DNA from: an uncultured Gammaproteobacteria bacterium
GTDB taxonomy: Bacteria > Patescibacteriota > Microgenomatia > UBA10105 > UBA927
Length of the DNA: 64,000 nucleotides
Direction of reading: 5' to 3'
Assembly (NCBI GenBank): GCA_964609895.1
Contig: CAZSTG010000001.1
Location: 59,202-123,201, forward strand
Within the stretch, counting starts at the first letter, position 1. Each line of letters begins with the position of its first letter. This document shows, in pieces, positions 1 through 64,000 of this stretch. A program made the translations under genes and the position numbers. The notes beneath the pieces are model-generated. The model was not told where the DNA came from, did no database searches, and saw nothing but the letters and a program-made list of their open reading frames with translations.

Positions 1-250
1 GCGCTTTCTTTACCCAGTCTACCTTGATATGTGCCTGCAGAGTCAGATAGGACTTGATTGCCGAGTAGGCAAGCGTAAAGGATTTGTAAAACCAATAGAC
101 GTCGAAGGTAATGATGAGATAGGCAACCAGAGCAGGATGCCAGAATGACAGCCATAACGGCATGGTAATAAACGCCCATGAAGTGAGGGGGATCATGATC
201 TCCAGCAGGCGCTGTGTCTTATTCGGATAGAGAAGAAACAATTGGCGCAT
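1..250 (-). CDS. Partial CDS (N-terminal ~83 aa; continues past the window start) of a hydrophobic membrane protein immediately downstream of the GT2 gene. Possibly a GT-C/ArnT-like partner.
   Basis: Manual translation of the minus strand from ATG at 250: MRQLFLLYPNKTQRLLEIMIPLTSWAFITMPLWLSFWHPALVAYLIITFDVYWFYKSF..., with no stop before the window edge. It is not in the ORF track because it runs off the edge. Function is a guess. Confidence 0.4.
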   Translation of the reverse strand, partial: MRQLFLLYPNKTQRLLEIMIPLTSWAFITMPLWLSFWHPALVAYLIITFDVYWFYKSFTLAYSAIKSYLTLQAHIKVDWVKKA

Positions 251-287
251 ACGGATAACCTTTGTATTGTACCACGGACAAACGGTT

Positions 288-980
288 TTAACGAACTTCA
301 GGGAAGCCGATATCTGCTTTGCGAAACAGGAAATATTGGGTAAAAACTTTGATTTCTCTCCATAAGAGTCCTTTTTCAAATCCACGTCTTCCTGATGCCG
401 ATACGGTATCCTGTAGCGAAAAAATGATTTTTCCGACGGTCATGAGCCTTCTGGCAATTTCTATATCTTCCGCCATTTTAAAATTTTCCGGAATTCCTCC
501 AACGGTAAGCGCTTTATTTTTGTAAAATGCCATATTTTGTCCTGTGGTCATAGGAATACGGAACAGCACCCATATAAACCAGTTTGCAATCGGCTGTAGA
601 TAATTGATGAGAAAGAGATAAAAAGGTGGTCCATCGAACAGATGCACCCTTCCGAAATAACCGACTACATTTGGTTTTGTAAGTGCGCGTTCGATACGAT
701 TAAGCCAATCATGAGGAAGTATTGCATCGGCATCGGTGAATGCAACGACATCTCCTGTTGCCGCCTCAATACCTTTTTGTCTGGAAAAACCGATTGTTTT
801 TTTGGTCACTGTAATGACGCGTGCACCAGCCTTTTTTGCGACCTCCGCCGTTTTATCTGTGGAGGATGCATCAACGATAAGCACTTCATCCGGTTTTCTG
901 TCTAATGAAAAAATGGTCTCCAGTGTTTTTGGGAGCAATTTTTCTTCGTTTAAGGCAGGGATGACGACGGATATTTTCAT
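288..980 (-). CDS. Family 2 glycosyltransferase (polyprenyl-phosphate sugar transferase-like, DPM1/ArnC-like)
   Basis: MKISVVIPALNEE...LIVDASSTDKT...FTDADAI: GT2 N-terminal DxD-type signature. The start is placed at ATG 978-980 rather than the upstream TTG at 998. Confidence 0.8.
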   Translation of the reverse strand: MKISVVIPALNEEKLLPKTLETIFSLDRKPDEVLIVDASSTDKTAEVAKKAGARVITVTKKTIGFSRQKGIEAATGDVVAFTDADAILPHDWLNRIERALTKPNVVGYFGRVHLFDGPPFYLFLINYLQPIANWFIWVLFRIPMTTGQNMAFYKNKALTVGGIPENFKMAEDIEIARRLMTVGKIIFSLQDTVSASGRRGFEKGLLWREIKVFTQYFLFRKADIGFPEVR

Positions 981-1030
981 ATATATCAATACTAGCAAAA
1001 TTATAACGGAATACCCAGCGGTGATATACT

Positions 1031-2314
1031 ATGGACATGATTACAGAAGGATTGACGCCCAAAATGGAGCGAATTCAGGGGGAACGGTTTGGGGCGGAGG
1101 GACTCTTTGCATTAAGCAAATTTATTATTCCCATCCAGACAGAGACCGTCGGGAAAATTGATTACACGGCACATATCATCAGAAGAGCGGAAAACCCACA
1201 GCTTGGTGCGGAACTTGCTCGGGGAGAAAAACGGCAGATGATCATGCTTTCCGGACTTGACACTTCGGGTCAGGATTGGCTTCGGATGGCTTCACAACTG
1301 ATGACGGATATGCCGGATGTGGAACAGCTGACGCTGCTTGATCACCCGTCCACCTCCGGCGTACGGCATGAACGAAGGGATGTTGCAATTAATACCACCT
1401 CATTTGAGAATTCAGCAAAAGTTATCTCTACTGCAATGGAGCGACTGGTCGAACAGGGTGAGATGAAGACCGGACAGATTGCCATCGGTATTTCCACAGG
1501 AAGCGCAGTACTTGAGGAACTGGTTGCACTTAATCCGAAAATGATTGACATTATGGTGCTTTGTGCGCCTGCAAGTATGCTCGATAGAACAGAAGAAAAA
1601 ATGATGAAAGGCGGTGCTCATGGAGGTACAGAATATTTAAAACAGTTTTTTACTGATCTTTTGAGAAGAATTCCAGAAAGACATTTGAAACCGAAATCAG
1701 AACGGAGCCCCGTCGCCCCAGTTGCCGTTGTAAAATCTATTCCAGAGGCAGCAAAAGGCATCATACCTGCTGATGATCTCAAAAAGATTCGATTTCAAAA
1801 CTTTGCTTTTGAAGGCGCGTTTTCTATCGGAAGAAAATTCCCTCGTTTTTGGCAACACTTTACCGGTATGTGGGGCGACAGTAATCCACACGTTCCTATA
1901 ATACAAGCAGATTACAAAAAAGATCTTGCGCTCGTTTCAAAAAACACGACAGAAAAAGCAAGGGAACAAATATCAGGAAAAAAAGTTGTTGTTGTGTTGG
2001 GTGTGGATGATCAGGCTGTTCCACCTGCGGAGTTTTTGTTGGAAGAAGACAAAAGACAACTTGAAACAATTGCTGATCAAAATGAAAAATCGGAAAAAAC
2101 AATCGACACAATTATTTCCAGAGTAAAAGGGAAGTTCAAAAATAATGTTGATACAACAGTTGTACTTGCGGTGGGAGGTCCAGATACACACGTTGGCATA
2201 AAAACAAACACGGAAGTATATGGACCGGTTATTGCCAATATTTTGGAGCCGATTGTGCCAAAATTGTCACTTTCAGGCGACTCGCTTAAACAATGGTTTG
2301 GAAAAAGTAATTAA
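1031..2314 (+). CDS. Hypothetical protein, alpha/beta-hydrolase-like (GxSxG nucleophile elbow 'GISTGS')
   Basis: 427 aa ORF with a G-I-S-T-G-S motif followed by a hydrophobic strand. No confident family assignment. Confidence 0.5.
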   Translation: MDMITEGLTPKMERIQGERFGAEGLFALSKFIIPIQTETVGKIDYTAHIIRRAENPQLGAELARGEKRQMIMLSGLDTSGQDWLRMASQLMTDMPDVEQLTLLDHPSTSGVRHERRDVAINTTSFENSAKVISTAMERLVEQGEMKTGQIAIGISTGSAVLEELVALNPKMIDIMVLCAPASMLDRTEEKMMKGGAHGGTEYLKQFFTDLLRRIPERHLKPKSERSPVAPVAVVKSIPEAAKGIIPADDLKKIRFQNFAFEGAFSIGRKFPRFWQHFTGMWGDSNPHVPIIQADYKKDLALVSKNTTEKAREQISGKKVVVVLGVDDQAVPPAEFLLEEDKRQLETIADQNEKSEKTIDTIISRVKGKFKNNVDTTVVLAVGGPDTHVGIKTNTEVYGPVIANILEPIVPKLSLSGDSLKQWFGKSN

Positions 2315-3078
2315 GAAAGTGTAAAAAGTGTCTCTGCATTTTTTGTCGTTTGTTCTTCAACAATCTGTATATCTATGTTTTGAAGTTTTGCAACAGTTTT
2401 GGCAATCAGCGGAACATATTTTGGTTCAGAACGCTGTCCTCGATGTCCTTCCGGAGGAAGATATGGTGAATCAGTTTCAAGGAGTAGTCTGTTAAGGGGA
2501 ATGGATGGAATCACCATCGCTAATTGTTTTGAATAGGTGGCATTTCCATCAAGGCCTATATAGAATCCGCGTTCAGTGATGTTTCTGATGTCTGCCAGTC
2601 CGCCCGAAAAACAGTGAAACACGCCATGCGGCATTGACGGCAGACTGTCGAGTACGTCAAAGATATCATCAAATGCATCTCTGCTGTGGATGATGACGGG
2701 CAGATTCAATTCGAGTGCAACGCGAAGCTGCATTTCAAAAAGTTGTTTCTGTTCCTCTTTTTTTCCGGTTGCGGGGTATTCTCCGTACGGATGGTAATCA
2801 AGTCCGCATTCACCGATGGCAACGTTGGTTTTGGTGATGAGTTTTTTTATGTCATTCGGAGAAAATTTATCCATCGCATTATACGGATGGATGCCGACGG
2901 CGGAATAAATGACACTGGGATTTGCAGCGGCAAGTGTCGCAGCACTAATGGACGTTTTGATGTCATCTCCCGGATTGATAAACTTTTTCACTCCTGCTTT
3001 TTTGGCGTTGCCGATCACCATCGCGCGGTCTTCATCGAAATTGGAAAAGTTGAGATGACAATGTGTATCGATAAACAT
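2311..3078 (-). CDS. tatD: TatD-family metal-dependent DNase/hydrolase
   Basis: MFIDTHCHLNF... canonical TatD N-terminus (HxH), ...GLDYH..., ...ETDSPYL. The start is set at ATG 3076-3078. Confidence 0.85.
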   Translation of the reverse strand: MFIDTHCHLNFSNFDEDRAMVIGNAKKAGVKKFINPGDDIKTSISAATLAAANPSVIYSAVGIHPYNAMDKFSPNDIKKLITKTNVAIGECGLDYHPYGEYPATGKKEEQKQLFEMQLRVALELNLPVIIHSRDAFDDIFDVLDSLPSMPHGVFHCFSGGLADIRNITERGFYIGLDGNATYSKQLAMVIPSIPLNRLLLETDSPYLPPEGHRGQRSEPKYVPLIAKTVAKLQNIDIQIVEEQTTKNAETLFTLS

Positions 3079-3088
3079 AACAGAATAA

Positions 3089-3128
3089 TACCAATAAATA
3101 CCAATAAGTACCAATAATTCAATAAATT
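3089..3128. repeat. 10-bp tandem repeat (TACCAATAAN x ~3.5) between the metG stop and the tatD start
   Basis: Plus strand reads taccaataaa|taccaataag|taccaataat|tcaataaatt. It shares a 15-nt core (atttattgaattatt on the opposite strand) and ttattggtatttattg with the region 53557-53615. Confidence 0.7.
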
Positions 3129-4554
3129 AGATGATGCGTGGAAACAGAGGTGTTTGAGACTGAATAGTGGGGCCTTTAAATTGGTTTAGTATTTTCTCCG
3201 CTGTTTCCGGAAGAAACGGCTGTAATTGCACAGCAATGGAGTGAATATTCTCAATTGTTGGAATAAGAGTTTTTTGCAGTTCATCTCCGGATAATGTCCA
3301 TGGTTTTTTGTCGTTCATATATTGATCCGTTTCTTTTATTTTTTCCCAAATAATTGAAAGTGCGTCATGTAAACGAAATTCTTCAATCGCTTTTTTATAA
3401 TCATTGGTATACATGTCCACATATTTCGCATTTAGCATTGGCCATGTAGCATTACCTGCGAGTTTAGCAATCCTTGATATAAGATTTCCCAAACCATTTG
3501 CGAGATCTGAGTTGTAGAGTTCCTTAAATCTTCGTTCGGAAAAATCTCCGTCAGCAAATGTCGGCAGTTCCCGAAGGAAATAGTAGCGCAGGCTTTCTGC
3601 GCCGTATTTTTCAATGAGTGTAACCGGATCAACGATGTTACCGACAGTTTTGCTCATCTTCTGTCCGTCGACGGTGAAGTATCCATGTACCAAAATTGTC
3701 TTTGGCAACGCAAGTCCCGCGGAGAGCAGAAATGCCGGCCAGTAAATCGCATGAAACCTATTGATACCTTTGCCGATGACATGAACATCGGCGGGCCACC
3801 ACTTTTTGTATTGTTTCTCGTCCCATCCGAAACCGACGCCCGACTGATAGATATTGAGCGCGTCAAACCACACATACATCCGTTGCGAGTTATCATCTGG
3901 CACTGGCACGCCCCAGTTTTTTGCCCGTTCATTGCTTCTGGAAATGCTGATATCTTGCAGTGGTTGTTTCAGGAATGCGAGCACCTCATTTTTTCTTGTT
4001 TCAGGAACAATACGAAGCGTATCTGATGTGACAAGATCTATAATTTGTTTTTGATATGTGGACAGCCGGAAAAAATAATTTTCTTCTTTCACGAGTTCGA
4101 GTTTTTTCCCAGGATGCTCGAAACATTCACCTTGGTTGTTCAGTTCGTCTTTCGTATAGTATTGTTCGCACCCGACACAATACAAACCCTCATAGGATTT
4201 TTTGTAGATGTCATGTTCGCAGAGTTTCCACAGTTTTTGGCTTGCTTTATAGTGATGTTCTTTATCGCTGCCTTTCTGGAATACATCAAACTGAACATTG
4301 AGTTTTTTGGCGAGCTCTCGGAACAGAACTGAGTTTTTGTCGATAAATTCCTGAAGCGGTACACCTGCTTTTTCCGCGGCCTGCACATTTTTCAGGGCAT
4401 TTTCGTCGCCGCCCGAGAGTAGGCATGTGTCATCACCCAACAGCCGGTGTGTGCGTGCAATGGTATCCGCCTGCACAAATTCCAGTGCATGACCTACGTG
4501 GGGAGCTGCGTTGACATACGGGATTGCTGTGGTGATATAAAACTTGTCTGCCAT
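3127..4554 (-). CDS. metG: Methionyl-tRNA synthetase (short form, 475 aa, no C-terminal tRNA-binding extension)
   Basis: MADKFYITTAIPYVNAAPHVGHALE (HIGH-type motif) ... KMSKT (KMSKS motif). Class I aaRS. Confidence 0.92.
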   Translation of the reverse strand: MADKFYITTAIPYVNAAPHVGHALEFVQADTIARTHRLLGDDTCLLSGGDENALKNVQAAEKAGVPLQEFIDKNSVLFRELAKKLNVQFDVFQKGSDKEHHYKASQKLWKLCEHDIYKKSYEGLYCVGCEQYYTKDELNNQGECFEHPGKKLELVKEENYFFRLSTYQKQIIDLVTSDTLRIVPETRKNEVLAFLKQPLQDISISRSNERAKNWGVPVPDDNSQRMYVWFDALNIYQSGVGFGWDEKQYKKWWPADVHVIGKGINRFHAIYWPAFLLSAGLALPKTILVHGYFTVDGQKMSKTVGNIVDPVTLIEKYGAESLRYYFLRELPTFADGDFSERRFKELYNSDLANGLGNLISRIAKLAGNATWPMLNAKYVDMYTNDYKKAIEEFRLHDALSIIWEKIKETDQYMNDKKPWTLSGDELQKTLIPTIENIHSIAVQLQPFLPETAEKILNQFKGPTIQSQTPLFPRII

Positions 4555-4598
4555 AGTTTGTATTATACAGCCTTTGTTTATTTCTCGGGTGATATAAT

Positions 4599-4880
4599 GT
4601 GCTCATGCTCACATTTGCCGTTGTCATCGGATTTCTGACGACCGTCATGACCGTCCTCATTAAAGTGGTCGGCTTTCCCGATCAGATTAAGAAGAATTAC
4701 CAGAGAAAATCGACAGAAGGGATTTCCGCGCTGTTTTATATCATGTCATTTGCCACCTATATATTATGGACATTGCACGGCATCATGCAAAAAGACTGGG
4801 TGGTCATTCTCGGACAGGGGCTTGGAATTATTACCACAGGAATTATTGTTTATCAGATCCTTCTTTATAGGAAAAAGTGA
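4599..4880 (+). CDS. Small membrane protein with an LAB_N-like (lipid-A-disaccharide synthase N-terminal-like) domain
   Basis: ...ALFYIMSFATYILWTLHGIMQKDWVVILGQGLGIITTGIIVYQILLY resembles the LAB_N consensus with a conserved ILGQ. Three predicted TM helices. Confidence 0.55.
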   Translation: MLMLTFAVVIGFLTTVMTVLIKVVGFPDQIKKNYQRKSTEGISALFYIMSFATYILWTLHGIMQKDWVVILGQGLGIITTGIIVYQILLYRKK

Positions 4881-5216
4881 TCAATTTGTTCTCTTCCGTT
4901 CTCTTGGAGAGGTAAGCCGAAGCACAGCCAAGCAACACATGAACAGCAAAATTGCATAAAGCGGATGTCGCAGGTGGAGAAAACGGAGGAAAAAATACAT
5001 GACAATTCCGCCCGAGCATATGTACGACACTTTAACCGCAGCAAAGATGAACTGAAAAAGGGCAAACGAAAAACAGAAGAGCAGGACATAAAAGACTACG
5101 TGGGAGAATATGGTGTCTGGTGGCACGGAGATGACAAACCATGAAAAAAATGAAAGACACATAACGGCAAGAACGAGAAAACCGATATTTCTTTTTCTTG
5201 TGAGGAATCTGTTCAT
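4881..5216 (-). CDS. Hypothetical small membrane protein (111 aa)
   Basis: Shortened version of track ORF 4881..5429. From internal ATG 5214-5216: MNRFLTRKRNIGFLVLAVMCLSFF... (3 hydrophobic helices). The longer ORF would overlap the rmuC promoter and start. Confidence 0.35.
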   Translation of the reverse strand: MNRFLTRKRNIGFLVLAVMCLSFFSWFVISVPPDTIFSHVVFYVLLFCFSFALFQFIFAAVKVSYICSGGIVMYFFLRFLHLRHPLYAILLFMCCLAVLRLTSPRERKRTN

Positions 5217-5222
5217 ACCTGT

Positions 5223-5251
5223 ATTGTAACCCGAAAAGCGCAATGCTAGAA
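5223..5251 (+). promoter_or_regulatory. Sigma70-like promoter TTGTAA-17-TAGAAT directly upstream of rmuC (very short leader)
   Basis: ttgtaa (5223-5228), 17-nt spacer, tagaat (5246-5251). ATG at 5263. Confidence 0.5.
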
Positions 5252-5262
5252 TAGCCCTACCT

Positions 5263-6267
5263 ATGGAATTGCTTCCTGTCCTCCTCGTATTGGTTATTGG
5301 CATAGTCGTTATTGTTATTTTCCTTAAATCAGAATTGGCAAAAATTAAAAAACCGGATGAGAATACCGCGCTGATGCAGTGGTTGCAGTCCATGCAGGCA
5401 ACCATAGAGCATACAAACAAAACGCTCAATGAATCTATGCGCGGTCAGACAGGGGATGTCTCTCGACTGTTGGCGGCTAATTCCAGAGAGCTCAATGAGC
5501 GCCTTGATAGCGCGACACGGGTGATCGGAGACCTCAAACAACATCTTGGGGAAATGTCGGAGGTGGGAAAGGGTATCAGGAGTCTGCAGGAATTTCTGCA
5601 ATCGCCGAAACTTCGGGGGAATATCGGAGAACAGGTGTTGAGTGACATGATAGGACAGACGTTTCCGAAAAATGCATTTCATTTGCAGTACAGTTTTCGG
5701 TCGGGGGTAAAGGTGGATGCTGTGTTAAAAACCGATGCGGGATTGTTGTGCATTGATTCCAAATTTCCCATGGAGAATTTTTCCGTCGCCCACAACGGCG
5801 AAACGGAGAAAATGCGCGCAGAAGCAAAAAAACAATTCGCTGCTGACGTGAAGAAGCATATCACGGATATTGCCAAGAAATATATTCTTCCGGAAGAAGG
5901 CACAATGGATTTTGCGCTTATGTACATTCCTTCGGAATCCGTATACTACGACATTGTAAACAATGAATCGCTCATGGAGCTGGCGCGGAAGTCGCGCGTC
6001 TATTGTGTTTCTCCGAATACGCTGTATGCACATTTGCAGGTTCTTCTGTTGTCGTTTCAGGGAAAGGAAATGGAAAGCAAAACAAAAGAACTGTTTCAAC
6101 TGCTCCACGCGGTGGAAAAAGATTATGAAAAAATCAATGAACACGTTGGAACACTGGGAAAGCATGTAACCAATGCGTTTAACAGCATGAACACAGTCGC
6201 ATCCGGTTTTTCAACACTGGGTCAGAAACTGCAGAAAACAAAAGAACTTTCAGTCTCGGAAGAGTAA
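5263..6267 (+). CDS. rmuC: DNA recombination protein RmuC
   Basis: N-terminal TM helix, long coiled-coil region and a C-terminal nuclease-like domain (...FALMYIPSESVYYDIV...VSPNTLYA...). Architecture typical of RmuC. Confidence 0.75.
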   Translation: MELLPVLLVLVIGIVVIVIFLKSELAKIKKPDENTALMQWLQSMQATIEHTNKTLNESMRGQTGDVSRLLAANSRELNERLDSATRVIGDLKQHLGEMSEVGKGIRSLQEFLQSPKLRGNIGEQVLSDMIGQTFPKNAFHLQYSFRSGVKVDAVLKTDAGLLCIDSKFPMENFSVAHNGETEKMRAEAKKQFAADVKKHITDIAKKYILPEEGTMDFALMYIPSESVYYDIVNNESLMELARKSRVYCVSPNTLYAHLQVLLLSFQGKEMESKTKELFQLLHAVEKDYEKINEHVGTLGKHVTNAFNSMNTVASGFSTLGQKLQKTKELSVSEE

Positions 6268-6290
6268 AATATTGTATACTAAGGCCTCAT

Positions 6291-7550
6291 ATGCTCCGTA
6301 GGGTAAAACATAGAATTGCCAGTTTCATGCCTGCGCTCCGGTCTCCCAACTACCGGCTGTTTTTTGTGGGACAAGGCATATCCCTTGTCGGTTCATGGAT
6401 GCAGTCCGTGGCCGAACAATGGCTTGTGTATCCGGTGTTAACTACGAATCAGGCACTCCTCGGATACATCAGTATTGTGAATATGATTCCAACATTGCTG
6501 TTTGTTTTGTTTGCGGGTGTGTTGGTTGACCGAATGAACAAACGGAACATGTTTATAGGATTCCAGATCATCTACGCCGCCATTGCATTTTCCCTGTATC
6601 TGCTCATCGTGACGCATCATATACAGCTATGGCATATTTTCGCGGCGGCCGCCATCGGGGGCATCATTTTTTCTTTTGAAAATCCGACACGGCAGACGTT
6701 TATGATGGAGCTTGTTGAAAAACAACATTTGCCATCAGCAATGTCGTTGTCTTCGGCGTTGTTTAATACCGCACGCGCCATTGGACCTGCTATTGCGGGT
6801 ATTGTTATTGCGACTCTTGGCATTGCCCCAGCATATTTCATAAACAGCATTAGTTTTTTTGCCGTGATTACTAGTTTGTTGTTTATGAAGTTTCCTAAAC
6901 AGCAACAGGAGGAGGATAAAGAAGTGAAGCCGTTTTTTGAAGGATTAAAAGAGGGATTAGTCTACATCAAAACGCATAAGGTGTACCTTGCAATTCTTGC
7001 GATCGTTGGAACGATGACATTTTTTAGCTGGCCCGCCTCCATTTTACAGCCAGTATTTGCGCACGATATTTTTAAAAAAGGAGAACTCGGGTTTGGTCTG
7101 ATACAAAGTTCATTTGGTATTGGTGCCATGATGGGAGGGATCACATTCTCCAAGATATTTGAAAAACTCAAATACAAACACCGGTTACTGTTTATTGCAA
7201 TTGCCGTTGAAGTGTTGATGATGATTGGTTATGTGTGGTCTCCATGGTTTTGGCTTGCCTTGGTGTTTCAGATGATAGGAGGGTGGGCAATCTCAACAAC
7301 ATACTCCATCTGCGGAACGCTCATGATTATAGCTATTCCTGATTACTTACGCGGAAGATTCTCCAGTATTTATACATTTGTCTTTATGGGATGTATGCCG
7401 TTTGGTGCAATGCTTTCCAGTTTGCTTGTTGGCATCTTAGGTCCTCAAGTGCTTGTAACACTGTGTGCAATTGGGATTGCAGTAACAATTACAGTACTCA
7501 TAACAGGACTCAAAGGGAAGTTCCAAGAAAAAATCGCCGCGATGGTATAA
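6291..7550 (+). CDS. MFS transporter (12-TM)
   Basis: 419 aa, multiple hydrophobic helices, MFS-like loop motif ...GVLVDRMNKR... Confidence 0.8.
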   Translation: MLRRVKHRIASFMPALRSPNYRLFFVGQGISLVGSWMQSVAEQWLVYPVLTTNQALLGYISIVNMIPTLLFVLFAGVLVDRMNKRNMFIGFQIIYAAIAFSLYLLIVTHHIQLWHIFAAAAIGGIIFSFENPTRQTFMMELVEKQHLPSAMSLSSALFNTARAIGPAIAGIVIATLGIAPAYFINSISFFAVITSLLFMKFPKQQQEEDKEVKPFFEGLKEGLVYIKTHKVYLAILAIVGTMTFFSWPASILQPVFAHDIFKKGELGFGLIQSSFGIGAMMGGITFSKIFEKLKYKHRLLFIAIAVEVLMMIGYVWSPWFWLALVFQMIGGWAISTTYSICGTLMIIAIPDYLRGRFSSIYTFVFMGCMPFGAMLSSLLVGILGPQVLVTLCAIGIAVTITVLITGLKGKFQEKIAAMV

Positions 7551-7557
7551 TATTTGT

Positions 7558-8181
7558 ATGAAATTTGTTATCGTTCATGGTGCATTTGGTTCCATAAAAG
7601 AAAATTGGTTTTCAGATTTACAAAACGATTTATTAGCCCTTGGTCAAGAGGTTATTCTTCCACAATTTCCAGTTGATGATTGGGATAAGATAACAAACGC
7701 TGGCCCAACAATTCCACAAGAACACCAGTATCTAAAAAACTGGTTGGCCACATTTGAGCCTATTGCAAAAACATGTAAACCAACAGATCAACTATGTTTT
7801 ATTGGTCATTCATTGGGTCCAGTTTTTATTCTTCATGTTGTTGAACAATTTCAATTACAACTCAACAGTGCAATTTTTGTCAGTCCGTTTATGGAATCGC
7901 TTCATTCTAAAGAATACTGGCAATTTGATCACGTTAATGATAGTTTTTATAAAAAAGATTTTGATTTTGCAGCAATGAAAAAACAAATCCCATTTTCTTA
8001 CGTAGTTTATTCAGATAATGATCCATATGTTGATAAAAAATTCCCCTTAGCATTTGCTGCATCACTTGGAAGTTCTTTGATACCAGTTGTCAACGCGGGT
8101 CATGTAAGTAATCCAAGGTATGAGTCATTATTACTTGAATTGTGTAAGACGAGAATAGATATAGCTTCATACTCGAAATAA
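7558..8181 (+). CDS. Alpha/beta-hydrolase, serine hydrolase (RBBP9/YdeN-like)
   Basis: MKFVIVHG...FIGHSLG (GHSLG nucleophile motif)...DNDPYV. The gene is distinctly AT-rich compared with its neighbours. Confidence 0.7.
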   Translation: MKFVIVHGAFGSIKENWFSDLQNDLLALGQEVILPQFPVDDWDKITNAGPTIPQEHQYLKNWLATFEPIAKTCKPTDQLCFIGHSLGPVFILHVVEQFQLQLNSAIFVSPFMESLHSKEYWQFDHVNDSFYKKDFDFAAMKKQIPFSYVVYSDNDPYVDKKFPLAFAASLGSSLIPVVNAGHVSNPRYESLLLELCKTRIDIASYSK

Positions 8182-8207
8182 CTATTCGGTGTTATAATCT
8201 TTTCACT

Positions 8208-11114
8208 GTGAGTAACACAACTTCTAAACGGATACTTAACACTGAACAGAAAAAGGCTGTTCATTTTGGGAATGGTCCGTTGCTCATCATTGCAGGTGCT
8301 GGTACTGGAAAAACAACCGTTGTTACTGAGCGTATTTTGTATCTTCTGGCAAGGAAGAAGGCAAAACCTGAGGAAATATTAGCCCTCACGTTTACAGAAA
8401 AAGCTGCACGAGAAATGGAAGAAAGAGTAGATCAGAAGCTTCCTTATGGTACGACCAAATTATGGATTTCTACCTTCCATGCATTTTGTGACCGGATAGT
8501 GAAAAATGATGGTCTGTCTGTTGGATTAAATCCCAATTTCAAACTCATGGGAGAAGCAGAAAGTATTCAGTTTTTTACCAAACATCTTTTTTCTTTCCAT
8601 CTTGATTATTTTCGTCCACTCGGCAATCCTACAAAATTCATTGCAGGAATGCTTCAACATTTCTCACGGCTTAAAGATGAGGATATCTCACCTCATGCGT
8701 ACAGTGAGTGGGTAGAGAAATTTCAAAAAAAAGCGAAAACAGAAGAAGAAAAAGAAGAAGGGAAAAAATATAAAGAACTGGCAGATGCATATAGAACATA
8801 TGAGGAGCTAAAAACAAAAGAAGGGCGCGCTGATTATGGAGATTTGATTGCACATACACTGACCATTCTTAGAACAAGGAAAAAAATTCTTTCACAGTAC
8901 CAACAACAATTTAAATATATATTAATTGATGAATTTCAGGATACAAATTTTGCGCAAAACGAACTCGCCATCCTCCTTGCAGGAAAAAGAAAAAATATCA
9001 CCGTGGTTGGAGACGATGATCAGGCAATTTACAGGTGGCGTGGCGCAGCAATTTCAAACATTATTCAATTTCGAAAACGATTTAAGGATACAAAAATTGT
9101 AGTTCTTACCAAAAACTATCGTTCAACACAGGAAATACTCAATCGTTCCTATGACCTCATTCAACATAACAATCCAGACAGGTTGGAGATTGTGGAAAAG
9201 ATAAACAAACAGCTGGAGTGTGTACGGCGAGTAAATGGGCAGCCGGTACAACTGTTGTATGCTGACCGAGTGGAAGATGAAGCAGAGCTAGTTGCGCATG
9301 AAATTCAGGAATTGGTAGAGAATGAGAAAAACAATATCACGTGGAAAGACATTGCGATTTTAGTACGAGCAAACACACATGCTGAACCATTCATTCGTGC
9401 GTTTGGAAGAACGGGTATTCCATTCCAATTTTTAGGTCCTGGACAGTTATTCAGACAACCAGAGGTAAAAGATATTATTGCATATTTACGATTGCTTACG
9501 AATATTCATGACAACATATCAATGTATCGCGTGCTCGTCATGGATGTATTTGGTATTTCCCCAAGGGATGTTGCAGAACTCGTTTCCCAAGCAAAACAAA
9601 ACACCATTTCTATCTTTAGTGCCTGTGAACAGTTTGCTTCAGTATTGTCTCAAGAAGGGAAACAAAAGATTGAAACAATGCTTTCCATGATACAAAGACA
9701 TTTGGGACTCATCAAAAAAGAAACAGCGGGACAGATTGCCTACTATTTCTTGTCTGATTCAGGGTTGTTGAAGGAGTATACAAAAATTGAAAGCAAGAAA
9801 GAGGAACAGAAGGCTGAAAATATTGCAAAATTCTTTGACAAGATAAAAACATATGAAGTGGATCATGAAGACGCAAGCGTGTTTGCCGTTGTTGAATGGC
9901 TGGATCTGGCAATGGACTTGGGTGAATCGCCACTTGCAACAAACAGCGATTGGGGAGAGGTGAATGCAGTGAACATATTAACAGTACACTCTGCAAAAGG
10001 TCTTGAGTTTCCCGTTGTGTTTATTATTAATCTTGTTGGTGCTCGGTTTCCCACAACGGAACGCCATGAACAAATTCCCATTCCCGATGAACTTGTCAAA
10101 GAGGTTTTACCAGTTGGAGACTATCATCTGGAGGAAGAACGGAGGCTGTTTTATGTTGCCATAACAAGGGCAAGAGACCGAGCATATCTTACTGCTGCAA
10201 AATATTACGGCGATGGAAAGCGTGAGAAGAAATTATCGCCATTTATTGCTGAATGTTTAGGAAACCAAGACGTAAAGACAGTCACAAAGACAGACGACAA
10301 AACTGACAATCAATTGTTTCTTTTAGATTGGGCAAAACCTGCAAAGAATACAGAGTCCAACGAAAAAATGATAGTTAAGCCAGTGTCGTATGTGTGGTAT
10401 ACCCATATCGAATCGTTCAGACGGTGTCCTCTGCAATACAAATACCGGTATGTTATCAAAATTCCTGTACCGACGTCAGCCGCGCTTTCATTTGGTGACA
10501 TCATTCACCGCTCCATGCAGGAGTTTTATAAGCGTGTGATTGCAGGAGAGAAAGTGTCTGAAAGCGCATTGCTCGCAATCTATGATGACGCATGGCGATC
10601 AAAGGGATTCATGAGCAAATCCTATGAAGATGAGATGAAAAAACACGGAGAAGAGTTGTTGTCCGAATACTACAAAAGAGGATATGACGCAAAAACCAAA
10701 ACGATTGCAGTGGAACAGGCGTTTAAGATAAAAATTACGAAAGACATCACTCTCGGTGGAAAAATCGACAGGGTGGACAGGCGGACGGACGGAACATTGG
10801 AAATCATTGATTACAAAACGGGAGCTGCGCCAAAAAAACGTGATCCGCAGGAAGACTTTCAGCTTTCCATCTATGCGCTCGCTGCAACAGACAAAGGTGT
10901 ATATGATATGGCGGCAGAAAAAATGCTTGTTTCGTTTTATTTCTTTGAGGGGCAGGAACGCGTCTCTGGTACGCGGACAAAAGAACAGTTGGAGGCAGTG
11001 AAAGAGGAAATTATTACCGCTGCAAATGAGATTAACAAAAGCCAGTTTTTACCGACCCCCGGTATGCATTGTGCATTTTGTGAATTCCGACTTCTCTGTG
11101 AAGCGTGGAAATAA
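8208..11114 (+). CDS. UvrD/PcrA-family SF1 helicase fused to a C-terminal Cas4/RecB-like PD-(D/E)XK nuclease domain with a Cys cluster
   Basis: N-terminus: LNTEQKKAVHFGNGPLLIIAGAGTGKTTV (Walker A), ILIDEFQDTNFAQ (motif II), VGDDDQAIYRWRGA, KNYRS, LTVHSAKGLEFPVVFI, AITRARDRAY. C-terminus: ...YTHIESFRRCPLQYKYRY...IIDYKTG...GMHCAFCEFRLLCEAW (Cas4/AddB-type nuclease with 4 Cys). A GTG start was used in the track. Confidence 0.85.
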   Translation: MSNTTSKRILNTEQKKAVHFGNGPLLIIAGAGTGKTTVVTERILYLLARKKAKPEEILALTFTEKAAREMEERVDQKLPYGTTKLWISTFHAFCDRIVKNDGLSVGLNPNFKLMGEAESIQFFTKHLFSFHLDYFRPLGNPTKFIAGMLQHFSRLKDEDISPHAYSEWVEKFQKKAKTEEEKEEGKKYKELADAYRTYEELKTKEGRADYGDLIAHTLTILRTRKKILSQYQQQFKYILIDEFQDTNFAQNELAILLAGKRKNITVVGDDDQAIYRWRGAAISNIIQFRKRFKDTKIVVLTKNYRSTQEILNRSYDLIQHNNPDRLEIVEKINKQLECVRRVNGQPVQLLYADRVEDEAELVAHEIQELVENEKNNITWKDIAILVRANTHAEPFIRAFGRTGIPFQFLGPGQLFRQPEVKDIIAYLRLLTNIHDNISMYRVLVMDVFGISPRDVAELVSQAKQNTISIFSACEQFASVLSQEGKQKIETMLSMIQRHLGLIKKETAGQIAYYFLSDSGLLKEYTKIESKKEEQKAENIAKFFDKIKTYEVDHEDASVFAVVEWLDLAMDLGESPLATNSDWGEVNAVNILTVHSAKGLEFPVVFIINLVGARFPTTERHEQIPIPDELVKEVLPVGDYHLEEERRLFYVAITRARDRAYLTAAKYYGDGKREKKLSPFIAECLGNQDVKTVTKTDDKTDNQLFLLDWAKPAKNTESNEKMIVKPVSYVWYTHIESFRRCPLQYKYRYVIKIPVPTSAALSFGDIIHRSMQEFYKRVIAGEKVSESALLAIYDDAWRSKGFMSKSYEDEMKKHGEELLSEYYKRGYDAKTKTIAVEQAFKIKITKDITLGGKIDRVDRRTDGTLEIIDYKTGAAPKKRDPQEDFQLSIYALAATDKGVYDMAAEKMLVSFYFFEGQERVSGTRTKEQLEAVKEEIITAANEINKSQFLPTPGMHCAFCEFRLLCEAWK

Positions 11115-11172
11115 CGTCGGTTGACAAAACAGAAACATACCTTTACGTTAGATATAAAGGGGAAATAGGTTT

Positions 11173-12006
11173 ATGCTGTTGCATACAGACCATCTAAAAA
11201 AACATTCGTTTTTTTCTCTATTTTTTGCTATTTTCGGCGCGATGATTAGTGTGGCCGTCATCGTATCGTTGTTTATAGCGATGAAACAAAATACGGAAAT
11301 ACGGTCACGGGCTGCAACAGGAGAAAGAACAACAATAAAATCATGGACGTTTGACACATCCGTTGAAGGTTGGAAAAACACGTCGAGAGCGGGAAAATTA
11401 GAAGCAATTGACAAATATCTTGTTTTTCAGTTAAACCATACCGGCTCAATGCGTATTCAGAAGGCAGAGAAAATTATATTGCCTGAAGGGAATAAATATA
11501 TTCGTTTTTCCACGGTTATTCAAAAACAAAAAGCCGCCACAGAAACAAAAGTAAACAATAAAGAATCAGTTGTTTCAGAGGGTGGGGGAGGACCGTGTTC
11601 GGCAACCAGAACATGTCCAGCTGGATATGCATGTGTCAATGTGGATTCGGCAGGATCAGAAAATTATCGATGTCTTGGAATACAACCTACTGACGCCGTC
11701 ACACGCATTTCTATGATACTGAAAATGATAGTGAACAAACCGGCAAAATCAACTAAAGAAAGTCTGATTTCCGTTCCTGTCGAATTGACTGCAGACGGTG
11801 AATATCATACATACGATATATTGATCCCGAACAACATCAACAGCATGACTTTGCGGTACTTGATTTTTGAATTCGCCGACAGCAAAAAAGCAGTACCCCC
11901 GCAAATAGTAAAAATTGACAATGTTGCATTGGAATTGCTTCCGATAGTCCGAAAAGTTACCCCGACAGCCTTACCTCTTATCAACGATGAGCGGACGGCT
12001 CATTAA
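11173..12006 (+). CDS. Secreted or N-terminally anchored hypothetical protein carrying the shared 'EIRSRAA' N-terminal motif. Member of the local surface-protein family.
   Basis: N-terminal TM helix (FFSLFFAIFGAMISVAVIVSLFIAM) followed by KQNTEIRSRAAT, then a small Cys-rich block (CSATRTCPAGYACVN...YRCLG). No C-terminal anchor. Confidence 0.6.
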   Translation: MLLHTDHLKKHSFFSLFFAIFGAMISVAVIVSLFIAMKQNTEIRSRAATGERTTIKSWTFDTSVEGWKNTSRAGKLEAIDKYLVFQLNHTGSMRIQKAEKIILPEGNKYIRFSTVIQKQKAATETKVNNKESVVSEGGGGPCSATRTCPAGYACVNVDSAGSENYRCLGIQPTDAVTRISMILKMIVNKPAKSTKESLISVPVELTADGEYHTYDILIPNNINSMTLRYLIFEFADSKKAVPPQIVKIDNVALELLPIVRKVTPTALPLINDERTAH

Positions 12007-12055
12007 CCGGTGAGTCAGTGAGAATGTCCAAAAAGACAGTGGGGAGGGAAGTGCA

Positions 12056-12889
12056 TTATTTTTGAACAATCGGATAATATATGGCAGTTCCGCCGAATCC
12101 TTCCTTGAATTTGGTAAACCCCTTCCACTGACGATATTGTTTTGGTGTGCGTTCATCCCAAACACCCACAAAATCAAATTGTCTGCATCGTTTTGCATGG
12201 GCAAACTTTAAGGCCTCCCAAACAAGAAGCGTTGGTGCAAACATGTGTTTTCCTTTTTTGGTCGCCCCTGCTATCCAGTAATAACACGTGTCACCAGAGA
12301 GAAGAAGAAGTACACCTCCGACAATGATATCTTTTTCGGTTTTTGCAAGAAGAATATGTGCCTGCTTTTTTATATGAAAAATATTCCATAATCGGTCAAT
12401 GCCATATGTAGTTATGCCCCCAAACATTCCGGCTGATTTGTTTTTTATTGCAATGAGATCCTGAATATTGTCTGATGGAAGAATAGAAATCCCGTATTTT
12501 TCCGCACGCCTCACTGCTCTGCGCTTAGCGGGCGTCATGGAAGAAAACATGTGTTCCTCCGAAGGAGTCACGTCAACACACATAGTTTTTGTTGGAAGAA
12601 ACGGTGAAGTTATGATTTTGAAAAATTTTGAAAGTGAACGGATATAGTTTGTAAAAAACGTAGGATTTTCGTCCGCTTTTGCCTCAACAAGAAGTGTGCG
12701 TACATGAAGCTTTTGCAGAAAAGGAATGAGTTTCGGAATATACGGAAGATGTTCCGGTCGCTGTATCTTTGCCATGACGCCGACGAAAGGGAGATGTTTA
12801 TAAAAAACCGCAACATCGTCAATGGTCTGTACCGACCACCCAAGGGATAGAATATATTGCCGATACAAAGGGGTCTGTTGTACTTCCAT
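12056..12889 (-). CDS. FemAB-family aminoacyl-tRNA-dependent peptidyltransferase (peptidoglycan interpeptide bridge formation), copy 2
   Basis: FemAB/MurM-like sequence (...DIIVGGVLLLLSGDTCYYWIAGATKKGKHMFAPTLLVWEALKFAHAKRCRQFDFVGVW...). The start is reset to ATG 12887-12889 (MEVQQTPLYRQY), immediately after the stop of the upstream paralogue. Confidence 0.75.
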   Translation of the reverse strand: MEVQQTPLYRQYILSLGWSVQTIDDVAVFYKHLPFVGVMAKIQRPEHLPYIPKLIPFLQKLHVRTLLVEAKADENPTFFTNYIRSLSKFFKIITSPFLPTKTMCVDVTPSEEHMFSSMTPAKRRAVRRAEKYGISILPSDNIQDLIAIKNKSAGMFGGITTYGIDRLWNIFHIKKQAHILLAKTEKDIIVGGVLLLLSGDTCYYWIAGATKKGKHMFAPTLLVWEALKFAHAKRCRQFDFVGVWDERTPKQYRQWKGFTKFKEGFGGTAIYYPIVQK

Positions 12890-12890
12890 A

Positions 12891-13820
12891 CTAGGTAAGA
12901 AGTTTGAGCAGTGTCCATCGTGCGGCGTCTGCAAACCTGTAGAGTTGGTAGAGAAACGGTCTGAGAACGAGGTCATAAGATCCGATAAACGTGACATGTT
13001 TGGGATTATATCCGGTTTTAAACCTGTGAAATCCATACCATGGATCTTTCTCGTCCGGTTTCGGCCCCATTGCGCCCCAGAGATCAAAGGTGGTGCATTG
13101 TTTTTGTTTTCCCCATTTCATAAGCTCCCATAAAAGCAGATTTGGCGCCATGACTTCCCGATGATTTCTTGAGGATGCGCCGTAGGGATAATACATGACA
13201 CCGTCGTAGACGAAGAGAATCCATGCGGCAAGCGTTTCACCTTTGTATGTTGCCGTGAACAGATGGGCAATGCCGGCATCGTACATAATACGCCACATGG
13301 TTTTATGATACAGAGGACTATGTGCATAGAATTTTTGCCGTTCTGTCGTTTCTTTTTCAAGTCTGAGATATTCAGAAAATGCGATATCAGTGTTATCCTC
13401 CTGAATTTTTACCCCATGTTTTTCTGCAAGTCTAATGTTATACCTAGTTTTTGGATGCATCGCGGCAAGTAAATCTGACTCTGATTTGGTCAGGTCGAGT
13501 ATATAGGTATATTTTGTAAATAATGGGTGATGCGACGGTCGGATTGATTTTAAATTCTTTATTCCAGATTCTTTATTCTCCAGTATGTTTGGTTCAAACT
13601 GGATATAGATCGCATTATGTTTTTTCCCTGCAGTAATTGCTTCCTTCATCATTGTGTGTGTGATCATTGGACCTTTTGGCATATATCCGATAGTCCAAGC
13701 AGTATGCGGAATGTTGTGGAACGAAATATATCCCGAAGAAATCTTTTCGGTGGCGATACCCATGGCGGTACGGAAATCAGCCCAAGCGGCGGTTTGTAAC
13801 GGGTGTACCGGAGATCTCAT
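12891..13820 (-). CDS. FemAB-family peptidyltransferase (FemX/MurM-like), copy 1
   Basis: MRSPVHPLQTAAWADF (classic FemAB N-terminus)...AAWILFVYDGVMYYPYGASS...MAPNLLLWELMKWGKQKQCTTFDLWG. Confidence 0.8.
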   Translation of the reverse strand: MRSPVHPLQTAAWADFRTAMGIATEKISSGYISFHNIPHTAWTIGYMPKGPMITHTMMKEAITAGKKHNAIYIQFEPNILENKESGIKNLKSIRPSHHPLFTKYTYILDLTKSESDLLAAMHPKTRYNIRLAEKHGVKIQEDNTDIAFSEYLRLEKETTERQKFYAHSPLYHKTMWRIMYDAGIAHLFTATYKGETLAAWILFVYDGVMYYPYGASSRNHREVMAPNLLLWELMKWGKQKQCTTFDLWGAMGPKPDEKDPWYGFHRFKTGYNPKHVTFIGSYDLVLRPFLYQLYRFADAARWTLLKLLT

Positions 13821-14073
13821 ACTGGTATTATCGCGTTTTTTTTGATGTGTTACAATAGTAACAGCTTATGAAGAAACGTTCGCTCCCACGACGAAAAGCT
13901 TCAAGAAACGATAGATCGTTTACTCCCTTTATTGATCATAGGATTTTTCCGGATATTATTTCGTTCCATTATGTAAAAGGTCCGTTGCGGCTGTTTCTGC
14001 AGATAGAAATTGTTCTTGCCCTGTTGGTTGTGATTGGTTCCTGTGCCGTGCTTATCCTCAATGCAGTATCTGG

Positions 14074-15939
14074 TTAAAGAAGCAGGTCATCCTCCCGAAA
14101 GCCCCATGATGCATCAATAGATACGTGCCGTTCCATAAGTGTTTCGGGAATATCTGCAACAAATCGGGAAACCATGTTTTGTGTTCTGGTTCCAAAAAAG
14201 AGCCTGCGGTTTGCATACGTAAGATACAACTGTTCTTTTGCCCTTGTTACCGCAACATAACAGAGTCTGCGTTCTTCCTCCAGTTCATCTTTGTCCATGA
14301 GTGATCTGCTGTGTGGAAACAATCCTTCTTCCATGCCGACAATACATACAATCGGAAATTCCAGACCTTTGGCAGCGTGCATGGTCATAAGGGTAACCGC
14401 TTTTTTGTTCTCTTCCTTGGAAGATGTTTTCCGTTTAGCCGGTTGATCTTCAAGCAGTGCAACAACCTCCAAAAACTCCGGAAGTGTCGGATATTCCGCT
14501 GCAACCGAACGGAGTTCTTTGATGTTTTCCAGTCTACTGGCTTCTTCCTCGACGTTTTGATCATAGAGGGAGAGGTACTCTGTTTTATCCAGAATCTGAT
14601 CCATGAGTTGCAGTGTTGTGTCTTTGATGAGTTTTTCATCACAGGAAACATCCGCTTGATAAGCGAGAAATTTTGCGAGTCTACCCTTTCCGAGTTTTTC
14701 TACCCGTTTATAGGAAACAGTATCTTTCGGATTGGCAAGCAATTTCAGATATGCAAGGACATCCTTGATTTCCTTCCGCTCATAAAATCTGGTGCCACCG
14801 ACGAGCGTATAGGGTATACCTGCGTGTAAAAAAGCTTCCTCAATAGTTCTTGACTGTGCATTTGTGCGATAGAGAACTGCAAAGTCGGTATATGGCCGGT
14901 GTGACTGGAGGATGGTGGTGACAAGAAACAGTGCCTCATCATGTTCGGTTCTCGCCTCATACAAGACAATGGATGCGCCTGCCGGTTTTTCTGTCCAGAG
15001 CTTCAGGATCGGGTGGGAGGTATTTTTGGAAATCACATTCGTGGCTGCGTCCAAAATATTCTGCGTAGAACGGTAATTCTGTTCCAAATGAAACTCCTTT
15101 GTTTCCTTGTAGTCTTTTTTAAAATTGGTGATGTTGGTAAAATCAGCACCTCTGAATTTATAAATACTTTGCGAAGCATCCCCGACAATCGTGATATTCC
15201 TATACCGCTTTGCCAATTGTTTCGTGATGGTGTACTGTGCGCGATTGGTGTCTTGGTATTCGTCGATGAGAATGTAGCGGTATTGCTCCTGATACCCGCC
15301 GAGTATAGCAGGATGTTTTTCAAATAGCTCAACGGTTTTCATAAGCAAATCATCAAAATCAAGTGCGTTGTTTTCCATAAGTTTTTTTTGATACAGGAGA
15401 TAGATACGTGCAACACTTTCCTGAAAAAATCCACGTGCATATTGTGGATATTCCAGCGGCCCGATGAGCTCGTTTTTCGCCTGCGAAATAGTCGCAAGAG
15501 CGGCATGCGGATTGACCTCTTTGACGGAAATAGCCGCCTCCTTCATGACGTCCTTTACCGCATCGAGCTGATCCTGACTGTCATAGATGGTAAAATTAAC
15601 CGGAATACCGATGGCATTTCCTTTGTTTCGTAATACCTTTGCGCAGAAAGAATGAAATGTTCCCGCAAACGGCAGATCGGTTTTGGTACCGAGAAGTTTT
15701 GCTATACGCTCCTTCATTTCGCCCGCCGCCTTGTTGGTGAATGTCACCATGAGAACAGAAGTCGGGTCAACATGATGTTCCTGAATGAGATACGCTACCT
15801 TAAACGTAAGGACGCGCGTTTTGCCGCTTCCGGCACCCGCCAAAATGAGAATCGGTCCGTCTGTTGCCAGTACTGCTTTTTGCTGATCTGTGTTTAATTC
15901 ATTGAGGAGACCCGTTCCCATAGAGTATAATCTTATCAT
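14074..15939 (-). CDS. pcrA: ATP-dependent DNA helicase PcrA/UvrD
   Basis: LNTDQQKAVLATDGPILILAGAGSGKTRVLTFKVAYL...YILIDEYQDTN...IVGDASQSIYKFRGAD...NYRST...LMTMHAAKGLEFPIVCI...AVTRAKEQLYLT. The start is ATG at 15939 (MIRLYSMG) or 15921 (MGTGLL). Confidence 0.9.
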   Translation of the reverse strand: MIRLYSMGTGLLNELNTDQQKAVLATDGPILILAGAGSGKTRVLTFKVAYLIQEHHVDPTSVLMVTFTNKAAGEMKERIAKLLGTKTDLPFAGTFHSFCAKVLRNKGNAIGIPVNFTIYDSQDQLDAVKDVMKEAAISVKEVNPHAALATISQAKNELIGPLEYPQYARGFFQESVARIYLLYQKKLMENNALDFDDLLMKTVELFEKHPAILGGYQEQYRYILIDEYQDTNRAQYTITKQLAKRYRNITIVGDASQSIYKFRGADFTNITNFKKDYKETKEFHLEQNYRSTQNILDAATNVISKNTSHPILKLWTEKPAGASIVLYEARTEHDEALFLVTTILQSHRPYTDFAVLYRTNAQSRTIEEAFLHAGIPYTLVGGTRFYERKEIKDVLAYLKLLANPKDTVSYKRVEKLGKGRLAKFLAYQADVSCDEKLIKDTTLQLMDQILDKTEYLSLYDQNVEEEASRLENIKELRSVAAEYPTLPEFLEVVALLEDQPAKRKTSSKEENKKAVTLMTMHAAKGLEFPIVCIVGMEEGLFPHSRSLMDKDELEEERRLCYVAVTRAKEQLYLTYANRRLFFGTRTQNMVSRFVADIPETLMERHVSIDASWGFREDDLLL

Positions 15940-15940
15940 A

Positions 15941-16600
15941 ATGACTCCTCCGTTTTTGATCGGAAACTGGAAAAGCAACATGACGGTAGTCGCAATGCAG
16001 GAATGGTTTTCATTGTATCGTCCAGCTCCCCATATCACCACTGTGCTGTGTGTTCCGTTTACATTGTTGTCATCCGCAGCCGCAGTAATTCAGGAAAAAC
16101 AATTGGGGATTTTTTTGGGTGCTCAGGATGTGTCTCCATTTGGGAACGGACCATATACAGGGGAAATCAGCGCAGATATGATTCGGGAATTTGCCACGTA
16201 TGTGCTGGTGGGACATTCCGAACGAAGACAATATTTTAATGAATCCGCGGAAGAACTTGCATTCCAGTCATTGCAGGCAAAAACAGCCGGACTTACTGTT
16301 ATATACTGCACAAGTGATGCGTCGGAAGTGTTGCCAAAGTCGATTGATCTAGTAGCATATGAACCGGTGGAAGCTATCGGAACTGGAATGCCGGAAGATC
16401 TAGATACAATCCGGTCAGTGTGTTCCAATTTCAGGAAACTGTCAGGAAAACCCGTTATGTATGGGGGAAGCGTTACGGATGAAACGCTCACAAGTATTGT
16501 AAAAACCAATGCTGTCGACGGTCTGTTGGTGGGTGGCGCAAGTCTGGATCCCGAAAAGTTTTCGGCGATTGGGGAACTATACACCAATATGCTTATATGA
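15941..16600 (+). CDS. tpiA: Triosephosphate isomerase
   Basis: MTPPFLIGNWKSNMT...YVLVGHSERRQYF...AYEPVEAIGTG...GGSV. Start ATG 15941, head-to-head and 2-20 bp from the pcrA start. Confidence 0.88.
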   Translation: MTPPFLIGNWKSNMTVVAMQEWFSLYRPAPHITTVLCVPFTLLSSAAAVIQEKQLGIFLGAQDVSPFGNGPYTGEISADMIREFATYVLVGHSERRQYFNESAEELAFQSLQAKTAGLTVIYCTSDASEVLPKSIDLVAYEPVEAIGTGMPEDLDTIRSVCSNFRKLSGKPVMYGGSVTDETLTSIVKTNAVDGLLVGGASLDPEKFSAIGELYTNMLI

Positions 16601-17613
16601 GACGCAGATCATTTTCCATTGCAAGTGCCGTTGTTTTTTTGTCGCTGGTCATAGTGCTAGTGTTTGGTGTTGTAAAACTGGTGAAATTGAATACAGACTT
16701 TTCCAAAAATACGGGATTGAGTTTGGTAACGATAGGAAAACTTCTTTTAGACGGGGGCGCACCACTGAAAACAACGGACGACAGGGTGAATATTCTCTTG
16801 CTTGGTATGGCGGGAGGTATCCATGATGGTCCCGATTTGACCGATACTATTCTCATCGTGTCCTTCGAAACAAAAAAAAGGAGCATATCACTGTTATCAC
16901 TTCCTCGTGACATCTGGTCTGACGCATTGAAAGACAAGATAAACAGCGCATACCATTACGGCGAAGTAAAAAAAACAGGAGGCGGCATTGTACTTGCACG
17001 CGCGATCATGGAAGACGTGACAGGTCTGCCCATGCATTATGTGGTGACACTGGATTTTACACAGTTTGAAAATCTTATTGATGTCGTCGGTGGGATTGAT
17101 GTAAACGTCGCCAGTGCCTTTACCGATACGGAATTTCCGATTGCAGGGAAGGAAAATGACGAATGCGACGGCGATCCGAATTATGCATGCCGGTATGAAA
17201 CAATTCAGTTTGCATCAGGAATACAGCATATGGACGGGGCAACGGCACTTAAATATGTACGAAGCAGACATGCGGAAGGGGATGAGGGAACGGATTTTGC
17301 CAGAGGAAGAAGACAGCAGGATGTTATTTTGGCGCTCAAGGAAAAAATCATGAATTTGCGGCCATGGTTTCACCCATCTGTTGCCAAAAAATTGCTTGCT
17401 GCCGCTGATACGGCGACAGATACGGATATGACCATTGGAGAACAATTAACGATAGGTAAAAAGGCATTACAGGTATCCGGATCGATGCAGAAGATTTCCA
17501 TTGAACATCTGTTGACTGTTCCGCCGGCATGGTTGTACGGCAGATATGTCCTTGTTCCAGAGACAGATTACGATACGGTGCATGCATATATACGGCAGGA
17601 ACTTCTCAAATAA
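16597..17613 (+). CDS. LytR-CpsA-Psr (LCP) family cell-envelope phosphotransferase
   Basis: N-terminal TM helix, then ...NILLLGMAGGIHDGPDLTDTILIVSF...SLLSLPRDIW...VVTLDFTQFENLIDVVGGIDV. ATGA overlap with the tpiA stop. Confidence 0.85.
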   Translation: MRRRSFSIASAVVFLSLVIVLVFGVVKLVKLNTDFSKNTGLSLVTIGKLLLDGGAPLKTTDDRVNILLLGMAGGIHDGPDLTDTILIVSFETKKRSISLLSLPRDIWSDALKDKINSAYHYGEVKKTGGGIVLARAIMEDVTGLPMHYVVTLDFTQFENLIDVVGGIDVNVASAFTDTEFPIAGKENDECDGDPNYACRYETIQFASGIQHMDGATALKYVRSRHAEGDEGTDFARGRRQQDVILALKEKIMNLRPWFHPSVAKKLLAAADTATDTDMTIGEQLTIGKKALQVSGSMQKISIEHLLTVPPAWLYGRYVLVPETDYDTVHAYIRQELLK

Positions 17614-17664
17614 ACCTCATACACATGGTGAATTCTTGGGGCACCATTCGGAAGGCCACAGGTA

Positions 17665-19263
17665 TTAGAGGATAAGTCCGAGAATGAGCAAGAGAATGCT
17701 TCCTGCAACACTGATTGCCCCGATGATTCCAGGACCCTCTCCTGCTACAGGAATTTTTGGAGTTGGTTGACCAGTTGGTGTCGGTGTTGCTGGAGTGTCG
17801 GCAATGAGCCGTACTCTGGTTGGAGTCGGAGTTTGATGTTGTTCTGCGGGTGTTGCAGTGGGATCTGTATATGCCGTAGTCGGCGTAGCCTGAACAACAG
17901 GAGGTGTTGTCGGTGTCGGAGTTGGTTCGTCTGTCGGTGTCGGAGTGACGGCACTTTCGTCCGTGTATCCGATAAATACGTTAAAGTCCTCAAAATCCCA
18001 GTTTGCATCCAATTGTCCGCGCTGATCGGTGTCTTGTCCCTGAATTGCGTCTGCCCAACACTGATACGGTCTGTCTACACCAGAAGTGGTTTTAATGCCG
18101 GAGTCGGACAGGGAAGAAATATACGAACTGATGTCCCGTGTCGGTCCCGGATACCTACCGCATTTATTAGCACTGGTCGGGAGAATAAATCCGACGGAAT
18201 TCGTATCTTCGTTTCCGAGTCGTACGGCAATGGTATATGTTCCTGCGGTCACTGTTGTTTCAAAATTGCCGTCGCTGATTTTTGTCATAGAAGCAGCGGA
18301 TCCGCCTTTGGTCATCGATACAGTGGTGTCAGCATGCACGTTTACCATATGTATGCGAATTTTGCCGTCGGAATCAAAGGTTACGGTATTCAACTTGCTT
18401 CTGTCCGGATCGCATACAATGCTGTTTTCGCTCGGTGCCGCTTCTTCAGGATAATGATAACAATTTCCCGGCGGTGTTTCGCAGTTGTATGGTGCTTTGG
18501 AACAGTCTGTTCCTTTTGGATAACATCCCATGCAACAGCAGACTGAGTCGTTTCTGTTACAGCATAAGTTGCCGCAGTCGAGCGGACAGAAACTGCTGGT
18601 TACCGTTCCCTTGCTTGCACATGCTCCTGTTGTATACAGTACTCTGCCGATGATACAAGAGCCTGTTCCACCTCCACCACCACCGATAGGCGTTGGAGTG
18701 ATGGAAGGATAGACAGCCCTGCTTCTAATTTCCGCAAATTGCGGAGACTGTGTTATGTAATAAATGGCAATGGGAAGAGTAAAAACCAGAAATAACAGGG
18801 TCGCTATCAGAATGCCTTTTTCTGACTTTTTCTTTTTCTGCTGAGGCGGTTTTTTTTCTTGCGTGTCCTGTGTTTCTGTTTCCCCAGAAGGAACAATGAC
18901 AGATTCTGTTGCCGCTTTCACCATAGGTTCCGGAATCGGAGGCGGTGGAGGATCTGGAGATACAGGTGCTATCGGTTGCTGACTGACAGTATCAGGAACA
19001 GGAATTTCTACCGGCGGTTTCTCGGGAATTTCCGGAGGAGGTGCGATAGGAGAAGGTGCTATCGGTTCAGGAAGTATGGGAATTGCCTCGGGCGACTCTA
19101 AAGATGGTGTTTCCGGTTTCACCTGCGTATCAGAAGTGTTTTGAATTGTACCGGCAGCAGATTCTTCAGGTGATGCGTTTTCATCAACTGGAAGCGGTGT
19201 TTCACCTAACGCTTTTGCAGCATCATCTATGACTTGCTGTGGAGATACCGGTTCATCCGCCAT
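17665..19263 (-). CDS. Cell-surface protein: N-terminal TM + 'EIRSRA' motif, Cys-rich module, Pro/Thr-rich linkers, C-terminal IPVAG-hydrophobic sorting signal
   Basis: ...ILIATLLFLVFTLPIAIYYITQSPQFAEIRSRAV...CPLDCGNLCCNRNDSVCCCMGCYPKGTDCSKAPYNCETPPGNCYHY...TPTPTDEPTPTPTTPP...KIPVAGEGPGIIGAISVAGSILLLILGLIL*. Start at ATG 19263 (MADEPV) or 19278. Confidence 0.7.
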   Translation of the reverse strand: MADEPVSPQQVIDDAAKALGETPLPVDENASPEESAAGTIQNTSDTQVKPETPSLESPEAIPILPEPIAPSPIAPPPEIPEKPPVEIPVPDTVSQQPIAPVSPDPPPPPIPEPMVKAATESVIVPSGETETQDTQEKKPPQQKKKKSEKGILIATLLFLVFTLPIAIYYITQSPQFAEIRSRAVYPSITPTPIGGGGGGTGSCIIGRVLYTTGACASKGTVTSSFCPLDCGNLCCNRNDSVCCCMGCYPKGTDCSKAPYNCETPPGNCYHYPEEAAPSENSIVCDPDRSKLNTVTFDSDGKIRIHMVNVHADTTVSMTKGGSAASMTKISDGNFETTVTAGTYTIAVRLGNEDTNSVGFILPTSANKCGRYPGPTRDISSYISSLSDSGIKTTSGVDRPYQCWADAIQGQDTDQRGQLDANWDFEDFNVFIGYTDESAVTPTPTDEPTPTPTTPPVVQATPTTAYTDPTATPAEQHQTPTPTRVRLIADTPATPTPTGQPTPKIPVAGEGPGIIGAISVAGSILLLILGLIL

Positions 19264-19342
19264 GAAAAATACCAGCAAAAAATCAGTACTATATATTAGA
19301 GTAAACTATCTAAGATGAAACTTCAACAAACAAGATCTGTGT

Positions 19343-20278
19343 TTATAATGTTAATCCGATAAGCAGTAGTAGGACGCTGCCTAGTGCAGTGACGGATCCG
19401 AGTAATCCCGGACCTATGCCTGACACCGGCATTGCCTGACCGGCTGTATCCTCAACAGTTTCCTGCGTTGCTGTTTCACTGGTGGTTTCCGGACAGGAGC
19501 ATGTTGATTCCGCCGGACAACTTGCATTTCTGCATCTGTTTATTCCATTTACGGAAGAACAGGTAAGTCCCGATGTACAGTCATTGTCATTTGCACAGGA
19601 AGCGTCGCAGGCGGCAGAATTTGGTTCATTCGTTGGTGCAGGTGTCGGTGCTTCAGTTGGTTCAGGAGTATCGGTCGGATTTGCGTCAGTTGTTTCTGCC
19701 TTCGCTCCGACTCCTTCACCGGACGCACAGCCTGCTTTTGCGCAGGACTGATCAAAACAAAGGTTGCCGCAGTCGCCGGTATATACACCGCAACTTCCTC
19801 CACACGTTTCTGCATTGCATGGTTTTAGTCCAGAAAGCGGCGGCTTTTGTATGTATTTGCATCCACCAGCAACACCATCTTCCTTTACGCGTACATTTGG
19901 TAATTCTCCTGTTACAATATCTTTTGTCGCAACTTCAACAGGACATTGCGCGGGGGCGGATGTGCCGCAACTCCAAACATATCCGCTTTCTGTATCCACA
20001 CATTTACACATATATCCTGTATTTTTCCCCGTTGTTTTGCTGATTTGGCACGCCTGCGTCCCTTTGGTACAAGATTCTGAAGCGGCGCGGCTTCTGGTAT
20101 CTGCAAGTTGCTGCTGCTTGGCAATATAGTAGACTGCTACGGGAAGTGTAACAATCAGAAGAATAATTCCTATTAATAACGGGGTTTTTCCGCCCCCAGT
20201 TTTTTTTCCTGCAGGCTTATCCTTTGCCGGTTCCGGCGGTTGCATCGGGGGAATGATAAAAGTGTCTGTGGTTGGCAT
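19343..20278 (-). CDS. Cell-surface Cys-rich protein, paralogue of 17665..19263 (N-terminal TM + 'DTRSRAA', C-terminal MPVSG-hydrophobic sorting signal)
   Basis: ...LLIGIILLIVTLPVAVYYIAKQQQLADTRSRAAS...multiple Cys-rich blocks (CGGSCGVYTGDCGNLCFDQSCAKAGC...CDASCANDNDCTSGLTCS...)...QAMPVSGIGPGLLGSVTALGSVLLLLIGLTL*. Confidence 0.7.
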   Translation of the reverse strand: MPTTDTFIIPPMQPPEPAKDKPAGKKTGGGKTPLLIGIILLIVTLPVAVYYIAKQQQLADTRSRAASESCTKGTQACQISKTTGKNTGYMCKCVDTESGYVWSCGTSAPAQCPVEVATKDIVTGELPNVRVKEDGVAGGCKYIQKPPLSGLKPCNAETCGGSCGVYTGDCGNLCFDQSCAKAGCASGEGVGAKAETTDANPTDTPEPTEAPTPAPTNEPNSAACDASCANDNDCTSGLTCSSVNGINRCRNASCPAESTCSCPETTSETATQETVEDTAGQAMPVSGIGPGLLGSVTALGSVLLLLIGLTL

Positions 20279-20312
20279 ACATTGTGCACTGTTAGTGTTG
20301 CATGTGGCAGTT

Positions 20313-21641
20313 TTACGTACGTTCTTTGACGAACAACAACGAACCGCCGCCGATAATCAATGCCGATCCGAGTAAAAGAAGCAGTAATGTCGGAATATAT
20401 GATCCGCTTGTCGGCATCGGTTCGGACGCAAGATCTGCTTCCTCTGTGGCCACCTCTTCAGGCGTCGGTGTCGGCGTTTCCAGTTCTGCTGATGCAGTTG
20501 CATCTCCCAAAACTTGTGTGCCGCTTTTCATCACAATAAATGTATGTGTAATGACAATGGGTTTGTTTTTTGCATCTACACTGCTGATGGTGACACGTTG
20601 TTTTCCCGGAGAGAGTGATTTTGTCGATGTATATTTCCATAATCCGTCCTTATCAACAGTTGTCGTTCCCGTTGTCGGATTGGTGAGTCCGAGAGAAACG
20701 GTTACTTTTTTTCCTGCCACACCAGTTCCCCTGATCTGCGGCCGGTATGTGGACACGGTAGCCCCCTCCATTGGTGCGGTAAGGGAAACAGCGCCCGTTG
20801 TTGCGCCCAATACCGCCGTTTGTGTGTTGGTTGACTTCAACGCGGCAGGTGTTGTGCTTGTGTTTGCAGCAGAAGCAAGGGAGGAAGATACAGGTTTTTT
20901 TGCATCGCGGTTTCGGAAATCATAGGTCTGTCCGAGAATAATATCGGGTACAGGAGCATCATTGAATGTGTCTGTCAGCACGTTTGATTCCGTTGTTCCT
21001 TTTTGGATAACCAGTGTTTCCGTATACCGGTCGCTGCTTGGCACATAGGAACTTCCGTCAGGTGTCCGTATTGTGGAAAGGGGAATGATCCATGAGCCGG
21101 AATTTCTGACGAGTGTGGAAAGCGTCTGACTGCCGGTAAGAGTAAGAAAAACAAGCGCGCCTTCCGCCGGTGTTGTTTCATCCAGCGTTACCTTTCCGTA
21201 TGCAGGATCGATATTCGGTGGCATGTCGGTAAGTGATGCAAAAGTGGAAACCTGATAGCTTTTTTTATCCGTCGGATATTTTTTCCCGTTGGAGAGAATC
21301 GTAACGTCAAACAACGTCGCAGGAGGCAGCGATCGTATAGACACGCTGTGGGTATTATATTTACCTAATTTTCCGGTTGCGTCCCGCTCGTCGAATCCAG
21401 AATATTTTTTTCCATTGGTATCAACAGCCAATATGGTTCCGCTTGCCGTTTCCTCTGTCTGCCAGACGATAGTAAAACTTGTATCAGTAATGTTGGTTAC
21501 CGTTACCTGCTGCGGTTCTATGGAAGCGCCGGCACGCGTCTGTGTTTTGGAAAATAACTGAAACAGAAAGCTGATTCCTGTCATCAATAGCACGACAAGA
21601 ATGATGCCGACAATCGTAGGTATTTTTCTTGGCCCTTGCAT
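20313..21641 (-). CDS. Cell-surface protein with Fn3/Ig-like beta domains. N-terminal TM + 'TQTRAGAS', C-terminal PMPTSG-TM-KERT sorting signal.
   Basis: MQGPRKIPTIVGIILVVLLMTGISFLFQLFSKTQTRAGAS...VTVTNITDTSFTIVWQTEE (Fn3-like)...EPMPTSGSYIPTLLLLLLGSALIIGGGSLLFVKERT*. Confidence 0.7.
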   Translation of the reverse strand: MQGPRKIPTIVGIILVVLLMTGISFLFQLFSKTQTRAGASIEPQQVTVTNITDTSFTIVWQTEETASGTILAVDTNGKKYSGFDERDATGKLGKYNTHSVSIRSLPPATLFDVTILSNGKKYPTDKKSYQVSTFASLTDMPPNIDPAYGKVTLDETTPAEGALVFLTLTGSQTLSTLVRNSGSWIIPLSTIRTPDGSSYVPSSDRYTETLVIQKGTTESNVLTDTFNDAPVPDIILGQTYDFRNRDAKKPVSSSLASAANTSTTPAALKSTNTQTAVLGATTGAVSLTAPMEGATVSTYRPQIRGTGVAGKKVTVSLGLTNPTTGTTTVDKDGLWKYTSTKSLSPGKQRVTISSVDAKNKPIVITHTFIVMKSGTQVLGDATASAELETPTPTPEEVATEEADLASEPMPTSGSYIPTLLLLLLGSALIIGGGSLLFVKERT

Positions 21642-21650
21642 AATAAATCA

Positions 21651-21845
21651 TTAGAACTTGGTTTTTTGTTCTAATATATCCAGTGTATCAGTATCGAGCT
21701 TCGGTGTTAAGGGTGTGATCACCTGATTGACGGTGGAAGACACCGTTGACGTTTTGGTGGTTTTTACCAGTTCAAAAAATATCCATGACAAGACGGTGAC
21801 AAACGTGAATATTGAGATAAGGAATAAGTCGCGGTCTGATTTCAT
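21651..21845 (-). CDS. Small single-pass membrane protein downstream of pilO (possible pilus-assembly accessory)
   Basis: 64 aa: MKSDRDLFLISIFTFVTVLSWIFFELV... Tightly packed 7 bp after pilO. No recognisable family. Confidence 0.35.
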   Translation of the reverse strand: MKSDRDLFLISIFTFVTVLSWIFFELVKTTKTSTVSSTVNQVITPLTPKLDTDTLDILEQKTKF

Positions 21846-21851
21846 AGCGTG

Positions 21852-22502
21852 TTAGGGTGTTGCATAATACGCATTCATTTTTAATACCAGCTGAATGGAC
21901 GGCGAAGCGGAGATGGTTGTCGCCTGTTTTTTGTTCGGCGTGAATGAGATGGATTCAATGGTTATAATTCTGCGCATGGCAATGCAATTGCGTAAAAATG
22001 AGGAAAGCGCATCGTAATTGCCTTCAATAGACATGGAGACGGCAAAATCAATCTGTTTGACTGTATAGGATTTGGATGCACTTGCACTGGCAGACGGCAG
22101 CATGGGGGCGGAGGCAACCTGAATGGCGGAAATGGATGCGCCGGCGCTCGTTGCAATGTCGCGCAGTTGTCTTACGACATCTATGGCATTTGGATCGGTT
22201 GGCGTTGCGTCTTGGATGTAGGATGCGCGTTGTCCTATGGATTCAAGCAGCGCCTGCGCCTCTATCAGCGCTTCTATTTTTTCATCCATTTTTTTGTTCA
22301 CCGATTTTTTATCGACAATTTCTCGCCTTAGGTAGAGAATGGTCTGCACTGTCGGTTTGACTGCATACCACCCGAACAATGCAACAACCAAGAAAATAAA
22401 TATAACGGTTGAATACACCCGTGTTTTCGGTTTTGCCAAAATCGGTTCAAGCGAATGATAGTATTTTCTGTATTGTTCCGGTAGGTTGAATTTGCTTGCC
22501 AT
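21852..22502 (-). CDS. pilO: Type IV pilus assembly protein PilO-like
   Basis: N-terminal cytoplasmic segment, one TM helix (VIFIFLVVALFGWYAV), coiled coil, then a periplasmic domain. Position directly after pilN. Confidence 0.6.
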   Translation of the reverse strand: MASKFNLPEQYRKYYHSLEPILAKPKTRVYSTVIFIFLVVALFGWYAVKPTVQTILYLRREIVDKKSVNKKMDEKIEALIEAQALLESIGQRASYIQDATPTDPNAIDVVRQLRDIATSAGASISAIQVASAPMLPSASASASKSYTVKQIDFAVSMSIEGNYDALSSFLRNCIAMRRIITIESISFTPNKKQATTISASPSIQLVLKMNAYYATP

Positions 22503-22509
22503 AATCGTA

Positions 22510-23076
22510 TTATTTTTTCCCTGCGGCGGTGTTGACGCCCACCAGTTCGGCTTCCAAAGTATATTGGATGCCTATACTCGTTGCTTTGTCGATAGTGCCG
22601 ATTTCAATATTTTTGAGTGATTTGGTTGCATTGAGATTTAACAGGAGTTGTGAAAAACTCTGCACTGTAAGGGAAGTGATCTGCGCGGTAACTTTTCCGT
22701 TATTTATTGACAGCGTTTGGAAATAGGTACCGGACGGAAGAAGCGTGTGCAGTGTCTGGATTGTGTCCGTCGGTTTACTTTGGCGGTCGAGTAGCACTTT
22801 GATTTTGTTTAACGAATCCTGTGTCCTTTTGAATGTTATTTCCAAACCCTGATTATAGGCAATGATGTCCTGTTTTTGTGAAATTTCATCTTTCAGGTCT
22901 GTGAGTTGCCGGTCAAGGCTGAACCGAGAAATAAAAGCGATAAGCACAATCATTTCCGTCGTAATCATGATATATCTTCCATACGTGGTGATCCACGTGA
23001 TCATTCGTCCGACGGGGGAGAGTTCTTGTTTTGATGAACCCAGAAGATTTATCTCAACTGTTGATGTGGCAGGCAT
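22510..23076 (-). CDS. pilN: Type IV pilus assembly protein PilN-like
   Basis: MPATSTVEINLL (the conserved PilN 'INLL' N-terminus)... one TM helix (IMITTEMIVLIAFI), then coiled coil (LTDLKDEISQKQ). Confidence 0.65.
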   Translation of the reverse strand: MPATSTVEINLLGSSKQELSPVGRMITWITTYGRYIMITTEMIVLIAFISRFSLDRQLTDLKDEISQKQDIIAYNQGLEITFKRTQDSLNKIKVLLDRQSKPTDTIQTLHTLLPSGTYFQTLSINNGKVTAQITSLTVQSFSQLLLNLNATKSLKNIEIGTIDKATSIGIQYTLEAELVGVNTAAGKK

Positions 23077-23125
23077 GCATTCATTATAAGGGGAAAAACA
23101 AGAATCCTCAATGATGGGAGTTGCT

Positions 23126-23365
23126 TTACTTGGCTTGAACGAGTTTGGAAAGACGTGACTTGAGTCGTGCTGCTTTATTTTTGTGGATAACGTGCATTTT
23201 TACCGCTTTATCAAGCGTCGCGAATACAGCAGAAAGCTGTTTGGCGTTTGGTGTTTTTCGCATGTCTTTCACGACACTGCGGACATACGCCCGTTTCGTT
23301 GCGGTTGCAACAGAGCGTTTTTTGTCGTGACGCAGTTTCTTTAATGCTTGTGCGGTTATTGGCAT
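23126..23365 (-). CDS. rpsT: 30S ribosomal protein S20
   Basis: MPITAQALKKLRHDKKRSVATATKRAYVRSVVK...KNKAARLKSRLSKLVQAK. Typical S20. Confidence 0.9.
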   Translation of the reverse strand: MPITAQALKKLRHDKKRSVATATKRAYVRSVVKDMRKTPNAKQLSAVFATLDKAVKMHVIHKNKAARLKSRLSKLVQAK

Positions 23366-23432
23366 AGGGGAAAGTATAGCAGAGAGGTATCTATCCGGTC
23401 AAGGTTGGAGTGCGTTATAATAGACAACAGAA

Positions 23433-25088
23433 ATGAAATCCTTGCTGGAATTACTTACCAAAAAACAGTCTTCCGTCCGGTCGGCAGCTATCGTGTTAAT
23501 GGCAATGGTGTTTGTTTCCCGCATATTGGGATTGGTCAGAGACCGGCTGTTGGCGGCACGGTTTTCTCCGGATGAACTGGGTGTATATCTGGCGGCATTC
23601 CGTATGCCGAACTTTTTGTTTGAACTGTTGGTTATGGGTGCACTCACATCCGCGTTTATTCCTGTCTATACGAAATATGTGGCAAAAGGAAAACAGGATG
23701 AGGCGTGGAGGATTTCCAACACCCTCATTACTGTATCAGTTGCAATTCTTCTTGTTATTTCTATTCCGCTTCTTATCTGGACGAGTCAGATTTCAGCACT
23801 CATTGCTCCGGGATTTTCCCCTGCGGAAATCGACCGCATGGTGCAGTTTACGCGGTTTATGGTGGTATTGCAGGTATTTCCGCTGTTAATCGGCAATTTT
23901 TTTACCGGCATTCTGCAGTCACACAAGATGTTTTTTCTTCCGGCGCTCGCCCCTGTGGTGTATAACATGGGAATTATTCTGGGAATTCTGCTGTTCAGCG
24001 GAAGCATCGGGTTGTGGGGACCGGTGGTGGGTGTCGGTATTGGTGCGTTTTTGTTTATGAGCATTCAGATACCGCCGCTAATGAAACTGGGATTCAGGCA
24101 AAAGCCGTCGATGGATCTTCGGAATGAGGGTGTACGTGAAGTGGGAAAACTGATGCTGCCCCGTACGGCAGGTCTTGCTGTTTCGCAGATTGACACCACT
24201 GTTGACCTGATATTGTCTTCACTACTCGGTACACGCATGGTAACGGTATTCAGTTTTGCGCAGCAACTCCAACAGTTGCCCATCGGCCTGTTTGGAGCAA
24301 CGGTTGCGCAGGCGGCGTTTCCTTTGTTGTCTCAGGCGTCTGCAAGCGACGATAAGGAGCAATACATGAAAACGATTACCTCTGCGCTCAACCAGATCAT
24401 GTTTTTCATCATGCCGATCTCCGTATTATTCATCGTACTCCGCATTCCCATTGTCCGGTTGGTGTTTGGCGCATCGCGGTTTGACTGGCAGGCAACAGTA
24501 TTGACGGGCATGACCTTGTCGGCGTTTAGCGTGTCCCTGTCCGCGCAGGCGATATCACAGTTGCTGACCCGCGGATTCTATGCGCTTTTTGACACCATGA
24601 CACCGATGATCATCGCCGTCATCACCATTGTCATGAACACGGTGTTAAGTATAGTGTTTGTCCAGATAGTGCACCTGCCGGTTTGGTCGCTTGGACTTTC
24701 CACAACGATTGCCAGTTTTGTCAATGTGTTTCTGCTTTTTGTTTATCTGGAGCGGCGGCTGGGAAGTCGGATTTTGGTGAAATTGCTTACAACACCAGCA
24801 AAAATTATTATTGCCTCTTTGGTAACCGGCGTTGCACTGTACGTCCCGCTGAAATTATTCGACCAGCTGATTTTTGATACCACCAGAACATTCGGCCTCT
24901 TGCTCCTTGCCGGCGTAAGCAGTGTGATCGGTCTTGCTGTGTATTTGTTTTTAGTGTGGATGTTCGGCGTAACGGAAGCAAAATCGTTCATTGCACTGCT
25001 GACTAAATTCAGACATCCAAAGCAGATTATTTTGGAGCCGGCAAACGAAGTGGTAGGGAACGGCAGCCAGAATACGCCGATGACATAA
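23433..25088 (+). CDS. murJ: Lipid II flippase MurJ (MviN)
   Basis: ...VFVSRILGLVRDRLLAARFSPDELGVYLAAFRMPNFLFELLVMGALTSAFIPVY... canonical MurJ N-terminus. 14 predicted TM segments. Confidence 0.9.
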   Translation: MKSLLELLTKKQSSVRSAAIVLMAMVFVSRILGLVRDRLLAARFSPDELGVYLAAFRMPNFLFELLVMGALTSAFIPVYTKYVAKGKQDEAWRISNTLITVSVAILLVISIPLLIWTSQISALIAPGFSPAEIDRMVQFTRFMVVLQVFPLLIGNFFTGILQSHKMFFLPALAPVVYNMGIILGILLFSGSIGLWGPVVGVGIGAFLFMSIQIPPLMKLGFRQKPSMDLRNEGVREVGKLMLPRTAGLAVSQIDTTVDLILSSLLGTRMVTVFSFAQQLQQLPIGLFGATVAQAAFPLLSQASASDDKEQYMKTITSALNQIMFFIMPISVLFIVLRIPIVRLVFGASRFDWQATVLTGMTLSAFSVSLSAQAISQLLTRGFYALFDTMTPMIIAVITIVMNTVLSIVFVQIVHLPVWSLGLSTTIASFVNVFLLFVYLERRLGSRILVKLLTTPAKIIIASLVTGVALYVPLKLFDQLIFDTTRTFGLLLLAGVSSVIGLAVYLFLVWMFGVTEAKSFIALLTKFRHPKQIILEPANEVVGNGSQNTPMT

Positions 25089-25097
25089 AAAAACGCA

Positions 25098-26504
25098 TCA
25101 CTTCATCCGTTGCACTTCCAGCTGTATGACACTTTGGGGAGTTGCCACAACCGTTTTTTTCAGCACGCCGTTCGTAACCGTTTCCTGACTTTGTGTTGTT
25201 TTTCCGGAGAGTATTGTTTCCTTATATGTATATGTACCGTTGGGGAGATGCATAAATGTGACAGGAACCTGTTCCGTATGTGTTCCCTTGGCGTCAAAGT
25301 TTACCAGCAGCACTTTGATGATGTTGTTTTTGACTGATGCAAATCCGGTAACCCATGATCCTTCACCCGAAAGTTGCAGCCGTGTTCCTTTCATCGCATC
25401 AAAAAATGAATAGACATAATAGCGCGGTTTGATCTTTTTTCCGTTTGTCGGATGTGTAATCAGCCCCCAGCCGCTTCCGTTTTCCTGATTCGGTCCATCC
25501 ACAAGTTCAAAGGAAAACAGATACGTCGGTCCGCCGGAAATAAGTTCCCGAAGTACTGATGCGGTATGAGCAGTCCCGAATGAGGTACCGTATGCCGTGC
25601 TTTTTGCGCCGGTAAAACCGAATTCCGTAATGATGGTCGGTTTGGTGGTGTATGCGGGATATGCCATGAGCCAACCACTCAAATTATGCTGGTCTGTGGT
25701 GAACTGCTTGGGATTGGCTAAGTAGGAATGCCACGAAAAAAAGTCCAACCGGCTGCCGGTGTTGATCACTCCAAGAATCCAGTTTTTGTAGAGACCTGTT
25801 GTTGCCGGTCCGCCGAACATAAACGGATTGACGTTGTTTGCCTGATTTGCTCCGGTTGCCGCATACCGGTATAACGTCAGATAGTTTTTTTCTCCGCTCA
25901 GTTTCCATGAGCCGAACTGGTCAAGATCTGGTTCGTTCCATACTTCGTAGTACATGCCACTGATGTTTTTCCCCGATTTTCCGCTGTAATGCTCTATTGT
26001 TTTCTGCACAACTGTCGCCCAATCGTTCCAGTCGTTCGGCGGATTGATGACAACGCCGTCTTTTGCAATAGCTTGTGGCATAAAAGAAAGAGACAGAAAC
26101 GGTTTTGCTCCTGTTGCCAGAATGGTATTGACGGCAGTATCAAGCTTTGAAAAATCAAAGGAAAGTGTGCTGCCGTTTTTTGACACAACGTCATAATGAT
26201 CAAAAATATGATCCAGTCTGATAACTTTTGGTGACAGTGCCTTTGTTTCCTGCAGGACAGGGGCGATCATATCGCCTGCCTCTTCACCGCCCTGTGCAAA
26301 AGCGTGGAAAAAGTCAGTGTTGATTTCCTCCAGTTTTGTCTGCGTGTCTATGACAATGGTTGCTTTTGTGCCGGATGCTTTGGAAACCAGCTGTGTTGTT
26401 TTGTATACCACGGCGATCAGAAGTGGAATAAATACAAGGAGGGCAAGGATGGAAGTAAATGTGGTGAATTTGGATGGTGCGGTTTTTTCCAGAAATGATG
26501 TCAT
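25098..26504 (-). CDS. Secreted/anchored clan GH-A glycoside hydrolase (GH39/GH5-like)
   Basis: N-terminal TM helix. ...YYEVWNEPDL (catalytic acid/base 'NEP' of clan GH-A)...ITEFGFTG (nucleophile Glu context). Confidence 0.65.
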   Translation of the reverse strand: MTSFLEKTAPSKFTTFTSILALLVFIPLLIAVVYKTTQLVSKASGTKATIVIDTQTKLEEINTDFFHAFAQGGEEAGDMIAPVLQETKALSPKVIRLDHIFDHYDVVSKNGSTLSFDFSKLDTAVNTILATGAKPFLSLSFMPQAIAKDGVVINPPNDWNDWATVVQKTIEHYSGKSGKNISGMYYEVWNEPDLDQFGSWKLSGEKNYLTLYRYAATGANQANNVNPFMFGGPATTGLYKNWILGVINTGSRLDFFSWHSYLANPKQFTTDQHNLSGWLMAYPAYTTKPTIITEFGFTGAKSTAYGTSFGTAHTASVLRELISGGPTYLFSFELVDGPNQENGSGWGLITHPTNGKKIKPRYYVYSFFDAMKGTRLQLSGEGSWVTGFASVKNNIIKVLLVNFDAKGTHTEQVPVTFMHLPNGTYTYKETILSGKTTQSQETVTNGVLKKTVVATPQSVIQLEVQRMK

Positions 26505-27298
26505 ACAGTCTGTTTTGCTTTTGCGTATACAACACCGCTCACTGCAATGCAGCAGATACCTGCAATAAGCAGTGCGACGGTTGTTTCTGTTGATCCCGTT
26601 ACGGGCACTTCGTCACTGCCGCCTCCCATGCCGTCGGTGGTAATGAGCGCGCTGTCTGTTGCCTCTGTTTCGGGTGTCACTGTCGGTTCTGCAGGAGTCT
26701 CCGTGGGTGTGACAGCGGAAAGGAGTGCTGCCTGCGTGGGTGTCGGCATGACGGTAGTTGTGGTGGTGGTTGTTGATGTCCCGAGAATATTTACGGAAGC
26801 GGTTCCCATGGTGGTAATCACATTGGTTGATTCCGCCAGTCCTGATGCAAATGTGGTGGTGTCAAATTTCAACTGGACGGGCGCGGTTGTTCCTGTTTTT
26901 CCCTTAAAGCGGATGACGGCAATAGTGCCGGTACCTGTTATGGGGGAAGTGGTGCTGTTAGCAGCTACGGTAATAGATGCGGTGCCCGCCCCTACGATTC
27001 CGGAAGCGGTGATTTTTGGTGCCAATGCGCCATTCGTGATGCTTGTGGCTTCGAGTTTCGTGGAATCGAAGGTAACAACGACTTTGACCGCGGTAACATT
27101 GTTTGTGCCTGTGTTGATGTCGACGTTGACGGCAAATTGTTCATCCACTGGCTTAGTGATGGTTGTCGGATTAAAAGAAAGAGCGGTTGCTGGCGCGGCG
27201 CGGCTGCGGATATCCTGCTGCCTTCCCACCAAGTAGACTGATGCAGGGACCGCGACCAAAAGAAGTATACCAACAATAAGTAAGACGATTTTTTTCAT
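26501..27298 (-). CDS. Thr-rich cell-surface protein. N-terminal TM + 'DIRSRAAP', C-terminal VPVTG-TM-KAKQTV sorting signal.
   Basis: MKKIVLLIVGILLLVAVPASVYLVGRQQDIRSRAAP...TSTTTTTTTVMPTPTQ...EVPVTGSTETTVALLIAGICCIAVSGVVYAKAKQTV*. Start at ATG 27296-27298. Confidence 0.7.
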   Translation of the reverse strand: MKKIVLLIVGILLLVAVPASVYLVGRQQDIRSRAAPATALSFNPTTITKPVDEQFAVNVDINTGTNNVTAVKVVVTFDSTKLEATSITNGALAPKITASGIVGAGTASITVAANSTTSPITGTGTIAVIRFKGKTGTTAPVQLKFDTTTFASGLAESTNVITTMGTASVNILGTSTTTTTTTVMPTPTQAALLSAVTPTETPAEPTVTPETEATDSALITTDGMGGGSDEVPVTGSTETTVALLIAGICCIAVSGVVYAKAKQTV

Positions 27299-27344
27299 CC
27301 TATATTTAGTATGCCGTAAACAGACAAGGGAAGACAATAGGGTA

Positions 27345-27381
27345 TTGACAGATATTAGCACTCGTTATATATTACTGCTAA
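27345..27381 (+). promoter_or_regulatory. Sigma70-like promoter (TTGACA-17-TATATT) overlapping a CIRCE-like HrcA operator (TTAGCACTC-N9-TACTGCTAA)
   Basis: ttgaca 27345-27350; TTAGCACTC 27355-27363; N9 gttatatat; tactgctaa 27373-27381 (7/9 to GAGTGCTAA). Lies ~85 nt upstream of hrcA. Confidence 0.75.
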
Positions 27382-27463
27382 TTGTCTCTTTTTCGGAATC
27401 ACGGATGTATACAAAAAGAGGAAGAAATTGAGGCAAGAATGAACACATAAGAGGACAACTCAT

Positions 27464-28198
27464 ATGGAAACATCATTTGATCTTACGCCGCGGCAGGTTC
27501 TTATTTTAAAGGCTATTATTGAAGAGTACATTCAAACTGCTGAGTCGGTCGGATCGGAAACTTTGGATAAAAAATACAATCTCGGAGTCTCGCCCGCAAC
27601 AATCCGGAATGAAATGGTGCGGTTGACCGAGATGAAACTCTTAAAACAGCCGCACACATCGGCAGGTCGCAGTCCGACGCCGGCGGCACTCAAGTTTTAT
27701 GTAGAACATCTGATGAAAGCCAAGGACATGTCTGTGGCAGAGGAAATTTCCGTGAAGGAAAAGATCTGGGACTACCGGCAGGAAGTGGACAAACTGCTTA
27801 GGGAAGCGACACGGACGCTGGCGTCCTATACAAAGACGTTGGCAATTGCCGCGACGAAAGACGGGGACATGTATATGTCCGGCGCGGCCAATATTTTGGA
27901 TATGCCGGAATTTTATGATTATGATTTGACGCATGCACTGTTTTCCGCGCTTGATCAGGTGGATTTTTGGTGGGAACTGGTGGAACGACAACCTGAGACC
28001 GTCGATATTCTCTTGGGAGATGAATTCGGTGGCAGAGGGGCGCTTGGGGAATGCGGATTTGTCTTTAACAAATTTGAAACACCGCATGTGTCGGGAATGA
28101 TCGGCGTCGTGGGGCCGTCTCGGCTGAACTATCCGCGACTTGTTCCTGTTGTCCGGTATATGGGTGGACTGATCAAAGAATTATCAACTAACTGGTAA
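27464..28198 (+). CDS. hrcA: Heat-inducible transcription repressor HrcA (short, 244 aa)
   Basis: METSFDLTPRQVLILKAIIEEYIQTAESVGSETL...VSPATIRNEMVRLTEMKLL. HrcA winged-HTH N-terminus. First gene of the hrcA-grpE-dnaK-dnaJ order. Confidence 0.88.
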   Translation: METSFDLTPRQVLILKAIIEEYIQTAESVGSETLDKKYNLGVSPATIRNEMVRLTEMKLLKQPHTSAGRSPTPAALKFYVEHLMKAKDMSVAEEISVKEKIWDYRQEVDKLLREATRTLASYTKTLAIAATKDGDMYMSGAANILDMPEFYDYDLTHALFSALDQVDFWWELVERQPETVDILLGDEFGGRGALGECGFVFNKFETPHVSGMIGVVGPSRLNYPRLVPVVRYMGGLIKELSTNW

Positions 28199-28202
28199 AC
28201 AT

Positions 28203-28709
28203 ATGAAAAATACACAGACTTCGCCCAAGGCAAATCAGCCGTTGGCTGAAAAACAAGAAAACAAAAATTTGGAACTGCAAAAAGCAGTGGAAGAAGCTGA
28301 AGTTTGGAAAAACAAATATATTCGCGCACTTGCGGATTATCAGAATTTGGAAAAGCGGACGGAGGAAGAAAAACAGGAAGTTAGAGTGTATGCGACAAAA
28401 CTATTTTTGGAAAAACTGCTTCCTGTCATTGATACCTTGGAGATGGCAGATGTTCATATTAACGATGAGGGCCTCAGTATCGCGATGAAAGAACTGCATG
28501 CGCTGCTTGCCAAATTCGGTGTAGAAAAAGTGCAAGTATTAGGAGAAACATTTGATCCATACAAAATGGAATGCATTGAGCTTGTCGAAGGAGAAAAAAA
28601 CAAAGTTGTCGAAGTGACGAGTTCCGGATACGTCATGCACGGCAAACTTCTTCGGGAGGCAAAAGTAAAAGTGGGTGGAGGAACAACCACCAAGGAAGAA
28701 AAAGTATAA
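28203..28709 (+). CDS. grpE: Nucleotide exchange factor GrpE
   Basis: ...YIRALADYQNLEKRTEEEK...ETFDPYKMECIE...SGYVMHGKLLREAKVKV. Confidence 0.9.
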   Translation: MKNTQTSPKANQPLAEKQENKNLELQKAVEEAEVWKNKYIRALADYQNLEKRTEEEKQEVRVYATKLFLEKLLPVIDTLEMADVHINDEGLSIAMKELHALLAKFGVEKVQVLGETFDPYKMECIELVEGEKNKVVEVTSSGYVMHGKLLREAKVKVGGGTTTKEEKV

Positions 28710-28739
28710 AAAGTTTTTACGTTTATAAGGAGGCGTAAT

Positions 28740-30638
28740 ATGGCTAAAATTATAGGAATTGATCTCGGTACCACAAATTCATGTGTTGCCATTATGGAAG
28801 GCGGATCACCAAAAGTGATTCATTCAGAAGAAGGAAGAAACACAATCCCTTCCGTCGTTGACCCAATCAAAAATATCGTTGGTGATGTCGCTAAACGGCA
28901 GGTCGTCATTCATCCGGAATCCACAGTCTTTTCCGTGAAGCGGCTTGTGGGACGAAAGTTTTCTGACAAAAGTGTCGAGACAGACAAAAAATGGTTGCCA
29001 TACACGATCAAAGCAGGGAAAAATGATATGGCAGTGGTGGAAGTGGGCGGTAAACAATTCACCCCACAGGAAATTTCTGCAATGATTTTGTCCAAAATCA
29101 AAAAGGATGCGGAAAAGTATCTTGGTGGTACTGTCACACAGGCAGTCATTACCGTACCTGCATATTTTGATGACAGTCAGAGACAGGCCACCAAACAGGC
29201 AGGAGAAATTGCAGGACTTGAGGTGCTCCGTATCTTAAACGAGCCGACAGCTGCAGCACTTGCCTACGGACTCGACAAGAAAAATGCACACACCATCGCA
29301 GTCTACGATCTTGGTGGAGGAACATTTGATATTTCCATTCTTGAACTCGGTGAGGGTGTGTATGAAGTGAAAGCAACCAATGGAGACACGCATCTTGGAG
29401 GAGATGATTTTGACAAGCATGTGTTGGATTTCCTTGCGGATGAATTTAAGAAAGAACACGGCGTGGATCTCCGGAAAGATCCGCAGGCACTGCAACGGCT
29501 CCGTGATGCTGCAGAAAAAGCAAAGATTGAACTGTCTACTTCTCTAGAGACAGAAATCAATTTGCCGTTCATCACTCAAGGGAAAGATGGTCCAGTGCAT
29601 TTGGTCACTAAATTGTCACGGGCAAAATTGGAAGCACTGGTTGATGATCTCATCAGAAAATCAATTGAGCCGGTCAAAAAATGTTTGGCTGATGCAAAAA
29701 TTGATGTCAAAAAAATTGATGAAGTGGTCTTGGTCGGAGGAATGACCAGAATGCCAAAAGTCGTGGAAGTGGTGAAAGAATTCTTTGGCAAACAACCAAA
29801 CCAGTCCGTCAATCCTGATGAAGTGGTGGCAATTGGTGCAGCAGTGCAAGCAGGAGTCTTGGCAGGGGATGTGAAAGATGTTGTACTTCTCGATGTCACG
29901 CCGCTCACGCTTGGACTGGAAACGCTTGGTGCAGTATCCACACCGCTCATTCCAAGAAATACAACGGTCCCAACCAGCAAAACGGAGATTTTCTCAACTG
30001 CTGCCGACAATCAGACATCAGTGGAAATCAATGTTTTGCAGGGTGAGCGATCGATGGCAGCTGATAACAAGTCACTCGGTCGGTTTATCCTTTCGGGTAT
30101 CCCACCTGCACCGCGCGGTGTGCCGCAGGTTGAGGTAACCTTTGACATCGATGCGTCAGGTATTTTGAATGTCACTGCAAAAGACAAAGCAACCGGAAAA
30201 GTGAGCACGATTAAGATCACTGGTTCCACAGGACTTTCCAAAGATGAGGTGGAAAAGATGAAAAAAGAAGCGGAAGAACATGCTGCGGAAGATACGGAGA
30301 AGAAAGAAAAGATTGAGGTGAAGAATCGTGCGGAAAACTCCATCTATGTTGCCGAAAAAACCATCAAGGATGCAGGTGACAAAGCAAAACCGGAAGACAA
30401 AACTGCGGTTGAGGAAAAAATTAAAGCCTTAAAAGATATCCTTGAAACTGGTAGCAAAGAGGATTTGGAAGCAAAAACCAATGAACTGTCAGAGGTGATA
30501 CAAAAAGTAGGTGCTTCCATGTATCAAAAACCGGAAGGCACGCCGGAAGGGCAACCTGCAGGAGAAGAACCGAAAGCAGAAGAAGCGGGTGCAGCAAAAG
30601 ACGAGAAAAAGGTTGAAGAAGGCGAAGTCGTGAGCTAA
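28740..30638 (+). CDS. dnaK: Chaperone DnaK (Hsp70)
   Basis: [22 protein letters not shown]...[12 protein letters not shown]...[12 protein letters not shown]... SD aaggagg 28722-28728. Confidence 0.97.
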
Positions 30639-30665
30639 AAAAAGAAAAAAATAGTATTTTGGAAG

Positions 30666-30700
30666 CATCCCGCGAATTTGTTCATGCGGGATGTTTCCGG
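30666..30700 (+). terminator. Hairpin (8-bp perfect stem catcccgc/gcgggatg, 12-nt loop) followed by a T-rich tract, between dnaK and dnaJ. Candidate partial intrinsic terminator.
   Basis: catcccgc (30666-30673) ... gcgggatg (30686-30693) then tttccggttt. Confidence 0.5.
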
Positions 30701-30720
30701 TTTATATATAATGTATCGTT

Positions 30721-31620
30721 ATGGCGAGTAAAAAAGACTATTACGAAGTATTGGGAGTTTCTAAATCAGCAAGCGCTGAGGAACTGAAGAAAGCATACCG
30801 CAAACTTGCGCTGGAATGGCATCCCGACAGAAACAAGTCGGCAAACGCAAACGAAAAATTCAAAGAGATAAATGAAGCATACGCAGTGCTTTCCGATACG
30901 AAGAAACGCGCGACATATGACCAGTTCGGCGCGGACGCATTTGCCCCAGGATCGGGCATGGGTGGCGGCGCAGGACAGGGGCCATTTGGCGGATTTGGCG
31001 GGCAAGGACCATTTCAGTATTCGTATTCTTCATCAGGTGGCAATCCGTTCGGCAACGATTTTGTCGATCCGTTTGAAATATTCGAACAATTCTTCGGCGG
31101 TGGATTCGGCGGAGCACGGGGTGGCGGCAGACAGCGAAGAAACGCCTATGAAATTTCCATTTCCTTCATGGAAGCGGTACACGGCGTGACCAAGGAAGTG
31201 ATGGTACCGAAAGGACAGGCAGGCGAGGGATCAATGAAAAAGACCATCAAAATCCCTGCAGGTGTCGATTCAGGATCCCGCATCCGGTTTGATGAGTTTG
31301 ATATCGTGATTTCTGTGCAAAAAAGCAACGAATTTGTGCGGGAAGGCGATGATATCGTCGTGACGCACGAAATTCCATTTACCAAAGCAGCGCTTGGCGG
31401 CATAGAAGAAGTGCCTACCATAGATAAGCCTGTAAAAATCAGAATACCTGCAGGAACGCAGGCGGGCACACTTATCCGGCTTCGCGGGCAGGGTGTGCCG
31501 CACGTCAGGGGTGGAGGTCGGGGGGATGAATACGTTAAGATTCAGCTCAAAGTGCCAACAAAGCTGTCACGACGGCAAAAAGAGCTTTTGGACGAGCTAG
31601 ATGCCACAATGCATGAATAA
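30721..31620 (+). CDS. dnaJ: DnaJ-family co-chaperone (J-domain + G/F-rich region + C-terminal substrate-binding domains; no CxxCxGxG zinc-finger repeats, CbpA/type II-like)
   Basis: [33 protein letters not shown] (J-domain, HPD). Gly/Phe-rich tract. No Cys-repeat zinc finger visible. Confidence 0.85.
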
Positions 31621-31650
31621 TTGACGATATTTTCGCTTCTGTGCTATACT
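31621..31650 (+). promoter_or_regulatory. Candidate sigma70-like promoter TTGACG-18-TATACT upstream of nusA
   Basis: ttgacg 31621-31626; tatact 31645-31650. Confidence 0.4.
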
Positions 31651-31673
31651 ACCTGATAGTTGAAGTGTTTGTG

Positions 31674-31700
31674 AGGTGGGCCTGAAACCCGCCTTTTTTT
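31674..31700 (+). terminator. Hairpin with a G·U wobble (GGUGGG/CCCGCC) plus a T7 run. Terminator of dnaJ or an attenuator in the nusA leader.
   Basis: aggtgggcctgaaacccgcc followed by ttttttt (31694-31700). Confidence 0.5.
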
Positions 31701-31719
31701 ATAAATAAGGAATAAACAT

Positions 31720-32835
31720 ATGCCAGCAACAGTCAGAAGCGAATTTTCACTCGCATTAAACCAAGTAGCAACCGAACGCGGACTCGATCCGAAAATTGTT
31801 CTCGAAACAATCCGTGCCGCCATTCTTGCCGCATATCGCAAGGATTACGGCTCCGATGAACTCGATCTGTATACAGTTGAGGTTGATGGAGATACAGGGG
31901 AGGCAAAAGTCCTCAAAGAAGGCAAAGATGTCACTCCTCCAGGATTTGGCCGCATTGCGGCGCAAACTGCTAAACAAGTCATTTTACAGAGAATTCGAGA
32001 AGCGGAAAAGCAGGCGGTGCTTTCCGACTATCAGACAAAAATTGGCAATATCGTTCCAGGAATGATTCTTCGTTTTGACGGACCGAATGTCGTTGTCGAC
32101 ATCGGCAGAACGCAGGCAATCATGCCTGTATCCGAACAGAATCAGGGCGAACGCTATCACTTAAATCAGCGACTGACTTTTTATATCGATGGTATTCGTG
32201 AAACACCACGTGGGAACGAAATTATCGTTTCTCGTGCTAGCAAAGGCTTGGTCGAAGGATTGTTTGCGAGAGAAGTACCAGAAGTTGCGCAGGGCGCAGT
32301 TGAACTTCGGACAGTGGTCAGAGAAGCGGGCGGACGCACTAAAGTAGCAGTATTTTCCAAACAATCAGGTGTTGATCCAGTGGGATCTTGTGTCGGACAA
32401 AAAGGTGTGCGTGTGACAGCGGTCATCAACGAACTTGGTGGCAACGAAAAAGTGGACATTATCCAATGGAGTGATGAGCCAAAGGCATTTATCATTGCAG
32501 CCTTAGCTCCCGCAAAAGACATGGATGTCACGCTTGATGAGGCGACCAAAACAGCAACAGTCAAAGTACCGGAAGATCAGTTGTCTCTTGCCATCGGCCG
32601 TGACGGACAAAATGTCAGACTTGCGGCAAAACTGACAGGGTGGAAAATTGATATTCAAGGAAAAGAAGGTACAAAACCGGTCGCTGACGTGGTAACACCG
32701 GAAACCACAAATGTGGAAGTGGCAGAACCCGTCAAGGAAGAACAACCGGTAGAGAAAAAAGAAGAGGAAGCACCGGCAGAAACACTAGAAGAACCGAAAG
32801 CAGACGTTGCAGTTCCAGCAAATACGACGGAATAA
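31720..32835 (+). CDS. nusA: Transcription termination/antitermination factor NusA
   Basis: ...LALNQVATERGLDPKIVLETIRAAILAAYRK..., S1 and two KH regions (VGSCVGQKGVRV...; LAIGRDGQNVRLAAKLTGWKIDI), acidic C-terminal tail. Confidence 0.92.
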   Translation: MPATVRSEFSLALNQVATERGLDPKIVLETIRAAILAAYRKDYGSDELDLYTVEVDGDTGEAKVLKEGKDVTPPGFGRIAAQTAKQVILQRIREAEKQAVLSDYQTKIGNIVPGMILRFDGPNVVVDIGRTQAIMPVSEQNQGERYHLNQRLTFYIDGIRETPRGNEIIVSRASKGLVEGLFAREVPEVAQGAVELRTVVREAGGRTKVAVFSKQSGVDPVGSCVGQKGVRVTAVINELGGNEKVDIIQWSDEPKAFIIAALAPAKDMDVTLDEATKTATVKVPEDQLSLAIGRDGQNVRLAAKLTGWKIDIQGKEGTKPVADVVTPETTNVEVAEPVKEEQPVEKKEEEAPAETLEEPKADVAVPANTTE

Positions 32836-32871
32836 ACGTATGAGCGGATCAATTGTTACGAGTGAAGGAAT

Positions 32872-34326
32872 ATGGCCAAAAAAGACAAAGCACCAGAGAG
32901 TACTCAATTTCGACCGCCGATCGTTGCGGTATTAGGCCACGTTGACCACGGCAAAACTTCCTTGTTAGACTACATCAGAAAATCCCATGTTGCGGCAGGG
33001 GAACATGGCGGTATTACACAGGCCATCGGTGCATATCAGATTCCGGGAATTACCTTCATCGATACGCCGGGGCACGAAGCATTTGCAAAAATGCGTTCCC
33101 GTGGTGCCATGGTGTCTGATATTGCAATTCTTGTAGTTGCAGCCGATGACGGCGTGATGCCGCAGACAAAAGAATCCATTCGGATGATCCAGGAAGCGGG
33201 AGTTACGATGATCGTTGCCATCAACAAAATTGACATGGAAGCGGCAAACGTGGATAAGGTAAAACAGGATTTGGCGAGAAACGGCGTACAAGTGGAAGGA
33301 TTCGGTGGAGATATTCCCTGTGTTTCCGTTTCCGCAAAAGCAGGGACGGGTGTCAAAGAACTTCTCGACACGATTAAAGTTGCTGCAGAAATGAAAGAAC
33401 TGAAAAATGAGCCCGACGCACCAATGGAAGCAGTTGTCATCGAAAACAGAATCGATAAAGGCAAGGGTATGGTGGCAACAGTTGTTGTGAAAAAGGGAAC
33501 ACTCAAATTTGGAAGTCCATTGTTTGACGGCGAGAAACAGGTGGCAAAAGTGAGAGCAATGTTTGATGAAAACGGCACGGGCGTCGCTGCTGCCGGCCCT
33601 TCCAAGCCGGTCGAAGTTTTGGGGTTTACCGCACTTCCACAGGTGGGCGCAGTGTTGACGACTGTGGCTGTTGCCAAAGCAGAAGTGGCACAAGACAAAA
33701 CAGTAGATAGTGCACAATCTGTTGCTGATTTCTTGGCGGCTATGAACGGCAAGAAAAAACTTGCCATCATCGTGAAAGCGGATGTGTACGGATCACTGGA
33801 GGCAATTCTTGAGGCACTTGGCGATGATGTCGATATCGTGACAGCGGGTGTTGGAGAGATCAACGATGCGGATGTTTTGATGGCTAAATCCACGGGCGCA
33901 TTTGTCATCGGATTTAATGTGAAACTCAAGCAGGAAATCGAAAAACTTGCACAGATAGAAGGCGTCATCTGCAGAACATACACGATTATCTATGAACTGC
34001 TCGACGAACTACATGACGTTATCGAAGGCGCTATGGAAGTCATCTCCAAAGAGCGCGAACTGGGTACTGCCAGAATTCTTGCGGAATTTCCATTCTCGGG
34101 CGTGCGGATTGCGGGTATCAAAGTGCTTTCCGGTCGTATCGCCAAAGGCGATCAGGTAAAAGTTATGCGGAAAGAGGAAGAAATCGGACGTGCAAAGATC
34201 AAATCTGTCAGGCACGGGAAAGAGGAAGAAACACGTATGGATGTGGGAGATGAATGCGGATTGTTGTTTGATAAAATCGTTGATTTCGCGATTGGCGATG
34301 ATATAATTGCGTTTACGAACCATTAA
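32872..34326 (+). CDS. infB: Translation initiation factor IF-2 (short form lacking the long N-terminal region)
   Basis: PPIVAVLGHVDHGKTSLLDYIRKS...ITFIDTPGHEAF...NKID (G1-G4 GTPase motifs). C-terminal beta-barrel domains. Confidence 0.92.
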   Translation: MAKKDKAPESTQFRPPIVAVLGHVDHGKTSLLDYIRKSHVAAGEHGGITQAIGAYQIPGITFIDTPGHEAFAKMRSRGAMVSDIAILVVAADDGVMPQTKESIRMIQEAGVTMIVAINKIDMEAANVDKVKQDLARNGVQVEGFGGDIPCVSVSAKAGTGVKELLDTIKVAAEMKELKNEPDAPMEAVVIENRIDKGKGMVATVVVKKGTLKFGSPLFDGEKQVAKVRAMFDENGTGVAAAGPSKPVEVLGFTALPQVGAVLTTVAVAKAEVAQDKTVDSAQSVADFLAAMNGKKKLAIIVKADVYGSLEAILEALGDDVDIVTAGVGEINDADVLMAKSTGAFVIGFNVKLKQEIEKLAQIEGVICRTYTIIYELLDELHDVIEGAMEVISKERELGTARILAEFPFSGVRIAGIKVLSGRIAKGDQVKVMRKEEEIGRAKIKSVRHGKEEETRMDVGDECGLLFDKIVDFAIGDDIIAFTNH

Positions 34327-34350
34327 CCCAGCCGCTCGCGAGCAGCTGGG
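34327..34350 (+). other. 24-nt GC-rich near-perfect palindrome/hairpin immediately after the infB stop (no T-tract)
   Basis: cccagccgctcgcgagcagctggg. 22/24 self-complementary, with an internal perfect palindrome gctcgcgagc. Confidence 0.6.
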
Positions 34351-34377
34351 CTAGGTCTGCCCCACAAATGTGCTTTT

Positions 34378-35343
34378 ATGGATGAAGCAACACAGACAGA
34401 TATTCTTCGAATCAAAGACCTCACTGCGCAGGCAAAAGATGTTTTAATCCTCACACATAAAGACCCAACAGCTGACGGCATCGGAAGTGCACTGGCACTG
34501 TATGTTGCGATGAAAAATGCAGGGAAGCATGTGGTGATTGGCTGTCCGACACCGATGATTGTGGAATTTTCCTCGTTTGTGGGTGCGGACAAAGTGGAAA
34601 CTAAATTTTCCAAGAAAAACTTTGTTATTTCCCTCGACTATGAGGACGGATCCATCGATAAGGTGACGTACAACATCGAAGGACAGAAATTTAACCTCAT
34701 TATTGAGCCGCGTCCGGGGTTTGAAAACTTCAATGAAGAGCATGTAAGTTTTCATCACAAGGGAACTGCGGCTGATGTCATTTTTATCATCGACACCATG
34801 CACCTCGGTGAACTGGGAGAATTGTATGAAGGGGAGAAGGAACTGTTTGCAACACGACCGATCATCAATATCGACAAACATATTGAGAACGCAAAATATG
34901 GTGCAGTAAACATTATCGATCATGCGGCAACAACAGCAGAACTTGTGGCAACGGTGATGTCGGAAATTGGCACACCACTGACGGAAGACATCGCAACAAA
35001 CCTTTTAAATGCAATCTACAGCGCATCAAATAATTTTCAAGAAATTACTGCGCGGACATTTGAAGTGGCAGCAGCGTGTGTGAAAGCAGGAGGAAAACGA
35101 TTCCCCACTGAACTGCCCGTTGCGCCGGAATTTATCAAAGAACTTTCCCAACCTGTTGTTGATGAAAAACCACAGGAAGTTGCAGCACCTCAGCCTCAGC
35201 CAAAGCCTGATCGTCCTTTGGACGATGCAGCTCAAACGATTTCCGCTCCACCTATTGAACCTGAAAAAACGCCTGCACAACCTCAAAATCCGCCGGAAGA
35301 TTGGTTAAAACCAAAGATATTTAAGAGTTCATCGATTGCTTAA
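34378..35343 (+). CDS. DHH-family phosphoesterase (NrnA-like nanoRNase / pAp phosphatase) with a Pro/Gln-rich C-terminal tail
   Basis: ...LILTHKDPTADGIGSALAL (DHH motif II context)...IIDHAATTAEL..., C-terminus ...PQEVAAPQPQPKPDRP...PAQPQNPPEDW. Confidence 0.7.
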   Translation: MDEATQTDILRIKDLTAQAKDVLILTHKDPTADGIGSALALYVAMKNAGKHVVIGCPTPMIVEFSSFVGADKVETKFSKKNFVISLDYEDGSIDKVTYNIEGQKFNLIIEPRPGFENFNEEHVSFHHKGTAADVIFIIDTMHLGELGELYEGEKELFATRPIINIDKHIENAKYGAVNIIDHAATTAELVATVMSEIGTPLTEDIATNLLNAIYSASNNFQEITARTFEVAAACVKAGGKRFPTELPVAPEFIKELSQPVVDEKPQEVAAPQPQPKPDRPLDDAAQTISAPPIEPEKTPAQPQNPPEDWLKPKIFKSSSIA

Positions 35344-35346
35344 AAT

Positions 35347-35682
35347 ATGTTTAAGCTGCAGAAAATAGTTCCAATAATTAAAGAATTGTTGAGGTACTTT
35401 GCGTTTTTAGTAGAAGAAATTCCTAACATCTTAACTATTATTGTCGTTCCAACATTTTTAGGAATGTTTGTTTTACTTCCCAACATAAATAATTGGATTT
35501 CAAGTATTATTACAGTTCTTTTAATGCTTTTTTTATTCGTTCGAAGTTTTAGATATTTAAATGTTAAAAATTTAAGTACCCTATGGATGGTGTATTTAGG
35601 AATTACAGGTTTTGCCTTATTTATGTTTGAAGCATGTGTGATACTTGTCGCGATTGAAAATGCTAAATTGAATTTTAAATAA
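35347..35682 (+). CDS. Small hydrophobic membrane protein at the start of the AT-rich island
   Basis: 111 aa, 3 predicted TM helices. The AT-rich composition matches the downstream R-M genes. Confidence 0.4.
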   Translation: MFKLQKIVPIIKELLRYFAFLVEEIPNILTIIVVPTFLGMFVLLPNINNWISSIITVLLMLFLFVRSFRYLNVKNLSTLWMVYLGITGFALFMFEACVILVAIENAKLNFK

Positions 35683-35730
35683 TTCGGATTTTTAAATTTT
35701 TACAATTTCTATTCATAGAAATTCTTTAGA

Positions 35731-35759
35731 TTCACCCAAAGTTAGTAATGGGTTATAAT
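35731..35759 (+). promoter_or_regulatory. Candidate promoter TTCACC-17-TATAAT for the first methyltransferase gene (the -10 lies inside the annotated ORF start; the true start may be ATG 35772)
   Basis: ttcacc 35731-35736; tataat 35754-35759; in-frame ATG 35772 (MNKNFQSTKPIVIDLF). Confidence 0.4.
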
Positions 35760-36851
35760 GTAATTCCGATAATGAATAAAAATTTTCAATCCACTAAACC
35801 TATCGTTATTGACCTCTTTTCTGGTTGTGGAGGATTATCATATGGATTTTCTCAAGCGGGGTATGATGTTAGATTAGGAATAGATAATGATGAAACTGCT
35901 TTAAAAACTTTTGAATTAAACCATCCACATAGCAAAGGTGTAAATATTGATTTATCAGATAAATTTGCGATTAGTAAGATTAAAAAAATATTAGGTAATT
36001 CTAAGGTAGACGTTATTATCGGTGGTCCACCCTGTCAAGGATTTTCTTTAACAGGTACAAGAAAATTTGATGATGATCGAAATAAATTATATTTGTCTGT
36101 TATAAAGGCTGTAAAAGAATTAAAACCAAAAGCTTTTATGATAGAAAATGTAACTGGGATGGCCACCTTATATAAAGGAAAGGTAAAAGAAGAAATTATA
36201 AAGAGATTTAATAAATTAGGTTATAACGTCAATAGTCAAGTTTTATGTGCGGCTGACTATGGAGTACCTCAGATACGAAAAAGATTAATATTTATTGGAT
36301 TAAGAAAAAAATTAGGTGAATACGATTTCCCAATACCAACAAATAATCCAACAAATTATATATCTACCGCAGATGCCATAAGCGATTTACCTTCTCGAGA
36401 AAATAATATTGGTATTGAAGCAGATCAATATTTAAATAAACCAAAAACTGAATATCAAATTTTAATGAGAAAAAATTCAATTAAACTTTATAATCATGTT
36501 GCGACAATTCATTCTAAAAAGGTTATAGACGTGATTAAACTGGTACCAGAAGGGAAAAATTATAAAAGTTTACCAGAAGGCGTCGGCTCTCATAGAAAAT
36601 TTCATGAAGCTTGGACACGTTATCATAGTAAAAAACCTTCAAGGACTATCGACACAGGCCATCGTAATCATTTTCACTATAAGTATAATAGAGTTCCTAC
36701 AGTTCGCGAGAACGCCAGATTGCAATCCTTTCCAGATGTGTTTATTTTTCTTGGAAGTAAAACTCAGCAGAATAAGCATGTTGGCAATGCCGTTCCACCA
36801 CTACTAGGATATTGCGTTGCTAAAAAACTTTTACCTTATCTAAAAAAGTAG
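35748..36851 (+). CDS. DNA (cytosine-5)-methyltransferase (Dcm family), M1
   Basis: Motif I VIDLFSGCGGLSYGF; motif IV GGPPCQGFS; motif VI ENV; motif VIII QIRKRLIFIG; motif X GNAVPPLL. Confidence 0.92.
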   Translation: MGYNVIPIMNKNFQSTKPIVIDLFSGCGGLSYGFSQAGYDVRLGIDNDETALKTFELNHPHSKGVNIDLSDKFAISKIKKILGNSKVDVIIGGPPCQGFSLTGTRKFDDDRNKLYLSVIKAVKELKPKAFMIENVTGMATLYKGKVKEEIIKRFNKLGYNVNSQVLCAADYGVPQIRKRLIFIGLRKKLGEYDFPIPTNNPTNYISTADAISDLPSRENNIGIEADQYLNKPKTEYQILMRKNSIKLYNHVATIHSKKVIDVIKLVPEGKNYKSLPEGVGSHRKFHEAWTRYHSKKPSRTIDTGHRNHFHYKYNRVPTVRENARLQSFPDVFIFLGSKTQQNKHVGNAVPPLLGYCVAKKLLPYLKK

Positions 36852-36880
36852 CTAAAAATTTTAATTGCATCACGTTCAAT

Positions 36881-38110
36881 ATGAGGAAACTTAATGTTAT
36901 AGATTTGTTTGCCGGATGTGGAGGTTTAACTGATGGTTTTGAACAATCAGGTTTTTTTAAAACTCTAGCTTGTGTTGAATGGGATAAATCTTGTTGTGCA
37001 ACATTAGCTAAAAGATTAGCAAATAAATGGAATTATAAAAATGGTTCTGAAGTTGTTATCAGGTATGACATACAAAAAACTGCAGATTTGCTAAAAGGAT
37101 TTAATGATCCAAAATACGGATTTAATCTTGGGTTAAATAAACTTATTGAAAATAAAGTCGATTTATTGATTGGTGGTCCTCCATGTCAGGCGTATTCAGT
37201 TGCTGGTAGAATTAGAGACAAACACGGAATGCAACTAGATTATCGTAATTATCTTTTTGAAAGTTATATTAAAGTATTAGATAAATTTAGGCCAGAAATA
37301 TTTATTTTTGAAAATGTTTTAGGACTACTGAGTGCAAAGCCAGGTGGTGTTTCTATCATTAATAGAATAAAAAAAGCTTTTTCACAAATCGGTTATGAAA
37401 TTGTCGATGACATAAGGGGAAATGCAGTTTTTGACGTTGCGGATTATGGAGTTCCTCAAATAAGAAAACGTGTTATATTACTTGGTTTAAATAAAAATGT
37501 GTATAAAGAAAATAGGCAAAAAATTTTAATTGATTTTTATCAAAATATATTACCCTCATTTAAAGAACAACATAGGAAAACAGTTAAAGATGCAATTTTT
37601 GACCTTCCAAAATTTCAAATAAATAAATTAGAAATTGATTCAAACAACAAAGTGCAACCACATTTTTCTGAATCCATGTCTATATTAAATCATTATCCAA
37701 GATATCATAGTAAAAGAGATATTCAAATATTTTATGAATTAGCTTTGGATCAAAGTAAGGGGAATAAAAAATTTCATTCAGTTAAGGATATCAAAAAATT
37801 ATATACAGAAAAAACCGGTAAAATTTCTAATGTACATAAATATTTTGTTTTAAAATGGAATGAGCCTAGTAATACAATAGTTGCGCATCTATATAAAGAT
37901 GGGTTAAGACATATACATCCAGATTATAAGCAAGCGAGATCGATTTCCGTGCGTGAAGCGGCACGACTACAGTCGTTCGATGACGATTTTGAATTTTTAG
38001 GATCAATGGGTGATCAATATAAAATGATTGGAAATGCAGTTCCTCCGCTCTTTGCTAAAAAATTAGCTTGTGCCGTGCACAAGTTTAAAGTTAAATATAA
38101 TGGAGTATAA
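36881..38110 (+). CDS. DNA (cytosine-5)-methyltransferase (Dcm family), M2
   Basis: VIDLFAGCGGLTDGF; GGPPCQAYSVAGR; FENV; QIRKRVILLG; GNAVPPLF. The second adjacent m5C MTase has a distinct target-recognition domain insert. Confidence 0.92.
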   Translation: MRKLNVIDLFAGCGGLTDGFEQSGFFKTLACVEWDKSCCATLAKRLANKWNYKNGSEVVIRYDIQKTADLLKGFNDPKYGFNLGLNKLIENKVDLLIGGPPCQAYSVAGRIRDKHGMQLDYRNYLFESYIKVLDKFRPEIFIFENVLGLLSAKPGGVSIINRIKKAFSQIGYEIVDDIRGNAVFDVADYGVPQIRKRVILLGLNKNVYKENRQKILIDFYQNILPSFKEQHRKTVKDAIFDLPKFQINKLEIDSNNKVQPHFSESMSILNHYPRYHSKRDIQIFYELALDQSKGNKKFHSVKDIKKLYTEKTGKISNVHKYFVLKWNEPSNTIVAHLYKDGLRHIHPDYKQARSISVREAARLQSFDDDFEFLGSMGDQYKMIGNAVPPLFAKKLACAVHKFKVKYNGV

Positions 38111-38118
38111 TAAGATAA

Positions 38119-39117
38119 ATGAATGAACAGATATTATATATTCATAAACTGAACGCCCAAGAATTGGGTTTTAGACACGGTTCTTCTCATAAGGCTGGAA
38201 GATATATATATGTATCAAAAAAGTATTTAAATTTTTTTCCTCAATTAAGTGAATCGATTAAAAACGATCATATTCTTATTGATATTATTCCACCCGATTC
38301 TGACAAATTAATTTTGACTAATTATGTTTATCATAACGATAAAATAGTAGATTCAAAATCAAATGGTAGAAATGAATTTAGAATTTATTTGAATGAAGGA
38401 AATGATTTAGAAGGAAATTATTATCAGCCAAATGATATTGTTGTTATTCAGTCAGTAAAAATTGATGATAGTGCAACGTATAAAATATATAAATTTGACC
38501 AAATTCAACATGGTGTTGTATATCGACAACTTGACGAGTTATTGCGTAGATATGATAGTGCAGGAGCTTCTCATGCAATGATTCCGTTTGATGAACTTAA
38601 ATTTTTATCTATTCCTCAATATCCTACCGTAGATTTACAAAGTAAAGTTTTACCAAATGATGTAAAAGAAACAATTTTTAGTGCCCCAGTAGGTGTTTCA
38701 CTTCCATCTGAAGGGGAAGTGATTCGAAAAATTCGAAGCGCTAATTTTCGCGACTTAGTTCTCATGTTTTATGATTATAAATGTGCCGTCACTGGTAGAA
38801 GTAAAATAATTGAATATGGAACATTAACAAATCTTGAAGCGGCACATATTTATGCTTTTTCTAAAAGTGGAGGAGATAATCCATCAAACGGAATACCTTT
38901 GATTAAGGATATCCATTGGGCTTTTGATAATGGATTTTTTACTTTGACACCAGAATTTAAAATAAAAGTACATGATAATGCAATGAAAATTTCTTATTTA
39001 GCTGAATATAACAATAGGATTATAAATTTACCTGAAGATTCAAGAGCTAGACCTAATATGTCATCAATTGAGTGGCATAATAAGAATGTATTTGGTCAAT
39101 TTGTTAGGAAACAGTAA
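38119..39117 (+). CDS. Putative restriction endonuclease: N-terminal DNA-recognition domain fused to a C-terminal HNH nuclease domain
   Basis: C-terminal region CAVTGRSKI...LEAAHIYAFSKSGGDNPSNGIPLIKDIHWAFDNGFF matches the HNH (ββα-Me) signature (Cys/His-His...Asn...His). Immediately downstream of, and co-oriented with, the two MTases. Confidence 0.7.
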   Translation: MNEQILYIHKLNAQELGFRHGSSHKAGRYIYVSKKYLNFFPQLSESIKNDHILIDIIPPDSDKLILTNYVYHNDKIVDSKSNGRNEFRIYLNEGNDLEGNYYQPNDIVVIQSVKIDDSATYKIYKFDQIQHGVVYRQLDELLRRYDSAGASHAMIPFDELKFLSIPQYPTVDLQSKVLPNDVKETIFSAPVGVSLPSEGEVIRKIRSANFRDLVLMFYDYKCAVTGRSKIIEYGTLTNLEAAHIYAFSKSGGDNPSNGIPLIKDIHWAFDNGFFTLTPEFKIKVHDNAMKISYLAEYNNRIINLPEDSRARPNMSSIEWHNKNVFGQFVRKQ

Positions 39118-39276
39118 TTTTTTGCAGAGGTTAGTTTTATGAAGTTTGTTCCAAAATAACCTTAAGATTTGATCTTCGTTTCGATTTGTTATATACCAAC
39201 GGTAATCGATTTTGCTCCTTAAGAAGTTGGCGAGGATAACTTTCTCCCCAATAATTTGGGTTTCAGTTTATTTCAG

Positions 39277-39297
39277 CCCTCCTCGAGAGGGTATTTT
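39277..39297 (+). terminator. Intrinsic-terminator-like hairpin (CCCTC-ctcga-GAGGG) + TATTTT downstream of the endonuclease gene
   Basis: ccctcctcgagagggtatttt at 39277-39297. Confidence 0.5.
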
Positions 39298-39356
39298 AAA
39301 AATGCTTTCTCGGGGGAGGCAGTATTTAGACTTCCCAAATTTATTATAGAGAGGAG

Positions 39357-39542
39357 GTGAAAGGTATGGCATACTTTGTTATCTATACGGATTATAAAGG
39401 AGAATACCGTTGGAGGTTAAAAGCCAATAACGGTGAAATAGTTGCAGATAGTGAAGGTTATCAAACCAAACAATCGGCAATAAATTCGGCAAATTGGGTA
39501 AAAACCAATGCGCCTAATGCATCCATACAGGATCAAGTCTAA
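39357..39542 (+). CDS. DUF1508/YegP-family small protein
   Basis: MAYFVIYTDYKGEYRWRLKANNGEIVADSEGYQTKQSAINSANWVKTNA. Matches the YegP/UPF0339 repeat pattern (KGEYRFRLKA.NGEII..SEGY..K......I). Strong RBS gagaggaggtg upstream. Confidence 0.7.
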   Translation: MKGMAYFVIYTDYKGEYRWRLKANNGEIVADSEGYQTKQSAINSANWVKTNAPNASIQDQV

Positions 39543-39550
39543 CACTTGAT

Positions 39551-40075
39551 TCACGCCTCGTCAGCTTTTTGAGGAGCTATTTTAATATATACTCTAACTT
39601 TTCCTCGTTTTAGAATCAGCTTTTTTCTGAGCGCTTCGAGAAGATAGGGAATGCTCAGATATTGTGCGAGTTGTTTTATGAGAAGTTTTTGTACTTCCAT
39701 TGGTAACGCAAACACATTTGGTGCTTCCATAAACCTAGCGGCATTTGTCAGATGTTGGAGGATAGGACAGGAGGACATCACACAGAGTGATTTTTCTTTT
39801 TGTTTTTCAACAACGGTGTTGAATAGTAATTTTCCTAGTCCTTTTCCCTGAAATCTTAGGAGTGTGACAAGCGGCCCGATTTTTACCCAGTTTTTTGTTT
39901 CAGCTATGCAGCACACCCCTGCAAATTCTTTGTCCACAAAGATACAGTATGGATTTGGATATCGTTTCCAGTTTTTTCGATCGACGAATGCGAGGTCTGG
40001 CGCGGTTTTGATGGAGGAAATAAGCTCGGTAATTTCTTGTTCCGTGAGCGTGTGTTTTTCGATTGTGACTTGCAT
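39551..40075 (-). CDS. GNAT-family N-acetyltransferase
   Basis: ...LRFQGKGLGKLLFNTVVEKQ (acetyl-CoA-binding Q/RxxGxG/A motif). Confidence 0.75.
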   Translation of the reverse strand: MQVTIEKHTLTEQEITELISSIKTAPDLAFVDRKNWKRYPNPYCIFVDKEFAGVCCIAETKNWVKIGPLVTLLRFQGKGLGKLLFNTVVEKQKEKSLCVMSSCPILQHLTNAARFMEAPNVFALPMEVQKLLIKQLAQYLSIPYLLEALRKKLILKRGKVRVYIKIAPQKADEA

Positions 40076-40151
40076 TTATTTGATTATACTATGAGGAAAG
40101 AAGATTTTAGGCTAACTAGCACTATGATGACATAAGGAAATCGTTATAATG

Positions 40152-40739
40152 TCATCTCATGGGTGGATCAGACAGACGCGTGCTTGACTCATGTCTCGGA
40201 TGTAAATAACCTCTTTCGATCGCATTACTAACTGTCTTTATATTACCCCTCCATTTTTCTTCGGGAATTTTAGAAAAACCTCCAGTAAGCCATTTCCCAT
40301 CAACTATTAAGGAATGATCTTGCAAAAATCCAACGTTAATTTCAGACCAAGTTTCTTCATCTGTCCCACGCCATTGAGAAAAATTTTTATTCCATTTTAG
40401 TGTAATAGTGAAATATTTTTTATCAGTTGGATCTGTTTCTTTGTACGCGTAATTTTTCGCGAAAGAAGAATCTTCTCCATAGTAATCTGAAGGCGTCATT
40501 GGCCATTTTTCCATACCAGAGATAAGTTTCAGTAATTCATTAGTCAATTCATCAATTTGACTGGATTCAAAGCATTCTCGAAGTTGGGCAGTTTTAGCGG
40601 CTTCACGTCGTTCTCTGTTATTCTGTTGAATTAAATCCGTTGATTTTTGTTGACTGAGCAGTGTTTGGTCACGTCGGAGCTTTGCGTTTGCCTCTTGTGT
40701 TTGGGTGATAATTTGAGTTTTTAATCTTTCAAATGCCAT
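40152..40739 (-). CDS. Hypothetical protein (N-terminal Gln-rich coiled coil, C-terminal Trp-rich globular region), AT-rich
   Basis: 195 aa ORF. No recognisable motif. Codon usage and GC are similar to the island. Confidence 0.45.
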   Translation of the reverse strand: MAFERLKTQIITQTQEANAKLRRDQTLLSQQKSTDLIQQNNRERREAAKTAQLRECFESSQIDELTNELLKLISGMEKWPMTPSDYYGEDSSFAKNYAYKETDPTDKKYFTITLKWNKNFSQWRGTDEETWSEINVGFLQDHSLIVDGKWLTGGFSKIPEEKWRGNIKTVSNAIERGYLHPRHESSTRLSDPPMR

Positions 40740-40815
40740 ATAAGTATTGTTCTAACGCGATATTATCATTTTTTATCTTAAAGTCAAGAAAAAGGTAGTA
40801 CCTTAAACCTCTTCC

Positions 40816-40844
40816 TTGTAATTTGACCTCATTTAGTGTAAAAT
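40816..40844 (+). promoter_or_regulatory. Sigma70-like promoter TTGTAA-17-TAAAAT upstream of rpsO
   Basis: ttgtaa 40816-40821; taaaat 40839-40844. Same -35/-10 flavour as the rmuC promoter. Confidence 0.5.
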
Positions 40845-40854
40845 ACCCATTACT

Positions 40855-40882
40855 GGAGCAGGAAAGAGCCGCTCCCTTTTTA
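40855..40882 (+). promoter_or_regulatory. Leader hairpin GGAGC-N11-GCTCC followed by CTTTTTAATT in the rpsO 5' UTR (candidate attenuator / S15 autoregulatory structure)
   Basis: ggagcaggaaagagccgctccctttttaatt begins ~10 nt downstream of the -10 and ends ~12 nt before the ATG. Confidence 0.45.
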
Positions 40883-40893
40883 ATTAAACAGTT

Positions 40894-41298
40894 ATGGCAA
40901 CAAAAGCAAAAAAAGTTACAAAAAAAGAAGAAAAAGTTGAAAAGAAAGCCGTGAAAACAGCTTCAAAAGTAGAAAAGAAAACAGTGAAGAAAGCTGTAAA
41001 AGCAGTCAAATCCGCACCTGTTGAAGAAATTCCGGCGCCAAGTGAAGAAAAAGCACAAATTATCGCTGAATATCAGGTAAAAGCAGGCGATACAGGAAGT
41101 CCGGAAGTGCAGATTGCGCTTCTCACCGCCCGTATTGAAAAGCTTGCATCCCACCTGAAAACAAACAACAAAGATAATCATTCCCGTCGGGGACTGTTGG
41201 GAATCATCTCAAAACGCCGAAGACTCTTGAACTACCTTGAAACCAAGGAAAAAGCACGGTTTAAAGAAATACAAAAAAAGTTAGGTTTAACAAAATAA
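40894..41298 (+). CDS. rpsO: 30S ribosomal protein S15 with a ~45-aa Lys/Ala/Val-rich N-terminal extension
   Basis: Core: ...[51 protein letters not shown]... (canonical S15). N-terminal extension [39 protein letters not shown]... with no internal Met before the core. Confidence 0.88.
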
Positions 41299-41332
41299 TT
41301 TTTCCCTCCGCATACGAATGTGAGAGGAGAAC

Positions 41333-41411
41333 AGACAAGGAAGTGCGATGTCTTGAATTTTTGATACTCTGACAGCACTGGAGTATCGAAGACTCGAATT
41401 GTCTCACTTCC
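41333..41411 (+). promoter_or_regulatory. Structured rpsO-pnp intergenic leader with nested inverted repeats (candidate pnp autoregulatory/processing hairpin)
   Basis: ggaagtg (41339-41345)/cacttcc (41405-41411) outer stem; inner gatactc (41363-41369)/gagtatc (41381-41387); agacaa/ttgtct alternative pairing. Confidence 0.45.
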
Positions 41412-41451
41412 CCCTTTCTCCATCCTCCCTATTGGTAGGCGAGAAGATTCT

Positions 41452-43635
41452 ATGAATATAGTAAAAAAATCCGTTGAAGTCGGTGGACGAACGTTATCAC
41501 TCGAAATTGGACGCTATGCCGAACAGGCAGGCGCAGCCGTGGTTGCCCAGTATGGCGATACCATGGTTTTGGCCGCAGTGACGGCATCCAGCAAAGAAAC
41601 AACACTCGATTATTTTCCACTTTCCGTTGAATACGTTGAACGCCTGTATGCAGGCGGACGCATCAAGGGATCACGTTGGGTAAAACGCGAAGGCAGACCG
41701 ACAGACGATGCAGTACTTGCGGGTCGTGTCATTGACCGTTCTATCAGACCGCTTTTTCCAAAAACATACAAACATGATGTACAGGTGATCATTACCACAC
41801 TTTCTGTTGATGGAGAAAATGATCCCGATGTTTTGGCACTTGTTGCCGCATCGGCTGCCATTGCTGTTTCCGAAGTTCCATGGAATGGACCGGTCGGAGG
41901 CGTTCGTGTCGGATGCATTAAAGAGGAAGGACAGGAAAAAGGAACCATCCTGATTAATCCGACAGCACCACAACAGGAAATGAGTGAATTTGATTTCATC
42001 GTTTCCTCAAACGCAGATCGCGTCATGATGCTTGAAGGAGGATTCTGCGAAACACCGGAAGATGTGGTGTTTGAGGCAGTCGAAGCAGCGAAAGTTGCAA
42101 ACAAAGCAATCATTGACTGTATCAATGACCTCGTCAAAGAAGTGGGAAAAACAAAAGCGGTCATTGCTGATCCGGTTTCAACGGAAGAGCTGGAAGCAAA
42201 ATTGAAAAAAGATTACAAAAAAGAACTCGATGAACAGTTCAAGAAAACAACGCAAAAAGAAGGTGGAGATACGGGAATGGGCGAACTTGCCAAGGCAATT
42301 GCCGAAAAGTATGAACAGGCATACACGATCCCGCAAATTATGGCGGCAATTGATCATATTTTCAAAAATCGTATTCGTGAAGATGTGCTTGTTCACAGCA
42401 AACGTGTTGACGGACGAAAGATTGATGAGGTAAGACCCATTACTATGGATTTGAGCCTACTTCCACGAGCACATGGAAGTGCCATGTTCAAACGAGGGCA
42501 AACGCAGGTCTTGACTGTCGCAACCCTTGGCTCTCCTGACATGGCACAGCTCATTGAGAGCCCGGCCGGAGAAGAATCACGAAGATATATTCATCATTAC
42601 ACCATGCCTCCATATTCTGTTGGAGAAACAGGCAGAGTGGGTACACCATCCAGACGCGAAATCGGTCATGGAGCACTTGCTGAACGCGCGCTCATTGCCG
42701 TGATTCCTGATGAAACAGAATTTCCATATACCATCAGATTGGTATCTGAAATTATGTCCTCTAACGGATCCACATCCATGGCATCCACCTGCGGATCAAC
42801 ACTCGCTCTTATGGATGCAGGCGTTCCCATCAAAGAACCAGTTGCTGGAATTTCCGTTGGTCTCATGACCAATCCAAAAGACAAAAAAGAATTCGTGCTT
42901 TTAACTGACATCGTCGGTGTCGAAGATTTCGGCGGAGACATGGATTTCAAAGTGGCAGGTACGAAAAACGGTATCACCGCCATTCAACTCGATATGAAAG
43001 TTGATGGTATCAGCGATGAAATCGTTAAAGGTGCACTGGAACGGGCAAAAGTAGCTCGCGCCATGATCTTAGAGAAAATGCACGCATTAATTGCTGTTTC
43101 AAGACCAAATCTTTCCCAGTATGCACCAAAAGTGCAGATGATGAAGATTCCTGTTGATAGCATCGGTACAGTGATCGGACCGGGAGGAAAAATGATTCGT
43201 CAAATCCAGACTATCACAGGAGCAATCCTCGATGTGAAAGATGACGGATCAGTATTTATTACCAGTACGAAAGATGAGGCAGTGAAAAAAGCAGCTGCTT
43301 GGATCGAAGGACTGACCCATGAAGTGAAAGCGGGCGAAGAATACGAAGGAGAAGTCAAACGTTTGATGGCATTTGGTGCATTTGTGGAAATTCTTCCGGG
43401 CAAAGAAGGATTAGTCCATGTATCACAGATGTCCACAGACTTTGTGCAGGATCCGTCAACGGTTGTACAAATCGGACAAAAAGTAAAAGTACGGGTGATC
43501 GAAATTGACGATCAGGGACGGGTGAATCTTTCCATGCTCTTTGGAGACGATGCTGCAAAAGCACCGCCACGGGAACGGCGGGAAGGCGGAGACCGCCCGC
43601 GTCGTCCTTTTAACCGCGGACCGCGAAGATATTAA
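41452..43635 (+). CDS. pnp: Polyribonucleotide nucleotidyltransferase (PNPase)
   Basis: Two RNase PH-like domains (...TMVLAAVTAS...; ...FKRGQTQVLTVATLGS...GHGALAERAL), then KH and S1 (...FGAFVEILPGKEGLVHVSQM...). Arg/Gly-rich C-terminal tail. Confidence 0.97.
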   Translation: MNIVKKSVEVGGRTLSLEIGRYAEQAGAAVVAQYGDTMVLAAVTASSKETTLDYFPLSVEYVERLYAGGRIKGSRWVKREGRPTDDAVLAGRVIDRSIRPLFPKTYKHDVQVIITTLSVDGENDPDVLALVAASAAIAVSEVPWNGPVGGVRVGCIKEEGQEKGTILINPTAPQQEMSEFDFIVSSNADRVMMLEGGFCETPEDVVFEAVEAAKVANKAIIDCINDLVKEVGKTKAVIADPVSTEELEAKLKKDYKKELDEQFKKTTQKEGGDTGMGELAKAIAEKYEQAYTIPQIMAAIDHIFKNRIREDVLVHSKRVDGRKIDEVRPITMDLSLLPRAHGSAMFKRGQTQVLTVATLGSPDMAQLIESPAGEESRRYIHHYTMPPYSVGETGRVGTPSRREIGHGALAERALIAVIPDETEFPYTIRLVSEIMSSNGSTSMASTCGSTLALMDAGVPIKEPVAGISVGLMTNPKDKKEFVLLTDIVGVEDFGGDMDFKVAGTKNGITAIQLDMKVDGISDEIVKGALERAKVARAMILEKMHALIAVSRPNLSQYAPKVQMMKIPVDSIGTVIGPGGKMIRQIQTITGAILDVKDDGSVFITSTKDEAVKKAAAWIEGLTHEVKAGEEYEGEVKRLMAFGAFVEILPGKEGLVHVSQMSTDFVQDPSTVVQIGQKVKVRVIEIDDQGRVNLSMLFGDDAAKAPPRERREGGDRPRRPFNRGPRRY

Positions 43636-43690
43636 AAACGAACGGAATATTTGTCATTTGGCACTGAGCATTTCGTGGTATCATTGATGT

Positions 43691-44782
43691 ATGTCATCCC
43701 TGTCTGATAGAGTGAGTATTCTTCGAAGAACATTATCCGATGTACAAGTGCCGCCGGAGCTAGGACTCCGTATCACGGGATATTTTGAAGAAATCGAACG
43801 GCTCCAAAACGATATCGCAGCTCAAGTGCACATTGAACAGCTGCTCGACTATATTGATTGGATTGTGAATCTTCCATGGAACAAACGGTCGGTGGATGAG
43901 ATTGATATAGAAAAAGCAAAAGAAATGCTGAATAGAAATCATTACGGCATGCAGTCGGTGAAGGACAATATTATTGAGTATCTGTCTGTCCTCAAACTGC
44001 AGCAGGAGAAAGGCATTGAGGAGAAAGATCTGAAGGCCGGCGATGCGGGACTCGTGCATGGCATGCTGGCACGTCGCGCACCAATTTTGTGTCTTATCGG
44101 ACTGGTTGGAACAGGAAAAACGACACTTGCCAAATCCGTGGCTGAGGCGATGGGAAGGAAATTCATCCGTATTCCGTTTGGAGGATTGTCAGATTCCCTT
44201 GATCTCCGCGGTCAGTCTCGCGTGAGGCCGGATGCGGAAATCGGACTGATTCTGAAAGGTCTTCGATATGCGGGAACGAAAAATCCCGTGATGCTCCTTG
44301 ATGAGGTCGATCGTGTTGCAGAACATGCCAGAGGTGACATCATGGGAGTATTGGTAGAACTGTTGGATCCCGAGCAGAACAAGGCATTCACCGATCATTA
44401 TCTTGATGTCCCGTTTGATCTGTCGGAAGTATTATTTATCGCAACCGCAAACAATACAACAAATATATCAACGGCAGTTCTTGATCGTTTGGAAGTGATT
44501 CAGATGCCGTCGTATAGTGATGAGGAAAAAATTACGATTGCAAAGGATTATGTTATGCCGGCTCTCCTGAAAGCATCAGGACTTACCAAAGAGAATCTGA
44601 CGATTGACGATTCGGTGTGGCCGAAGCTCGTCCGGCCGCTTGGATATGACGCGGGAATCCGTTCCATAGAACGGACGATGAACGGCGTCTGCCGAAAAGT
44701 AGCACGAGCAATAGTAGAAGGAAAAGGAAAAACGTTTCATATAACGGAGACTAACATCAAAGAGTATATAGAAACGTATTAA
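43691..44782 (+). CDS. Stand-alone Lon-type AAA+ ATPase module (no N-terminal LON domain, no C-terminal S16 protease domain)
   Basis: YIDWIVNLPWNKRSVDEIDIEKAKEMLNRNHYGMQSVKDNIIEYLSV closely parallels Lon (YIDWMVQVPWN...HYGLERVKDRILEYLAV). Walker A GLVGTGKTTLAKS; Walker B VMLLDEVDR; ELLDPEQNKAFTDHYLDVPFDLSEVLFIATAN; LDRLEVIQMPSYSDEEK. The ORF ends where the protease domain would begin. Confidence 0.8.
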   Translation: MSSLSDRVSILRRTLSDVQVPPELGLRITGYFEEIERLQNDIAAQVHIEQLLDYIDWIVNLPWNKRSVDEIDIEKAKEMLNRNHYGMQSVKDNIIEYLSVLKLQQEKGIEEKDLKAGDAGLVHGMLARRAPILCLIGLVGTGKTTLAKSVAEAMGRKFIRIPFGGLSDSLDLRGQSRVRPDAEIGLILKGLRYAGTKNPVMLLDEVDRVAEHARGDIMGVLVELLDPEQNKAFTDHYLDVPFDLSEVLFIATANNTTNISTAVLDRLEVIQMPSYSDEEKITIAKDYVMPALLKASGLTKENLTIDDSVWPKLVRPLGYDAGIRSIERTMNGVCRKVARAIVEGKGKTFHITETNIKEYIETY

Positions 44783-44787
44783 AGAAA

Positions 44788-46617
44788 GTGAAAGTATACA
44801 TGCAAAATAAGTTTAAGCACCATGGCAGTAGGCCATCGTGGTTCAGGAATCCCCAAGCGCAACCACAGCAAAAAAATGAGCAGGGGAAACGTACAAAACA
44901 ATTCGTGGGAGTCGGCAAAAGCGATTTTCGTGGCTCTCCTTCAGGCAAGGAATCATTGCGGTTTATCCCCATCGGCGGCAGCGGCAACGTGACGAAAAAC
45001 ATGTTCGCGTATGAACTGCGGTATGACGGACGGATAACAGATATCTTGCTCGTCGACTGCGGCATCGGATTTCCTGATGCGGACATGTACGGCGTGGATG
45101 TCGTTATTCCGGATGTCCGGTATTTGGAGGACAAAAAACAATACATCAGAGGGCTCGTGTTTACCCACGGACATGATGATCATATCGGGGCAATCCCGTA
45201 CATCTATCCGAAGTTAGGGAACATTCCCATGTGGGGAACACCGCTCACCGCGGCGTTTGCAAATTTGAAACTGAAGGAAACAAAAATTGCGTCCCGTGTG
45301 AAGTCTGTGGATTTTTCGGAAGTCCTGCATATCGGACCGTTTACGGTTTCGTTTGTCCGCATGACGCATTCCGTGCCGGACACATCCAACCTCATTATCG
45401 AGACGCCCGTCGGTATTTTTTACCACGGCAGTGATTTCAAGTTTGATTTCGATCCCTTGGATGGGAAAAAATCAGAACTGGACAAGATTAATGCAGCGGG
45501 AGACCGCGGAGTTTTGTGTCTCATGACGGATTCACTCGGGAGTGAACGTGCAGGGTTTACTCCATCAGAACAAAAGATTCGTGAGAGCATCGAAAAAGAA
45601 CTTGCGATGTGTCAGGGAAAGTTTTTGTTTACGACCCAATCATCAAACATTTCCCGTATCCAACTTGCGATAGACGTCGCAATTACAGCCGGTAGAAAGA
45701 TTGCATTTTTTGGGCGAAGCATCGATAAAAATGTAGAGGAAGCATTTAATCTCGGGTATATGAAATTCCCGAGGGATATGGTGGTACGCGACAGGGATCT
45801 CAAGAAGATGCCGGCCAACAAGATGTTTTTGATTGTGGCAGGAGCTCAAGGACAACCTGAATCAGCGCTCACCAGAATGGCAAATGACAATCATACATTT
45901 GTTTCCATTGCGGACGGGGATACCGTCATGTTCAGTGCAGATCCGATTCCAGGAAATGAAAACAGTGTCGGCACGATCATCGATCAGTTGTATCGGGATG
46001 GCGCACGCGTGTCATACACCAACATCATGGAAGACTTGCATGTGTCAGGACACGGATCGCAGGGGGATCACATGCTGATGCTCACGGCACTTGGCCCGTC
46101 GTTTGTATTGCCAATTGGAGGAACGTATCGGCATATCATGAATTACCGGACAATTGCCATGGAATGCGGCTGGAAAAAACACCAGATTCTGATGCCGGAT
46201 GAGGGGGATATTCTGGAATTTAGGAAAGGCCAAACACCAAAAGTTGCCCAACATATTACCCTTGAAAACGTCATGGTGGACGGACTCGGAATCGGCGATG
46301 TCGGCAGCATTGTACTGCGTGACCGTCAGACCATCGCAAACGAGGGAATTGTGGTTGTCGTCGTACCGGTGGAAAAATCAACAGGAAAAGTGACGAGTGC
46401 GCCCGATATTATCTCGCGGGGATTTGTGTATATCAAGGAATCCGGAGATTTGCTCAATCGCGCACGAAAAATCGTGAGCGATTCACTCCGCGTGAAACAC
46501 GGCAGATCCATGGATTGGCACTATATGCGGGAACTCATCGAAGACAATCTGCAGAAATTCCTCAAAAAAGAAACAGGCAGACAGCCCCTCATCGTTCCTG
46601 TCATTCTTGAGGTATAA
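44788..46617 (+). CDS. rnj: Ribonuclease J (metallo-beta-lactamase/beta-CASP RNase) with an ~80-aa basic N-terminal extension
   Basis: VFTHGHDDHIGAIPY (HxHxDH)...GSDFKFD...MTDSLG...VSGHGSQGD...beta-CASP and C-terminal domain. Confidence 0.9.
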   Translation: MKVYMQNKFKHHGSRPSWFRNPQAQPQQKNEQGKRTKQFVGVGKSDFRGSPSGKESLRFIPIGGSGNVTKNMFAYELRYDGRITDILLVDCGIGFPDADMYGVDVVIPDVRYLEDKKQYIRGLVFTHGHDDHIGAIPYIYPKLGNIPMWGTPLTAAFANLKLKETKIASRVKSVDFSEVLHIGPFTVSFVRMTHSVPDTSNLIIETPVGIFYHGSDFKFDFDPLDGKKSELDKINAAGDRGVLCLMTDSLGSERAGFTPSEQKIRESIEKELAMCQGKFLFTTQSSNISRIQLAIDVAITAGRKIAFFGRSIDKNVEEAFNLGYMKFPRDMVVRDRDLKKMPANKMFLIVAGAQGQPESALTRMANDNHTFVSIADGDTVMFSADPIPGNENSVGTIIDQLYRDGARVSYTNIMEDLHVSGHGSQGDHMLMLTALGPSFVLPIGGTYRHIMNYRTIAMECGWKKHQILMPDEGDILEFRKGQTPKVAQHITLENVMVDGLGIGDVGSIVLRDRQTIANEGIVVVVVPVEKSTGKVTSAPDIISRGFVYIKESGDLLNRARKIVSDSLRVKHGRSMDWHYMRELIEDNLQKFLKKETGRQPLIVPVILEV

Positions 46618-46624
46618 TTCCATC

Positions 46625-47386
46625 ATGAAAGACAAAGCAATCATTTTTGATATTGATGGAACCGCAGTCGATTCTCCCGAGCAAAAACTGCCGACGCCAT
46701 CTCTTGTTGCCGCGATGGAACAGCTGAAAGATCAATACTATTTATGTGCGGCAACGGGTCGCGTGTGGTCATACGGGAAAGCGGTGCTTCAGGCAATGCA
46801 TCTGACTGATCCATGCGTCATCTCTGCGGGAACACAAATCTGTAATCCTCAGACTGGCGAAATCCTTTGGCAAAAAACTGTTCCTGAAGAGGCATTAACC
46901 AAAGTGATTGAAGTGTTGAATAATTATCCCGAATACAAAGTGCTGTTTAATGACGGTACGGAGGATGATTATTTCAACGGCGGGGTGTATCCGAAAGATT
47001 TTCATACAACAGAACCGGTGTATTTTTTCGAAGTTGTGTTTGTTCCGGATAAAATTGCGGAAGAAATCCGTGAGAAGCTTTTGACAATAGAAGGAATTAC
47101 CTGTGTCATGGTGATTGCGCAGAAATCTGAAACTCGGGATCTGCATGTGATTAACCGCGATGCGACGAAGGAACATGCGATCGGAGAATTGTTGAAAATA
47201 TTGCAGGTGAGAAAGGAACAGACCATCGGTATCGGTGACGGGCACAATGATATTCATCTGTTCAATGCCGTTGGGAAAAAGATCGCGATGGGCAATGCGA
47301 CACAAATTCTGAAAGATGCGGCAGACGAAGTGATTGGATCAGTAAAAGAAGATGGAATGGCGAAGTATCTGCAGACGCTGCAGTAA
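46625..47386 (+). CDS. HAD-superfamily hydrolase, Cof-type (subfamily IIB) sugar-phosphatase-like
   Basis: MKDKAIIFDIDGTAV (motif I DxDGT)...IGIGDGHNDIHLFNAVGKKIAMGNA (motif IV). Confidence 0.8.
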   Translation: MKDKAIIFDIDGTAVDSPEQKLPTPSLVAAMEQLKDQYYLCAATGRVWSYGKAVLQAMHLTDPCVISAGTQICNPQTGEILWQKTVPEEALTKVIEVLNNYPEYKVLFNDGTEDDYFNGGVYPKDFHTTEPVYFFEVVFVPDKIAEEIREKLLTIEGITCVMVIAQKSETRDLHVINRDATKEHAIGELLKILQVRKEQTIGIGDGHNDIHLFNAVGKKIAMGNATQILKDAADEVIGSVKEDGMAKYLQTLQ

Positions 47387-47389
47387 CGC

Positions 47390-49222
47390 TTACACTTTTG
47401 CGGAAAGGCCGCGGTCGACTCTGTTTCGTTCAACAGACGTCAGGAATTTTTTTCGAAGCCTAAGGTTGAGCGGTGTGATTTCCAAGAGTTCATCTTCCTC
47501 GACGAAATCCAGACATTGTTCCAGCGAAAACTCCGTCGGCGGATCCAGTTGAATTGCGATGTCAGCATTTGCTGAATGGATATTGGTGAGTTTTTTGATT
47601 TTGCAGACATTGATTTCTATGTCATCCTGTCGGGCGTTGAGTCCGATGATCATGCCCGCGTATACGGGAACTCCCGGACCTATGAATGCTTTGCCGCGTT
47701 CTTGTACTGTCTGCAGTGCATATCCTGTGGATTTGCCGGATTCAAATGCAATGAGTACTCCATTTCGAAGTTTCGGCACGTGTGCACCAAGCGGGAAGTA
47801 TCCGATAAATCTGGTTGAGAAAATGCCATTTCCTCGTGTTTTTGTCATGATGTCGCCTCTAAATCCGAGGAGATTGCGGCTGGAAACTTTGTACACCATT
47901 TTGGTGACGCCGCGGTCTGAGGTGAATGTATCCAGCATTTCCGCTTTTCGTTTTCCAAGTTCTTCTGTGATAACACCGACGTATGCACTATCGATTTCAA
48001 TGGTTATTTCTTCGTATGGTTCATGAGTTTTTCCATCAATGTCCTTAAGGATTACTTCCGGTTTTCCCACCTGCATTTCGTATCCTTCGCGTCGTAGGTT
48101 CTCAAGTAAAATTGCCAAATGCAATTCTCCGCGGCCGGCGACGATAAATCCGTTACCCTGCGGATTGTCCGTGATGTTGATACCGATATTTGTCTGTTTC
48201 TCTTTGAGAAGTCGTGCATGAATTTGACGTGCAGTGCAGAATTTTCCCTCACGTCCTGCAAATGGGGAAGTGTTAGCTGCGAGGGAAATTTTCAGTGTCG
48301 GGTCTTCGAGTTTGATAGTTGGATATCCTGTCGGATCGGATGGATCAGTGATGGTCTGTCCGATGGCAACATCAGGAATTCCTGTCACAGCGATGATGTC
48401 GCCTGTTTTTCCTTCAGTTGTTTCCACGCGCTTGAGTCCCACACTGGTAAATACCTGTTCAATTCTGTATTGGCCGACTTTTTCATTTTCCTGCATGAGG
48501 AAAATAGACTGTCCTGCCTTGATTGTTCCCTGTGTCAGTTTGCCGATGGCGTATGTACCTTTGTAGTCATCGAAATCGAGGGTAGACACAAGCATTTTTG
48601 TCGGCATATCCGCGTTTGCTTTCGGCGCAGGAACGTACTGCAGGATAGATTCAAATACGGGAGTCAGATCTGCATCTGCTGTCATATCTTCCGGATATGG
48701 ATCCCACGCTTTGCCTTCGCGGCCGATGGCATAAATGACGGGATACATCAGATCATCTTCGTGGTTTGCAAGGTGAAGAAACAGTTCTTCAATCTCATGC
48801 GCTACTTCTTCGACTCTGGCATCTTTGCGGTCGATTTTGTTGATGACGACAATGAGTTTCAGGTGGAGTTCGAGCGCCTTTTTTAGTACAAACTGTGTCT
48901 GCGGCAGCGGGCCTTCCGCTGCATCGACGACCAAGACTGCACCGTCTGCCATATTGATGGTGCGTTCGACTTCTCCTGAAAAGTCCGCATGTCCGGGAGT
49001 GTCGATGATATTGATCTTGGTGCCTTTGTACATGACGCTTGTGTTTTTAGCAAGGATTGTGATGCCTTTTTCCCGTTCTAGGGTATTTGAATCGAGGATG
49101 GTTGTTTGATTCATTTCTGCTTCATTATCGCGGAAGGTGTGGGTCTGTTTGAGCATGCCATCGACAAGCGTGGTTTTCCCGTGGTCAACGTGGGCGATGA
49201 TGGCGACATTTCGAATATCCAT
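47390..49222 (-). CDS. typA: Translational GTPase TypA/BipA
   Basis: [26 protein letters not shown]...[16 protein letters not shown]...NKIDR. EF-G-like domains. Start reset to ATG 49220-49222. Confidence 0.93.
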
Positions 49223-49226
49223 AGAC

Positions 49227-49277
49227 AAAAAGAAAACCCCGCCCAAACGATGAATTGATATCCAAATCGTAGCGGGG
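49227..49277 (-). promoter_or_regulatory. Terminator-like hairpin (CCCCGC...GCGGGG with inner ACGAT/ATCGT) followed by a U-run on the typA sense strand, ending ~5 nt before the typA ATG. Candidate leader attenuator.
   Basis: Minus-strand sense: ccccgctacgatttggatatcaattcatcgtttgggcggggttttcttttt then gtctATG. Confidence 0.45.
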
Positions 49278-49368
49278 AGAACATATGAAGTATACCACAT
49301 TTTGCCGGTCTTTGCCCATGTAAAACAACCATACGATAAATGATATACTGGAGAGCGTCTGGAGAGTT

Positions 49369-50607
49369 ATGAATACAATCACGCAATCCTTTAAAAAACT
49401 GAAACACCTTCCGCAAAATGTCTGGGCGGTAGGTGTCACAAGTTTCCTCATGGATGTTTCCAGTGAGATGATCATAAATATCATTCCTTTGTTTCTTGCA
49501 AACGTAGCCGGAGTATCCACGGGTATTATCGGGTTTATCGAAGGTATGGGGGACACAACGGCAAGCCTGTTGAAGCTTGTTTCCGGTTGGCTGTCGGATA
49601 AACTGCGTGCCCGCAAATGGCTTGCAGTATTTGGATATGCACTGTCTGCGTTTTCCAAGCCGTTTTTTTATATCGCAAGTTCGTGGGGAGTGATTGCTGG
49701 AGTGAAATGGGCGGATCGTGTTGGAAAAGGCATTAGGACATCGCCGCGCGATGCGCTTGTTGCCGATTCCGTGACGAAGGAAACGCGCGGTATCGCGTTT
49801 GGTCTGCAGAAGGCACTTGATAGTGCGGGTGCTGTCCTTGGTTTTATCATAGCAACGCTCGTCGTATGGTTTACGCAGAAAAATGCGATGTATTTGTCGC
49901 GGCATACATTTCAGATTATCGTGCTCTTTAGCATCATCCCCGCCATTCTTTCCGTCATATCGCTTGCTGTCGGATCGAAGGATGTGCAGGTGAAGGACGA
50001 ACGGAAATTGCCGAACATCACGCTGAAGAAACTGGGAAAACCGTTTGCCGTCTATCTTTTCATTGTGAGCCTTTTTACACTCGGCAATTCATCAGATGCA
50101 TTTCTTGTCTTGCGTGCACAGAATCTTGGCGTGTCTGTCATCGGCATATTTCTCATGTTGGCGTTGTTTAAATTGGTTTATTCCATTACGGCAGTTCCGG
50201 CGGGAAACCTGTCAGACACCATTGGCAGAAGAAAAATAATCATTTGGGGATGGCTCATTTATGCGGTCTTATATCTCGGATTCGCATTTGCAGGCAAAGG
50301 GTGGCAGGTCGCGCTTCTCTACATTGTATATGGACTGTATTACGGACTGGCATTCGGGACGGCAAGTGCGTTTGTTGCTGATTTGGTGCCTCAAGAGCTG
50401 CGCGGCACCGCATACGGCACATATAACGCGGTGATCGGACTTTTAGCTCTTCCCGCATCCGCTATCGCGGGCGTGTTATGGCAGGGAATAGGGTTGTGGC
50501 ACGGGTTTGGACCGAGTGCGCCGTTTTTGTTCGGCGGGATACTGTCACTGACGGCCGTGCTTCTGATGGTGTTTGTCATGCCTGAAACGCGTGAAAAAAT
50601 TGCGTAA
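49369..50607 (+). CDS. MFS transporter
   Basis: 412 aa, 12 hydrophobic segments, MFS loop motif ...GWLSDKLRARK... Confidence 0.8.
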   Translation: MNTITQSFKKLKHLPQNVWAVGVTSFLMDVSSEMIINIIPLFLANVAGVSTGIIGFIEGMGDTTASLLKLVSGWLSDKLRARKWLAVFGYALSAFSKPFFYIASSWGVIAGVKWADRVGKGIRTSPRDALVADSVTKETRGIAFGLQKALDSAGAVLGFIIATLVVWFTQKNAMYLSRHTFQIIVLFSIIPAILSVISLAVGSKDVQVKDERKLPNITLKKLGKPFAVYLFIVSLFTLGNSSDAFLVLRAQNLGVSVIGIFLMLALFKLVYSITAVPAGNLSDTIGRRKIIIWGWLIYAVLYLGFAFAGKGWQVALLYIVYGLYYGLAFGTASAFVADLVPQELRGTAYGTYNAVIGLLALPASAIAGVLWQGIGLWHGFGPSAPFLFGGILSLTAVLLMVFVMPETREKIA

Positions 50608-50670
50608 AAAATGTTTTCTCTTGCACTCACTTGTTGAACTTAGACCTATTTCTTTCTATACTGATACAGT

Positions 50671-52857
50671 ATGCAACGAAAACGGAAATACAGAAAACGC
50701 GGACCGTTTAATCTGAAGCTGAAAAAACAGACGATTTATACTGTTGCAGCGATCTGGTTGTGGATCTTTTCCCTGATTATCATCTTTTCGTTTTTTGGTG
50801 AGGGATCGGCGTTACTGCGGCTTCGGGACGGATTGTATACGAAAATCGGCTGGGTGATGTATCCGTTCCCCGTATTTCTTGTGTCACTGAGTTTACTGTT
50901 TTTTAAAGTGAAATCTGATCTTGCCAAACCGAATGTGCCGACCGGATTTTTCCTGTTTTTATTGTCTCTGATCGGACTGACGCAGGCAGGAATGCTTGGG
51001 GAATGGATGATGCGGTGGCTGTCCGATGTGCTGACCATAGAAGTCGCGTATCTGTTGTTTATTGGTGTATTTATCGTCGGACTGATTATTGAATTTAACA
51101 CATCACTGGATGCATTTATCAACGTTCTCCTCATGGGTGTACAGAAAATTCTTGAATGGATCGGTGATTTTTTCAAAAATCTGGTGTCTCCGCAGGATAA
51201 ATTTGCAGGCGGCGGGAAACAAATGAAGATTAAGGGGGAAGAATTTATGGACAAGCCGATGACCATAAAAGGCGGCGCACCGATTGTTCCTGCTCCCACA
51301 GCTGCGGGTAAATCAGTGCCGACTGCAGCAGGAACCAACAAACCAATGGACGTGGGCGGAGAGTTTAAGGTAAACAGCTCCATGACACCGCCGCAGGAGC
51401 AACTGATCTGGGAATATCCACCACTGACACTATTATCGGACGGGCCAAATCAACGGGCGGATCGGGGAGACGTGAAGTACAATGCTGACACAATCAAAAA
51501 AACTCTCGGATCGTTTGGTATCATGGCAAACGTTGTGGAAGTCAATAAAGGTCCGGCCATTACCGAATATGCGTTGGAAATTGCCCTCGGCACAAAAGTA
51601 TCGAAAATTCAATCATTGTCCAGCGATCTCGCGCTTGCTCTTGCAGCTCCTACCGGACAAGTCCGCATCCAAACGCCGATTCCAGGAAGGAGTCTGATCG
51701 GTATCGAAATTCCGAACCGCGGTCTTGAATTTGTCACACTCAAACACATGTTGGAATCGGATAAAGTTGCAAAATCAAAAAGCAAACTGACAGTAGCACT
51801 TGGTCTGGATGTGGCAGGAAACCCCGTGACTGTTGATATTGGAAAAATGCCGCATATGCTTATTGCCGGTACGACCGGTTCGGGAAAATCCGTGCTGGTC
51901 AACGCGTTTATTACTTCGTTGTTGTTCAGGACTACGCCGCAGGAAGTCAAGCTCATTATGGTGGATCCGAAACGGGTAGAACTTACGGGATACAACGGCA
52001 TTCCACATCTGCTTGCTCCTGTGATCGTTGATGCGGACAAAGCGCTGTCGGCACTGCACTATGCAGTCAAAGAAATGGAAAACAGATACAAGCAACTTGC
52101 AGAAGTGGGAGTAAAAAATATCGACAGTTTTAATGAGCTTGCCGGCATGCAGGCAATGCCGTATATCGTCATTTTCATCGACGAACTTGCGACGCTCATG
52201 GCATACGCGCCGGTTGATGCGGAGGACACGATTTGTAAAATTGCACAGATGTCGAGAGCGGTCGGCATTCACTTGGTGCTTGCTACCCAGCGGCCGAGCG
52301 TTGACGTCATCACCGGTTTGATTAAAGCAAACATCCCCTCGCGCATCGCTTTCAACGTATCTTCCATGATTGATTCCCGTGTGGTTCTTGACATGCCGGG
52401 AGCAGAAAAGCTTCTTGGTCGGGGAGACATGCTTTTTATTCCGCCGGATCAAAGCAAACCAACCCGTATTCAGGGAACGTATGTGTCTGAACAGGAAGTG
52501 AATAAAGTGGTGGAATATCTGAAAGCGAAAAATTCTCCGGTGCAGTATACCGATGAAGTGGTGAATACGCCAGTTTCTGCCATGCATAAAGGTGGAGGTA
52601 TGGCAAACACGACTCCGGACGGAAAAGATCCGTTGTTTGATGACGCATTCCGGCTCATCTGTCAGCATGACAAAGCATCCGCATCCTTGTTACAGCGGAG
52701 ACTTTCCGTCGGGTATGCAAGAGCTGCACGTATTCTGGATCAGCTGGAGGCGGAAGGCATTATCGGCGCGGGTGAAGGCTCCAAGCCGCGGGATGTTCTG
52801 ATAAAAAATCCCGATGATTACTACGCAAATCAGCAGTCTGCGCAGGGACAACAGTAA
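50671..52857 (+). CDS. ftsK: DNA translocase FtsK/SpoIIIE
   Basis: N-terminal 4 TM helices, linker, motor domain ...HMLIAGTTGSGKSVLVNAFITSL (Walker A)...IVIFIDELA (Walker B)...ATQRPSVDVITG. C-terminal gamma winged helix ...LLQRRLSVGYARAARILDQLE. Confidence 0.93.
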   Translation: MQRKRKYRKRGPFNLKLKKQTIYTVAAIWLWIFSLIIIFSFFGEGSALLRLRDGLYTKIGWVMYPFPVFLVSLSLLFFKVKSDLAKPNVPTGFFLFLLSLIGLTQAGMLGEWMMRWLSDVLTIEVAYLLFIGVFIVGLIIEFNTSLDAFINVLLMGVQKILEWIGDFFKNLVSPQDKFAGGGKQMKIKGEEFMDKPMTIKGGAPIVPAPTAAGKSVPTAAGTNKPMDVGGEFKVNSSMTPPQEQLIWEYPPLTLLSDGPNQRADRGDVKYNADTIKKTLGSFGIMANVVEVNKGPAITEYALEIALGTKVSKIQSLSSDLALALAAPTGQVRIQTPIPGRSLIGIEIPNRGLEFVTLKHMLESDKVAKSKSKLTVALGLDVAGNPVTVDIGKMPHMLIAGTTGSGKSVLVNAFITSLLFRTTPQEVKLIMVDPKRVELTGYNGIPHLLAPVIVDADKALSALHYAVKEMENRYKQLAEVGVKNIDSFNELAGMQAMPYIVIFIDELATLMAYAPVDAEDTICKIAQMSRAVGIHLVLATQRPSVDVITGLIKANIPSRIAFNVSSMIDSRVVLDMPGAEKLLGRGDMLFIPPDQSKPTRIQGTYVSEQEVNKVVEYLKAKNSPVQYTDEVVNTPVSAMHKGGGMANTTPDGKDPLFDDAFRLICQHDKASASLLQRRLSVGYARAARILDQLEAEGIIGAGEGSKPRDVLIKNPDDYYANQQSAQGQQ

Positions 52858-52874
52858 GTACTTCATCATCCCAT

Positions 52875-53510
52875 ATGAACACCGTCGGCACCATGTTAAA
52901 ACAAGCAAGAGTCGCCAAAGGTATTACCCTGCAGGAAGTGGAGAAACAAACAAAGATCAGACTGAAATTTTTGGAAGCAATTGAGAAAGACGCATATCAC
53001 TTATTGCCATCTCCTGTCTACGCAAAAGGATTTGTAAAAAACTACAGTGAATATCTAGGGCTTGAGAGTGCGACAATCATGGCTTTTTTCCGGCGTCAGA
53101 GCGATGATGTAAAACGGACGGTGATTCTGCCGAAAAAAGCGCAGGAAATAGAAGCAAAAGGACTGCGGCTTACTCCAGGCAGGTTTATCACCATTTTACT
53201 GATCGGATTGTCCGTTTTGTTTTTGTCGTATTTTTTGATGCAATATCAGAAACTGCAGCGCCCGCCGGAACTCACCATTACCAAACCCGTTCATGAAAGC
53301 ATCGTTGGAGAAAAAAAGTTGGATGTGATGGGGCAGACTAATAGTGATACCACAGTGACGGTAAACGGACTCAGTGTCTCCGTACGGGGTGATGGGAAAT
53401 TTTTTACACAGGTGACACTTGAGTCGGGAGTGAACACTATTACGGTCATTGCAACGTCGAGGTTTGGTAAAACCAAAACAGAAGTGTTAAAAGTTGGCCT
53501 GCAGCAATAG
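52875..53510 (+). CDS. rodZ: RodZ-like cytoskeleton-associated protein (XRE-type HTH + TM + C-terminal beta domain)
   Basis: TMLKQARVAKGITLQEVEKQTKIRLKFLEAIEKDAY (HTH)...YAKGFVKNYSEYLGL...one TM helix (FITILLIGLSVLFL). Confidence 0.7.
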   Translation: MNTVGTMLKQARVAKGITLQEVEKQTKIRLKFLEAIEKDAYHLLPSPVYAKGFVKNYSEYLGLESATIMAFFRRQSDDVKRTVILPKKAQEIEAKGLRLTPGRFITILLIGLSVLFLSYFLMQYQKLQRPPELTITKPVHESIVGEKKLDVMGQTNSDTTVTVNGLSVSVRGDGKFFTQVTLESGVNTITVIATSRFGKTKTEVLKVGLQQ

Positions 53511-53517
53511 GATCTTA

Positions 53518-53546
53518 TTGACAGAAATAGTTGTTTGCTTTATTGT
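53518..53546 (+). promoter_or_regulatory. Candidate promoter TTGACA-17-TATTGT upstream of the small membrane protein / ytxH pair
   Basis: ttgaca 53518-53523; tattgt 53541-53546. Confidence 0.4.
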
Positions 53547-53556
53547 ATTCATACTA

Positions 53557-53615
53557 ATTCAATAAATATTTATATTTTGAGTATTGGTTTATTGGTATTT
53601 ATTGAATTATTACCG
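53557..53615. repeat. A/T-rich repeat element: 12-bp perfect inverted repeat aattcaataaat ... atttattgaatt flanking TATTGGT direct repeats. Related to the tandem repeat at 3089-3128.
   Basis: aattcaataaat (53557-53568); tattggt ttattggta tttattgaattatt (53583-53612). Shares atttattgaattatt and ttattggtatttattg with the complement of 3085-3128. Confidence 0.65.
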
Positions 53616-53630
53616 TAAGGTATCCTGCCT

Positions 53631-53894
53631 ATGGATCCAGTACAGATAACGATCATCGTAATAAGCTTCATTTTAGTCACCCTCATTGTCATTTTGACGA
53701 TTCAGACGATCGGCATCATGAAAGAATTCAAGTTAACAGTGCAAAAAATTAATAAGATGCTTGATGACGGCGGAAAAGTCACGGGTATTGTGAGTGATTC
53801 AGCTACAAGTATTGCGGGTGTGATTGGCGGCATTAAAACTGGTATGAATGTGTTTTCGATGTTTCGTCGGAAAGGAGAATCCCATGAACAATGA
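53631..53894 (+). CDS. Small membrane protein (DUF948-like: N-terminal TM + short coiled region)
   Basis: MDPVQITIIVISFILVTLIVILTIQTIGIMKEFKLTVQKINKMLDD... Confidence 0.5.
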   Translation: MDPVQITIIVISFILVTLIVILTIQTIGIMKEFKLTVQKINKMLDDGGKVTGIVSDSATSIAGVIGGIKTGMNVFSMFRRKGESHEQ

Positions 53895-54264
53895 CAGAGA
53901 CAATAAGTTTATGATCGGTTTTTTCATCGGGGGACTCATCGGCGCAGGCGTCATGTTTTTGATGGGAACAAAAGAAGGAAAAAAAGTTGAGAAGATGTTG
54001 GAGAGGAAAGGAAAAGAGGCACTGGATGATATAGAAGACAAAGTGGATGAACTGAAGGAAAAAGGGGAAGAACTGTTGAAAAAAGGCGAAGCGATTAAGG
54101 AACAAGTGCTGGAACAAATCGAAGATAAAAAAGATGACTTAACGGAAGAAGCGTCAAGACGCTTAGATAGTGCGCTTGCAAATGTCGTGGAGATTCAGGA
54201 AAAAGGTGTTGCAACAACCACCAACCTTCGGAAGCGCCTGTTCAAGAACGTGCCAAAGAGATAA
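53884..54264 (+). CDS. YtxH-like protein (Gly-rich N-terminal helix + coiled-coil)
   Basis: MNNDRDNKFMIGFFIGGLIGAGVMFLMGTKEGKKVEKMLERKGKEALDDIEDKVDELKEKGEELLKKGE. Start reset to ATG 53884. Confidence 0.6.
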   Translation: MNNDRDNKFMIGFFIGGLIGAGVMFLMGTKEGKKVEKMLERKGKEALDDIEDKVDELKEKGEELLKKGEAIKEQVLEQIEDKKDDLTEEASRRLDSALANVVEIQEKGVATTTNLRKRLFKNVPKR

Positions 54265-54339
54265 TAATTATTTCTTCTTGCAAAACTACGTCTCCTGTCC
54301 TATGGTAGTGCTTAGGTTATTCTTTAAGGAGGACTTCCT

Positions 54340-55284
54340 ATGAAGATTGCGATCTTTTTGCCGAAAACTGTTTTTACAGAGAATCAACTTCAAAAACTAT
54401 CCGGTCTTGGTGATGTTGTTTTTACCGCAGATGATAAAGAAATGACACTTGATGCGTGTATAGCGCACGCAAAAGATGCAGAAATCTTAGGAATTGATCT
54501 TGATAATTTTGGAGGATTTGATAAAGGACGTGAACAAACGACAAAACTCTTGCTTGCAAGTCCTTCAGTAAAAGGCATTTCATTGTCTACAACCTCTTTT
54601 GGTTGGGTGGATTTGGAGTACTGCAAAAAACAGAACATTCCTGTTTGTAATGTCCCCGGATATTCCCGCGAATCTGTTGCTGAACACACCATTGCACTGC
54701 TGATGTGTATGGCAAAACGAATATTGCTTTCTGACAGGCGCACGCAAAAAGGTGAGTTTAAAATGGAAATGGGATTCGAACTCGCAGGCAAAACACTCGG
54801 TATTATCGGACTTGGAAATATCGGTACGCGAACGGCAGAACTTGCACGGGGGATTGGCATGAACGTGATTGCATATAATCATTCGCCAAAGACCGTTTCC
54901 GGTGTGACGATGAAAACGTTGGATGAGGTACTTGCAGAATCTGATGCAATCGCATTTCATACAACACATACGGACGCAAACAAAGGATTTATTGGAAAAG
55001 AACAAATTGCAAAAATGAAAAAAGGTGTGATCATCGTTAACACTGCTGATGAAACACTCGTAGATGAGGCGGCAATGGCGGAAGCATTAAAGAGTGGTCA
55101 GGTCGATACCTATACAAGTGAGGGAACCCTATTTGAAGGCACGCCGCTTGCCGGTATGGAGCGGGCGATAGGGCTTAAAGGATTCGGTTATTTTACAAAA
55201 GAGGCACTGCAGAATCTATTTGAAATATTTGTCGAAAATATCGAGGCGTTAGTTCAAGGAAAACCAATTCATACAGTTCAGTAA
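54340..55284 (+). CDS. D-isomer-specific 2-hydroxyacid dehydrogenase (NAD-binding; glyoxylate/hydroxypyruvate reductase or PGDH-like)
   Basis: GKTLGIIGLGNIGTRTAELARGIGMNVIAYN (Rossmann GxGxxG)...catalytic His/Glu/Arg context (AIAFHTTHTD). Confidence 0.8.
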   Translation: MKIAIFLPKTVFTENQLQKLSGLGDVVFTADDKEMTLDACIAHAKDAEILGIDLDNFGGFDKGREQTTKLLLASPSVKGISLSTTSFGWVDLEYCKKQNIPVCNVPGYSRESVAEHTIALLMCMAKRILLSDRRTQKGEFKMEMGFELAGKTLGIIGLGNIGTRTAELARGIGMNVIAYNHSPKTVSGVTMKTLDEVLAESDAIAFHTTHTDANKGFIGKEQIAKMKKGVIIVNTADETLVDEAAMAEALKSGQVDTYTSEGTLFEGTPLAGMERAIGLKGFGYFTKEALQNLFEIFVENIEALVQGKPIHTVQ

Positions 55285-55295
55285 TCATAATATAT

Positions 55296-55748
55296 ATGGA
55301 TAATGTGATTTTTTCTAAAGTAAAAACAGATAAAGATTGGGAGTTGTTGCTAGAGTTGGAGAAGAAAGCGGCAGATTGTAGTCCGTATTATTTGGCCTTC
55401 ACTAATATTACTGATCTAAAAAAATTTGTTGGTGACAGTGTTATTTATCTTATGTTTGAATCAAGAATTCCTATCGGTCACGTAGAGTATGAATTAAAAA
55501 ATAATAGAGCAGAAATCACGGGCTTTGTATTATTGCCGGAATATAGAGGAAAAGGTTTAGGAAAATTATTATTTGGAAAGGCAATGGATGATTTGAAAGA
55601 GATAAAAAATATTTTTCTTATGACCCATCCAGAAAATACAGCTGCTTTAAAAGTATATCTTTCAGCAGGATTTACAATCAAAGCATGGAAGGATAATTAT
55701 TACGGCAACGGTCAACCCAGACTGCAATTAGAAATAAATAGAGGATAA
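55296..55748 (+). CDS. GNAT-family N-acetyltransferase (AT-rich)
   Basis: ...LLPEYRGKGLGKLLFGKAMDD... acetyl-CoA motif. Confidence 0.75.
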   Translation: MDNVIFSKVKTDKDWELLLELEKKAADCSPYYLAFTNITDLKKFVGDSVIYLMFESRIPIGHVEYELKNNRAEITGFVLLPEYRGKGLGKLLFGKAMDDLKEIKNIFLMTHPENTAALKVYLSAGFTIKAWKDNYYGNGQPRLQLEINRG

Positions 55749-55750
55749 TT

Positions 55751-56935
55751 TCATCTTCCTTTGTGGTTTTTTAGAAGAACTATTGTCGTTGGTATTGTTG
55801 TTACAACAGTGAGTATTCCAAGACTAAACATCACCCATCCGCTTCCAAGTTTTGTAAGTATTGGATTTAATGCAAACGTTAAAAGAAAATAAACAAGACT
55901 CACACTCATGTTGAGCGCAGAAATAGCTGTTGCGCGGTATTTCGATTCAAACTCTTGGTTGGTATATTGATCAAGAAATGTAAATCGGACGATACTGATG
56001 AAATAGATGAGGAAGATCATAATTGCAGCACCGATTTTGGGTACAAAGGGAGAGGGTAAAAATCCAAGCATCATGATGATTGGGAAAAGCGTATAAGTTG
56101 CTGTTTTTGAAAGAATTTTTTTCTTTGTTAGAACGATACTTAATACTCCAACGAATAGACTGTTGATTGCAGACAACCATCCACGTGTGACTGGAGAAAA
56201 TCCGACATCTGTCATGTAGGCATTTAAGAGGAAATAAAGATAATACCACGTAATTCCTCCGATAGAGATGTAGTACAGAGAAAAATCTCTGATATATGGA
56301 GTTTTCCATAGTTCTGCAAATCCTCGTTTTGTTTGCCGGATGTAATTTGATAATGTGAATTTTTCTGTATCAATATGGGGTTCGACCATAAAAAGAGTAA
56401 TGATACCGGAAATGATCATCGATACACCGACCAATGTGTATGGAAGTCCTTTGTTGAGAAGAAAGATATATCCGCCAAGCGCCGTTCCGATGATGACGCC
56501 TATTCGATACACCATTTCATTTTCGCTGACTTTCACATTGAAGGATTGTTCCTCGTGAAGTTCTTTCAACGTATCGTAATACAACGCGATATTTGCGCCC
56601 GAGATAAATGTGTTGCCGATCTGTGCAATCACATATCCTGCCCATAGCCATGAGACATCTTTCGCACATGCGATCACGATCCAAGCTGCGCCATGAATCG
56701 CATATCCGAAGGCGACGATAATTTTTCTGCCGAGAAGATCGGCAAGCGCGCCGGTTGGTAGTTCTAAAATGACTGCAATGAGATGTGTGACAGCATAGAT
56801 AACTGCGAGTGTCGCACCGTCAGTAAATTGTGTTTCGTAGGCATACCAGATCGGCATGAAAAACAGTAGAGAGTTAAAAAACCACGAGATGCGGTAGAGA
56901 ATGAGATTCTTTCGGAGGTTGTCTTGATAGGACAT
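55751..56935 (-). CDS. MFS transporter
   Basis: 394 aa, 12 predicted TM helices. Confidence 0.75.
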   Translation of the reverse strand: MSYQDNLRKNLILYRISWFFNSLLFFMPIWYAYETQFTDGATLAVIYAVTHLIAVILELPTGALADLLGRKIIVAFGYAIHGAAWIVIACAKDVSWLWAGYVIAQIGNTFISGANIALYYDTLKELHEEQSFNVKVSENEMVYRIGVIIGTALGGYIFLLNKGLPYTLVGVSMIISGIITLFMVEPHIDTEKFTLSNYIRQTKRGFAELWKTPYIRDFSLYYISIGGITWYYLYFLLNAYMTDVGFSPVTRGWLSAINSLFVGVLSIVLTKKKILSKTATYTLFPIIMMLGFLPSPFVPKIGAAIMIFLIYFISIVRFTFLDQYTNQEFESKYRATAISALNMSVSLVYFLLTFALNPILTKLGSGWVMFSLGILTVVTTIPTTIVLLKNHKGR

Positions 56936-56995
56936 AACCGCATTATACGTCTTCTTCTGTTTCTAGCGAAGAGATTGAATGATATAATCGAGGTC

Positions 56996-58882
56996 ATGAC
57001 AGCAAATGAAATCCGCGAAAAATATCTGAAGTTTTTTTCTTCTGTACCACGGAGTCATGCGGTGATTCCGTCTGCACCCTTAGTTCCGGAAAATGATCCG
57101 ACAACACTGTTTAATAGTGCGGGTATGCAGCCCCTTATCCCATATTTATTGGGTCAACCACACCCACAAGGGAAGCGATTGGTAAACAGTCAAAAATCTT
57201 TCAGATCACAGGACATTGATGAAATCGGAGACAATCGTCACATGACATTTTTTGAGATGCTTGGAAATTGGTCACTTGGTGATTATTTTAAGAGTGAACA
57301 ACTTCCTTGGTTTTTGGAGTTTGTTACAAAAGAATTAGGACTGGATCCAAAACGGATTTATGTGTCTGTGTTTGCAGGAAATGACGCGGTTCCTAAAGAT
57401 GATGAATCAATTCAGATCTGGAAACGTTTGGGAATTTCTGATGATCATATTTATTCCTATGATGTGGAAAAGAATTGGTGGAGTAGATCGGGAACACCGG
57501 AAAAAATGCCAACGGGTGAACTTGGAGGACCGGACAGTGAAATGTTTTACGATTTTGGTGAAGAACTTCATTTACATGAAAACTCACAATATAAAAATGA
57601 GACATGTCATCCAAATTGTGATTGTGGTCGGTTTTTGGAAATCGGTAATTCTGTTTTTATGCAGTACAAAAAAATGGCGGGTGGCACGCTTGAAGAACTG
57701 CCTCAAAAGAATGTTGATTTTGGTGGTGGACTTGAGAGGCTCAATGCCGCCGCAAATGGGAAACCGGATAGTTTTTTGACGGATTCGTTTTCCTCAATCA
57801 TTGCTGCAATTGAAAAAGGTTCAAACAAAACATATGGAACGAATGTTGAAGAGACCCGATCCATGCGAATCATCGCAGATCATATGCGAGGTGCTGTGAT
57901 GATGATTACAGATGGTGTTGTGCCAAGTAACAAACAACAGGGATATATTTTGCGAAAATTAATCAGACGTTCGATGCTTCACGCAAAGCGATTAGGAATT
58001 GAAAAAAGTGAGGATTTTATCCCGACACTCGTTGCACCAATTGCCACTATGTACGCTGACGCGTATCCAGAAGTTGCAGCTCAGCAACAAACAACATACA
58101 CAACTATCCTTGATGAAGGAAAACGATTTGGAAAAACAATTGAAAAAGGTTTGAAAGAATTGGAGAAAATGGCAACAGTTGATGGAAAAGAAGCGTTTAC
58201 ACTTTATGAAACATATGGATTCCCATGGGAATTGACAGAAGAAATTGTTGTTGCCCGCGGACAAACAGTGAATAGACAGCAATTTGAAGAAGCGTTTAAA
58301 CAGCATCAACTGCTGTCTCGTACCGCAAGCGCCGGTATGTTTAAAGGCGGACTGGCAGACAACAGTGTGGAAACAACACGGCTGCATACAGCACATCATT
58401 TGCTTCTTGCCGCCCTTCAAACTGTGATTGATCCTACTATTAAACAACGGGGAAGCAATATTACCGTTGAACGATTGCGGATGGACTTTAATTTTGGAAG
58501 AAAAGTGACACCTGAAGAGCTCAACCAAGTCGAAGCGTTGGTAAACCAGAAAATCAGAGAAAATCTGCCGGTGACACGTGTGGAAATGCCGAGGGAAATC
58601 GCCGAAAAAACCGGCGCACAGATGGAATTCGGCCACAAATATCCGGACAAAGTGAGCCTCTATTTTGTCGGTTTGAAGGAAGGAACATCGCCGGAAATTG
58701 CACAGAAAGACGATTATTCCTCCGCGGAATTCTGCGGCGGACCACATGTTTCCTTTACAGGCGAGTTGGGTCACTTTACAATAGATAAAGAGGAGTCTGC
58801 CAGTGCCGGTATCCGCCGGATATATGGTCATCTCAATCATGAAGATAGCGGATCAACTACAACATCTATTCCACAAAAGTGA
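56996..58882 (+). CDS. alaS: Alanyl-tRNA synthetase, short form (catalytic + tRNA-binding + editing domains; no C-Ala domain)
   Basis: MTANEIREKYLKFF...DPTTLFNSAGMQPL...GPCGPD-like region...editing-domain HxxxH (TRLHTAHHLLLAAL) and FCGGPHV. Start reset to ATG 56996. Confidence 0.88.
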   Translation: MTANEIREKYLKFFSSVPRSHAVIPSAPLVPENDPTTLFNSAGMQPLIPYLLGQPHPQGKRLVNSQKSFRSQDIDEIGDNRHMTFFEMLGNWSLGDYFKSEQLPWFLEFVTKELGLDPKRIYVSVFAGNDAVPKDDESIQIWKRLGISDDHIYSYDVEKNWWSRSGTPEKMPTGELGGPDSEMFYDFGEELHLHENSQYKNETCHPNCDCGRFLEIGNSVFMQYKKMAGGTLEELPQKNVDFGGGLERLNAAANGKPDSFLTDSFSSIIAAIEKGSNKTYGTNVEETRSMRIIADHMRGAVMMITDGVVPSNKQQGYILRKLIRRSMLHAKRLGIEKSEDFIPTLVAPIATMYADAYPEVAAQQQTTYTTILDEGKRFGKTIEKGLKELEKMATVDGKEAFTLYETYGFPWELTEEIVVARGQTVNRQQFEEAFKQHQLLSRTASAGMFKGGLADNSVETTRLHTAHHLLLAALQTVIDPTIKQRGSNITVERLRMDFNFGRKVTPEELNQVEALVNQKIRENLPVTRVEMPREIAEKTGAQMEFGHKYPDKVSLYFVGLKEGTSPEIAQKDDYSSAEFCGGPHVSFTGELGHFTIDKEESASAGIRRIYGHLNHEDSGSTTTSIPQK

Positions 58883-61184
58883 ACCCGTAAAAGACGTGTA
58901 TCTTTCATTGACGTTGTTTCACCAGCAAGTATCAGGATGCGTGTGGACGATCGGACAGGAATCGGTGCTGGATGTCATCAACTGCACGCACGCAACAAGT
59001 CAGGACGGCTCATGGGAAAAGCGCATTGAAGCTGCGGATGTTGTTGTAAGCGGGTTGGAGGAAAAGAGTGGAGTGGGAGAATTGCATAAAACCGTGCTTG
59101 GGTTTACTCCTGAATTTTTAACCAAAGAAGGGGATATCAACAAAGCAATCAGGGCTGATATCAAACGGATGACATCCTTGTTGGATTTGCAGCCGGTGGG
59201 TTTTGTGAGCATTGAAACGGCAATCGTGTTTCAGATAAAACATGAAGAAGGTGTACCGCCGAGCATCATTCTTATATATGTTGCAGGTGAGGAGATGAAT
59301 ATTGCCTTGTATCGTGTCGGCAATCCGGTCGGAGAACGCAGTGTACATATCAGTGAATTCATCGTCGAAGATGTGGAAAAAGCCATCAAAAGTTTTTCCG
59401 ATGTGGAGGTGCTGCCGTCTCGGATGATTCTGTATGGAGAGGATGGGGAACAGCTGGAAACAATCAAATCACAGTTGTTGACACATCAGTGGACCAGTCG
59501 TGCAAATTTTCTTCATTACCCGACAATCGATATTTTCGGGTCGGAACAGGTTGCACGGGCGGTGGCGCTTGCGGGAGCAAGTGAATTGACCGCAAATTAT
59601 GTGGAGGAAAAAACCGAAGAAAAGGAAGCGGAAGAGAACCTCGGTGAAGATACAATTGCGGAAACAGTTGTTGCTCAACAGGATATTGAAAATACAGATG
59701 AAAAAACTATTGAAGAAGTGATACAGGAAGAACAGATCGCAGCACCCGCAAAGCTATATACGGAGGACAAAGAAGAGGTGCAAGAAGAAAAAGATTTGTT
59801 GGACGAAACGGAAGAACTCCCCGAGGTGCATCCGGAAGATATGAACGTTCTCCCTGTTGCTCCGGAGTCACTGGGATTTCAGCAGGGAACAGATGTGCTG
59901 GAAAAACCGGTGACACGGCAGATGCCACATCAGGAAACACAGGATACCCGCGATATAGAAACGCCCAAGCAGTCGGTAATCCGGACAATCGGCGCAAAAA
60001 TTGCCGCCGTATTTGCGGGAATATCATTACCGTCCATACAAATGTCGACAAAATTCCCTGTTCTTCCTGTTGCGCTTATTTCCCTTGTCCTATTTGCTGT
60101 TTTCGGGCTGATCTATTATTTTATGCCAAAGGCAACAGTTACTATCGGCGTTATTCCGCACAGTATCCAGAAGTCAAAGACAATTACCATTGCTCCCGCC
60201 GCCACCGCGGTTGATCAGTCAAAATTTGTTATTCCGGCAAAAAAACTGGAACAGTCGGTGACAGGGGAAAAAACAGCGGCGGTGACCGGCAAGAAACGCA
60301 TCGGAGATCCGGCCAAAGGGACAGTAACCATTTATAACAAGGCGGTATCCTCTCGTGTGCTGAAAAAAGGAACAGTACTCGTCAGCGGCAACGCACTGCA
60401 GTTTACGTTGGACAATGAAATAACGATTGCATCGGCAAGCGAATCGATCGGTTCCATAACATTCGGGAAAACCACAGCCGCAGTTACCGCGGTTGCCATC
60501 GGAGAAGAGGGAAACCTTGCGGCAGGAACAGACTTCACATTTAAGGAGTTGTCTTCCGGTATTGCAATAGCCAGAAATGATCAGGCGTTTACCGGCGGTA
60601 CAAGCCGTGAAACAACAGTTGTTTCACGATCCGATTATGACGCGATGGTAAAAGCATTGTCTGAGGAGTTGGTTGCCAAGGCAAAGACAGATTTGCTTGC
60701 GGGAGTGGCGGGGGGAGAAAAACTGATTGATTCTACAATAAAAACGACAGTGACCAGTAAGACATTCCGCGAGGAGTTGGATCAGGAAGCAACGGAATTA
60801 CACGGTAAAGTTACGTTAACCATTTCGGGAATTTCCTACAATGAGCAGGACATCAAAGCGGTGCTTCTGCCGACCGCCTCCAGTGAAATCCCGAGCGGCT
60901 ATGTTATGAATGAAGGGAGAACGGCCGTGACCATTGATACCCCGACAGTAAAAAAAGACGGAACAATAACCGCCGTGTCATCCATATCCTTGGTCTCTTT
61001 GCCGGCTGTTGATGTTGAGGTAGTACGAAAGGAATTGGTTGGAAAAACTATTGCCGCTACACAGGAAATTATCAAAAAACTGCAGGGAGTCGGCAGCGTA
61101 GAATTTTTCTTTTCGAGAACTGTCAGCAAGAACAGGCTTCCCCTGAATCCTGCAAATATTACAGTTGAAGTTGTGGTTCAATAA
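58839..61184 (+). CDS. Large bitopic membrane protein (cytoplasmic N-domain ~400 aa with an acidic coiled stretch, one TM helix, extracytoplasmic beta-rich C-domain ~350 aa) directly upstream of the sortase gene
   Basis: TM helix FPVLPVALISLVLFAVFGLIYYFM near residue 420. The C-domain is Thr/Val/Gly-rich with a beta-strand periodicity. Overlaps the alaS 3' end by ~45 nt. Confidence 0.55.
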   Translation: MKIADQLQHLFHKSEPVKDVYLSLTLFHQQVSGCVWTIGQESVLDVINCTHATSQDGSWEKRIEAADVVVSGLEEKSGVGELHKTVLGFTPEFLTKEGDINKAIRADIKRMTSLLDLQPVGFVSIETAIVFQIKHEEGVPPSIILIYVAGEEMNIALYRVGNPVGERSVHISEFIVEDVEKAIKSFSDVEVLPSRMILYGEDGEQLETIKSQLLTHQWTSRANFLHYPTIDIFGSEQVARAVALAGASELTANYVEEKTEEKEAEENLGEDTIAETVVAQQDIENTDEKTIEEVIQEEQIAAPAKLYTEDKEEVQEEKDLLDETEELPEVHPEDMNVLPVAPESLGFQQGTDVLEKPVTRQMPHQETQDTRDIETPKQSVIRTIGAKIAAVFAGISLPSIQMSTKFPVLPVALISLVLFAVFGLIYYFMPKATVTIGVIPHSIQKSKTITIAPAATAVDQSKFVIPAKKLEQSVTGEKTAAVTGKKRIGDPAKGTVTIYNKAVSSRVLKKGTVLVSGNALQFTLDNEITIASASESIGSITFGKTTAAVTAVAIGEEGNLAAGTDFTFKELSSGIAIARNDQAFTGGTSRETTVVSRSDYDAMVKALSEELVAKAKTDLLAGVAGGEKLIDSTIKTTVTSKTFREELDQEATELHGKVTLTISGISYNEQDIKAVLLPTASSEIPSGYVMNEGRTAVTIDTPTVKKDGTITAVSSISLVSLPAVDVEVVRKELVGKTIAATQEIIKKLQGVGSVEFFFSRTVSKNRLPLNPANITVEVVVQ

Positions 61185-61186
61185 TT

Positions 61187-61891
61187 ATGCCGCTGTATCG
61201 TTATGTAAAACAGGTTCCGAAACCGCCGGTAAAGCGGTCTGTTGTCATATCGTTTCTGTTTATGGGACTTGGTATTGTGCTGTTGGTTTGGACGCTGTGG
61301 CCGATTCTTTCATTCAGTCTGATAACGCAGGATCTGCTTGCCAAAACAATTTCCCCTGTTGCCGACACCGCATACGCCGCAGGAAGATATCTTGCCGCGA
61401 GCGCACAGGCTGCGGAATATGAAAATCCAAGTGCATGGTATCCGACAAGACCGCAAAAAAAAGTAACCGCCGCGGTCAACATGTACGCGCTGTCTATTCC
61501 GAAACTGCGCATTGAGAATGCGAAAGTGATTGTCTCAGGAGACGATTTGGGTGTCAGTTTGGTGCATTACGGCGGAACACCGCTTCCCGGCCAATACGGC
61601 AATGCGGTGGTATTCGGACATTCCACACTGCCGCAGTTTTATAATCCGACAAGTTATAAAACCATTTTTTCGCTGCTGCCGACGTTGGAAATCGGCGATA
61701 CTGTCACTGTGCATTTTGACAACATAGAGTACGAATATAAAGTATTCGACAAAATTGTCGTTGAACCGACCGATTTGTCACCGCTGGAGCAGAAGTTTGA
61801 TGATTCTTATCTAACGTTGGTAACGTGTGTTCCCCCTGGCACGTATTGGAAACGGCTGAACGTAAAACTGCGGATCGTCAAAAATCTATGA
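61187..61891 (+). CDS. srt: Sortase-family transpeptidase
   Basis: N-terminal TM anchor (VVISFLFMGLGIVLLVWTLWPI). Active-site His context NAVVFGHSTL. Catalytic Cys in LTLVTCVPPG (the TLxTC motif). Conserved Arg downstream (KRLNVKLR). Confidence 0.8.
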   Translation: MPLYRYVKQVPKPPVKRSVVISFLFMGLGIVLLVWTLWPILSFSLITQDLLAKTISPVADTAYAAGRYLAASAQAAEYENPSAWYPTRPQKKVTAAVNMYALSIPKLRIENAKVIVSGDDLGVSLVHYGGTPLPGQYGNAVVFGHSTLPQFYNPTSYKTIFSLLPTLEIGDTVTVHFDNIEYEYKVFDKIVVEPTDLSPLEQKFDDSYLTLVTCVPPGTYWKRLNVKLRIVKNL

Positions 61892-63141
61892 AACAGAAAA
61901 CGATTGCCCTTGAGGCGATTAAAAAAAAGCTGCTTGGAAAAAAACTAACCTATCGGGAGATATTTTCCGTCATGGATGAAATTGCTCACGAGCGGTTGGG
62001 GCCGGTACTCACTACATATTTTACCGCGGCAGGATTCAGGGAAGGGTTTTCTCCGGATGAATTGTATTTTATGACAAAAGCCATGGTGGAAACGGGAAAT
62101 AGGCTGCAGTTTGAGGGAATTGTTGCTGACAAACACAGTACGGGAGGAGTCGCAGGAACCAGAACAACCATGATTCTTGTGCCGATCATCGCAGCGGCGG
62201 GATTTCAGATACCGAAAAATTCTACGCGGGCAATTACCAGTCCGGCGGGCACTGCAGATACAATGGAAGTGGTTGCGCCGGTCACATTTGAAGCGTCACA
62301 GATTAAAAAAATCATCAGCGATGTCGGCGGCTGTATTGTATGGGGTGGTCATCTGGGTTTAGCGCCGGCCGATGATGTCATCATAGAAATCGGTCAGCCG
62401 CTCGGATTTGAATCGTACGATAAATTCATTATCGCCATCATGGCAAAAAAGATTGCCGTTGGCGCAACACATCTGGTTATAGATATTCCCGTCGGATCAA
62501 AAATGAAGGTGCAGCATTTTGCCGATGCGGAAATCATTGCCAAAAAATTTTCCTATCTCGCCGAAAAATTCAATATAAAAATCACCATTGACATCAACGA
62601 AACAACACAAAATGCGGGATTCGGTATTGGGCCGGTATTGGAGGCGCATGACGTATTTGAAGTGCTGGAGCAAAAAGCTGAGAGACCGATTACGCTTGAA
62701 AATAAAGCGCTGCGGCTGGCGGGAAAGTTATTGAATATCTGCATTGCAGATACCCCTGCCATGAAAGGGGTACAGGGAGAAGAACTGGCGCGGGAGCTGT
62801 TAACGTCGGGGAAAGCACTTGCCAAAATGCGTGAAATTATCGCCGCACAGGGGGGGAATCCGGATATAACCAGCGAACAGCTTGTCGCCGGCGGGGAGAA
62901 ATATGAACTGCCTGCTTTAAACAGCGGCAGAGTGATAAGAATCGACAATAAGGAAATAAGTATGATCTGCAGAATTCTCGGCTGCCCTACAGATAAGAAG
63001 GCCGGCATGTTCTTAAACCGAAAACTTGAAGAACATGTGGATAAAGGTGATATACTATGCACACTGTATAGTCAGGATGCATATCGGATGCGCGAAGCGA
63101 TAGAAACAGTAAAAAATATTCCGGTCTATACGGTTGAATAA
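61888..63141 (+). CDS. Thymidine/pyrimidine-nucleoside phosphorylase family protein (glycosyl transferase family 3). Could be an AMP-phosphorylase-type enzyme.
   Basis: ...DKHSTGGVAG (phosphate-binding DKHSTGGVGD-like motif)...TSPAGTADTMEV... ATGA overlap with the sortase stop. Confidence 0.8.
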   Translation: MKQKTIALEAIKKKLLGKKLTYREIFSVMDEIAHERLGPVLTTYFTAAGFREGFSPDELYFMTKAMVETGNRLQFEGIVADKHSTGGVAGTRTTMILVPIIAAAGFQIPKNSTRAITSPAGTADTMEVVAPVTFEASQIKKIISDVGGCIVWGGHLGLAPADDVIIEIGQPLGFESYDKFIIAIMAKKIAVGATHLVIDIPVGSKMKVQHFADAEIIAKKFSYLAEKFNIKITIDINETTQNAGFGIGPVLEAHDVFEVLEQKAERPITLENKALRLAGKLLNICIADTPAMKGVQGEELARELLTSGKALAKMREIIAAQGGNPDITSEQLVAGGEKYELPALNSGRVIRIDNKEISMICRILGCPTDKKAGMFLNRKLEEHVDKGDILCTLYSQDAYRMREAIETVKNIPVYTVE

Positions 63142-63142
63142 T

Positions 63143-63334
63143 ATGTTTAAAAATATCATTGCTCCAGTACAAGCATGGTTATTGTCTCAGGGAAAATGTG
63201 TCGGCTGTGGCAAGGAACTTCCGAAATCTCAGGGAACCGGACTTATTCAGATAACGTGCGAATGCGGCCGTATTTATATGTACGATGCTGCAGCAAACAA
63301 ATACAGGAGAGCTACACTTGATGAAATCAAATAA
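63143..63334 (+). CDS. Small zinc-ribbon protein
   Basis: MFKNIIAPVQAWLLSQGKCVGCGKELPKSQGTGLIQITCECGRIYMYD. CxxC...CxC. Confidence 0.5.
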   Translation: MFKNIIAPVQAWLLSQGKCVGCGKELPKSQGTGLIQITCECGRIYMYDAAANKYRRATLDEIK

Positions 63335-64000
63335 TACGATTATCACCCGCGTCTTCAGTCTGTTGGCCGTTCTGCTCATTGTCGCCGGTGTCGGATTGGT
63401 TTGGTGGAAAAACGCCATGAGTCCGGTGGATGAAACAGATACAAACCTCATCACTTTTGTTGTTCCGAGCGGTCAGGGTTCAAAAGAAATTGCACGGAGA
63501 CTTGCATCGGAAGGGCTTATCCGAAGTCAGATCGGTTTTTATCTTCTAGTCCGTTTTTTTAATACCAACGGACAGATTCAGGCGGGAGAATTCAGACTCA
63601 ACAAAACCATGGATACAAGAACCATTGCAAAAGAACTGACTCTCGGCACGATGGATGTTTGGTTGACTATTCCGGAAGGTTGGCGTGTGGAAGAAATAGC
63701 GACGAATATCGCAAAAGAGCTGAATATTCCGGAAAAAGAGTTTTTGTCGGCGGCACGGGAAGGGTATATGTTTCCCGACACCTATTCGGTTCCGCAGGAT
63801 GCCACAGCTGGAGGAGTCGCGAAAATACTTTCCGACACCTTTGCTGAAAAAGTCACTCCGCAGATGATCGCTGATGCCAAAAAAGCAGGCTTATCGCTCG
63901 AGGCGGTGGTGACGCTTGCTTCACTGGTGGAACGGGAGGGAAAAACAAATCAGGATAGACCCGTGATTGCAGGAATACTGCTCAACCGGCTGAATCAGGA
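63321..64000 (+). CDS. mltG: Endolytic murein transglycosylase MltG (YceG-like), partial (runs off the window end)
   Basis: MKSNNTIITRVFSLLAVLLIVAGVGLVWW (TM)...FVVPSGQGSKEIARRL...GEFRLNKTM...DVWLTIPEGWRVEEIA...MFPDTY...LVEREG. YceG family signature. Confidence 0.85.
   Translation, partial: MKSNNTIITRVFSLLAVLLIVAGVGLVWWKNAMSPVDETDTNLITFVVPSGQGSKEIARRLASEGLIRSQIGFYLLVRFFNTNGQIQAGEFRLNKTMDTRTIAKELTLGTMDVWLTIPEGWRVEEIATNIAKELNIPEKEFLSAAREGYMFPDTYSVPQDATAGGVAKILSDTFAEKVTPQMIADAKKAGLSLEAVVTLASLVEREGKTNQDRPVIAGILLNRLNQ

What the first reader, a model, noticed from the sequence alone, without database searches (positions are those of the whole stretch)
43691..44782. Lon AAA+ module encoded as a stand-alone protein between pnp and rnj
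The protein aligns along its whole length with the Lon A-type ATPase module (YIDW...PWN, Walker A/B, sensor regions). The ORF starts at the end of the Lon N-domain and stops exactly where the S16 protease domain would start. The downstream sequence is RNase J, with no protease remnant. The Walker A is the unusual GLVGTGKT. This could be a degradative-machine remnant repurposed as a chaperone/unfoldase, or it might partner with RNA-decay enzymes, given its location between PNPase and RNase J.
Basis: seen in the sequence. Interest (0 to 1): 0.65.

Follow-up and report, generated by a model that had tools for sequence, protein, structure and literature searches.

The report
Protease-less Lon ATPase of CPR bacteria
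This gene encodes only the ATP-burning motor of the Lon protease, with no cutting domain and without the motor's usual protein-gripping residues. It is a strongly conserved protein of ultra-small CPR bacteria that sits between two RNA-degrading enzymes, so it is a repurposed motor of unknown job, not a broken protease.

Summary
ORF 43691-44782 (+, 363 aa) matches only the AAA+ module of LonA (E. coli Lon residues 244-582). It lies 55 nt after pnp and 17 nt before rnj. No S16 protease or Lon N-domain sequence occurs anywhere in the 64-kb window, in any frame.

It is not a fragment. At least 120 distinct 336-392-aa homologs exist, dN/dS against the closest relative is 0.04, and all 38 protease-less sequences sampled form one clade apart from canonical LonA. 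Labelled members are Microgenomates/Patescibacteria (CPR).

Walker A/B, sensor 1, Arg finger and sensor 2 are conserved. The two pore-loop residues Lon uses to grip substrate are Arg179 and Ala213 here, and the equivalent positions vary across the clade.

The order rpsO-pnp-lonAAA-rnj holds in about 20 species-level genomes down to 49% identity. That order is part of a larger conserved block (nusA-infB-DHH-rpsO-pnp-lonAAA-rnj-ftsK). It is absent in Roizmanbacteria and Saccharibacteria-type relatives.

Best reading: an ATP-driven, non-proteolytic ring ATPase, co-expressed with PNPase and RNase J in Microgenomatia. A link to RNA decay is plausible but unproven. The family is uncharacterized, and in public annotation and a CPR gene census it is labelled or counted as "Lon protease".

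The parts
43691..44782 (+). lonAAA: complete ORF (363 aa) for a LonA-derived, protease-less AAA+ ATPase
   Evidence: a 100% identical protein is in public data (P0001)
43691..44011 (+). N-terminal helical region (residues 1-107). It corresponds to the last helices of the LonA N-region (Ec 244-344) and contains YIDW...PWN
   Evidence: helices H3-17, H22-38, H42-59, H73-83 and H88-107 in the AF2 model
44000..44080 (+). Clade-specific insert before strand beta1 and Walker A (residues ~104-130, QQEKGIEEKDLKAGDAGLVHGMLARRA). It is absent from canonical Lon, ranges from 0 to ~130 aa across the clade, and has low model confidence
   Evidence: pLDDT<50 at 111-130
44099..44125 (+). Walker A GLVGTGKTT (Lys143), invariant in the family; canonical Lon has GPPGVGKTS
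44207..44245 (+). Pore loop 1, RGQSRVRPDAEIG. Arg179-Pro180 replace Lon Tyr398-Ile399. The loop is nearly invariant in the close family; clade-wide only xS[RK]....[DE]AEPG is kept
44291..44311 (+). Walker B MLLDEVD (Asp204, Glu205)
44312..44338 (+). Pore loop 2 region RVAEHARGD. Ala213 sits at the position of MtaLonA Trp431 / E. coli Met432
44441..44455 (+). Sensor 1 motif ATANN
44486..44488 (+). Arg finger Arg266 (aligned with E. coli Lon Arg484), invariant
44570..44731 (+). Lon-type lid (alpha) subdomain, containing sensor 2 Arg324 (44660-44662)
40894..41298 (+). rpsO (ribosomal protein S15, with a Lys-rich 50-aa N-terminal extension); first gene of the co-directional run
   Evidence: promoter-like site at 40816-40844
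41452..43635 (+). pnp (PNPase, 727 aa); its stop is 55 nt before the lonAAA start
44800..46617 (+). rnj (RNase J, 605 aa from the ATG at 44800); starts 17 nt after the lonAAA stop

Best explanation
SHOWN. The gene encodes a LonA-derived AAA+ ATPase that has lost both the LON N-terminal substrate-binding domain and the S16 protease domain. It belongs to an old, monophyletic, strongly constrained clade whose labelled members are CPR/Patescibacteria bacteria. The window itself comes from a Gottesmanbacteria-like Microgenomates genome. Every residue needed to bind and hydrolyse ATP in a ring is conserved, including the trans-acting Arg finger. The aromatic 'paddles' of pore loops 1 and 2 are gone, and a variable insert precedes Walker A.

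INFERRED. The protein assembles into a Lon-like ring and uses ATP for a non-proteolytic job. Without aromatic pore loops or a degradation chamber, it most likely does not thread polypeptides processively. Instead it probably binds and remodels a specific partner through its lineage-specific but locally invariant pore loop (RGQSRVRPDAEIG here).

MOST LIKELY CONTEXT. In Microgenomatia it is co-transcribed with rpsO-pnp upstream and is often translationally coupled to rnj downstream. My committed guess is that it acts on the RNA-turnover machinery. It could remodel or regulate RNase J and/or PNPase, or their RNA-protein substrates, as the energy-dependent component of a minimal degradosome-like set.

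The identity and architecture part has a probability of about 0.95. An ATP-active oligomer has about 0.7. A specific role in RNA decay has about 0.3-0.35. The confidence figure below refers to the composite mechanism.
For: Identity and architecture: (Foldseek top hits are all LonA/LONP1 AAA+ modules, E~1e-19).

Real, constrained gene: at least 120 clusters of 336-392 aa at 69-100% identity. dN/dS is 0.038 against L007. It evolves about as slowly as PNPase in the same loci (LonAAA/PNP/RNJ identity 90/94/87% in L007, 68/74/71% in L009, 55/58/46% in L029).

Monophyly: all 38 protease-less sequences form one clade. All end at Ec ~582 and none has an S16 or Lon-N domain within +-10 kb.

ATPase motifs are invariant.

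Pore-loop change. The role of Tyr397 and Trp431 in MtaLonA is documented in PMC8503904.

Synteny: the S15-PNP-LonAAA-RNJ order holds in about 20 of 25 protease-less loci (Gottesman-, Woese-, Ames-, Levybacteria and unnamed Microgenomates) down to 49% identity, and in none of 55 canonical-Lon loci. lonAAA-to-rnj gaps of -7, -4, 1, 4, 7, 9, 15, 17 and 20 nt are common. No convincing + strand terminator lies inside the run.

CPR bacteria retain rnj (96.8%) and pnp (94.9%) as core RNases (PMC12641178).
Against: The link to RNA decay is gene order only.

1. The whole block (dnaJ)-nusA-infB-DHH-rpsO-pnp-lonAAA-rnj-ftsK-HTH is conserved in these genomes, so the adjacency may reflect general synteny of housekeeping genes. 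From my own knowledge, the order pnp...rnj...ftsK is also found in Bacillus and Mycobacterium.
2. In Roizmanbacteria, UBA1406, Saccharibacteria and UBA9296 the gene sits in unrelated contexts: SOD, a Na/H exchanger, or glyA-thyX-dcd-aminotransferase V.
3. Extra genes separate lonAAA from rnj (675-714 nt) in L013, L017 and L021, and from pnp (724-1401 nt) in L012, L022 and L028.
4. 399 of 505 CPR genomes still have a DEAD-box helicase, so there is no obvious vacant ATPase role.
5. The Arg at the Tyr position is specific to the close family; other members have H, Q, M, L, F, S, K or V there.
6. In canonical Lon the protease domain contributes much of the hexamer contact (own knowledge), so ring assembly of this module is not assured.
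7. The AF2 model is only moderate (pLDDT 72) and monomeric.
Confidence: 0.4

Rival explanations
1. It is a general, non-proteolytic protein chaperone or remodeller unrelated to RNA. In this reading it is a Lon that kept only its ATP-dependent holding or remodelling activity, serving proteostasis in a tiny genome, and its position between pnp and rnj is a historical accident of a conserved housekeeping block.
For: The whole nusA...ftsK block is conserved, not just the triad. The hrcA-grpE-dnaK-dnaJ-like genes lie co-directionally just upstream in the window and in L003/L007. Roizmanbacteria members sit next to SOD and, in L023, GroES/GroEL-like genes; the SOD is Pfam-confirmed, the GroES/GroEL call rests on ORF sequence only. 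Clade members outside Microgenomatia have no RNA-decay neighbours. A Lon relative with chaperone-like activity independent of ATP-powered unfolding is known (LonC; PMC3391209 and PMC13069640, listed).
Against: Both aromatic pore-loop residues are lost. The LON N-domain that canonical Lon uses for substrate recognition is also lost. Little known protein-substrate machinery therefore remains. The tiny or overlapping gaps to rnj in many genomes suggest co-translation.
Confidence: 0.3
2. It is a split Lon. The ATPase works with a protease subunit encoded elsewhere in the genome, either a stand-alone S16 peptidase or another peptidase, in the way ClpX works with ClpP or HslU with HslV.
For: All ATPase and ring-forming motifs are intact. 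The protein ends exactly at the AAA/protease junction in every clade member. Stand-alone AAA+ unfoldases with separate peptidases are a well-known arrangement (own knowledge).
Against: No S16 or Lon-N sequence occurs in the 64-kb window or within +-10 kb of any of the 25 protease-less loci. The pore loops lack the aromatic residues needed to feed a polypeptide into a protease. Whole genomes could not be scanned here, so a distant partner is not excluded.
Confidence: 0.12
3. It is a degraded remnant: a pseudogene or a recent truncation of a full-length lon, with no function of its own.
For: Only the domain architecture itself, and the sub-threshold score against the Lon equivalog model.
Against: dN/dS is 0.038. 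There are at least 120 distinct clusters of the same length. The clade is monophyletic and spans several candidate phyla, with identical end points. The catalytic motifs are invariant. There is no protease remnant downstream, and rnj starts 17 nt after a TAA stop.
Confidence: 0.01

Closest known systems
LonA (endopeptidase La; E. coli Lon, B. subtilis LonA 3m6a, M. taiwanensis LonA 4ypl)
   Same: The helical pre-AAA region with YIDW...PWN, the AAA+ alpha/beta domain and the Lon-type lid are all shared. Identity is 36-45% over the module. Walker A/B, sensor 1, Arg finger, sensor 2 and the DPEQN motif are present.
   Different: There is no LON N-terminal domain and no S16 Ser-Lys protease domain. 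Pore-loop-1 Tyr-Ile is replaced by Arg-Pro, and the pore-loop-2 Trp/Met by Ala. Walker A reads GLVGTGKT instead of GPPGVGKT. A 25-aa insert precedes beta1. The score is below the TIGR00763 cutoff.
LonC (Meiothermus taiwanensis Lon-like protease with no ATP-powered unfolding; PMC3391209)
   Same: It is a Lon-family member that has given up one half of the ATPase-protease machine.
   Different: It is the reciprocal case. LonC keeps the protease and has a degenerate, ATPase-inactive AAA-like module. This protein keeps an apparently active ATPase and has no protease.
Laboratory-made isolated Lon AAA+ module (E. coli Lon AAA+ domain crystal structure 6n2i)
   Same: The boundaries are almost the same: the query aligns to 6n2i residues 9-339 in two segments at E=8e-74. 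Foldseek TM-score normalised to the target is 0.69, the highest in the list.
   Different: 6n2i is an engineered truncation of a protease. This is a natural, selected gene with altered pore loops and an insert.
ClpX / HslU (stand-alone HCLR-clade AAA+ unfoldases)
   Same: They are stand-alone ring ATPases from the same AAA+ clade as Lon, encoded without a protease domain (own knowledge).
   Different: ClpX and HslU keep an aromatic-hydrophobic pore loop (GYVG) and are encoded next to, or work with, a dedicated peptidase. Neither feature is found here.
BrxL (Lon-like AAA+ protein of BREX phage defence)
   Same: It is a Lon-related ATPase with a non-proteolytic, nucleic-acid-related role (own knowledge).
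   Different: No BrxL model matches in PADLOC, which returns only weak generic AAA hits to TRIP13, IetA and DolB. The housekeeping context does not resemble a defence island.

Membership tests
LonA / endopeptidase La (TIGR00763, NF008053) | Whole-protein score at or above the curated equivalog cutoff | tested here: not met
   328.1 bits against a cutoff of 608 (TIGR00763); 255 against 891 (NF008053)
LonA / endopeptidase La (TIGR00763, NF008053) | C-terminal S16 protease domain (Lon_C) with the Ser-Lys dyad | tested here: not met
   No Lon_C in Pfam. The protein ends at Ec ~582. tblastn with Ec Lon 586-784 finds nothing in the window.
LonA / endopeptidase La (TIGR00763, NF008053) | LON N-terminal substrate-binding domain (PF02190) | tested here: not met
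   No Pfam hit. Only the last ~65 residues of the Ec N-region (244-307) align.
LonA / endopeptidase La (TIGR00763, NF008053) | AAA+ module with a Lon-type lid, closest to LonA among AAA+ proteins | tested here: met
   PF00004 plus PF22667. The best NCBIfam, PDB and Foldseek matches are all LonA.
LonA / endopeptidase La (TIGR00763, NF008053) | Pore-loop-1 Tyr and pore-loop-2 aromatic/hydrophobic residue used for substrate translocation | tested here: not met
   Arg179 and Ala213 occupy these positions, and the positions vary across the clade. The requirement in MtaLonA is documented in PMC8503904.
Active ring-forming AAA+ ATPase (generic) | Walker A Lys, Walker B Asp-Glu, sensor 1 Asn, trans Arg finger and sensor 2 Arg | tested here: met
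   K143, D204/E205, N254/N255, R266 and R324 are invariant in 36 family members
Active ring-forming AAA+ ATPase (generic) | ATP hydrolysis and hexamer formation | not testable with these tools
   Needs purified protein. Only a monomer model was obtained.
Stand-alone unfoldase with a separate peptidase (ClpX/HslU type) | Aromatic-hydrophobic pore loop | tested here: not met
Stand-alone unfoldase with a separate peptidase (ClpX/HslU type) | Partner peptidase encoded in the genome | tested here: inconclusive
   None in the window or within +-10 kb of 25 loci.
BrxL / defence-associated Lon-like ATPases | Match to the PADLOC BrxL model and a defence-island context | tested here: not met
   No BrxL hit; only generic AAA matches with E>=1e-7. 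The context is housekeeping.
RNA degradosome-type assembly (ATPase plus PNPase plus endo/exo-RNase) | Physical association of the ATPase with the RNases or with RNA | not testable with these tools
   Only conserved gene order is available

The most novel reading that the evidence does not exclude
The ring ATPase has switched client from proteins to the RNA-decay system. It would dock on RNase J and/or PNPase, or engage RNA or RNP through its re-modelled, non-aromatic pore. That would form an ATP-dependent RNA-degrading machine built on the logic of an AAA+ protease, with a motor ring feeding a degradative enzyme, as a CPR-specific substitute for a helicase-based degradosome.
Probability: 0.12. 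Interest if true: 0.85.

Novelty: new variant of a known kind. Interest (0 to 1): 0.55.

Why it matters
Lon is regarded as the archetype of a fused ATPase-protease. This is a large, ancient clade that discarded the protease, the substrate-binding N-domain and the aromatic pore loops, yet kept a fully equipped ATPase under strong selection. That shows the Lon motor can be reused for something other than proteolysis.

There is also a practical consequence. JGI and some NCBI records label these proteins 'ATP-dependent Lon protease' (K01338), including NCBI's 'ATP-dependent protease La' for P0063. A published CPR protein-family census has a single Lon family in which only 56% of members show the full architecture, and it scores that family as 'equally distributed' between CPR and other bacteria (PMC6744442 Supplementary Data 1). 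If the CPR entries in that family are largely the short form, which I could not check, reconstructions of CPR proteostasis over-count ATP-dependent proteases.

If the link to PNPase and RNase J is functional, the protein would give a handle on how RNA turnover is energised in the smallest free-standing bacterial genomes.

Tried and rejected
1. Frameshifted or hidden protease or N-domain. tblastn with E. coli Lon 1-240/1-310 and 586-784 against the whole window and against 80 loci found nothing next to any short form. Rejected.

2. Recent fragment or pseudogene. Rejected on dN/dS, family size and monophyly.

3. Informative domain fusions. The longer clade members (up to 669 aa) were scanned with Pfam. 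Their extra regions have no recognisable domain, including no LON_substr_bdg and no RNA-binding domain.

4. Defence-system relative (BrxL-like). The PADLOC scan was negative.

5. 'Replaces missing DEAD-box helicases'. Published counts show deaD or rhlE in 399 of 505 CPR genomes. Weak support at best.

6. 'Arg-rich pore loop means RNA binding'. The Arg at the Tyr position is confined to the close family and is not a clade feature. I do not use it as evidence.

7. Canonical Lon in CPR. The only Patescibacteria-labelled canonical Lon among 80 loci (L077) nests inside Chloroflexota Lons, so it may reflect transfer or mis-binning. This is uninformative about co-occurrence.

8. Literature. Six full-text searches found no description of a protease-less LonA family.

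9. Whole-genome check for a separate S16 peptidase or a second, full-length lon.

10. Promoter/terminator scan. Counts were no higher than in shuffled sequence, so the scan only shows the absence of an obvious internal + strand terminator.
Full report
OBSERVATION. The ORF exists exactly as described: 43691..44782, + strand, 363 aa, ATG start, TAA stop. Pfam finds only an AAA domain (residues 133-271) and the Lon-specific lid (294-347). The LonA equivalog model TIGR00763 matches at E=1.3e-97, but only over profile positions 258-571 of 795. The score of 328 bits is therefore below the 608-bit cutoff. The best solved-structure relatives are all LonA or LONP1, led by B. subtilis 3m6a at E=1.9e-78. 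E. coli Lon, fetched from NC_000913.3, aligns residues 244-579 to 43691-44770 at 36% identity. The protein therefore begins in the last helices of the Lon N-region, which contain YIDW...PWN, and stops at the AAA/protease junction.

Upstream lie rpsO (40894-41298) and pnp (41452-43635), and the pnp stop is 55 nt before the start. Downstream lies RNase J, whose ATG at 44800 is 17 nt after the stop. Neither the E. coli Lon protease domain nor its N-domain finds anything else in the 64-kb window in any frame.

IT IS A FAMILY, NOT A FRAGMENT. A search of 5.8 billion proteins returned a 100%-identical protein and at least 120 distinct 90%-identity clusters. All are 336-392 aa, 69-100% identical, and carry AAA plus Lon_lid only. 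Where a source names them, the labels are 'AAA family ATPase [Microgenomates group / Patescibacteria group bacterium]' or 'ATP-dependent Lon protease'.

An exhaustive HMMER scan of 1.84 billion 50%-identity representatives collapsed this close family into one representative (P0121, 361 aa, 67% identity). It also revealed about 15 further short or protease-less representatives (351-669 aa) before the canonical ~800-aa Lons at 40-45% identity. In an alignment, all the short forms end at E. coli Lon position ~582. All have a Walker A of the form G[LVI]xGxGKT. All replace Lon's TY[IV]G[AS]MPG with xxxx[DE]AEPG.

A neighbour-joining tree of 105 AAA modules places all 38 protease-less sequences in one clade, separate from every canonical LonA. 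dN/dS between the window gene and its closest genomic relative (L007, Candidatus Gottesmanbacteria, 90% aa identity) is 0.038, with dS about 2.2. Across loci the protein diverges about as slowly as PNPase and more slowly than RNase J. The 'pseudogene' and 'recent fragment' readings are excluded.

ANATOMY. Walker A (GLVGTGKTT, K143), Walker B (D204/E205), sensor 1 (ATANN), the trans Arg finger (R266) and sensor 2 (R324) are invariant in 36 aligned family members. That pattern argues for an active ATPase whose catalytic site is completed by a neighbouring subunit, which implies an oligomer.

Two things are not Lon-like. First, pore loop 1 reads RGQSRVRPDAEIG where E. coli Lon has RGHRRTYIGSMPG, so Tyr398-Ile399 become Arg179-Pro180. 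In pore loop 2, Ala213 occupies the position of MtaLonA Trp431. In MtaLonA, Tyr397 and Trp431 contact the substrate and are both required for degradation (PMC8503904). The loop is almost invariant within the close family. Across the clade, however, the two 'grip' positions read VR, VH, MH, IQ, AM, VL, AL, AF, IH, LH, GV, FS, LK, TS or YS. Second, a ~25-aa insert (residues ~104-130) precedes strand beta1, and its length ranges from 0 to ~130 aa across the clade.

An AlphaFold2 model (mean pLDDT 72) has the Lon AAA+ fold. Its top 50 Foldseek PDB hits are all LonA or LONP1, at E~1e-19. Confidence is low exactly at the insert, the P-loop and pore loop 1. Longer clade members carry no recognisable extra domain.

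CONTEXT. A scan of one genome per GTDB species returned 80 loci. Twenty-five of them carry the protease-less form, labelled Gottesman-, Woese-, Ames-, Levy- and Roizmanbacteria, Microgenomates, Saccharibacteria and Patescibacteria. Several further MAGs are labelled 'uncultured Gammaproteobacteria' but have typical Microgenomates loci.

None of the 25 has an S16 or Lon-N domain within +-10 kb. About 20 keep the order S15-PNPase-LonAAA-RNase J, down to 49% identity. None of the 55 canonical-Lon loci has PNPase or RNase J adjacent. The lonAAA-to-rnj gap is frequently tiny or overlapping: -7, -4, 1, 4, 7, 9, 15 and 20 nt, and 17 nt in the window. I found no convincing + strand terminator inside the run, and there is a promoter-like site upstream of rpsO.

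Three facts limit what this shows.
- The entire block (dnaJ)-nusA-infB-DHH-rpsO-pnp-lonAAA-rnj-ftsK-HTH is conserved in these genomes, not just the triad.
- Other genes intervene in some genomes. For example, a 217-aa ORF lies between lonAAA and rnj in L013, and three small reverse-strand ORFs lie between pnp and lonAAA in L012.
- In Roizmanbacteria, UBA1406 and the Saccharibacteria-type subclade the gene sits in unrelated contexts. These include SOD, a Na/H exchanger, and SHMT-ThyX-dCTP deaminase-class V aminotransferase next to a TraG-like ATPase.

HOW IT MOST LIKELY WORKS. Shown: a LonA-derived ATPase with intact nucleotide-handling and inter-subunit residues, with no protease, no N-domain and no aromatic pore loops, under strong purifying selection, embedded in a co-directional run with pnp and rnj in most Microgenomatia.

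Inferred: it forms a Lon-like ring and spends ATP on a non-proteolytic task. Processive polypeptide threading is unlikely, and specific partner binding or remodelling through the re-modelled pore is more likely. Given the tight coupling to rnj, I take the most likely clients to be the RNA-turnover enzymes or their RNP substrates. CPR bacteria retain rnj (96.8%) and pnp (94.9%) as core RNases (PMC12641178). My confidence in this composite is about 0.4, and only about 0.3-0.35 for the RNA link itself.

The idea that it substitutes for absent DEAD-box helicases is poorly supported, because 399 of 505 CPR genomes have deaD or rhlE.

The main rivals are as follows.
- A general non-proteolytic chaperone whose position is inherited synteny (0.3).
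- A split Lon that works with a distant peptidase (0.12). This is not excluded because whole genomes could not be scanned.
- A dead remnant (0.01).

COMPARISON WITH WHAT IS KNOWN. It works like, and descends from, the LonA AAA+ module, but it fails the membership tests for LonA itself. It scores below cutoff and lacks the S16 domain, the LON N-domain and the pore-loop Tyr.

It is the mirror image of LonC, which keeps the protease and has an inactive ATPase (PMC3391209). It resembles the engineered E. coli Lon AAA+ fragment 6n2i in its boundaries. It differs from ClpX and HslU in lacking an aromatic pore loop and an identifiable peptidase partner. It has no PADLOC match to BrxL.

No NCBIfam or Pfam model is specific for it, and six literature searches found no description of it. 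A CPR protein-family census has a single 'ATP-dependent Lon protease' family, fam11706. It holds 3,172 proteins, only 56% of them with the full architecture, and it is present in 911 CPR and 983 non-CPR bacterial genomes and scored 'equally distributed' (PMC6744442). Any CPR short forms in that family have therefore been counted as Lon protease. I could not check how many of its CPR members are the short form.

VERDICT. It is a new variant of a known kind, namely an uncharacterised, widespread, protease-less LonA derivative of CPR bacteria. Interest is 0.55. An AAA+ specialist would find it moderately surprising, it is easily testable, and it is relevant to annotation. The mechanism remains open.

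Noticed in passing
window 35700-40750: A low-GC island (30-34% against ~45% for the window) lies between the DHH gene and rpsO. It holds two C-5 cytosine DNA methyltransferases (35748-36851, 36881-38110), an HNH_2 endonuclease (38119-39117), a DUF1508 protein (39357-39542), a GNAT acetyltransferase (39551-40075, -) and an unknown ORF (40152-40739, -). It looks like a Type II restriction-modification island, and it interrupts the otherwise conserved nusA-infB-DHH-rpsO block.
   Followed up: partly
window 40894-41058; 43500-43635; 44800-44979: All three RNA-related neighbours carry basic, low-complexity extensions. S15 has a ~50-aa Lys-rich N-terminal extension (its Pfam domain starts at residue 53). 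PNPase ends in an Arg-rich tail (PRERREGGDRPRRPFNRGPRRY). RNase J has a ~55-aa basic N-terminal extension before the IPIGG start of the catalytic domain. The RNase J extension is absent in L012 and L013. Whether these tails are RNA-binding or handles for the ATPase is unknown.
   Followed up: no
L077 (DATLAB010000012.1, 'Patescibacteria group bacterium SMAG_U14260'), 10001-10999 and flanks: This is the only Patescibacteria-labelled locus with a canonical full-length Lon (829-aa open frame, GPPGTGKTS, HRRTYIGALPGR, S16 and N-domain present). In the tree it nests among Chloroflexota Lons, which suggests horizontal transfer or mis-binning.
   Followed up: partly
L008, L010, L014, L016, L019, L024, L025, L027, L028: MAGs titled 'uncultured Gammaproteobacteria bacterium' (SRP..._co1 and binchicken assemblies) carry the Microgenomates-type S15-PNPase-LonAAA-RNase J locus, with 53-75% identity to the window proteins. 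The taxonomic labels in these records look wrong.
   Followed up: no
window 27464-35343: A co-directional run lies immediately upstream of the island. It holds an HrcA-like ORF, a GrpE-like ORF, DnaK, DnaJ, NusA, InfB and a DHH-family protein. The same order recurs in L003 and L007. The HrcA and GrpE assignments rest on sequence resemblance only.
   Followed up: partly
window 46607-49300: A HAD-family (Hydrolase_3) gene (46607-47386, +) and bipA/typA on the opposite strand (47390-49300, -) separate rnj from ftsK, followed by an MFS transporter (49369-50607, +). In L003 and several other relatives rnj is followed directly by ftsK. The HAD gene was found in no other protease-less locus, not even L007 at 90% identity.
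   Followed up: partly
L012 8563-9910: Three small reverse-strand ORFs (127, 98 and 208 aa) are inserted between pnp and lonAAA in a Woesebacteria genome. They may be a toxin-antitoxin-like pair plus one more gene, but I did not scan them against any library.
   Followed up: no
P0006-P0120 annotations; PMC6744442 Supplementary Data 1, fam11706: JGI and at least one NCBI record name the protease-less proteins 'ATP-dependent Lon protease' or 'protease La'. A published CPR census has one Lon family with only 56% full architecture and calls it equally distributed between CPR and other bacteria. This is a likely systematic over-annotation of Lon protease in CPR genomes.
   Followed up: partly

What the first reader, a model, noticed from the sequence alone, without database searches (positions are those of the whole stretch)
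53557..53615. Perfect 12-bp inverted repeat with internal TATTGGT direct repeats in the promoter/leader of the 53631-54264 membrane-protein pair
The inverted repeat aattcaataaat (53557-53568) / atttattgaatt (53598-53609) brackets tattggtttattggta. It lies just downstream of a TTGACA-17-TATTGT promoter, so it would be in the 5' UTR. The geometry is typical of a dimeric repressor operator or an RNA stem-loop. It is related to the 3089-3128 repeat.
Basis: seen in the sequence. Interest (0 to 1): 0.5.

Follow-up and report, generated by a model that had tools for sequence, protein, structure and literature searches.

The report
Palindrome inside a lineage-specific promoter-like repeat insertion
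The palindrome is real, but it is a by-product of a short AT-rich repeat block found only in this bacterial lineage, so it is not a conserved regulator binding site; a sister copy of the repeat seems to act as a small promoter for another gene.

Summary
The inverted repeat exists, one base left of the stated coordinates. It has perfect 13-nt arms at 53555-53567 and 53597-53609, or 17 nt with one mismatch. TATTGGT occurs at 53582 and 53590.

The upstream TTGACA-17-TATTGT promoter is conserved in six Gottesmanbacteria/Microgenomates lineages.

The block is built from 9-10-nt units, TTATTGGTAT and TTATTGAAT. Three are direct and one is inverted, and the inverted one creates the palindrome.

The related array at 3079-3128 (period 10) is also absent from three relatives. 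It is 44-45/46 identical at the same metG-tatD junction in another Microgenomates genome whose flanks are only 74% identical. Its last unit forms TGGTATTAT 6 nt before the tatD ATG, and leaderless-type geometry is common in this genome. A unit two turns upstream supplies a -35-like TTGGTA. Similar arrays sit in front of dnaX and radA in other genomes.

Best reading: this is a degenerate copy of a promoter-like decamer-array repeat lying in the operon's leader. It is not an ancestral operator or riboregulator. Function is untested.

The parts
53518..53546 (+). Conserved sigma-70-type promoter of the 87-aa/YtxH operon: -35 TTGACA at 53518-53523, 17-nt spacer, -10 TATTGT at 53541-53546.
   Evidence: 10 of 12 matches. 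TTGAC and TTTATTGT are invariant in six lineages.
53555..53620 (+). Lineage-specific AT-rich block. It adds a net 59 nt and replaces about 7 nt (ATTTGAT) of the ancestral leader. The boundaries are ambiguous by a few nt, because TTTATTG at 53539 and 53598 flanks it as a direct repeat.
   Evidence: Absent from L003-L013. Identical in two other assemblies of the same population, L001 and L002.
53555..53567 (.). Left arm of the palindrome, TAATTCAATAAAT. It contains an inverted TTATTGAAT unit at 53557-53565.
53597..53609 (.). Right arm of the palindrome, ATTTATTGAATTA. It spans the end of unit TTATTGGTAT and the whole of unit TTATTGAAT.
53582..53607 (+). Direct units: TATTGGT(T) at 53582-53589, TTATTGGTAT at 53589-53598 and TTATTGAAT at 53599-53607. 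Start-to-start spacing of the TATTG cores is 8, 10 and 8 nt. The array is too short and irregular for TRF to call.
53631..53894 (+). Gene for an 87-aa membrane protein. It has no Pfam match, and 73 homologues were found; the few that carry a source name are Gottesmanbacteria or Microgenomates.
53884..54264 (+). YtxH-like gene, the second gene of the pair.
3079..3128 (-). Sister array in the metG-tatD spacer, read on the minus strand: TTTATTGAAT TATTGGTAC TTATTGGTAT TTATTGGTAT TATTCTGTT. Period 10, 3.1 copies, 95% matches.
   Evidence: Absent from L014-L020. 44-45/46 identical in L062.
3085..3114 (-). Promoter-like site made from the array: TTGGTA, 18-nt spacer, TG-extended TATTAT. It ends 6 nt before the tatD ATG at 3078.
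   Evidence: The same geometry occurs at other genes in the window.
2311..3078 (-). tatD (TatD-family hydrolase), the gene directly downstream of the sister array.
   Evidence: (PF01026).
3129..4554 (-). metG (methionyl-tRNA synthetase). Its stop codon directly abuts the sister array.

Best explanation
The palindrome is a structural by-product of a short repeat insertion. It is not an ancestral regulatory site.

Shown:
- In this lineage only, about 59 nt of AT-rich DNA lie between the conserved -10 box and the start codon of the 87-aa/YtxH operon.
- The block is made of 9-10-nt units (TTATTGGTAT, TTATTGAAT), three direct and one inverted. The inverted unit plus the last direct unit give the 13/17-nt inverted repeat.
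- The same unit family forms the period-10 array between metG and tatD.

Inferred from sequence geometry:
- That array is a self-contained sigma-70 promoter. Its last unit reads TGGTATTAT (an extended -10) 6 nt before the tatD ATG, which is the leaderless spacing used by about a third of genes in this window. The unit two helical turns upstream supplies a -35-like TTGGTA with an 18-nt spacer.
- The family therefore behaves like a small promoter-like repeat that gets copied in front of genes.
- The 53.5-kb copy is degenerate. Its terminal unit reads TGAATTATT, not TGGTATTAT, and it sits inside the transcript made from the older promoter.
- Its likeliest present effect is passive or modulatory. 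It lengthens the leader from about 20 to about 80 nt and places a 16-17-bp A-U hairpin at the very 5' end of the mRNA. That could alter mRNA stability or start-codon access, but it is not a conserved control device.

The way the repeat is copied (slippage plus ectopic copying, or a mobile mechanism) is unknown.
For: - Absent from all orthologous 87-aa loci, while the promoter and 21 nt around the start codon are invariant.
- Locus A is absent from three relatives. It is 44-45/46 identical in L062, whose flanks are 74% identical. It is one of the two most conserved 46-nt windows in a 5.3-kb alignment.
- The distribution is patchy. The window groups with L014 (93% bootstrap) and L062 with L019 (81%), and both L014 and L019 lack the array.
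- The promoter scan calls TTGGTA-18-TATTAT with a preceding TG on the tatD strand.
- -10 hexamers peak 6-7 nt before start codons, and 19 of 54 genes show this geometry.
- Arrays ending in TGGTATTAT sit 7 nt before dnaX (L065, Paceibacterota) and radA (L053). Others precede genes in L029, L032 and L035.
- The two loci share exact 16-mer and 15-mer blocks.
- The predicted 5' hairpin is -20.9 kcal/mol with z = -2.56.
Against: - Only two copies occur in 64 kb, and none occur in about 200 kb of relatives.
- A profile of locus A alone hits locus B only at E=0.52 after composition correction, so common origin rests on the exact shared blocks.
- The array at 53.5 kb does not itself score as a promoter.
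- No transcription start site data exist, and no copying mechanism is identified.
- The near-perfect cross-species conservation of all 46 nt at locus A exceeds what a -35/-10 pair needs, and would also fit a protein-binding array.
- The source genome and the second locus of the L062 genome could not be retrieved.
Confidence: 0.5

Rival explanations
1. The direct decamer units, rather than the palindrome, are an operator array for a lineage-restricted DNA-binding protein. Candidates would be a response regulator or a ribbon-helix-helix type protein that binds phased direct repeats. Such a protein would co-regulate tatD and the 87-aa/YtxH operon.
For: - Unit spacing is 8-10 bp, about one helical turn.
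- Both arrays lie just upstream of start codons and in the same orientation as the downstream gene.
- 44-45 of 46 nt are conserved between two species at locus A.
- Presence or absence of the two arrays agrees in the three genomes where both loci are known: the window has both, while L009/L015 and L012/L019 have neither.
Against: - No candidate regulator was identified.
- The RodZ-like HTH gene is present in relatives that lack the arrays.
- No match to any binding motif I could recall.
- Similar arrays occur in unrelated genomes in front of unrelated genes, which fits a generic promoter better than a specific regulon.
Confidence: 0.2
2. The inverted repeat functions as an RNA stem-loop at the 5' end of the operon mRNA. 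It would be selected in this lineage either to stabilise the transcript against 5'-end-dependent decay (RNase J is encoded at 44788-46617) or to gate translation.
For: - The hairpin starts at 53552-53555, right where a start site 6-8 nt after the -10 box would fall.
- The minimum free energy is -20.9 kcal/mol with z = -2.56. A second small stem pairs inserted bases 53613-53621 with the start codon region.
- RNase J domains are found in the neighbourhood.
Against: - The element is absent from all orthologues, so no covariation is available.
- The stem is A-U only.
- There is no Rfam family. The best sub-threshold hit scores 17.6 bits against a gathering score of 39.9.
- The sister array has no significant fold (z = -0.18 and +0.67), so structure is not the shared property of the family.
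Confidence: 0.12
3. It is a miniature selfish mobile element, MITE-like or REPIN-like, with 13-17-nt terminal inverted repeats. It would have no promoter role, and locus A would be a rearranged relative.
For: - It is an insertion relative to all orthologues, bounded by an inverted repeat whose outermost bases are TA.
- A second related insertion lies 50 kb away.
- The phylogenetic distribution is patchy while the sequence is near-identical across species.
Against: - Locus A has no inverted repeat at all.
- There is no clear target-site duplication.
- Only two copies occur in 64 kb.
- A scan of JGI metagenomes for the two arms found only unrelated AT-rich hairpins.
- No transposase was linked to it.
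Confidence: 0.13
4. It is a chance palindrome in low-complexity AT-rich spacer DNA.
For: 19% of whole-window shuffles contain at least one 12-nt inverted repeat. nhmmer's composition correction removes most of the score linking loci A and B.
Against: - Only 0.04% of shuffles of the spacer itself give such a repeat.
- The same 13-mer occurs a third time exactly, at locus A.
- The block is a discrete insertion.
Confidence: 0.05

Closest known systems
Putative mobile promoters (Matus-Garcia, Nijveen and van Passel 2012, PMC3488235)
   Same: Highly similar non-coding stretches directly upstream of non-homologous genes with non-homologous flanks. They sometimes recur across genera and are proposed to rewire transcription.
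   Different: The published definition needs an alignment of at least 50 nt at 80% identity or more. Here the shared stretch is only about 33-40 nt. The element is also a tandem array of a 10-nt unit, which that survey did not describe.
Correia elements and other promoter-bearing MITEs (from my own knowledge)
   Same: Small intergenic insertions with terminal inverted repeats. They can supply promoter elements and form RNA hairpins in leaders.
   Different: Correia elements are 100-150 bp, have 26-bp inverted ends and a TA duplication, and occur in hundreds of copies. This block is about 59 nt, its sister has no inverted ends, and only two copies were seen.
REP/REPIN and BIME/NIME intergenic mosaic repeats (REPIN population paper PMC8049555 seen; the rest is from my own knowledge)
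   Same: Mosaics of short units in direct and inverted orientation, confined to spacers and lineage-specific.
   Different: REP units are themselves GC-rich palindromes of about 20-40 nt and are mobilised by RAYT transposases. These units are 9-10 nt, A/T-rich and non-palindromic, and no RAYT is known here.
Extended -10 (TGnTATAAT) promoters driving leaderless mRNAs (established knowledge of sigma-70 promoters)
   Same: Locus A ends in TGGTATTAT 6 nt before the ATG. This matches TGGTATAAT-6-ATG at 7558 and TGGTATCAT-6-ATG at 43691.
   Different: The promoter is generated by a tandem repeat whose earlier units also provide the -35-like hexamer. The copy under review has lost the good -10.

Membership tests
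Dimeric repressor operator (palindromic) | Half-sites separated by a short spacer, so that one dimer contacts both. | tested here: not met
   The arms are 29 nt apart, 42 bp centre to centre.
Dimeric repressor operator (palindromic) | Site conserved at orthologous promoters that keep the same genes. | tested here: not met
   Absent from L003-L013, although the promoter, both genes and the RodZ-like gene are kept.
Dimeric repressor operator (palindromic) | Specific protein binding. | not testable with these tools
   Needs EMSA or a pull-down.
Curated cis-regulatory RNA (Rfam) | Match at or above a family's gathering score. | tested here: not met
   No match at gathering threshold in the window. 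The best sub-threshold hit is cyano-S1 at 17.6 bits against 39.9, E=0.87.
Structured RNA leader in general | Base pairs supported by covariation across homologues. | tested here: inconclusive
   There are no homologous copies to compare. The only other sequences are 100% identical assemblies of the same population. Stability alone gives z = -2.56.
MITE | Terminal inverted repeats. | tested here: inconclusive
   Present at 53.5 kb (13-17 nt) but absent from the sister array at 3.1 kb.
MITE | Target-site duplication. | tested here: inconclusive
   A TA at both ends is part of the palindrome. TTTATTG flanks the block, but it is also the ancestral -10 region.
MITE | Many dispersed copies and a related autonomous element. 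| tested here: inconclusive
   Two copies in 64 kb. The rest of the genome could not be reached, because the source genome is not among the GTDB representatives scanned.
Putative mobile promoter (PMC3488235) | Upstream regions align over at least 50 nt at 80% identity or more. | tested here: not met
   The alignment of locus A with locus B covers about 33 nt with two gaps. The criterion was read.
Putative mobile promoter (PMC3488235) | Downstream and upstream coding sequences are not homologous. | tested here: met
   metG/tatD against RodZ-like/87-aa gene.
Extended -10 leaderless promoter (applies to locus A) | TGn plus a TAnnnT hexamer with at least 5 of 6 matches, placed at the distance from the ATG seen at other genes of this genome. 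| tested here: met
   TGGTATTAT lies 6 nt before the ATG. The genome-wide peak is at 6-7 nt.
Extended -10 leaderless promoter (applies to the 53.5-kb copy) | The same feature within the array under review. | tested here: not met
   The terminal unit reads TGAATTATT. The promoter scan reports only the conserved upstream promoter and a weak TTCATA-17-TATATT.
Extended -10 leaderless promoter | Transcription start mapped at the start codon. | not testable with these tools
   Needs 5' RACE or dRNA-seq.

The most novel reading that the evidence does not exclude
A tandem array of a 10-nt unit (TTATTGGTAT) may be a portable, self-contained promoter cassette. The unit carries both a -35-like and an extended -10-like motif, and three units make a working leaderless promoter. 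Such a cassette would spread within and between genomes of Candidate Phyla Radiation bacteria, and possibly others, installing new transcription starts directly at start codons. The palindromic copy at 53.5 kb would be a rearranged or decaying member.
Probability: 0.25. Interest if true: 0.6.

Novelty: new variant of a known kind. Interest (0 to 1): 0.35.

Why it matters
For the finding as written, the result is deflationary. The palindrome should not be treated as a conserved operator or riboregulator of the YtxH-type operon.

The wider point is modest but useful. Candidate Phyla Radiation genomes are very compact and poorly understood at the level of gene control. This work gives sequence evidence that leaderless promoters are common here. 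It also suggests that a very short tandem repeat can create such a promoter, at a junction where most relatives have metG and tatD only 3-11 nt apart.

If the array family proves to be multi-copy and transferable, it would be an unusually small vehicle for rewiring transcription.

Tried and rejected
- **Genome-collection scan** for TATTGGTATTTATTGNNATTA. It gave 47 hits. Most are chance matches or coding sequence, because these codons spell hydrophobic helices such as YWYLLVL and LVFIGI. The source genome is not in that collection. The useful hits were L062, L065, L053/L029, L032, L035 and L054.
- **Metagenome scan** for the two palindrome arms with a 15-45-nt gap. It gave 26 unrelated AT-rich hairpins and no relatives.
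- **Viral-collection scans**. Three AT-rich contigs (one named as a giant-virus MAG) carry perfect (TTATTGGTAT)n arrays, probably independent minisatellites. The locus-B-type pattern found nothing.
- **Literature search** for the unit sequence found only primers.
- **Coding reading of the arrays.** At locus A the array is in frame with tatD, giving a possible TTG start and the peptide VLIGIYWYYSV. At locus B a 13-codon micro-ORF is possible. I rejected this. The units have no stop in any forward frame, so openness is trivial. Locus B has an in-frame TAA before the gene. 98% nucleotide identity across species at locus A is not a coding pattern.
- **Replication origin or dif site next to ftsK.** Rejected because cumulative GC skew rises monotonically across the window and the arm spacing is wrong.
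- **Known binding motifs recalled from memory** (ARG box, Fur/PerR/Zur boxes, PhoP/PmrA repeats, sigma-54, IHF). None fits.
- **Extending the window.** One look-up failed and the others returned only identical short contigs. Searches of the added sequence and of about 200 kb from relatives found no further copies.

Full report
**1. The observation**

The sequence between the RodZ-like gene (52875-53510) and the 87-aa gene (53631-53894) is 120 nt long with 25% G+C. The inverted repeat is real but lies one base to the left of the stated coordinates.
- The perfect arms are 13 nt: TAATTCAATAAAT at 53555-53567 and ATTTATTGAATTA at 53597-53609. With one mismatch they extend to 17 nt at 53552-53568 and 53596-53612.
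- TATTGGT occurs at 53582 and 53590.
- The promoter-like TTGACA-17-TATTGT is at 53518-53546.

It is the only perfect inverted repeat in the window with arms of at least 12 nt and a loop of at most 60 nt. Window-wide shuffles give 0.23 such repeats on average, so the palindrome alone is only borderline. Shuffles of the spacer itself give one in 0.04% of trials.

**2. Organism and genes**

- Homologues of the 87-aa protein number 73. The few that carry a source name are Candidatus Gottesmanbacteria or the Microgenomates group, so this is a Candidate Phyla Radiation bacterium.
- Pfam confirms FtsK, a RodZ-like protein with HTH_25 plus a beta-sandwich domain, and a YtxH-like second gene. The 87-aa protein has no Pfam family.
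- Logan contigs from runs SRR8925774 and SRR8925805 are 100% identical to the window at both repeat loci. The sequence is therefore not an assembly artefact, but these contigs are the same population and carry no evolutionary information.

**3. Conservation test at the 53.5-kb locus**

I fetched the orthologous locus from five other lineages (L003-L006, L007, L008, L009-L011, L012-L013). Their 87-aa proteins are 72-98% identical to the window's, and their DNA is about 72-80% identical.
- In all of them the spacer is 56-84 nt, against 120 nt in the window.
- The alignment keeps TTGAC, TTTATTGT and 21 nt around the start codon (CCTGCCTATGGATCCAGTACA) invariant.
- The window has about 59-60 extra bases that contain the whole palindrome and both TATTGGT copies.

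This has two consequences. The promoter call is strengthened by phylogenetic footprinting.

**4. Anatomy of the inserted block**

The block is made of short units.
- Reading 5' to 3', it holds an inverted TTATTGAAT (53557-53565), an AT-rich linker, then direct units TATTGGT(T), TTATTGGTAT and TTATTGAAT (53582-53607), followed by TATTACCGTAAGG.
- The palindrome exists because one unit is inverted relative to the last direct unit. Complementarity stops after 17 nt.
- TTTATTG of the ancestral -10 region occurs on both sides of the block, at 53539 and 53598. The first copy keeps the ancestral distance to the -35 box. The second keeps the ancestral distance to the ATG, 25 nt against 24 nt. The exact insertion point is therefore ambiguous.

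**5. The sister array at 3079-3128**

- On the minus strand it reads TAA|TTTATTGAAT TATTGGTAC TTATTGGTAT TTATTGGTAT TATTCTGTT|ATG. It lies between the metG stop codon and the tatD start codon.
- TRF reports period 10, 3.1 copies and 95% matches.
- It shares an exact 16-mer and an exact 15-mer with the 53.5-kb block.
- A profile made from locus A alone ranks the 53.5-kb block as the best other hit in the window, but only at E=0.52 after composition correction. Common origin is therefore likely rather than proven.
- Relatives L014-L016 and L019-L020 have only 3 to 11 nt between metG and tatD. L017 has different genes there. The array is thus an insertion too.

**6. An unexpected orthologue**

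The genome-collection scan hit JBAQFJ010000001.1, a Microgenomates MAG (locus L062), at its own metG-tatD spacer.
- The array there is 44-45/46 identical to the window's, while the flanking genes are 74% identical at the DNA level (TatD 78% and MetRS 81% at the protein level).
- In a sliding comparison over 5.3 kb it is one of the two most conserved 46-nt windows. The mean is 28.9 identical positions with sd 9.7.
- A neighbour-joining tree of MetRS, TatD and a glycosyltransferase (957 positions) puts the window with L014 (93% bootstrap) and L062 with L019 (81%). Both L014 and L019 lack the array.

The distribution is therefore patchy. It requires either two gains of an almost identical sequence at the same junction or several precise losses. 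In either case the array has been strongly constrained or recently moved.

**7. What the array looks like functionally**

- The promoter scan calls TTGGTA, an 18-nt spacer and a TG-preceded TATTAT on the tatD strand. It ends 6 nt before the ATG.
- Across the window, good -10 hexamers pile up 6-7 nt before start codons, and 19 of 54 genes show this geometry. Examples are TGGTATAAT-6-ATG at 7558 and TGGTATCAT-6-ATG at 43691. This is the signature of leaderless mRNAs.
- Because the unit is 10 nt long, the unit two turns upstream of the last one automatically supplies the -35-like hexamer. Three units are enough to build a promoter.
- RNA folding of the array with the tatD start is no better than shuffled sequence (z = -0.18 in the window and +0.67 in L062). 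Structure does not explain the conservation.

Other non-coding arrays that end in TGGTATTAT lie just upstream of genes in other genomes:
- 7 nt before dnaX in a Paceibacterota MAG (L065);
- 7 nt before radA in a MAG labelled Gammaproteobacteria (L053), with a second array on the same contig (L029);
- ahead of Shine-Dalgarno leaders in L032 and L035. L035 has two arrays 2.5 kb apart.

The same 33-mer also occurs inside a coding sequence in L041, where it encodes a hydrophobic helix.

**8. What this means for the 53.5-kb palindrome**

This copy lacks the good terminal -10. It reads TGAATTATT, and the scan finds no promoter in its array. It lies downstream of the conserved promoter, so it should be transcribed as part of the leader.

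A start site 6-8 nt after TATTGT would fall at 53552-53554, exactly at the foot of the stem. The predicted RNA has a 16-17-bp A-U hairpin at its 5' end. A smaller stem pairs inserted bases with the start codon. The fold is -20.9 kcal/mol with z = -2.56. As DNA the hairpin is weak, at -7.1 kcal/mol.

A 5'-terminal hairpin can protect mRNAs from 5'-end-dependent decay (established knowledge from other bacteria), and RNase J is encoded nearby. That effect is possible. There is no evidence that it is selected.

**9. Comparison with known families**

- Rfam has no match.
- As an operator, the site fails on arm spacing and on conservation. Its proposed partner, the RodZ-like HTH protein, is present in every relative that lacks the site.
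- As a MITE or REPIN, the evidence is mixed. The block has inverted ends and is an insertion, but the sister array has no inverted ends, there is no clear target duplication, and only two copies were seen.
- The closest concept is the putative mobile promoter. The published criterion of at least 50 nt at 80% identity is not met.

I therefore describe it as a new variant of short promoter-like intergenic repeats, with function untested.

**10. Limits**

- The source genome is not in the scanned species collection.
- The look-up quota ended before the second locus of the L062 genome could be examined.
- No expression data are available.
- The promoter reading of locus A rests on sequence geometry, and the effect of the 53.5-kb copy is inference.

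Noticed in passing
window 53621-53641: Twenty-one bases around the start codon of the 87-aa gene (CCTGCCTATGGATCCAGTACA) are invariant in all six lineages, including synonymous positions. The surrounding DNA is 72-80% identical. This suggests a constraint on the translation-initiation region beyond coding.
   Followed up: no
window, many gene starts (for example 7558, 43691, 4554, 50671, 55751-56935 minus): -10-like hexamers, often with a TG extension, end 6-7 nt before start codons at about a third of genes. Leaderless mRNAs therefore look common in this CPR genome. For several ORFs (1031, 4599, 46607) the real start is probably an ATG a few codons inside the longest ORF.
   Followed up: partly
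window 54340-55748: A 2-hydroxyacid dehydrogenase gene and a GNAT acetyltransferase gene follow the YtxH gene only in this lineage. Relatives go straight to the MFS transporter or to alaS. G+C is lower here, at 0.39.
   Followed up: no
window about 35700-40000: A low-G+C island (0.30-0.34) includes an ORF at 35748-36851 with a motif typical of C5 cytosine methyltransferases (GVPQIRKRLIFIG, read). It may be a restriction-modification island.
   Followed up: no
window 10123-10201 and 14210-14288; 13361-14073: A 79-nt inverted repeat, 77% complementary, has arms 4 kb apart. A 713-nt stretch without a long ORF contains its own 27-nt inverted repeat at 13717-13743 and 13942-13968.
   Followed up: no
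L035 1344 and 3904 (minus strand); L029 and L053 (same contig CAZWNZ010000001.1): MAGs labelled Gammaproteobacteria carry two TATTGGTA-type arrays each. In L035 both arrays are preceded by TTCAAATTGG. The array type may be a dispersed family in those genomes too.
   Followed up: partly
L097 882-936, L098 2337-2361, L099 2213-2267 (IMG/VR): Three AT-rich viral contigs, one of them named as a giant-virus MAG, carry perfect tandem arrays of the same decamer, (TTATTGGTAT) x 4-7, in non-coding DNA. Whether they are related to the bacterial arrays or arose independently is unknown.
   Followed up: no
L041 about 7950-8000 (minus strand): The 33-mer TATTGGTACTTATTGGTATTTATTGGTATTATT, identical to locus A, lies inside a long open reading frame of a Patescibacteria MAG. 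There it encodes a hydrophobic helix. It could be an in-frame insertion of the array or a coincidence.
   Followed up: no

What the first reader, a model, noticed from the sequence alone, without database searches (positions are those of the whole stretch)
58839..63141. Sortase embedded in an unusual operon: large bitopic membrane protein → sortase → nucleoside phosphorylase (ATGA-coupled)
The sortase gene is not adjacent to its candidate substrates (35-45 kb away). It is translationally coupled (overlapping ATGA) to a thymidine/AMP-phosphorylase-family gene. It is immediately preceded by a 780-aa protein with a cytoplasmic N-domain, one TM helix and a beta-rich extracellular domain. The 780-aa protein could be a sortase partner, for example a pilus/anchoring scaffold or an actin-like PilM-type cytoplasmic domain fused to a periplasmic domain. 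The metabolic gene coupling is unexpected.
Basis: inference. Interest (0 to 1): 0.5.

Follow-up and report, generated by a model that had tools for sequence, protein, structure and literature searches.

The report
Sortase paired with actin-fold membrane protein
In this ultra-small (CPR/Microgenomates) bacterium, the surface-protein-anchoring enzyme sortase is always encoded right after a large uncharacterised membrane protein with an FtsA/PilM-like actin-fold domain inside the cell and a phage-baseplate-like domain outside, which probably acts as the sortase's scaffold, while the tightly coupled nucleoside phosphorylase is a later arrival with no evident functional link to it.

Summary
Genes run alaS, a 781-aa bitopic protein ("BIG", 58839-61184), sortase (61187-61891), phosphorylase (61888-63141, ATGA overlap), a Zn-ribbon ORF and mltG.

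BIG-then-sortase is conserved in about 134 of 135 informative loci, down to 24% BIG identity. The family has at least 1,952 clusters (50% identity) and no literature I could find.

The ancestral order is alaS-BIG-sortase-ruvX-Zn-ribbon-mltG. The phosphorylase appears only in some clades, after or instead of ruvX. Tight spacing is the norm here (15 of 37 same-strand pairs are 12 nt or less apart), so the metabolic coupling is most likely incidental.

Best reading (inference, about 0.5): BIG is a transmembrane scaffold or regulator of the lineage's sortase. This is analogous in role, not homologous, to SafA-SrtA or PilM-PilN. alaS and ruvX are equally syntenic, so gene order alone does not prove partnership.

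The parts
56996..58882 (+). alaS (short-form alanine--tRNA ligase). Conserved upstream neighbour of BIG. Its 3' end overlaps the BIG start by 44 nt.
   Evidence: NF002436 654 bits, PF01411. alaS lies upstream of BIG in nearly all loci.
58839..61184 (+). BIG: 781-aa bitopic membrane protein of an uncharacterised Microgenomates/CPR family.
   Evidence: 264+ homologues, named 'hypothetical' or 'baseplate J/gp47 family'. 1,952 representative clusters at E<=1e-30.
58839..59624 (+). BIG cytoplasmic N-domain (aa 1-262): minimal actin-like (ASKHA) fold, FtsA/PilM-like, without the 1C and 2B inserts and with degenerate phosphate-binding motifs.
59625..60053 (+). Acidic, variable linker (35 D+E against 10 K+R in aa 263-400) holding a conserved short linear motif at 59844-59879 (aa 336-347, NVLPVAPESLGF).
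   Evidence: Invariant N336 V337 V340 E343 L345 G346 F347 in 39 sequences. The core [LF]GF[VI]..D[VI] is kept in distant homologues.
60054..60122 (+). Single transmembrane helix (aa 406-428).
   Evidence: Kyte-Doolittle window scan: the only hydrophobic segment.
60135..61181 (+). BIG ectodomain (aa 433-781). Baseplate-J/gp47-like beta-barrel module (Pfam match aa 489-592 = 60303-60614), then a long helix and a b-b-a-b-b module, then a conserved C-terminal RLPxNxxNI (61134-61160).
61187..61891 (+). Sortase, 234 aa. Conserved cytoplasmic N-terminal YRYVK (aa 4-8, 61196-61210), TM anchor around aa 15-47, catalytic H145, C214 (TLVTC) and R223. Fits none of the curated classes A-F.
   Evidence: PF04203 5e-19. 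All NCBIfam class models are far below cut-off. Alignment to class C sortase 4d7w. N-terminal motif conserved in >=80% of 115 homologues.
61888..63141 (+). Archaeal-type nucleoside/AMP phosphorylase (DeoA family), 417 aa, lacking the N-terminal ~84-aa domain of archaeal AMPpase. ATGA overlap with the sortase stop.
   Evidence: NF003338 453.6/434 and TIGR02645 440.5/434.6 are above cut-off. TIGR03327 AMP_phos 427.5 is below its 535 cut-off, and the match starts at profile position 84-89.
63143..63334 (+). 63-aa CxxC...CxC zinc-ribbon-like ORF, conserved between ruvX or the phosphorylase and mltG.
   Evidence: Translation. A 57-66-aa ORF sits at the same place in L070-L074 and in most metagenome loci. 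No Pfam hit.
63321..64000 (+). mltG (YceG-like endolytic transglycosylase), running off the window. Its start overlaps the Zn-ribbon ORF by 14 nt.
   Evidence: PF02618 E=1e-42.

Best explanation
The locus is a compact, co-directional housekeeping gene string. Its core is an ancient two-gene module, BIG followed by a sortase.

What BIG is (shown by structure prediction and fold search):
- A degenerate FtsA/PilM-like actin-fold domain sits in the cytoplasm.
- It is tethered by a long acidic linker, carrying a conserved short motif, to one transmembrane helix.
- A complete baseplate-J/gp47-like wedge-protein fold sits outside the membrane.

What the sortase is (shown): a catalytically intact, membrane-anchored enzyme of a Microgenomates-type lineage that fits none of the curated classes A-F.

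How it probably works (inferred):
- BIG is a transmembrane scaffold or regulator that holds, positions or gates the sortase on the outer face of the membrane.
- BIG would oligomerise through its actin-like and gp47-like domains.
- It would dock either its own linker motif or the sortase's conserved cytoplasmic YRYVK tail on the actin-like domain.
- This would tie the anchoring of [IMV]P[VT][AST]G-type surface proteins to a cytoplasmic positional cue.

The phosphorylase (shown for distribution, inferred for meaning): it is the known CPR archaeal-type AMP/nucleoside phosphorylase. It was inserted secondarily after, or in place of, ruvX. Its ATGA coupling reflects genome compaction and co-transcription, not a shared function.
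For: Architecture:
- One TM helix.

Linkage:
- The sortase is the next gene after BIG in all 67 informative genome loci (next-but-one in L060 and L067), in 5 of 5 contigs of 24-26%-identity homologues, and in 62 of 63 informative metagenome loci.
- The median BIG-to-sortase gap is 10 nt, with 4- to 14-nt overlaps in distant clades.
- In the 69 genome loci the pair lies between alaS and ruvX/mltG in all, and in 63 of them ruvX is not found in the fetched stretch.
- From memory, alaS-ruvX-mltG are neighbours in Firmicutes without BIG and sortase. If so, the two genes entered as a unit.

Conserved short cytoplasmic motifs suited to docking:
- Sortase N-terminal YRYVK (>=80% of 115 homologues; variants Y[KR][YK]V[KY] in distant clades).
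- BIG linker NVxxVxPExLGF.

Precedent: Actinobacteria encode a conserved membrane protein, SafA, next to the housekeeping sortase. It binds the sortase and controls its membrane retention (PMC9282373).

Phosphorylase is secondary:
- It is absent from L004, L005, L010, L033, L063, L070-L074 and 55 of the 62 metagenome loci where the sortase follows BIG.
- ruvX follows the sortase in 51 of those 55; four contigs end before the next gene.
- The sortase-to-ruvX junction is just as tight (1 nt in L070; 4-nt overlap in L072).
- In the window, 15 of 37 same-strand junctions are 12 nt or less and 5 overlap.
Against: - Gene order alone cannot separate function from frozen synteny. alaS upstream and ruvX, the Zn-ribbon ORF and mltG downstream are conserved in order just as strongly, and they have nothing to do with sortase chemistry.
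- The mirror-tree test was inconclusive. Pearson r for BIG-sortase is 0.84 against 0.69-0.72 with the phosphorylase, but the Spearman values are equal at 0.68.
- No interaction was modelled, because no multimer prediction was available.
- The actin-like domain lacks the 1C subdomain that forms the peptide groove in PilM.
- It also lacks canonical nucleotide-binding residues, so the PilM/FtsA analogies may not carry over.
Confidence: 0.5

Rival explanations
1. BIG is a cell-division or morphogenesis protein: an FtsA-like membrane tether with an added ectodomain. It works with the divisome or cell-wall machinery. The sortase merely shares a conserved envelope/housekeeping operon with it and there is no direct partnership.
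For: - 'Actin-like domain, flexible linker, membrane anchor' is the FtsA logic.
- The wider neighbourhood is division- and wall-flavoured and conserved: FtsK (50671-52857), a RodZ-like HTH_25 membrane protein (52875-53510), YtxH/ZapG-like (53848-54264), then alaS, BIG, sortase and mltG. The same FtsK, HTH_25, alaS, BIG order appears in L070 and L072.
- alaS and ruvX show that synteny here need not mean shared function.
Against: - No ftsZ, ftsA or mreB lies next to BIG in any locus examined.
- BIG and the sortase stay adjacent in about 134 of 135 loci.
- BIG has no sequence similarity to FtsA and lacks the 1C and 2B subdomains used for FtsN and FtsZ binding.
Confidence: 0.25
2. BIG is the PilM-type cytoplasmic platform of a pilus-like system. 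It pairs with the window's orphan PilN/PilO operon, which also encodes three sortase-substrate-like proteins, so that sortase, BIG and PilN/O together build a surface fibre.
For: - PilN (22510-23076, minus strand, with an N-terminal EINLL motif) and PilO (21852-22502, minus strand) head an operon with three xPxxG-TM proteins, and no pilM is adjacent.
- 3 of 39 BIG relatives give weak Pfam PilN hits (E=0.0013).
Against: - BIG is never next to pil genes in about 150 loci.
- hhalign of BIG against the window's PilN and PilO finds nothing.
- BIG lacks the 1C subdomain that forms the PilN-binding groove.
- A canonical pilM may simply lie elsewhere in the genome, which cannot be checked from a 64-kb window.
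Confidence: 0.08
3. The sortase and the phosphorylase are functionally coupled, for example through nucleoside scavenging tied to surface-protein display, as the ATGA overlap suggests.
For: - The overlap or near-abutment is common within the Gottesmanbacteria-type clade: 24 of 61 junctions overlap, with a median gap of 2 nt.
- 61 of the 69 genome loci carry the phosphorylase downstream of the sortase, and 55 of those are within 150 nt.
Against: - The phosphorylase is absent from the deeper clades, where ruvX holds that position with equally tight junctions.
- Five loci have ruvX between the two genes.
- Several loci keep BIG and sortase without the phosphorylase (L004, L005, L010, L033, L063).
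- Tight junctions are the norm in this genome.
- The enzyme is the known cytoplasmic CPR AMP/nucleoside phosphorylase of the RuBisCO-linked nucleoside pathway (PMC5113843).
Confidence: 0.03
4. BIG is a remnant of a prophage or contractile injection system, as the database label 'baseplate J/gp47 family protein' implies.
For: Pfam Baseplate_J hit. Fold matches to many phage and CIS wedge proteins.
Against: - No other tail or baseplate genes lie nearby.
- There is no PHROGs hit.
- The position in a housekeeping operon is fixed across about 150 loci.
- The protein is fused to a TM helix and an actin-fold domain.
- GC content is like the surroundings.
Confidence: 0.02

Closest known systems
SafA-SrtA of Actinobacteria (sortase-associated membrane factor; PMC9282373)
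   Same: A conserved membrane protein is encoded immediately next to the lineage's housekeeping sortase. There it is shown to bind the sortase and control its membrane retention. This is the best functional precedent for a genetically linked sortase partner.
   Different: SafA is a small TM protein downstream of srtA that acts through an exoplasmic FPW motif. BIG is 781 aa, lies upstream, and has large folded domains on both sides of the membrane. No homology is claimed or tested.
PilM-PilN (type IV pilus alignment complex) and FtsA (divisome membrane tether)
   Different: BIG has no sequence-level similarity to them. It lacks the 1C and 2B subdomains and has degenerate ATP-binding motifs. In BIG the actin fold, the TM helix and the ectodomain are one polypeptide. 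The ectodomain is not PilN/PilO-like. There is no linkage to pil or fts genes.
Baseplate J / gp47 / gp6-type wedge proteins of contractile tails (Mu gp47, diffocin TRI-2, PVC/AFP Pvc11/Afp11)
CPR/archaeal AMP phosphorylase (DeoA) of the nucleoside-RuBisCO pathway (PMC5113843, PMC6389311)
   Same: The downstream gene scores above the cut-offs of the archaeal-type phosphorylase models NF003338 and TIGR02645. It is the type reported throughout the CPR.
   Different: It scores below the AMP_phos equivalog cut-off (427.5 against 535) and lacks the N-terminal ~84-aa domain. No RuBisCO or R15P isomerase is found in the window.

Membership tests
Sortase (PF04203 / TIGR01076) | Family model above the curated cut-off | tested here: met
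   PF04203 68.7 bits against 26.6. TIGR01076 57.9 against 39.35.
Sortase (PF04203 / TIGR01076) | Catalytic His, Cys (TLxTC) and Arg triad, and an N-terminal membrane anchor | tested here: met
   H145 (FGHST), C214 (TLVTC) and R223 align with class C sortase 4d7w. Hydrophobic segment at aa ~15-47.
Sortase classes A-F (NCBIfam NF0337xx) | Class-specific model above cut-off | tested here: not met
   Best is class C at 58.2 bits against a 160 cut-off. Classes D, E and F and the LPxTATN-specific SrtD model NF058671 are also far below. No class A or class B model gave a hit at E<=0.1. It is an unclassified Microgenomates-type sortase.
FtsA / PilM (actin-like ASKHA proteins) | Actin-like two-lobed bbb-a-b-a-b-a fold | tested here: met
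FtsA / PilM (actin-like ASKHA proteins) | Sequence-family membership (Pfam FtsA/PilM models or PDB sequence hits) | tested here: not met
   No Pfam or NCBIfam hit in aa 1-262. A profile search of PDB sequences finds no actin-like protein.
FtsA / PilM (actin-like ASKHA proteins) | Phosphate-1 (DxG[ST]) and phosphate-2 (DxGGGT) nucleotide-binding motifs | tested here: not met
   The beta1 end reads LSLTLFHQ here (LSLxLD in many relatives, never DxG). The beta6-beta7 hairpin reads ILLGxxGxxxxVSLY with no Asp. Mapping to motifs is by predicted secondary structure and is an inference.
FtsA / PilM (actin-like ASKHA proteins) | 1C subdomain (partner-peptide groove) and 2B subdomain | tested here: not met
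   The domain is 262 aa with no inserts. Only 208-215 of 333-370 residues of FtsA or PilM align.
FtsA / PilM (actin-like ASKHA proteins) | Genomic linkage to pilN/pilO or ftsZ | tested here: not met
   Neighbours are alaS, sortase, ruvX/phosphorylase and mltG in about 150 loci.
PilN / PilO | Profile similarity of the region after the TM helix to PilN/PilO | tested here: not met
   hhalign of A1 against the window's PilN and PilO gives probability <1%. Only 3 of 39 relatives give weak PF05137 hits.
Baseplate J / gp47 (PF04865) | Family model above the gathering score, and the matching fold | tested here: met
Baseplate J / gp47 (PF04865) | Part of a contractile tail or injection-system gene cluster | tested here: not met
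   No tail genes lie in the window or in related loci. No PHROGs hit.
AMP phosphorylase (TIGR03327 equivalog) | Equivalog model above cut-off, and the N-terminal multimerisation domain | tested here: not met
   427.5 bits against 535. The match begins at profile position 84. The broader archaeal-type models NF003338 and TIGR02645 are met.
AMP phosphorylase (TIGR03327 equivalog) | Co-occurrence with R15P isomerase and form II/III or III-like RuBisCO in the genome | not testable with these tools
   None of the window ORFs scanned against Pfam matched RuBisCO or R15P isomerase, and about 20 ORFs were not scanned. The rest of the genome is not available.
SafA-type sortase-associated factor | [quoted passage not shown] | not tested
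   Used as a functional analogy only (PMC9282373). BIG differs in size, position and architecture, and no SafA sequence was compared.

The most novel reading that the evidence does not exclude
BIG and the sortase form a previously unrecognised, cytoskeleton-guided surface-anchoring machine specific to CPR/Microgenomates. A membrane-spanning actin-fold protein self-assembles inside the cell. It docks the sortase's conserved YRYVK cytoplasmic tail, or its own linker motif. Outside, it presents a ring- or dimer-forming gp47-like platform, exapted from a phage baseplate protein, that organises where sortase substrates are attached. The substrates would include the xPxxG proteins of the PilN/PilO operon.
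Probability: 0.2. Interest if true: 0.75.

Novelty: new variant of a known kind. Interest (0 to 1): 0.55.

Why it matters
The sortase family is reported as near-ubiquitous in Microgenomates (PMC6744442). Surface structures are central to the presumed symbiotic, attachment-dependent lifestyle of CPR bacteria. Nothing is known about how sortase activity is organised in these cells.

This work identifies a very large protein family that I could not find described. It has at least 1,952 clusters at 50% identity. Its domain combination is an actin fold, a TM helix and a baseplate-J fold, and it is the invariant genomic partner of that sortase.

If the partnership is physical, it would be a new mode of sortase control. 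It would also be an example of a phage baseplate fold exapted for cell-envelope biology. It corrects a misleading database label ('baseplate J/gp47 family protein') as well.

The negative result matters too. The ATGA-coupled phosphorylase is not evidence of a metabolic link. Operon tightness in these compact genomes should not be over-read.

Tried and rejected
- **Prophage or CIS remnant.** Rejected on context and on the absence of PHROGs hits.
- **PilO/PilN, secretin or Ig ectodomain.** Rejected: the fold searches return baseplate wedge proteins, and hhalign against the window's PilN and PilO is null.
- **Sequence-level link of the N-domain to FtsA or PilM.** None found. Only the fold matches.
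- **Mirror-tree co-evolution of BIG and the sortase, with alaS and the phosphorylase as controls.** Pearson favours BIG-sortase and Spearman does not, so it is inconclusive.
- **BIG as a sortase substrate through its conserved C-terminal RLPxNxxNI.** Rejected: no TM or charged tail follows, and it does not match the window's candidate motif [IMV]P[VT][AST]G.
- **'The ATGA overlap is unique to this window'.** This was my first impression. One search corrected it: overlaps are common in the clade. The argument against functional coupling therefore rests on distribution and on the genome-wide baseline, not on rarity of the overlap.
- **afdb50 fold search.** The library was unavailable.
- **Promoter and terminator scan.** Uninformative: counts were within shuffle expectation, and no plus-strand terminator-like site falls in an intergenic gap of the string (the single plus-strand site lies inside the BIG coding region).
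- **Literature searches** for this family, or for an actin-like sortase partner in CPR, found nothing. The CPR Pam-pilus preprint does not involve these genes.
Full report
**What is there.**
The window is from a CPR bacterium of the Microgenomates/Gottesmanbacteria type. The best homologue of the large protein is 83% identical, from a 'Microgenomates group bacterium'.

On the plus strand, from 56,996 to the window end, the genes are:
- alaS, short form;
- a 781-aa protein I call BIG (58839-61184);
- a 234-aa sortase (61187-61891);
- a 417-aa archaeal-type nucleoside/AMP phosphorylase (61888-63141);
- a 63-aa CxxC...CxC ORF (63143-63334);
- mltG/YceG (63321 onward).

The ATGA overlap of sortase and phosphorylase is real. 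BIG's start overlaps the alaS end by 44 nt, and the sortase starts 2 nt after the BIG stop. The sortase has the His-Cys-Arg triad (H145, C214 in TLVTC, R223) and an N-terminal anchor. It reaches none of the curated class cut-offs.

Four minus-strand ORFs at 17.7-27.4 kb end in [IMV]P[VT][AST]G followed by a hydrophobic tail. They are credible substrates.

**What the large protein is.**
Sequence methods give only a Pfam Baseplate_J hit (aa 489-592, 24.8 bits against 21.1). That family is also hit in 24 of 39 relatives. A profile search of PDB sequences gives a weak hit to the diffocin baseplate protein TRI-2.

I predicted the two halves separately with family alignments.

*N-domain (aa 1-268, pLDDT 82).* It is two bbb-a-b-a-b-a lobes, the minimal actin-like (ASKHA) fold.
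- Only about 210 residues of the 330-370-residue FtsA and PilM align, so the 1C and 2B inserts are missing.
- The positions of the phosphate-1 and phosphate-2 loops carry no DxG or DxGGGT motif.
- I therefore read it as a structural, probably non-catalytic, actin-fold domain. The subfamily assignment (FtsA/PilM rather than another ASKHA protein) is only a best guess.

*Linker and membrane anchor.* A 140-residue acidic, poorly conserved linker follows. It contains an almost invariant motif, NVxxVxPExLGF (aa 336-347). The core of this motif survives in relatives of 25-35% identity. One TM helix comes next (aa 406-428).

*Ectodomain (aa 441-781, pLDDT 88.7).* It matches phage and contractile-injection-system wedge proteins of the baseplate-J/gp47/gp6 type.
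- Foldseek E about 4e-6 to 1e-5.
- The only non-phage match is the beta-barrel domain of Streptomyces GlxA.
- It is about as long as a whole gp47.
- It is not PilO-, secretin- or Ig-like. hhalign against the window's own PilN and PilO finds nothing.
- There is no PHROGs hit and no phage context.

**How widespread and how linked.**
A full scan with the family profile finds 1,952 representative clusters (50% identity) at E<=1e-30 and 5,441 at E<=1e-10. This is a large family. Databases label it 'hypothetical' or 'baseplate J/gp47 family'. I found no paper on it.

Gene order was examined in three samples.
- *69 species-representative genome loci.* alaS, BIG, sortase occurs in every locus that extends far enough (67 of 67). 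One small gene is inserted between BIG and the sortase in L060 and in L067.
- *Contigs of homologues only 24-26% identical.* The order is alaS, BIG, sortase, RuvX, a 57-66-aa ORF, YceG. BIG and the sortase overlap by 4-14 nt.
- *80 metagenome loci of divergent subfamilies.* The sortase directly follows BIG in 62 of 63 informative loci. L128 is the sole exception.

The median BIG-to-sortase gap in the first two samples is 10 nt.

**The phosphorylase.**
In the deeper clades the gene after the sortase is ruvX, not the phosphorylase. This holds for 51 of the 55 phosphorylase-free metagenome loci with the sortase next to BIG; four of those contigs end first. It also holds for L070-L074.
- Five Gottesmanbacteria-type loci have sortase, ruvX, phosphorylase. 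L063 has ruvX and no phosphorylase.
- In the window's clade ruvX has left the locus and the phosphorylase abuts the sortase. It is also absent from the rest of the window.
- Within that clade the junction is tight: 24 of 61 overlap, 19 of them by 4 nt.
- The sortase-ruvX junction elsewhere is equally tight (1-nt gap in L070; 4-nt overlap in L072).
- In this window 15 of 37 same-strand junctions are 12 nt or less and 5 overlap.
- Several loci keep BIG and sortase with no phosphorylase (L004, L005, L010, L033, L063).

The enzyme is the archaeal-type phosphorylase already known across the CPR for the nucleoside/RuBisCO pathway (PMC5113843). Here it lacks the N-terminal ~84 residues and falls below the AMP_phos equivalog cut-off. 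I conclude the metabolic coupling is co-transcription by compaction, not shared function.

**Mechanism.**
*Shown:* the architecture of BIG, the intact sortase, and their near-universal adjacency.

*Inferred:* they work together.

Arguments for:
- The two genes behave as a unit inside an alaS/ruvX/mltG block. From memory, that block exists without them in Firmicutes.
- Both proteins act at the outer face of the membrane.
- The sortase has an unusually conserved cytoplasmic N-terminal YRYVK motif (>=80% of 115 homologues), with recognisable variants in distant clades.
- BIG has a conserved linker motif. Either motif could dock on the actin-like domain, as the PilN N-terminal peptide docks on PilM.
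- Actinobacteria provide a precedent in SafA, a conserved membrane protein encoded next to the housekeeping sortase. SafA binds the sortase and controls its membrane retention (PMC9282373).

Arguments against:
- alaS, ruvX, the Zn-ribbon ORF and mltG are equally syntenic, so order alone proves nothing.
- A mirror-tree test was equivocal (Pearson 0.84 against 0.69-0.72; Spearman all 0.68).
- No complex could be modelled.

*Main rival.* BIG may be a division or morphogenesis factor. FtsK, a RodZ-like HTH_25 protein and a YtxH/ZapG-like protein lie just upstream. The FtsK, HTH_25, alaS, BIG order recurs in L070 and L072.

*A more speculative rival.* BIG may be linked to the window's PilN/PilO operon. 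That operon has no adjacent pilM and encodes three of the candidate sortase substrates.

**Verdict.**
The actin-like N-domain and the conserved order hold. The C-domain guess was wrong, and the metabolic coupling is explained as incidental.
- The interesting residue is a large, undescribed protein family with a novel domain combination that is the invariant neighbour of the Microgenomates sortase.
- I rate it a new variant of a known kind (a sortase plus a genetically linked membrane partner, or an actin-fold transmembrane scaffold), with interest about 0.55.

Noticed in passing
window 17665-23076 (minus strand): PilN (22510-23076, N-terminal EINLL motif) and PilO/T2SS-M-like (21852-22502) head an operon. 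The next three genes encode surface proteins ending in MPTSG, MPVSG or IPVAG followed by a hydrophobic tail, so they are candidate sortase substrates. The first of these has weak, sub-threshold Fn3 and Ig-like Pfam matches, and the other two have no Pfam hit. No pilM is adjacent: the upstream gene is murJ on the other strand.
   Followed up: partly
window 25098-27361 (minus strand): A cohesin-domain protein (26501-27361) with a VPVTG + TM sorting-signal-like C-terminus overlaps by 4 nt with a GH39-family glycoside hydrolase (25098-26504).
   Followed up: partly
window 12056-17613 and 23433-25088: Cell-wall genes cluster around the candidate substrates: a FemAB-like peptidyltransferase (12056-13087, minus strand), a LytR-CpsA-Psr ligase (16597-17613) and the MurJ flippase (23433-25088).
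   Followed up: partly
window 35748-39117: A low-GC island (GC 0.30-0.34 against about 0.45 around it). It holds two ORFs with the C5-cytosine-methyltransferase motif F[SA]GCGG near the N-terminus and a third 332-aa ORF. It looks like an acquired restriction-modification system.
   Followed up: no
window 50671-54264; L070 1053-3784; L072 1-1761: FtsK, then a RodZ-like protein (HTH_25 plus a Glucodextran_B-like domain), then a YtxH/ZapG-like protein lie upstream of alaS and BIG. The FtsK, HTH_25, alaS, BIG order is kept in very distant relatives. RodZ binds the actin homologue MreB in other bacteria, so a RodZ-like/BIG contact is worth testing.
   Followed up: partly
window 63143-63334: A small conserved CxxC...CxC zinc-ribbon-like ORF (57-66 aa in relatives) always sits just before mltG. 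Here it overlaps the mltG start by 14 nt. It has no Pfam or PHROGs family.
   Followed up: partly
window 58839-58882: alaS carries a roughly 15-aa C-terminal extension relative to homologues, which end near ...RRIYG/AVVS. This extension creates the 44-nt overlap with the BIG start.
   Followed up: partly
L060 10674-11123; L067 10149-10484; L072 4449-5975: Rare insertions into the module. L060 has a 149-aa membrane protein with PPCVLCWYQR (DsbB/VKOR-like by eye) between BIG and the sortase. L067 has a 111-aa membrane protein at the same place. L072 has a 508-aa unknown protein between alaS and BIG.
   Followed up: no
loci L004-L068 (record titles): Many TPA_asm MAG records titled 'uncultured Gammaproteobacteria bacterium' carry this clearly CPR/Microgenomates-type locus. 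The organism labels of those records look wrong.
   Followed up: no
window 61187-61891: Besides YRYVK, the sortase family has strongly conserved exoplasmic motifs, W-T-x-WPI-x-SF at the TM exit and N-x-WFPT-x-PQKK (aa 84-92 here). These could be partner-contact or lid-like elements.
   Followed up: no
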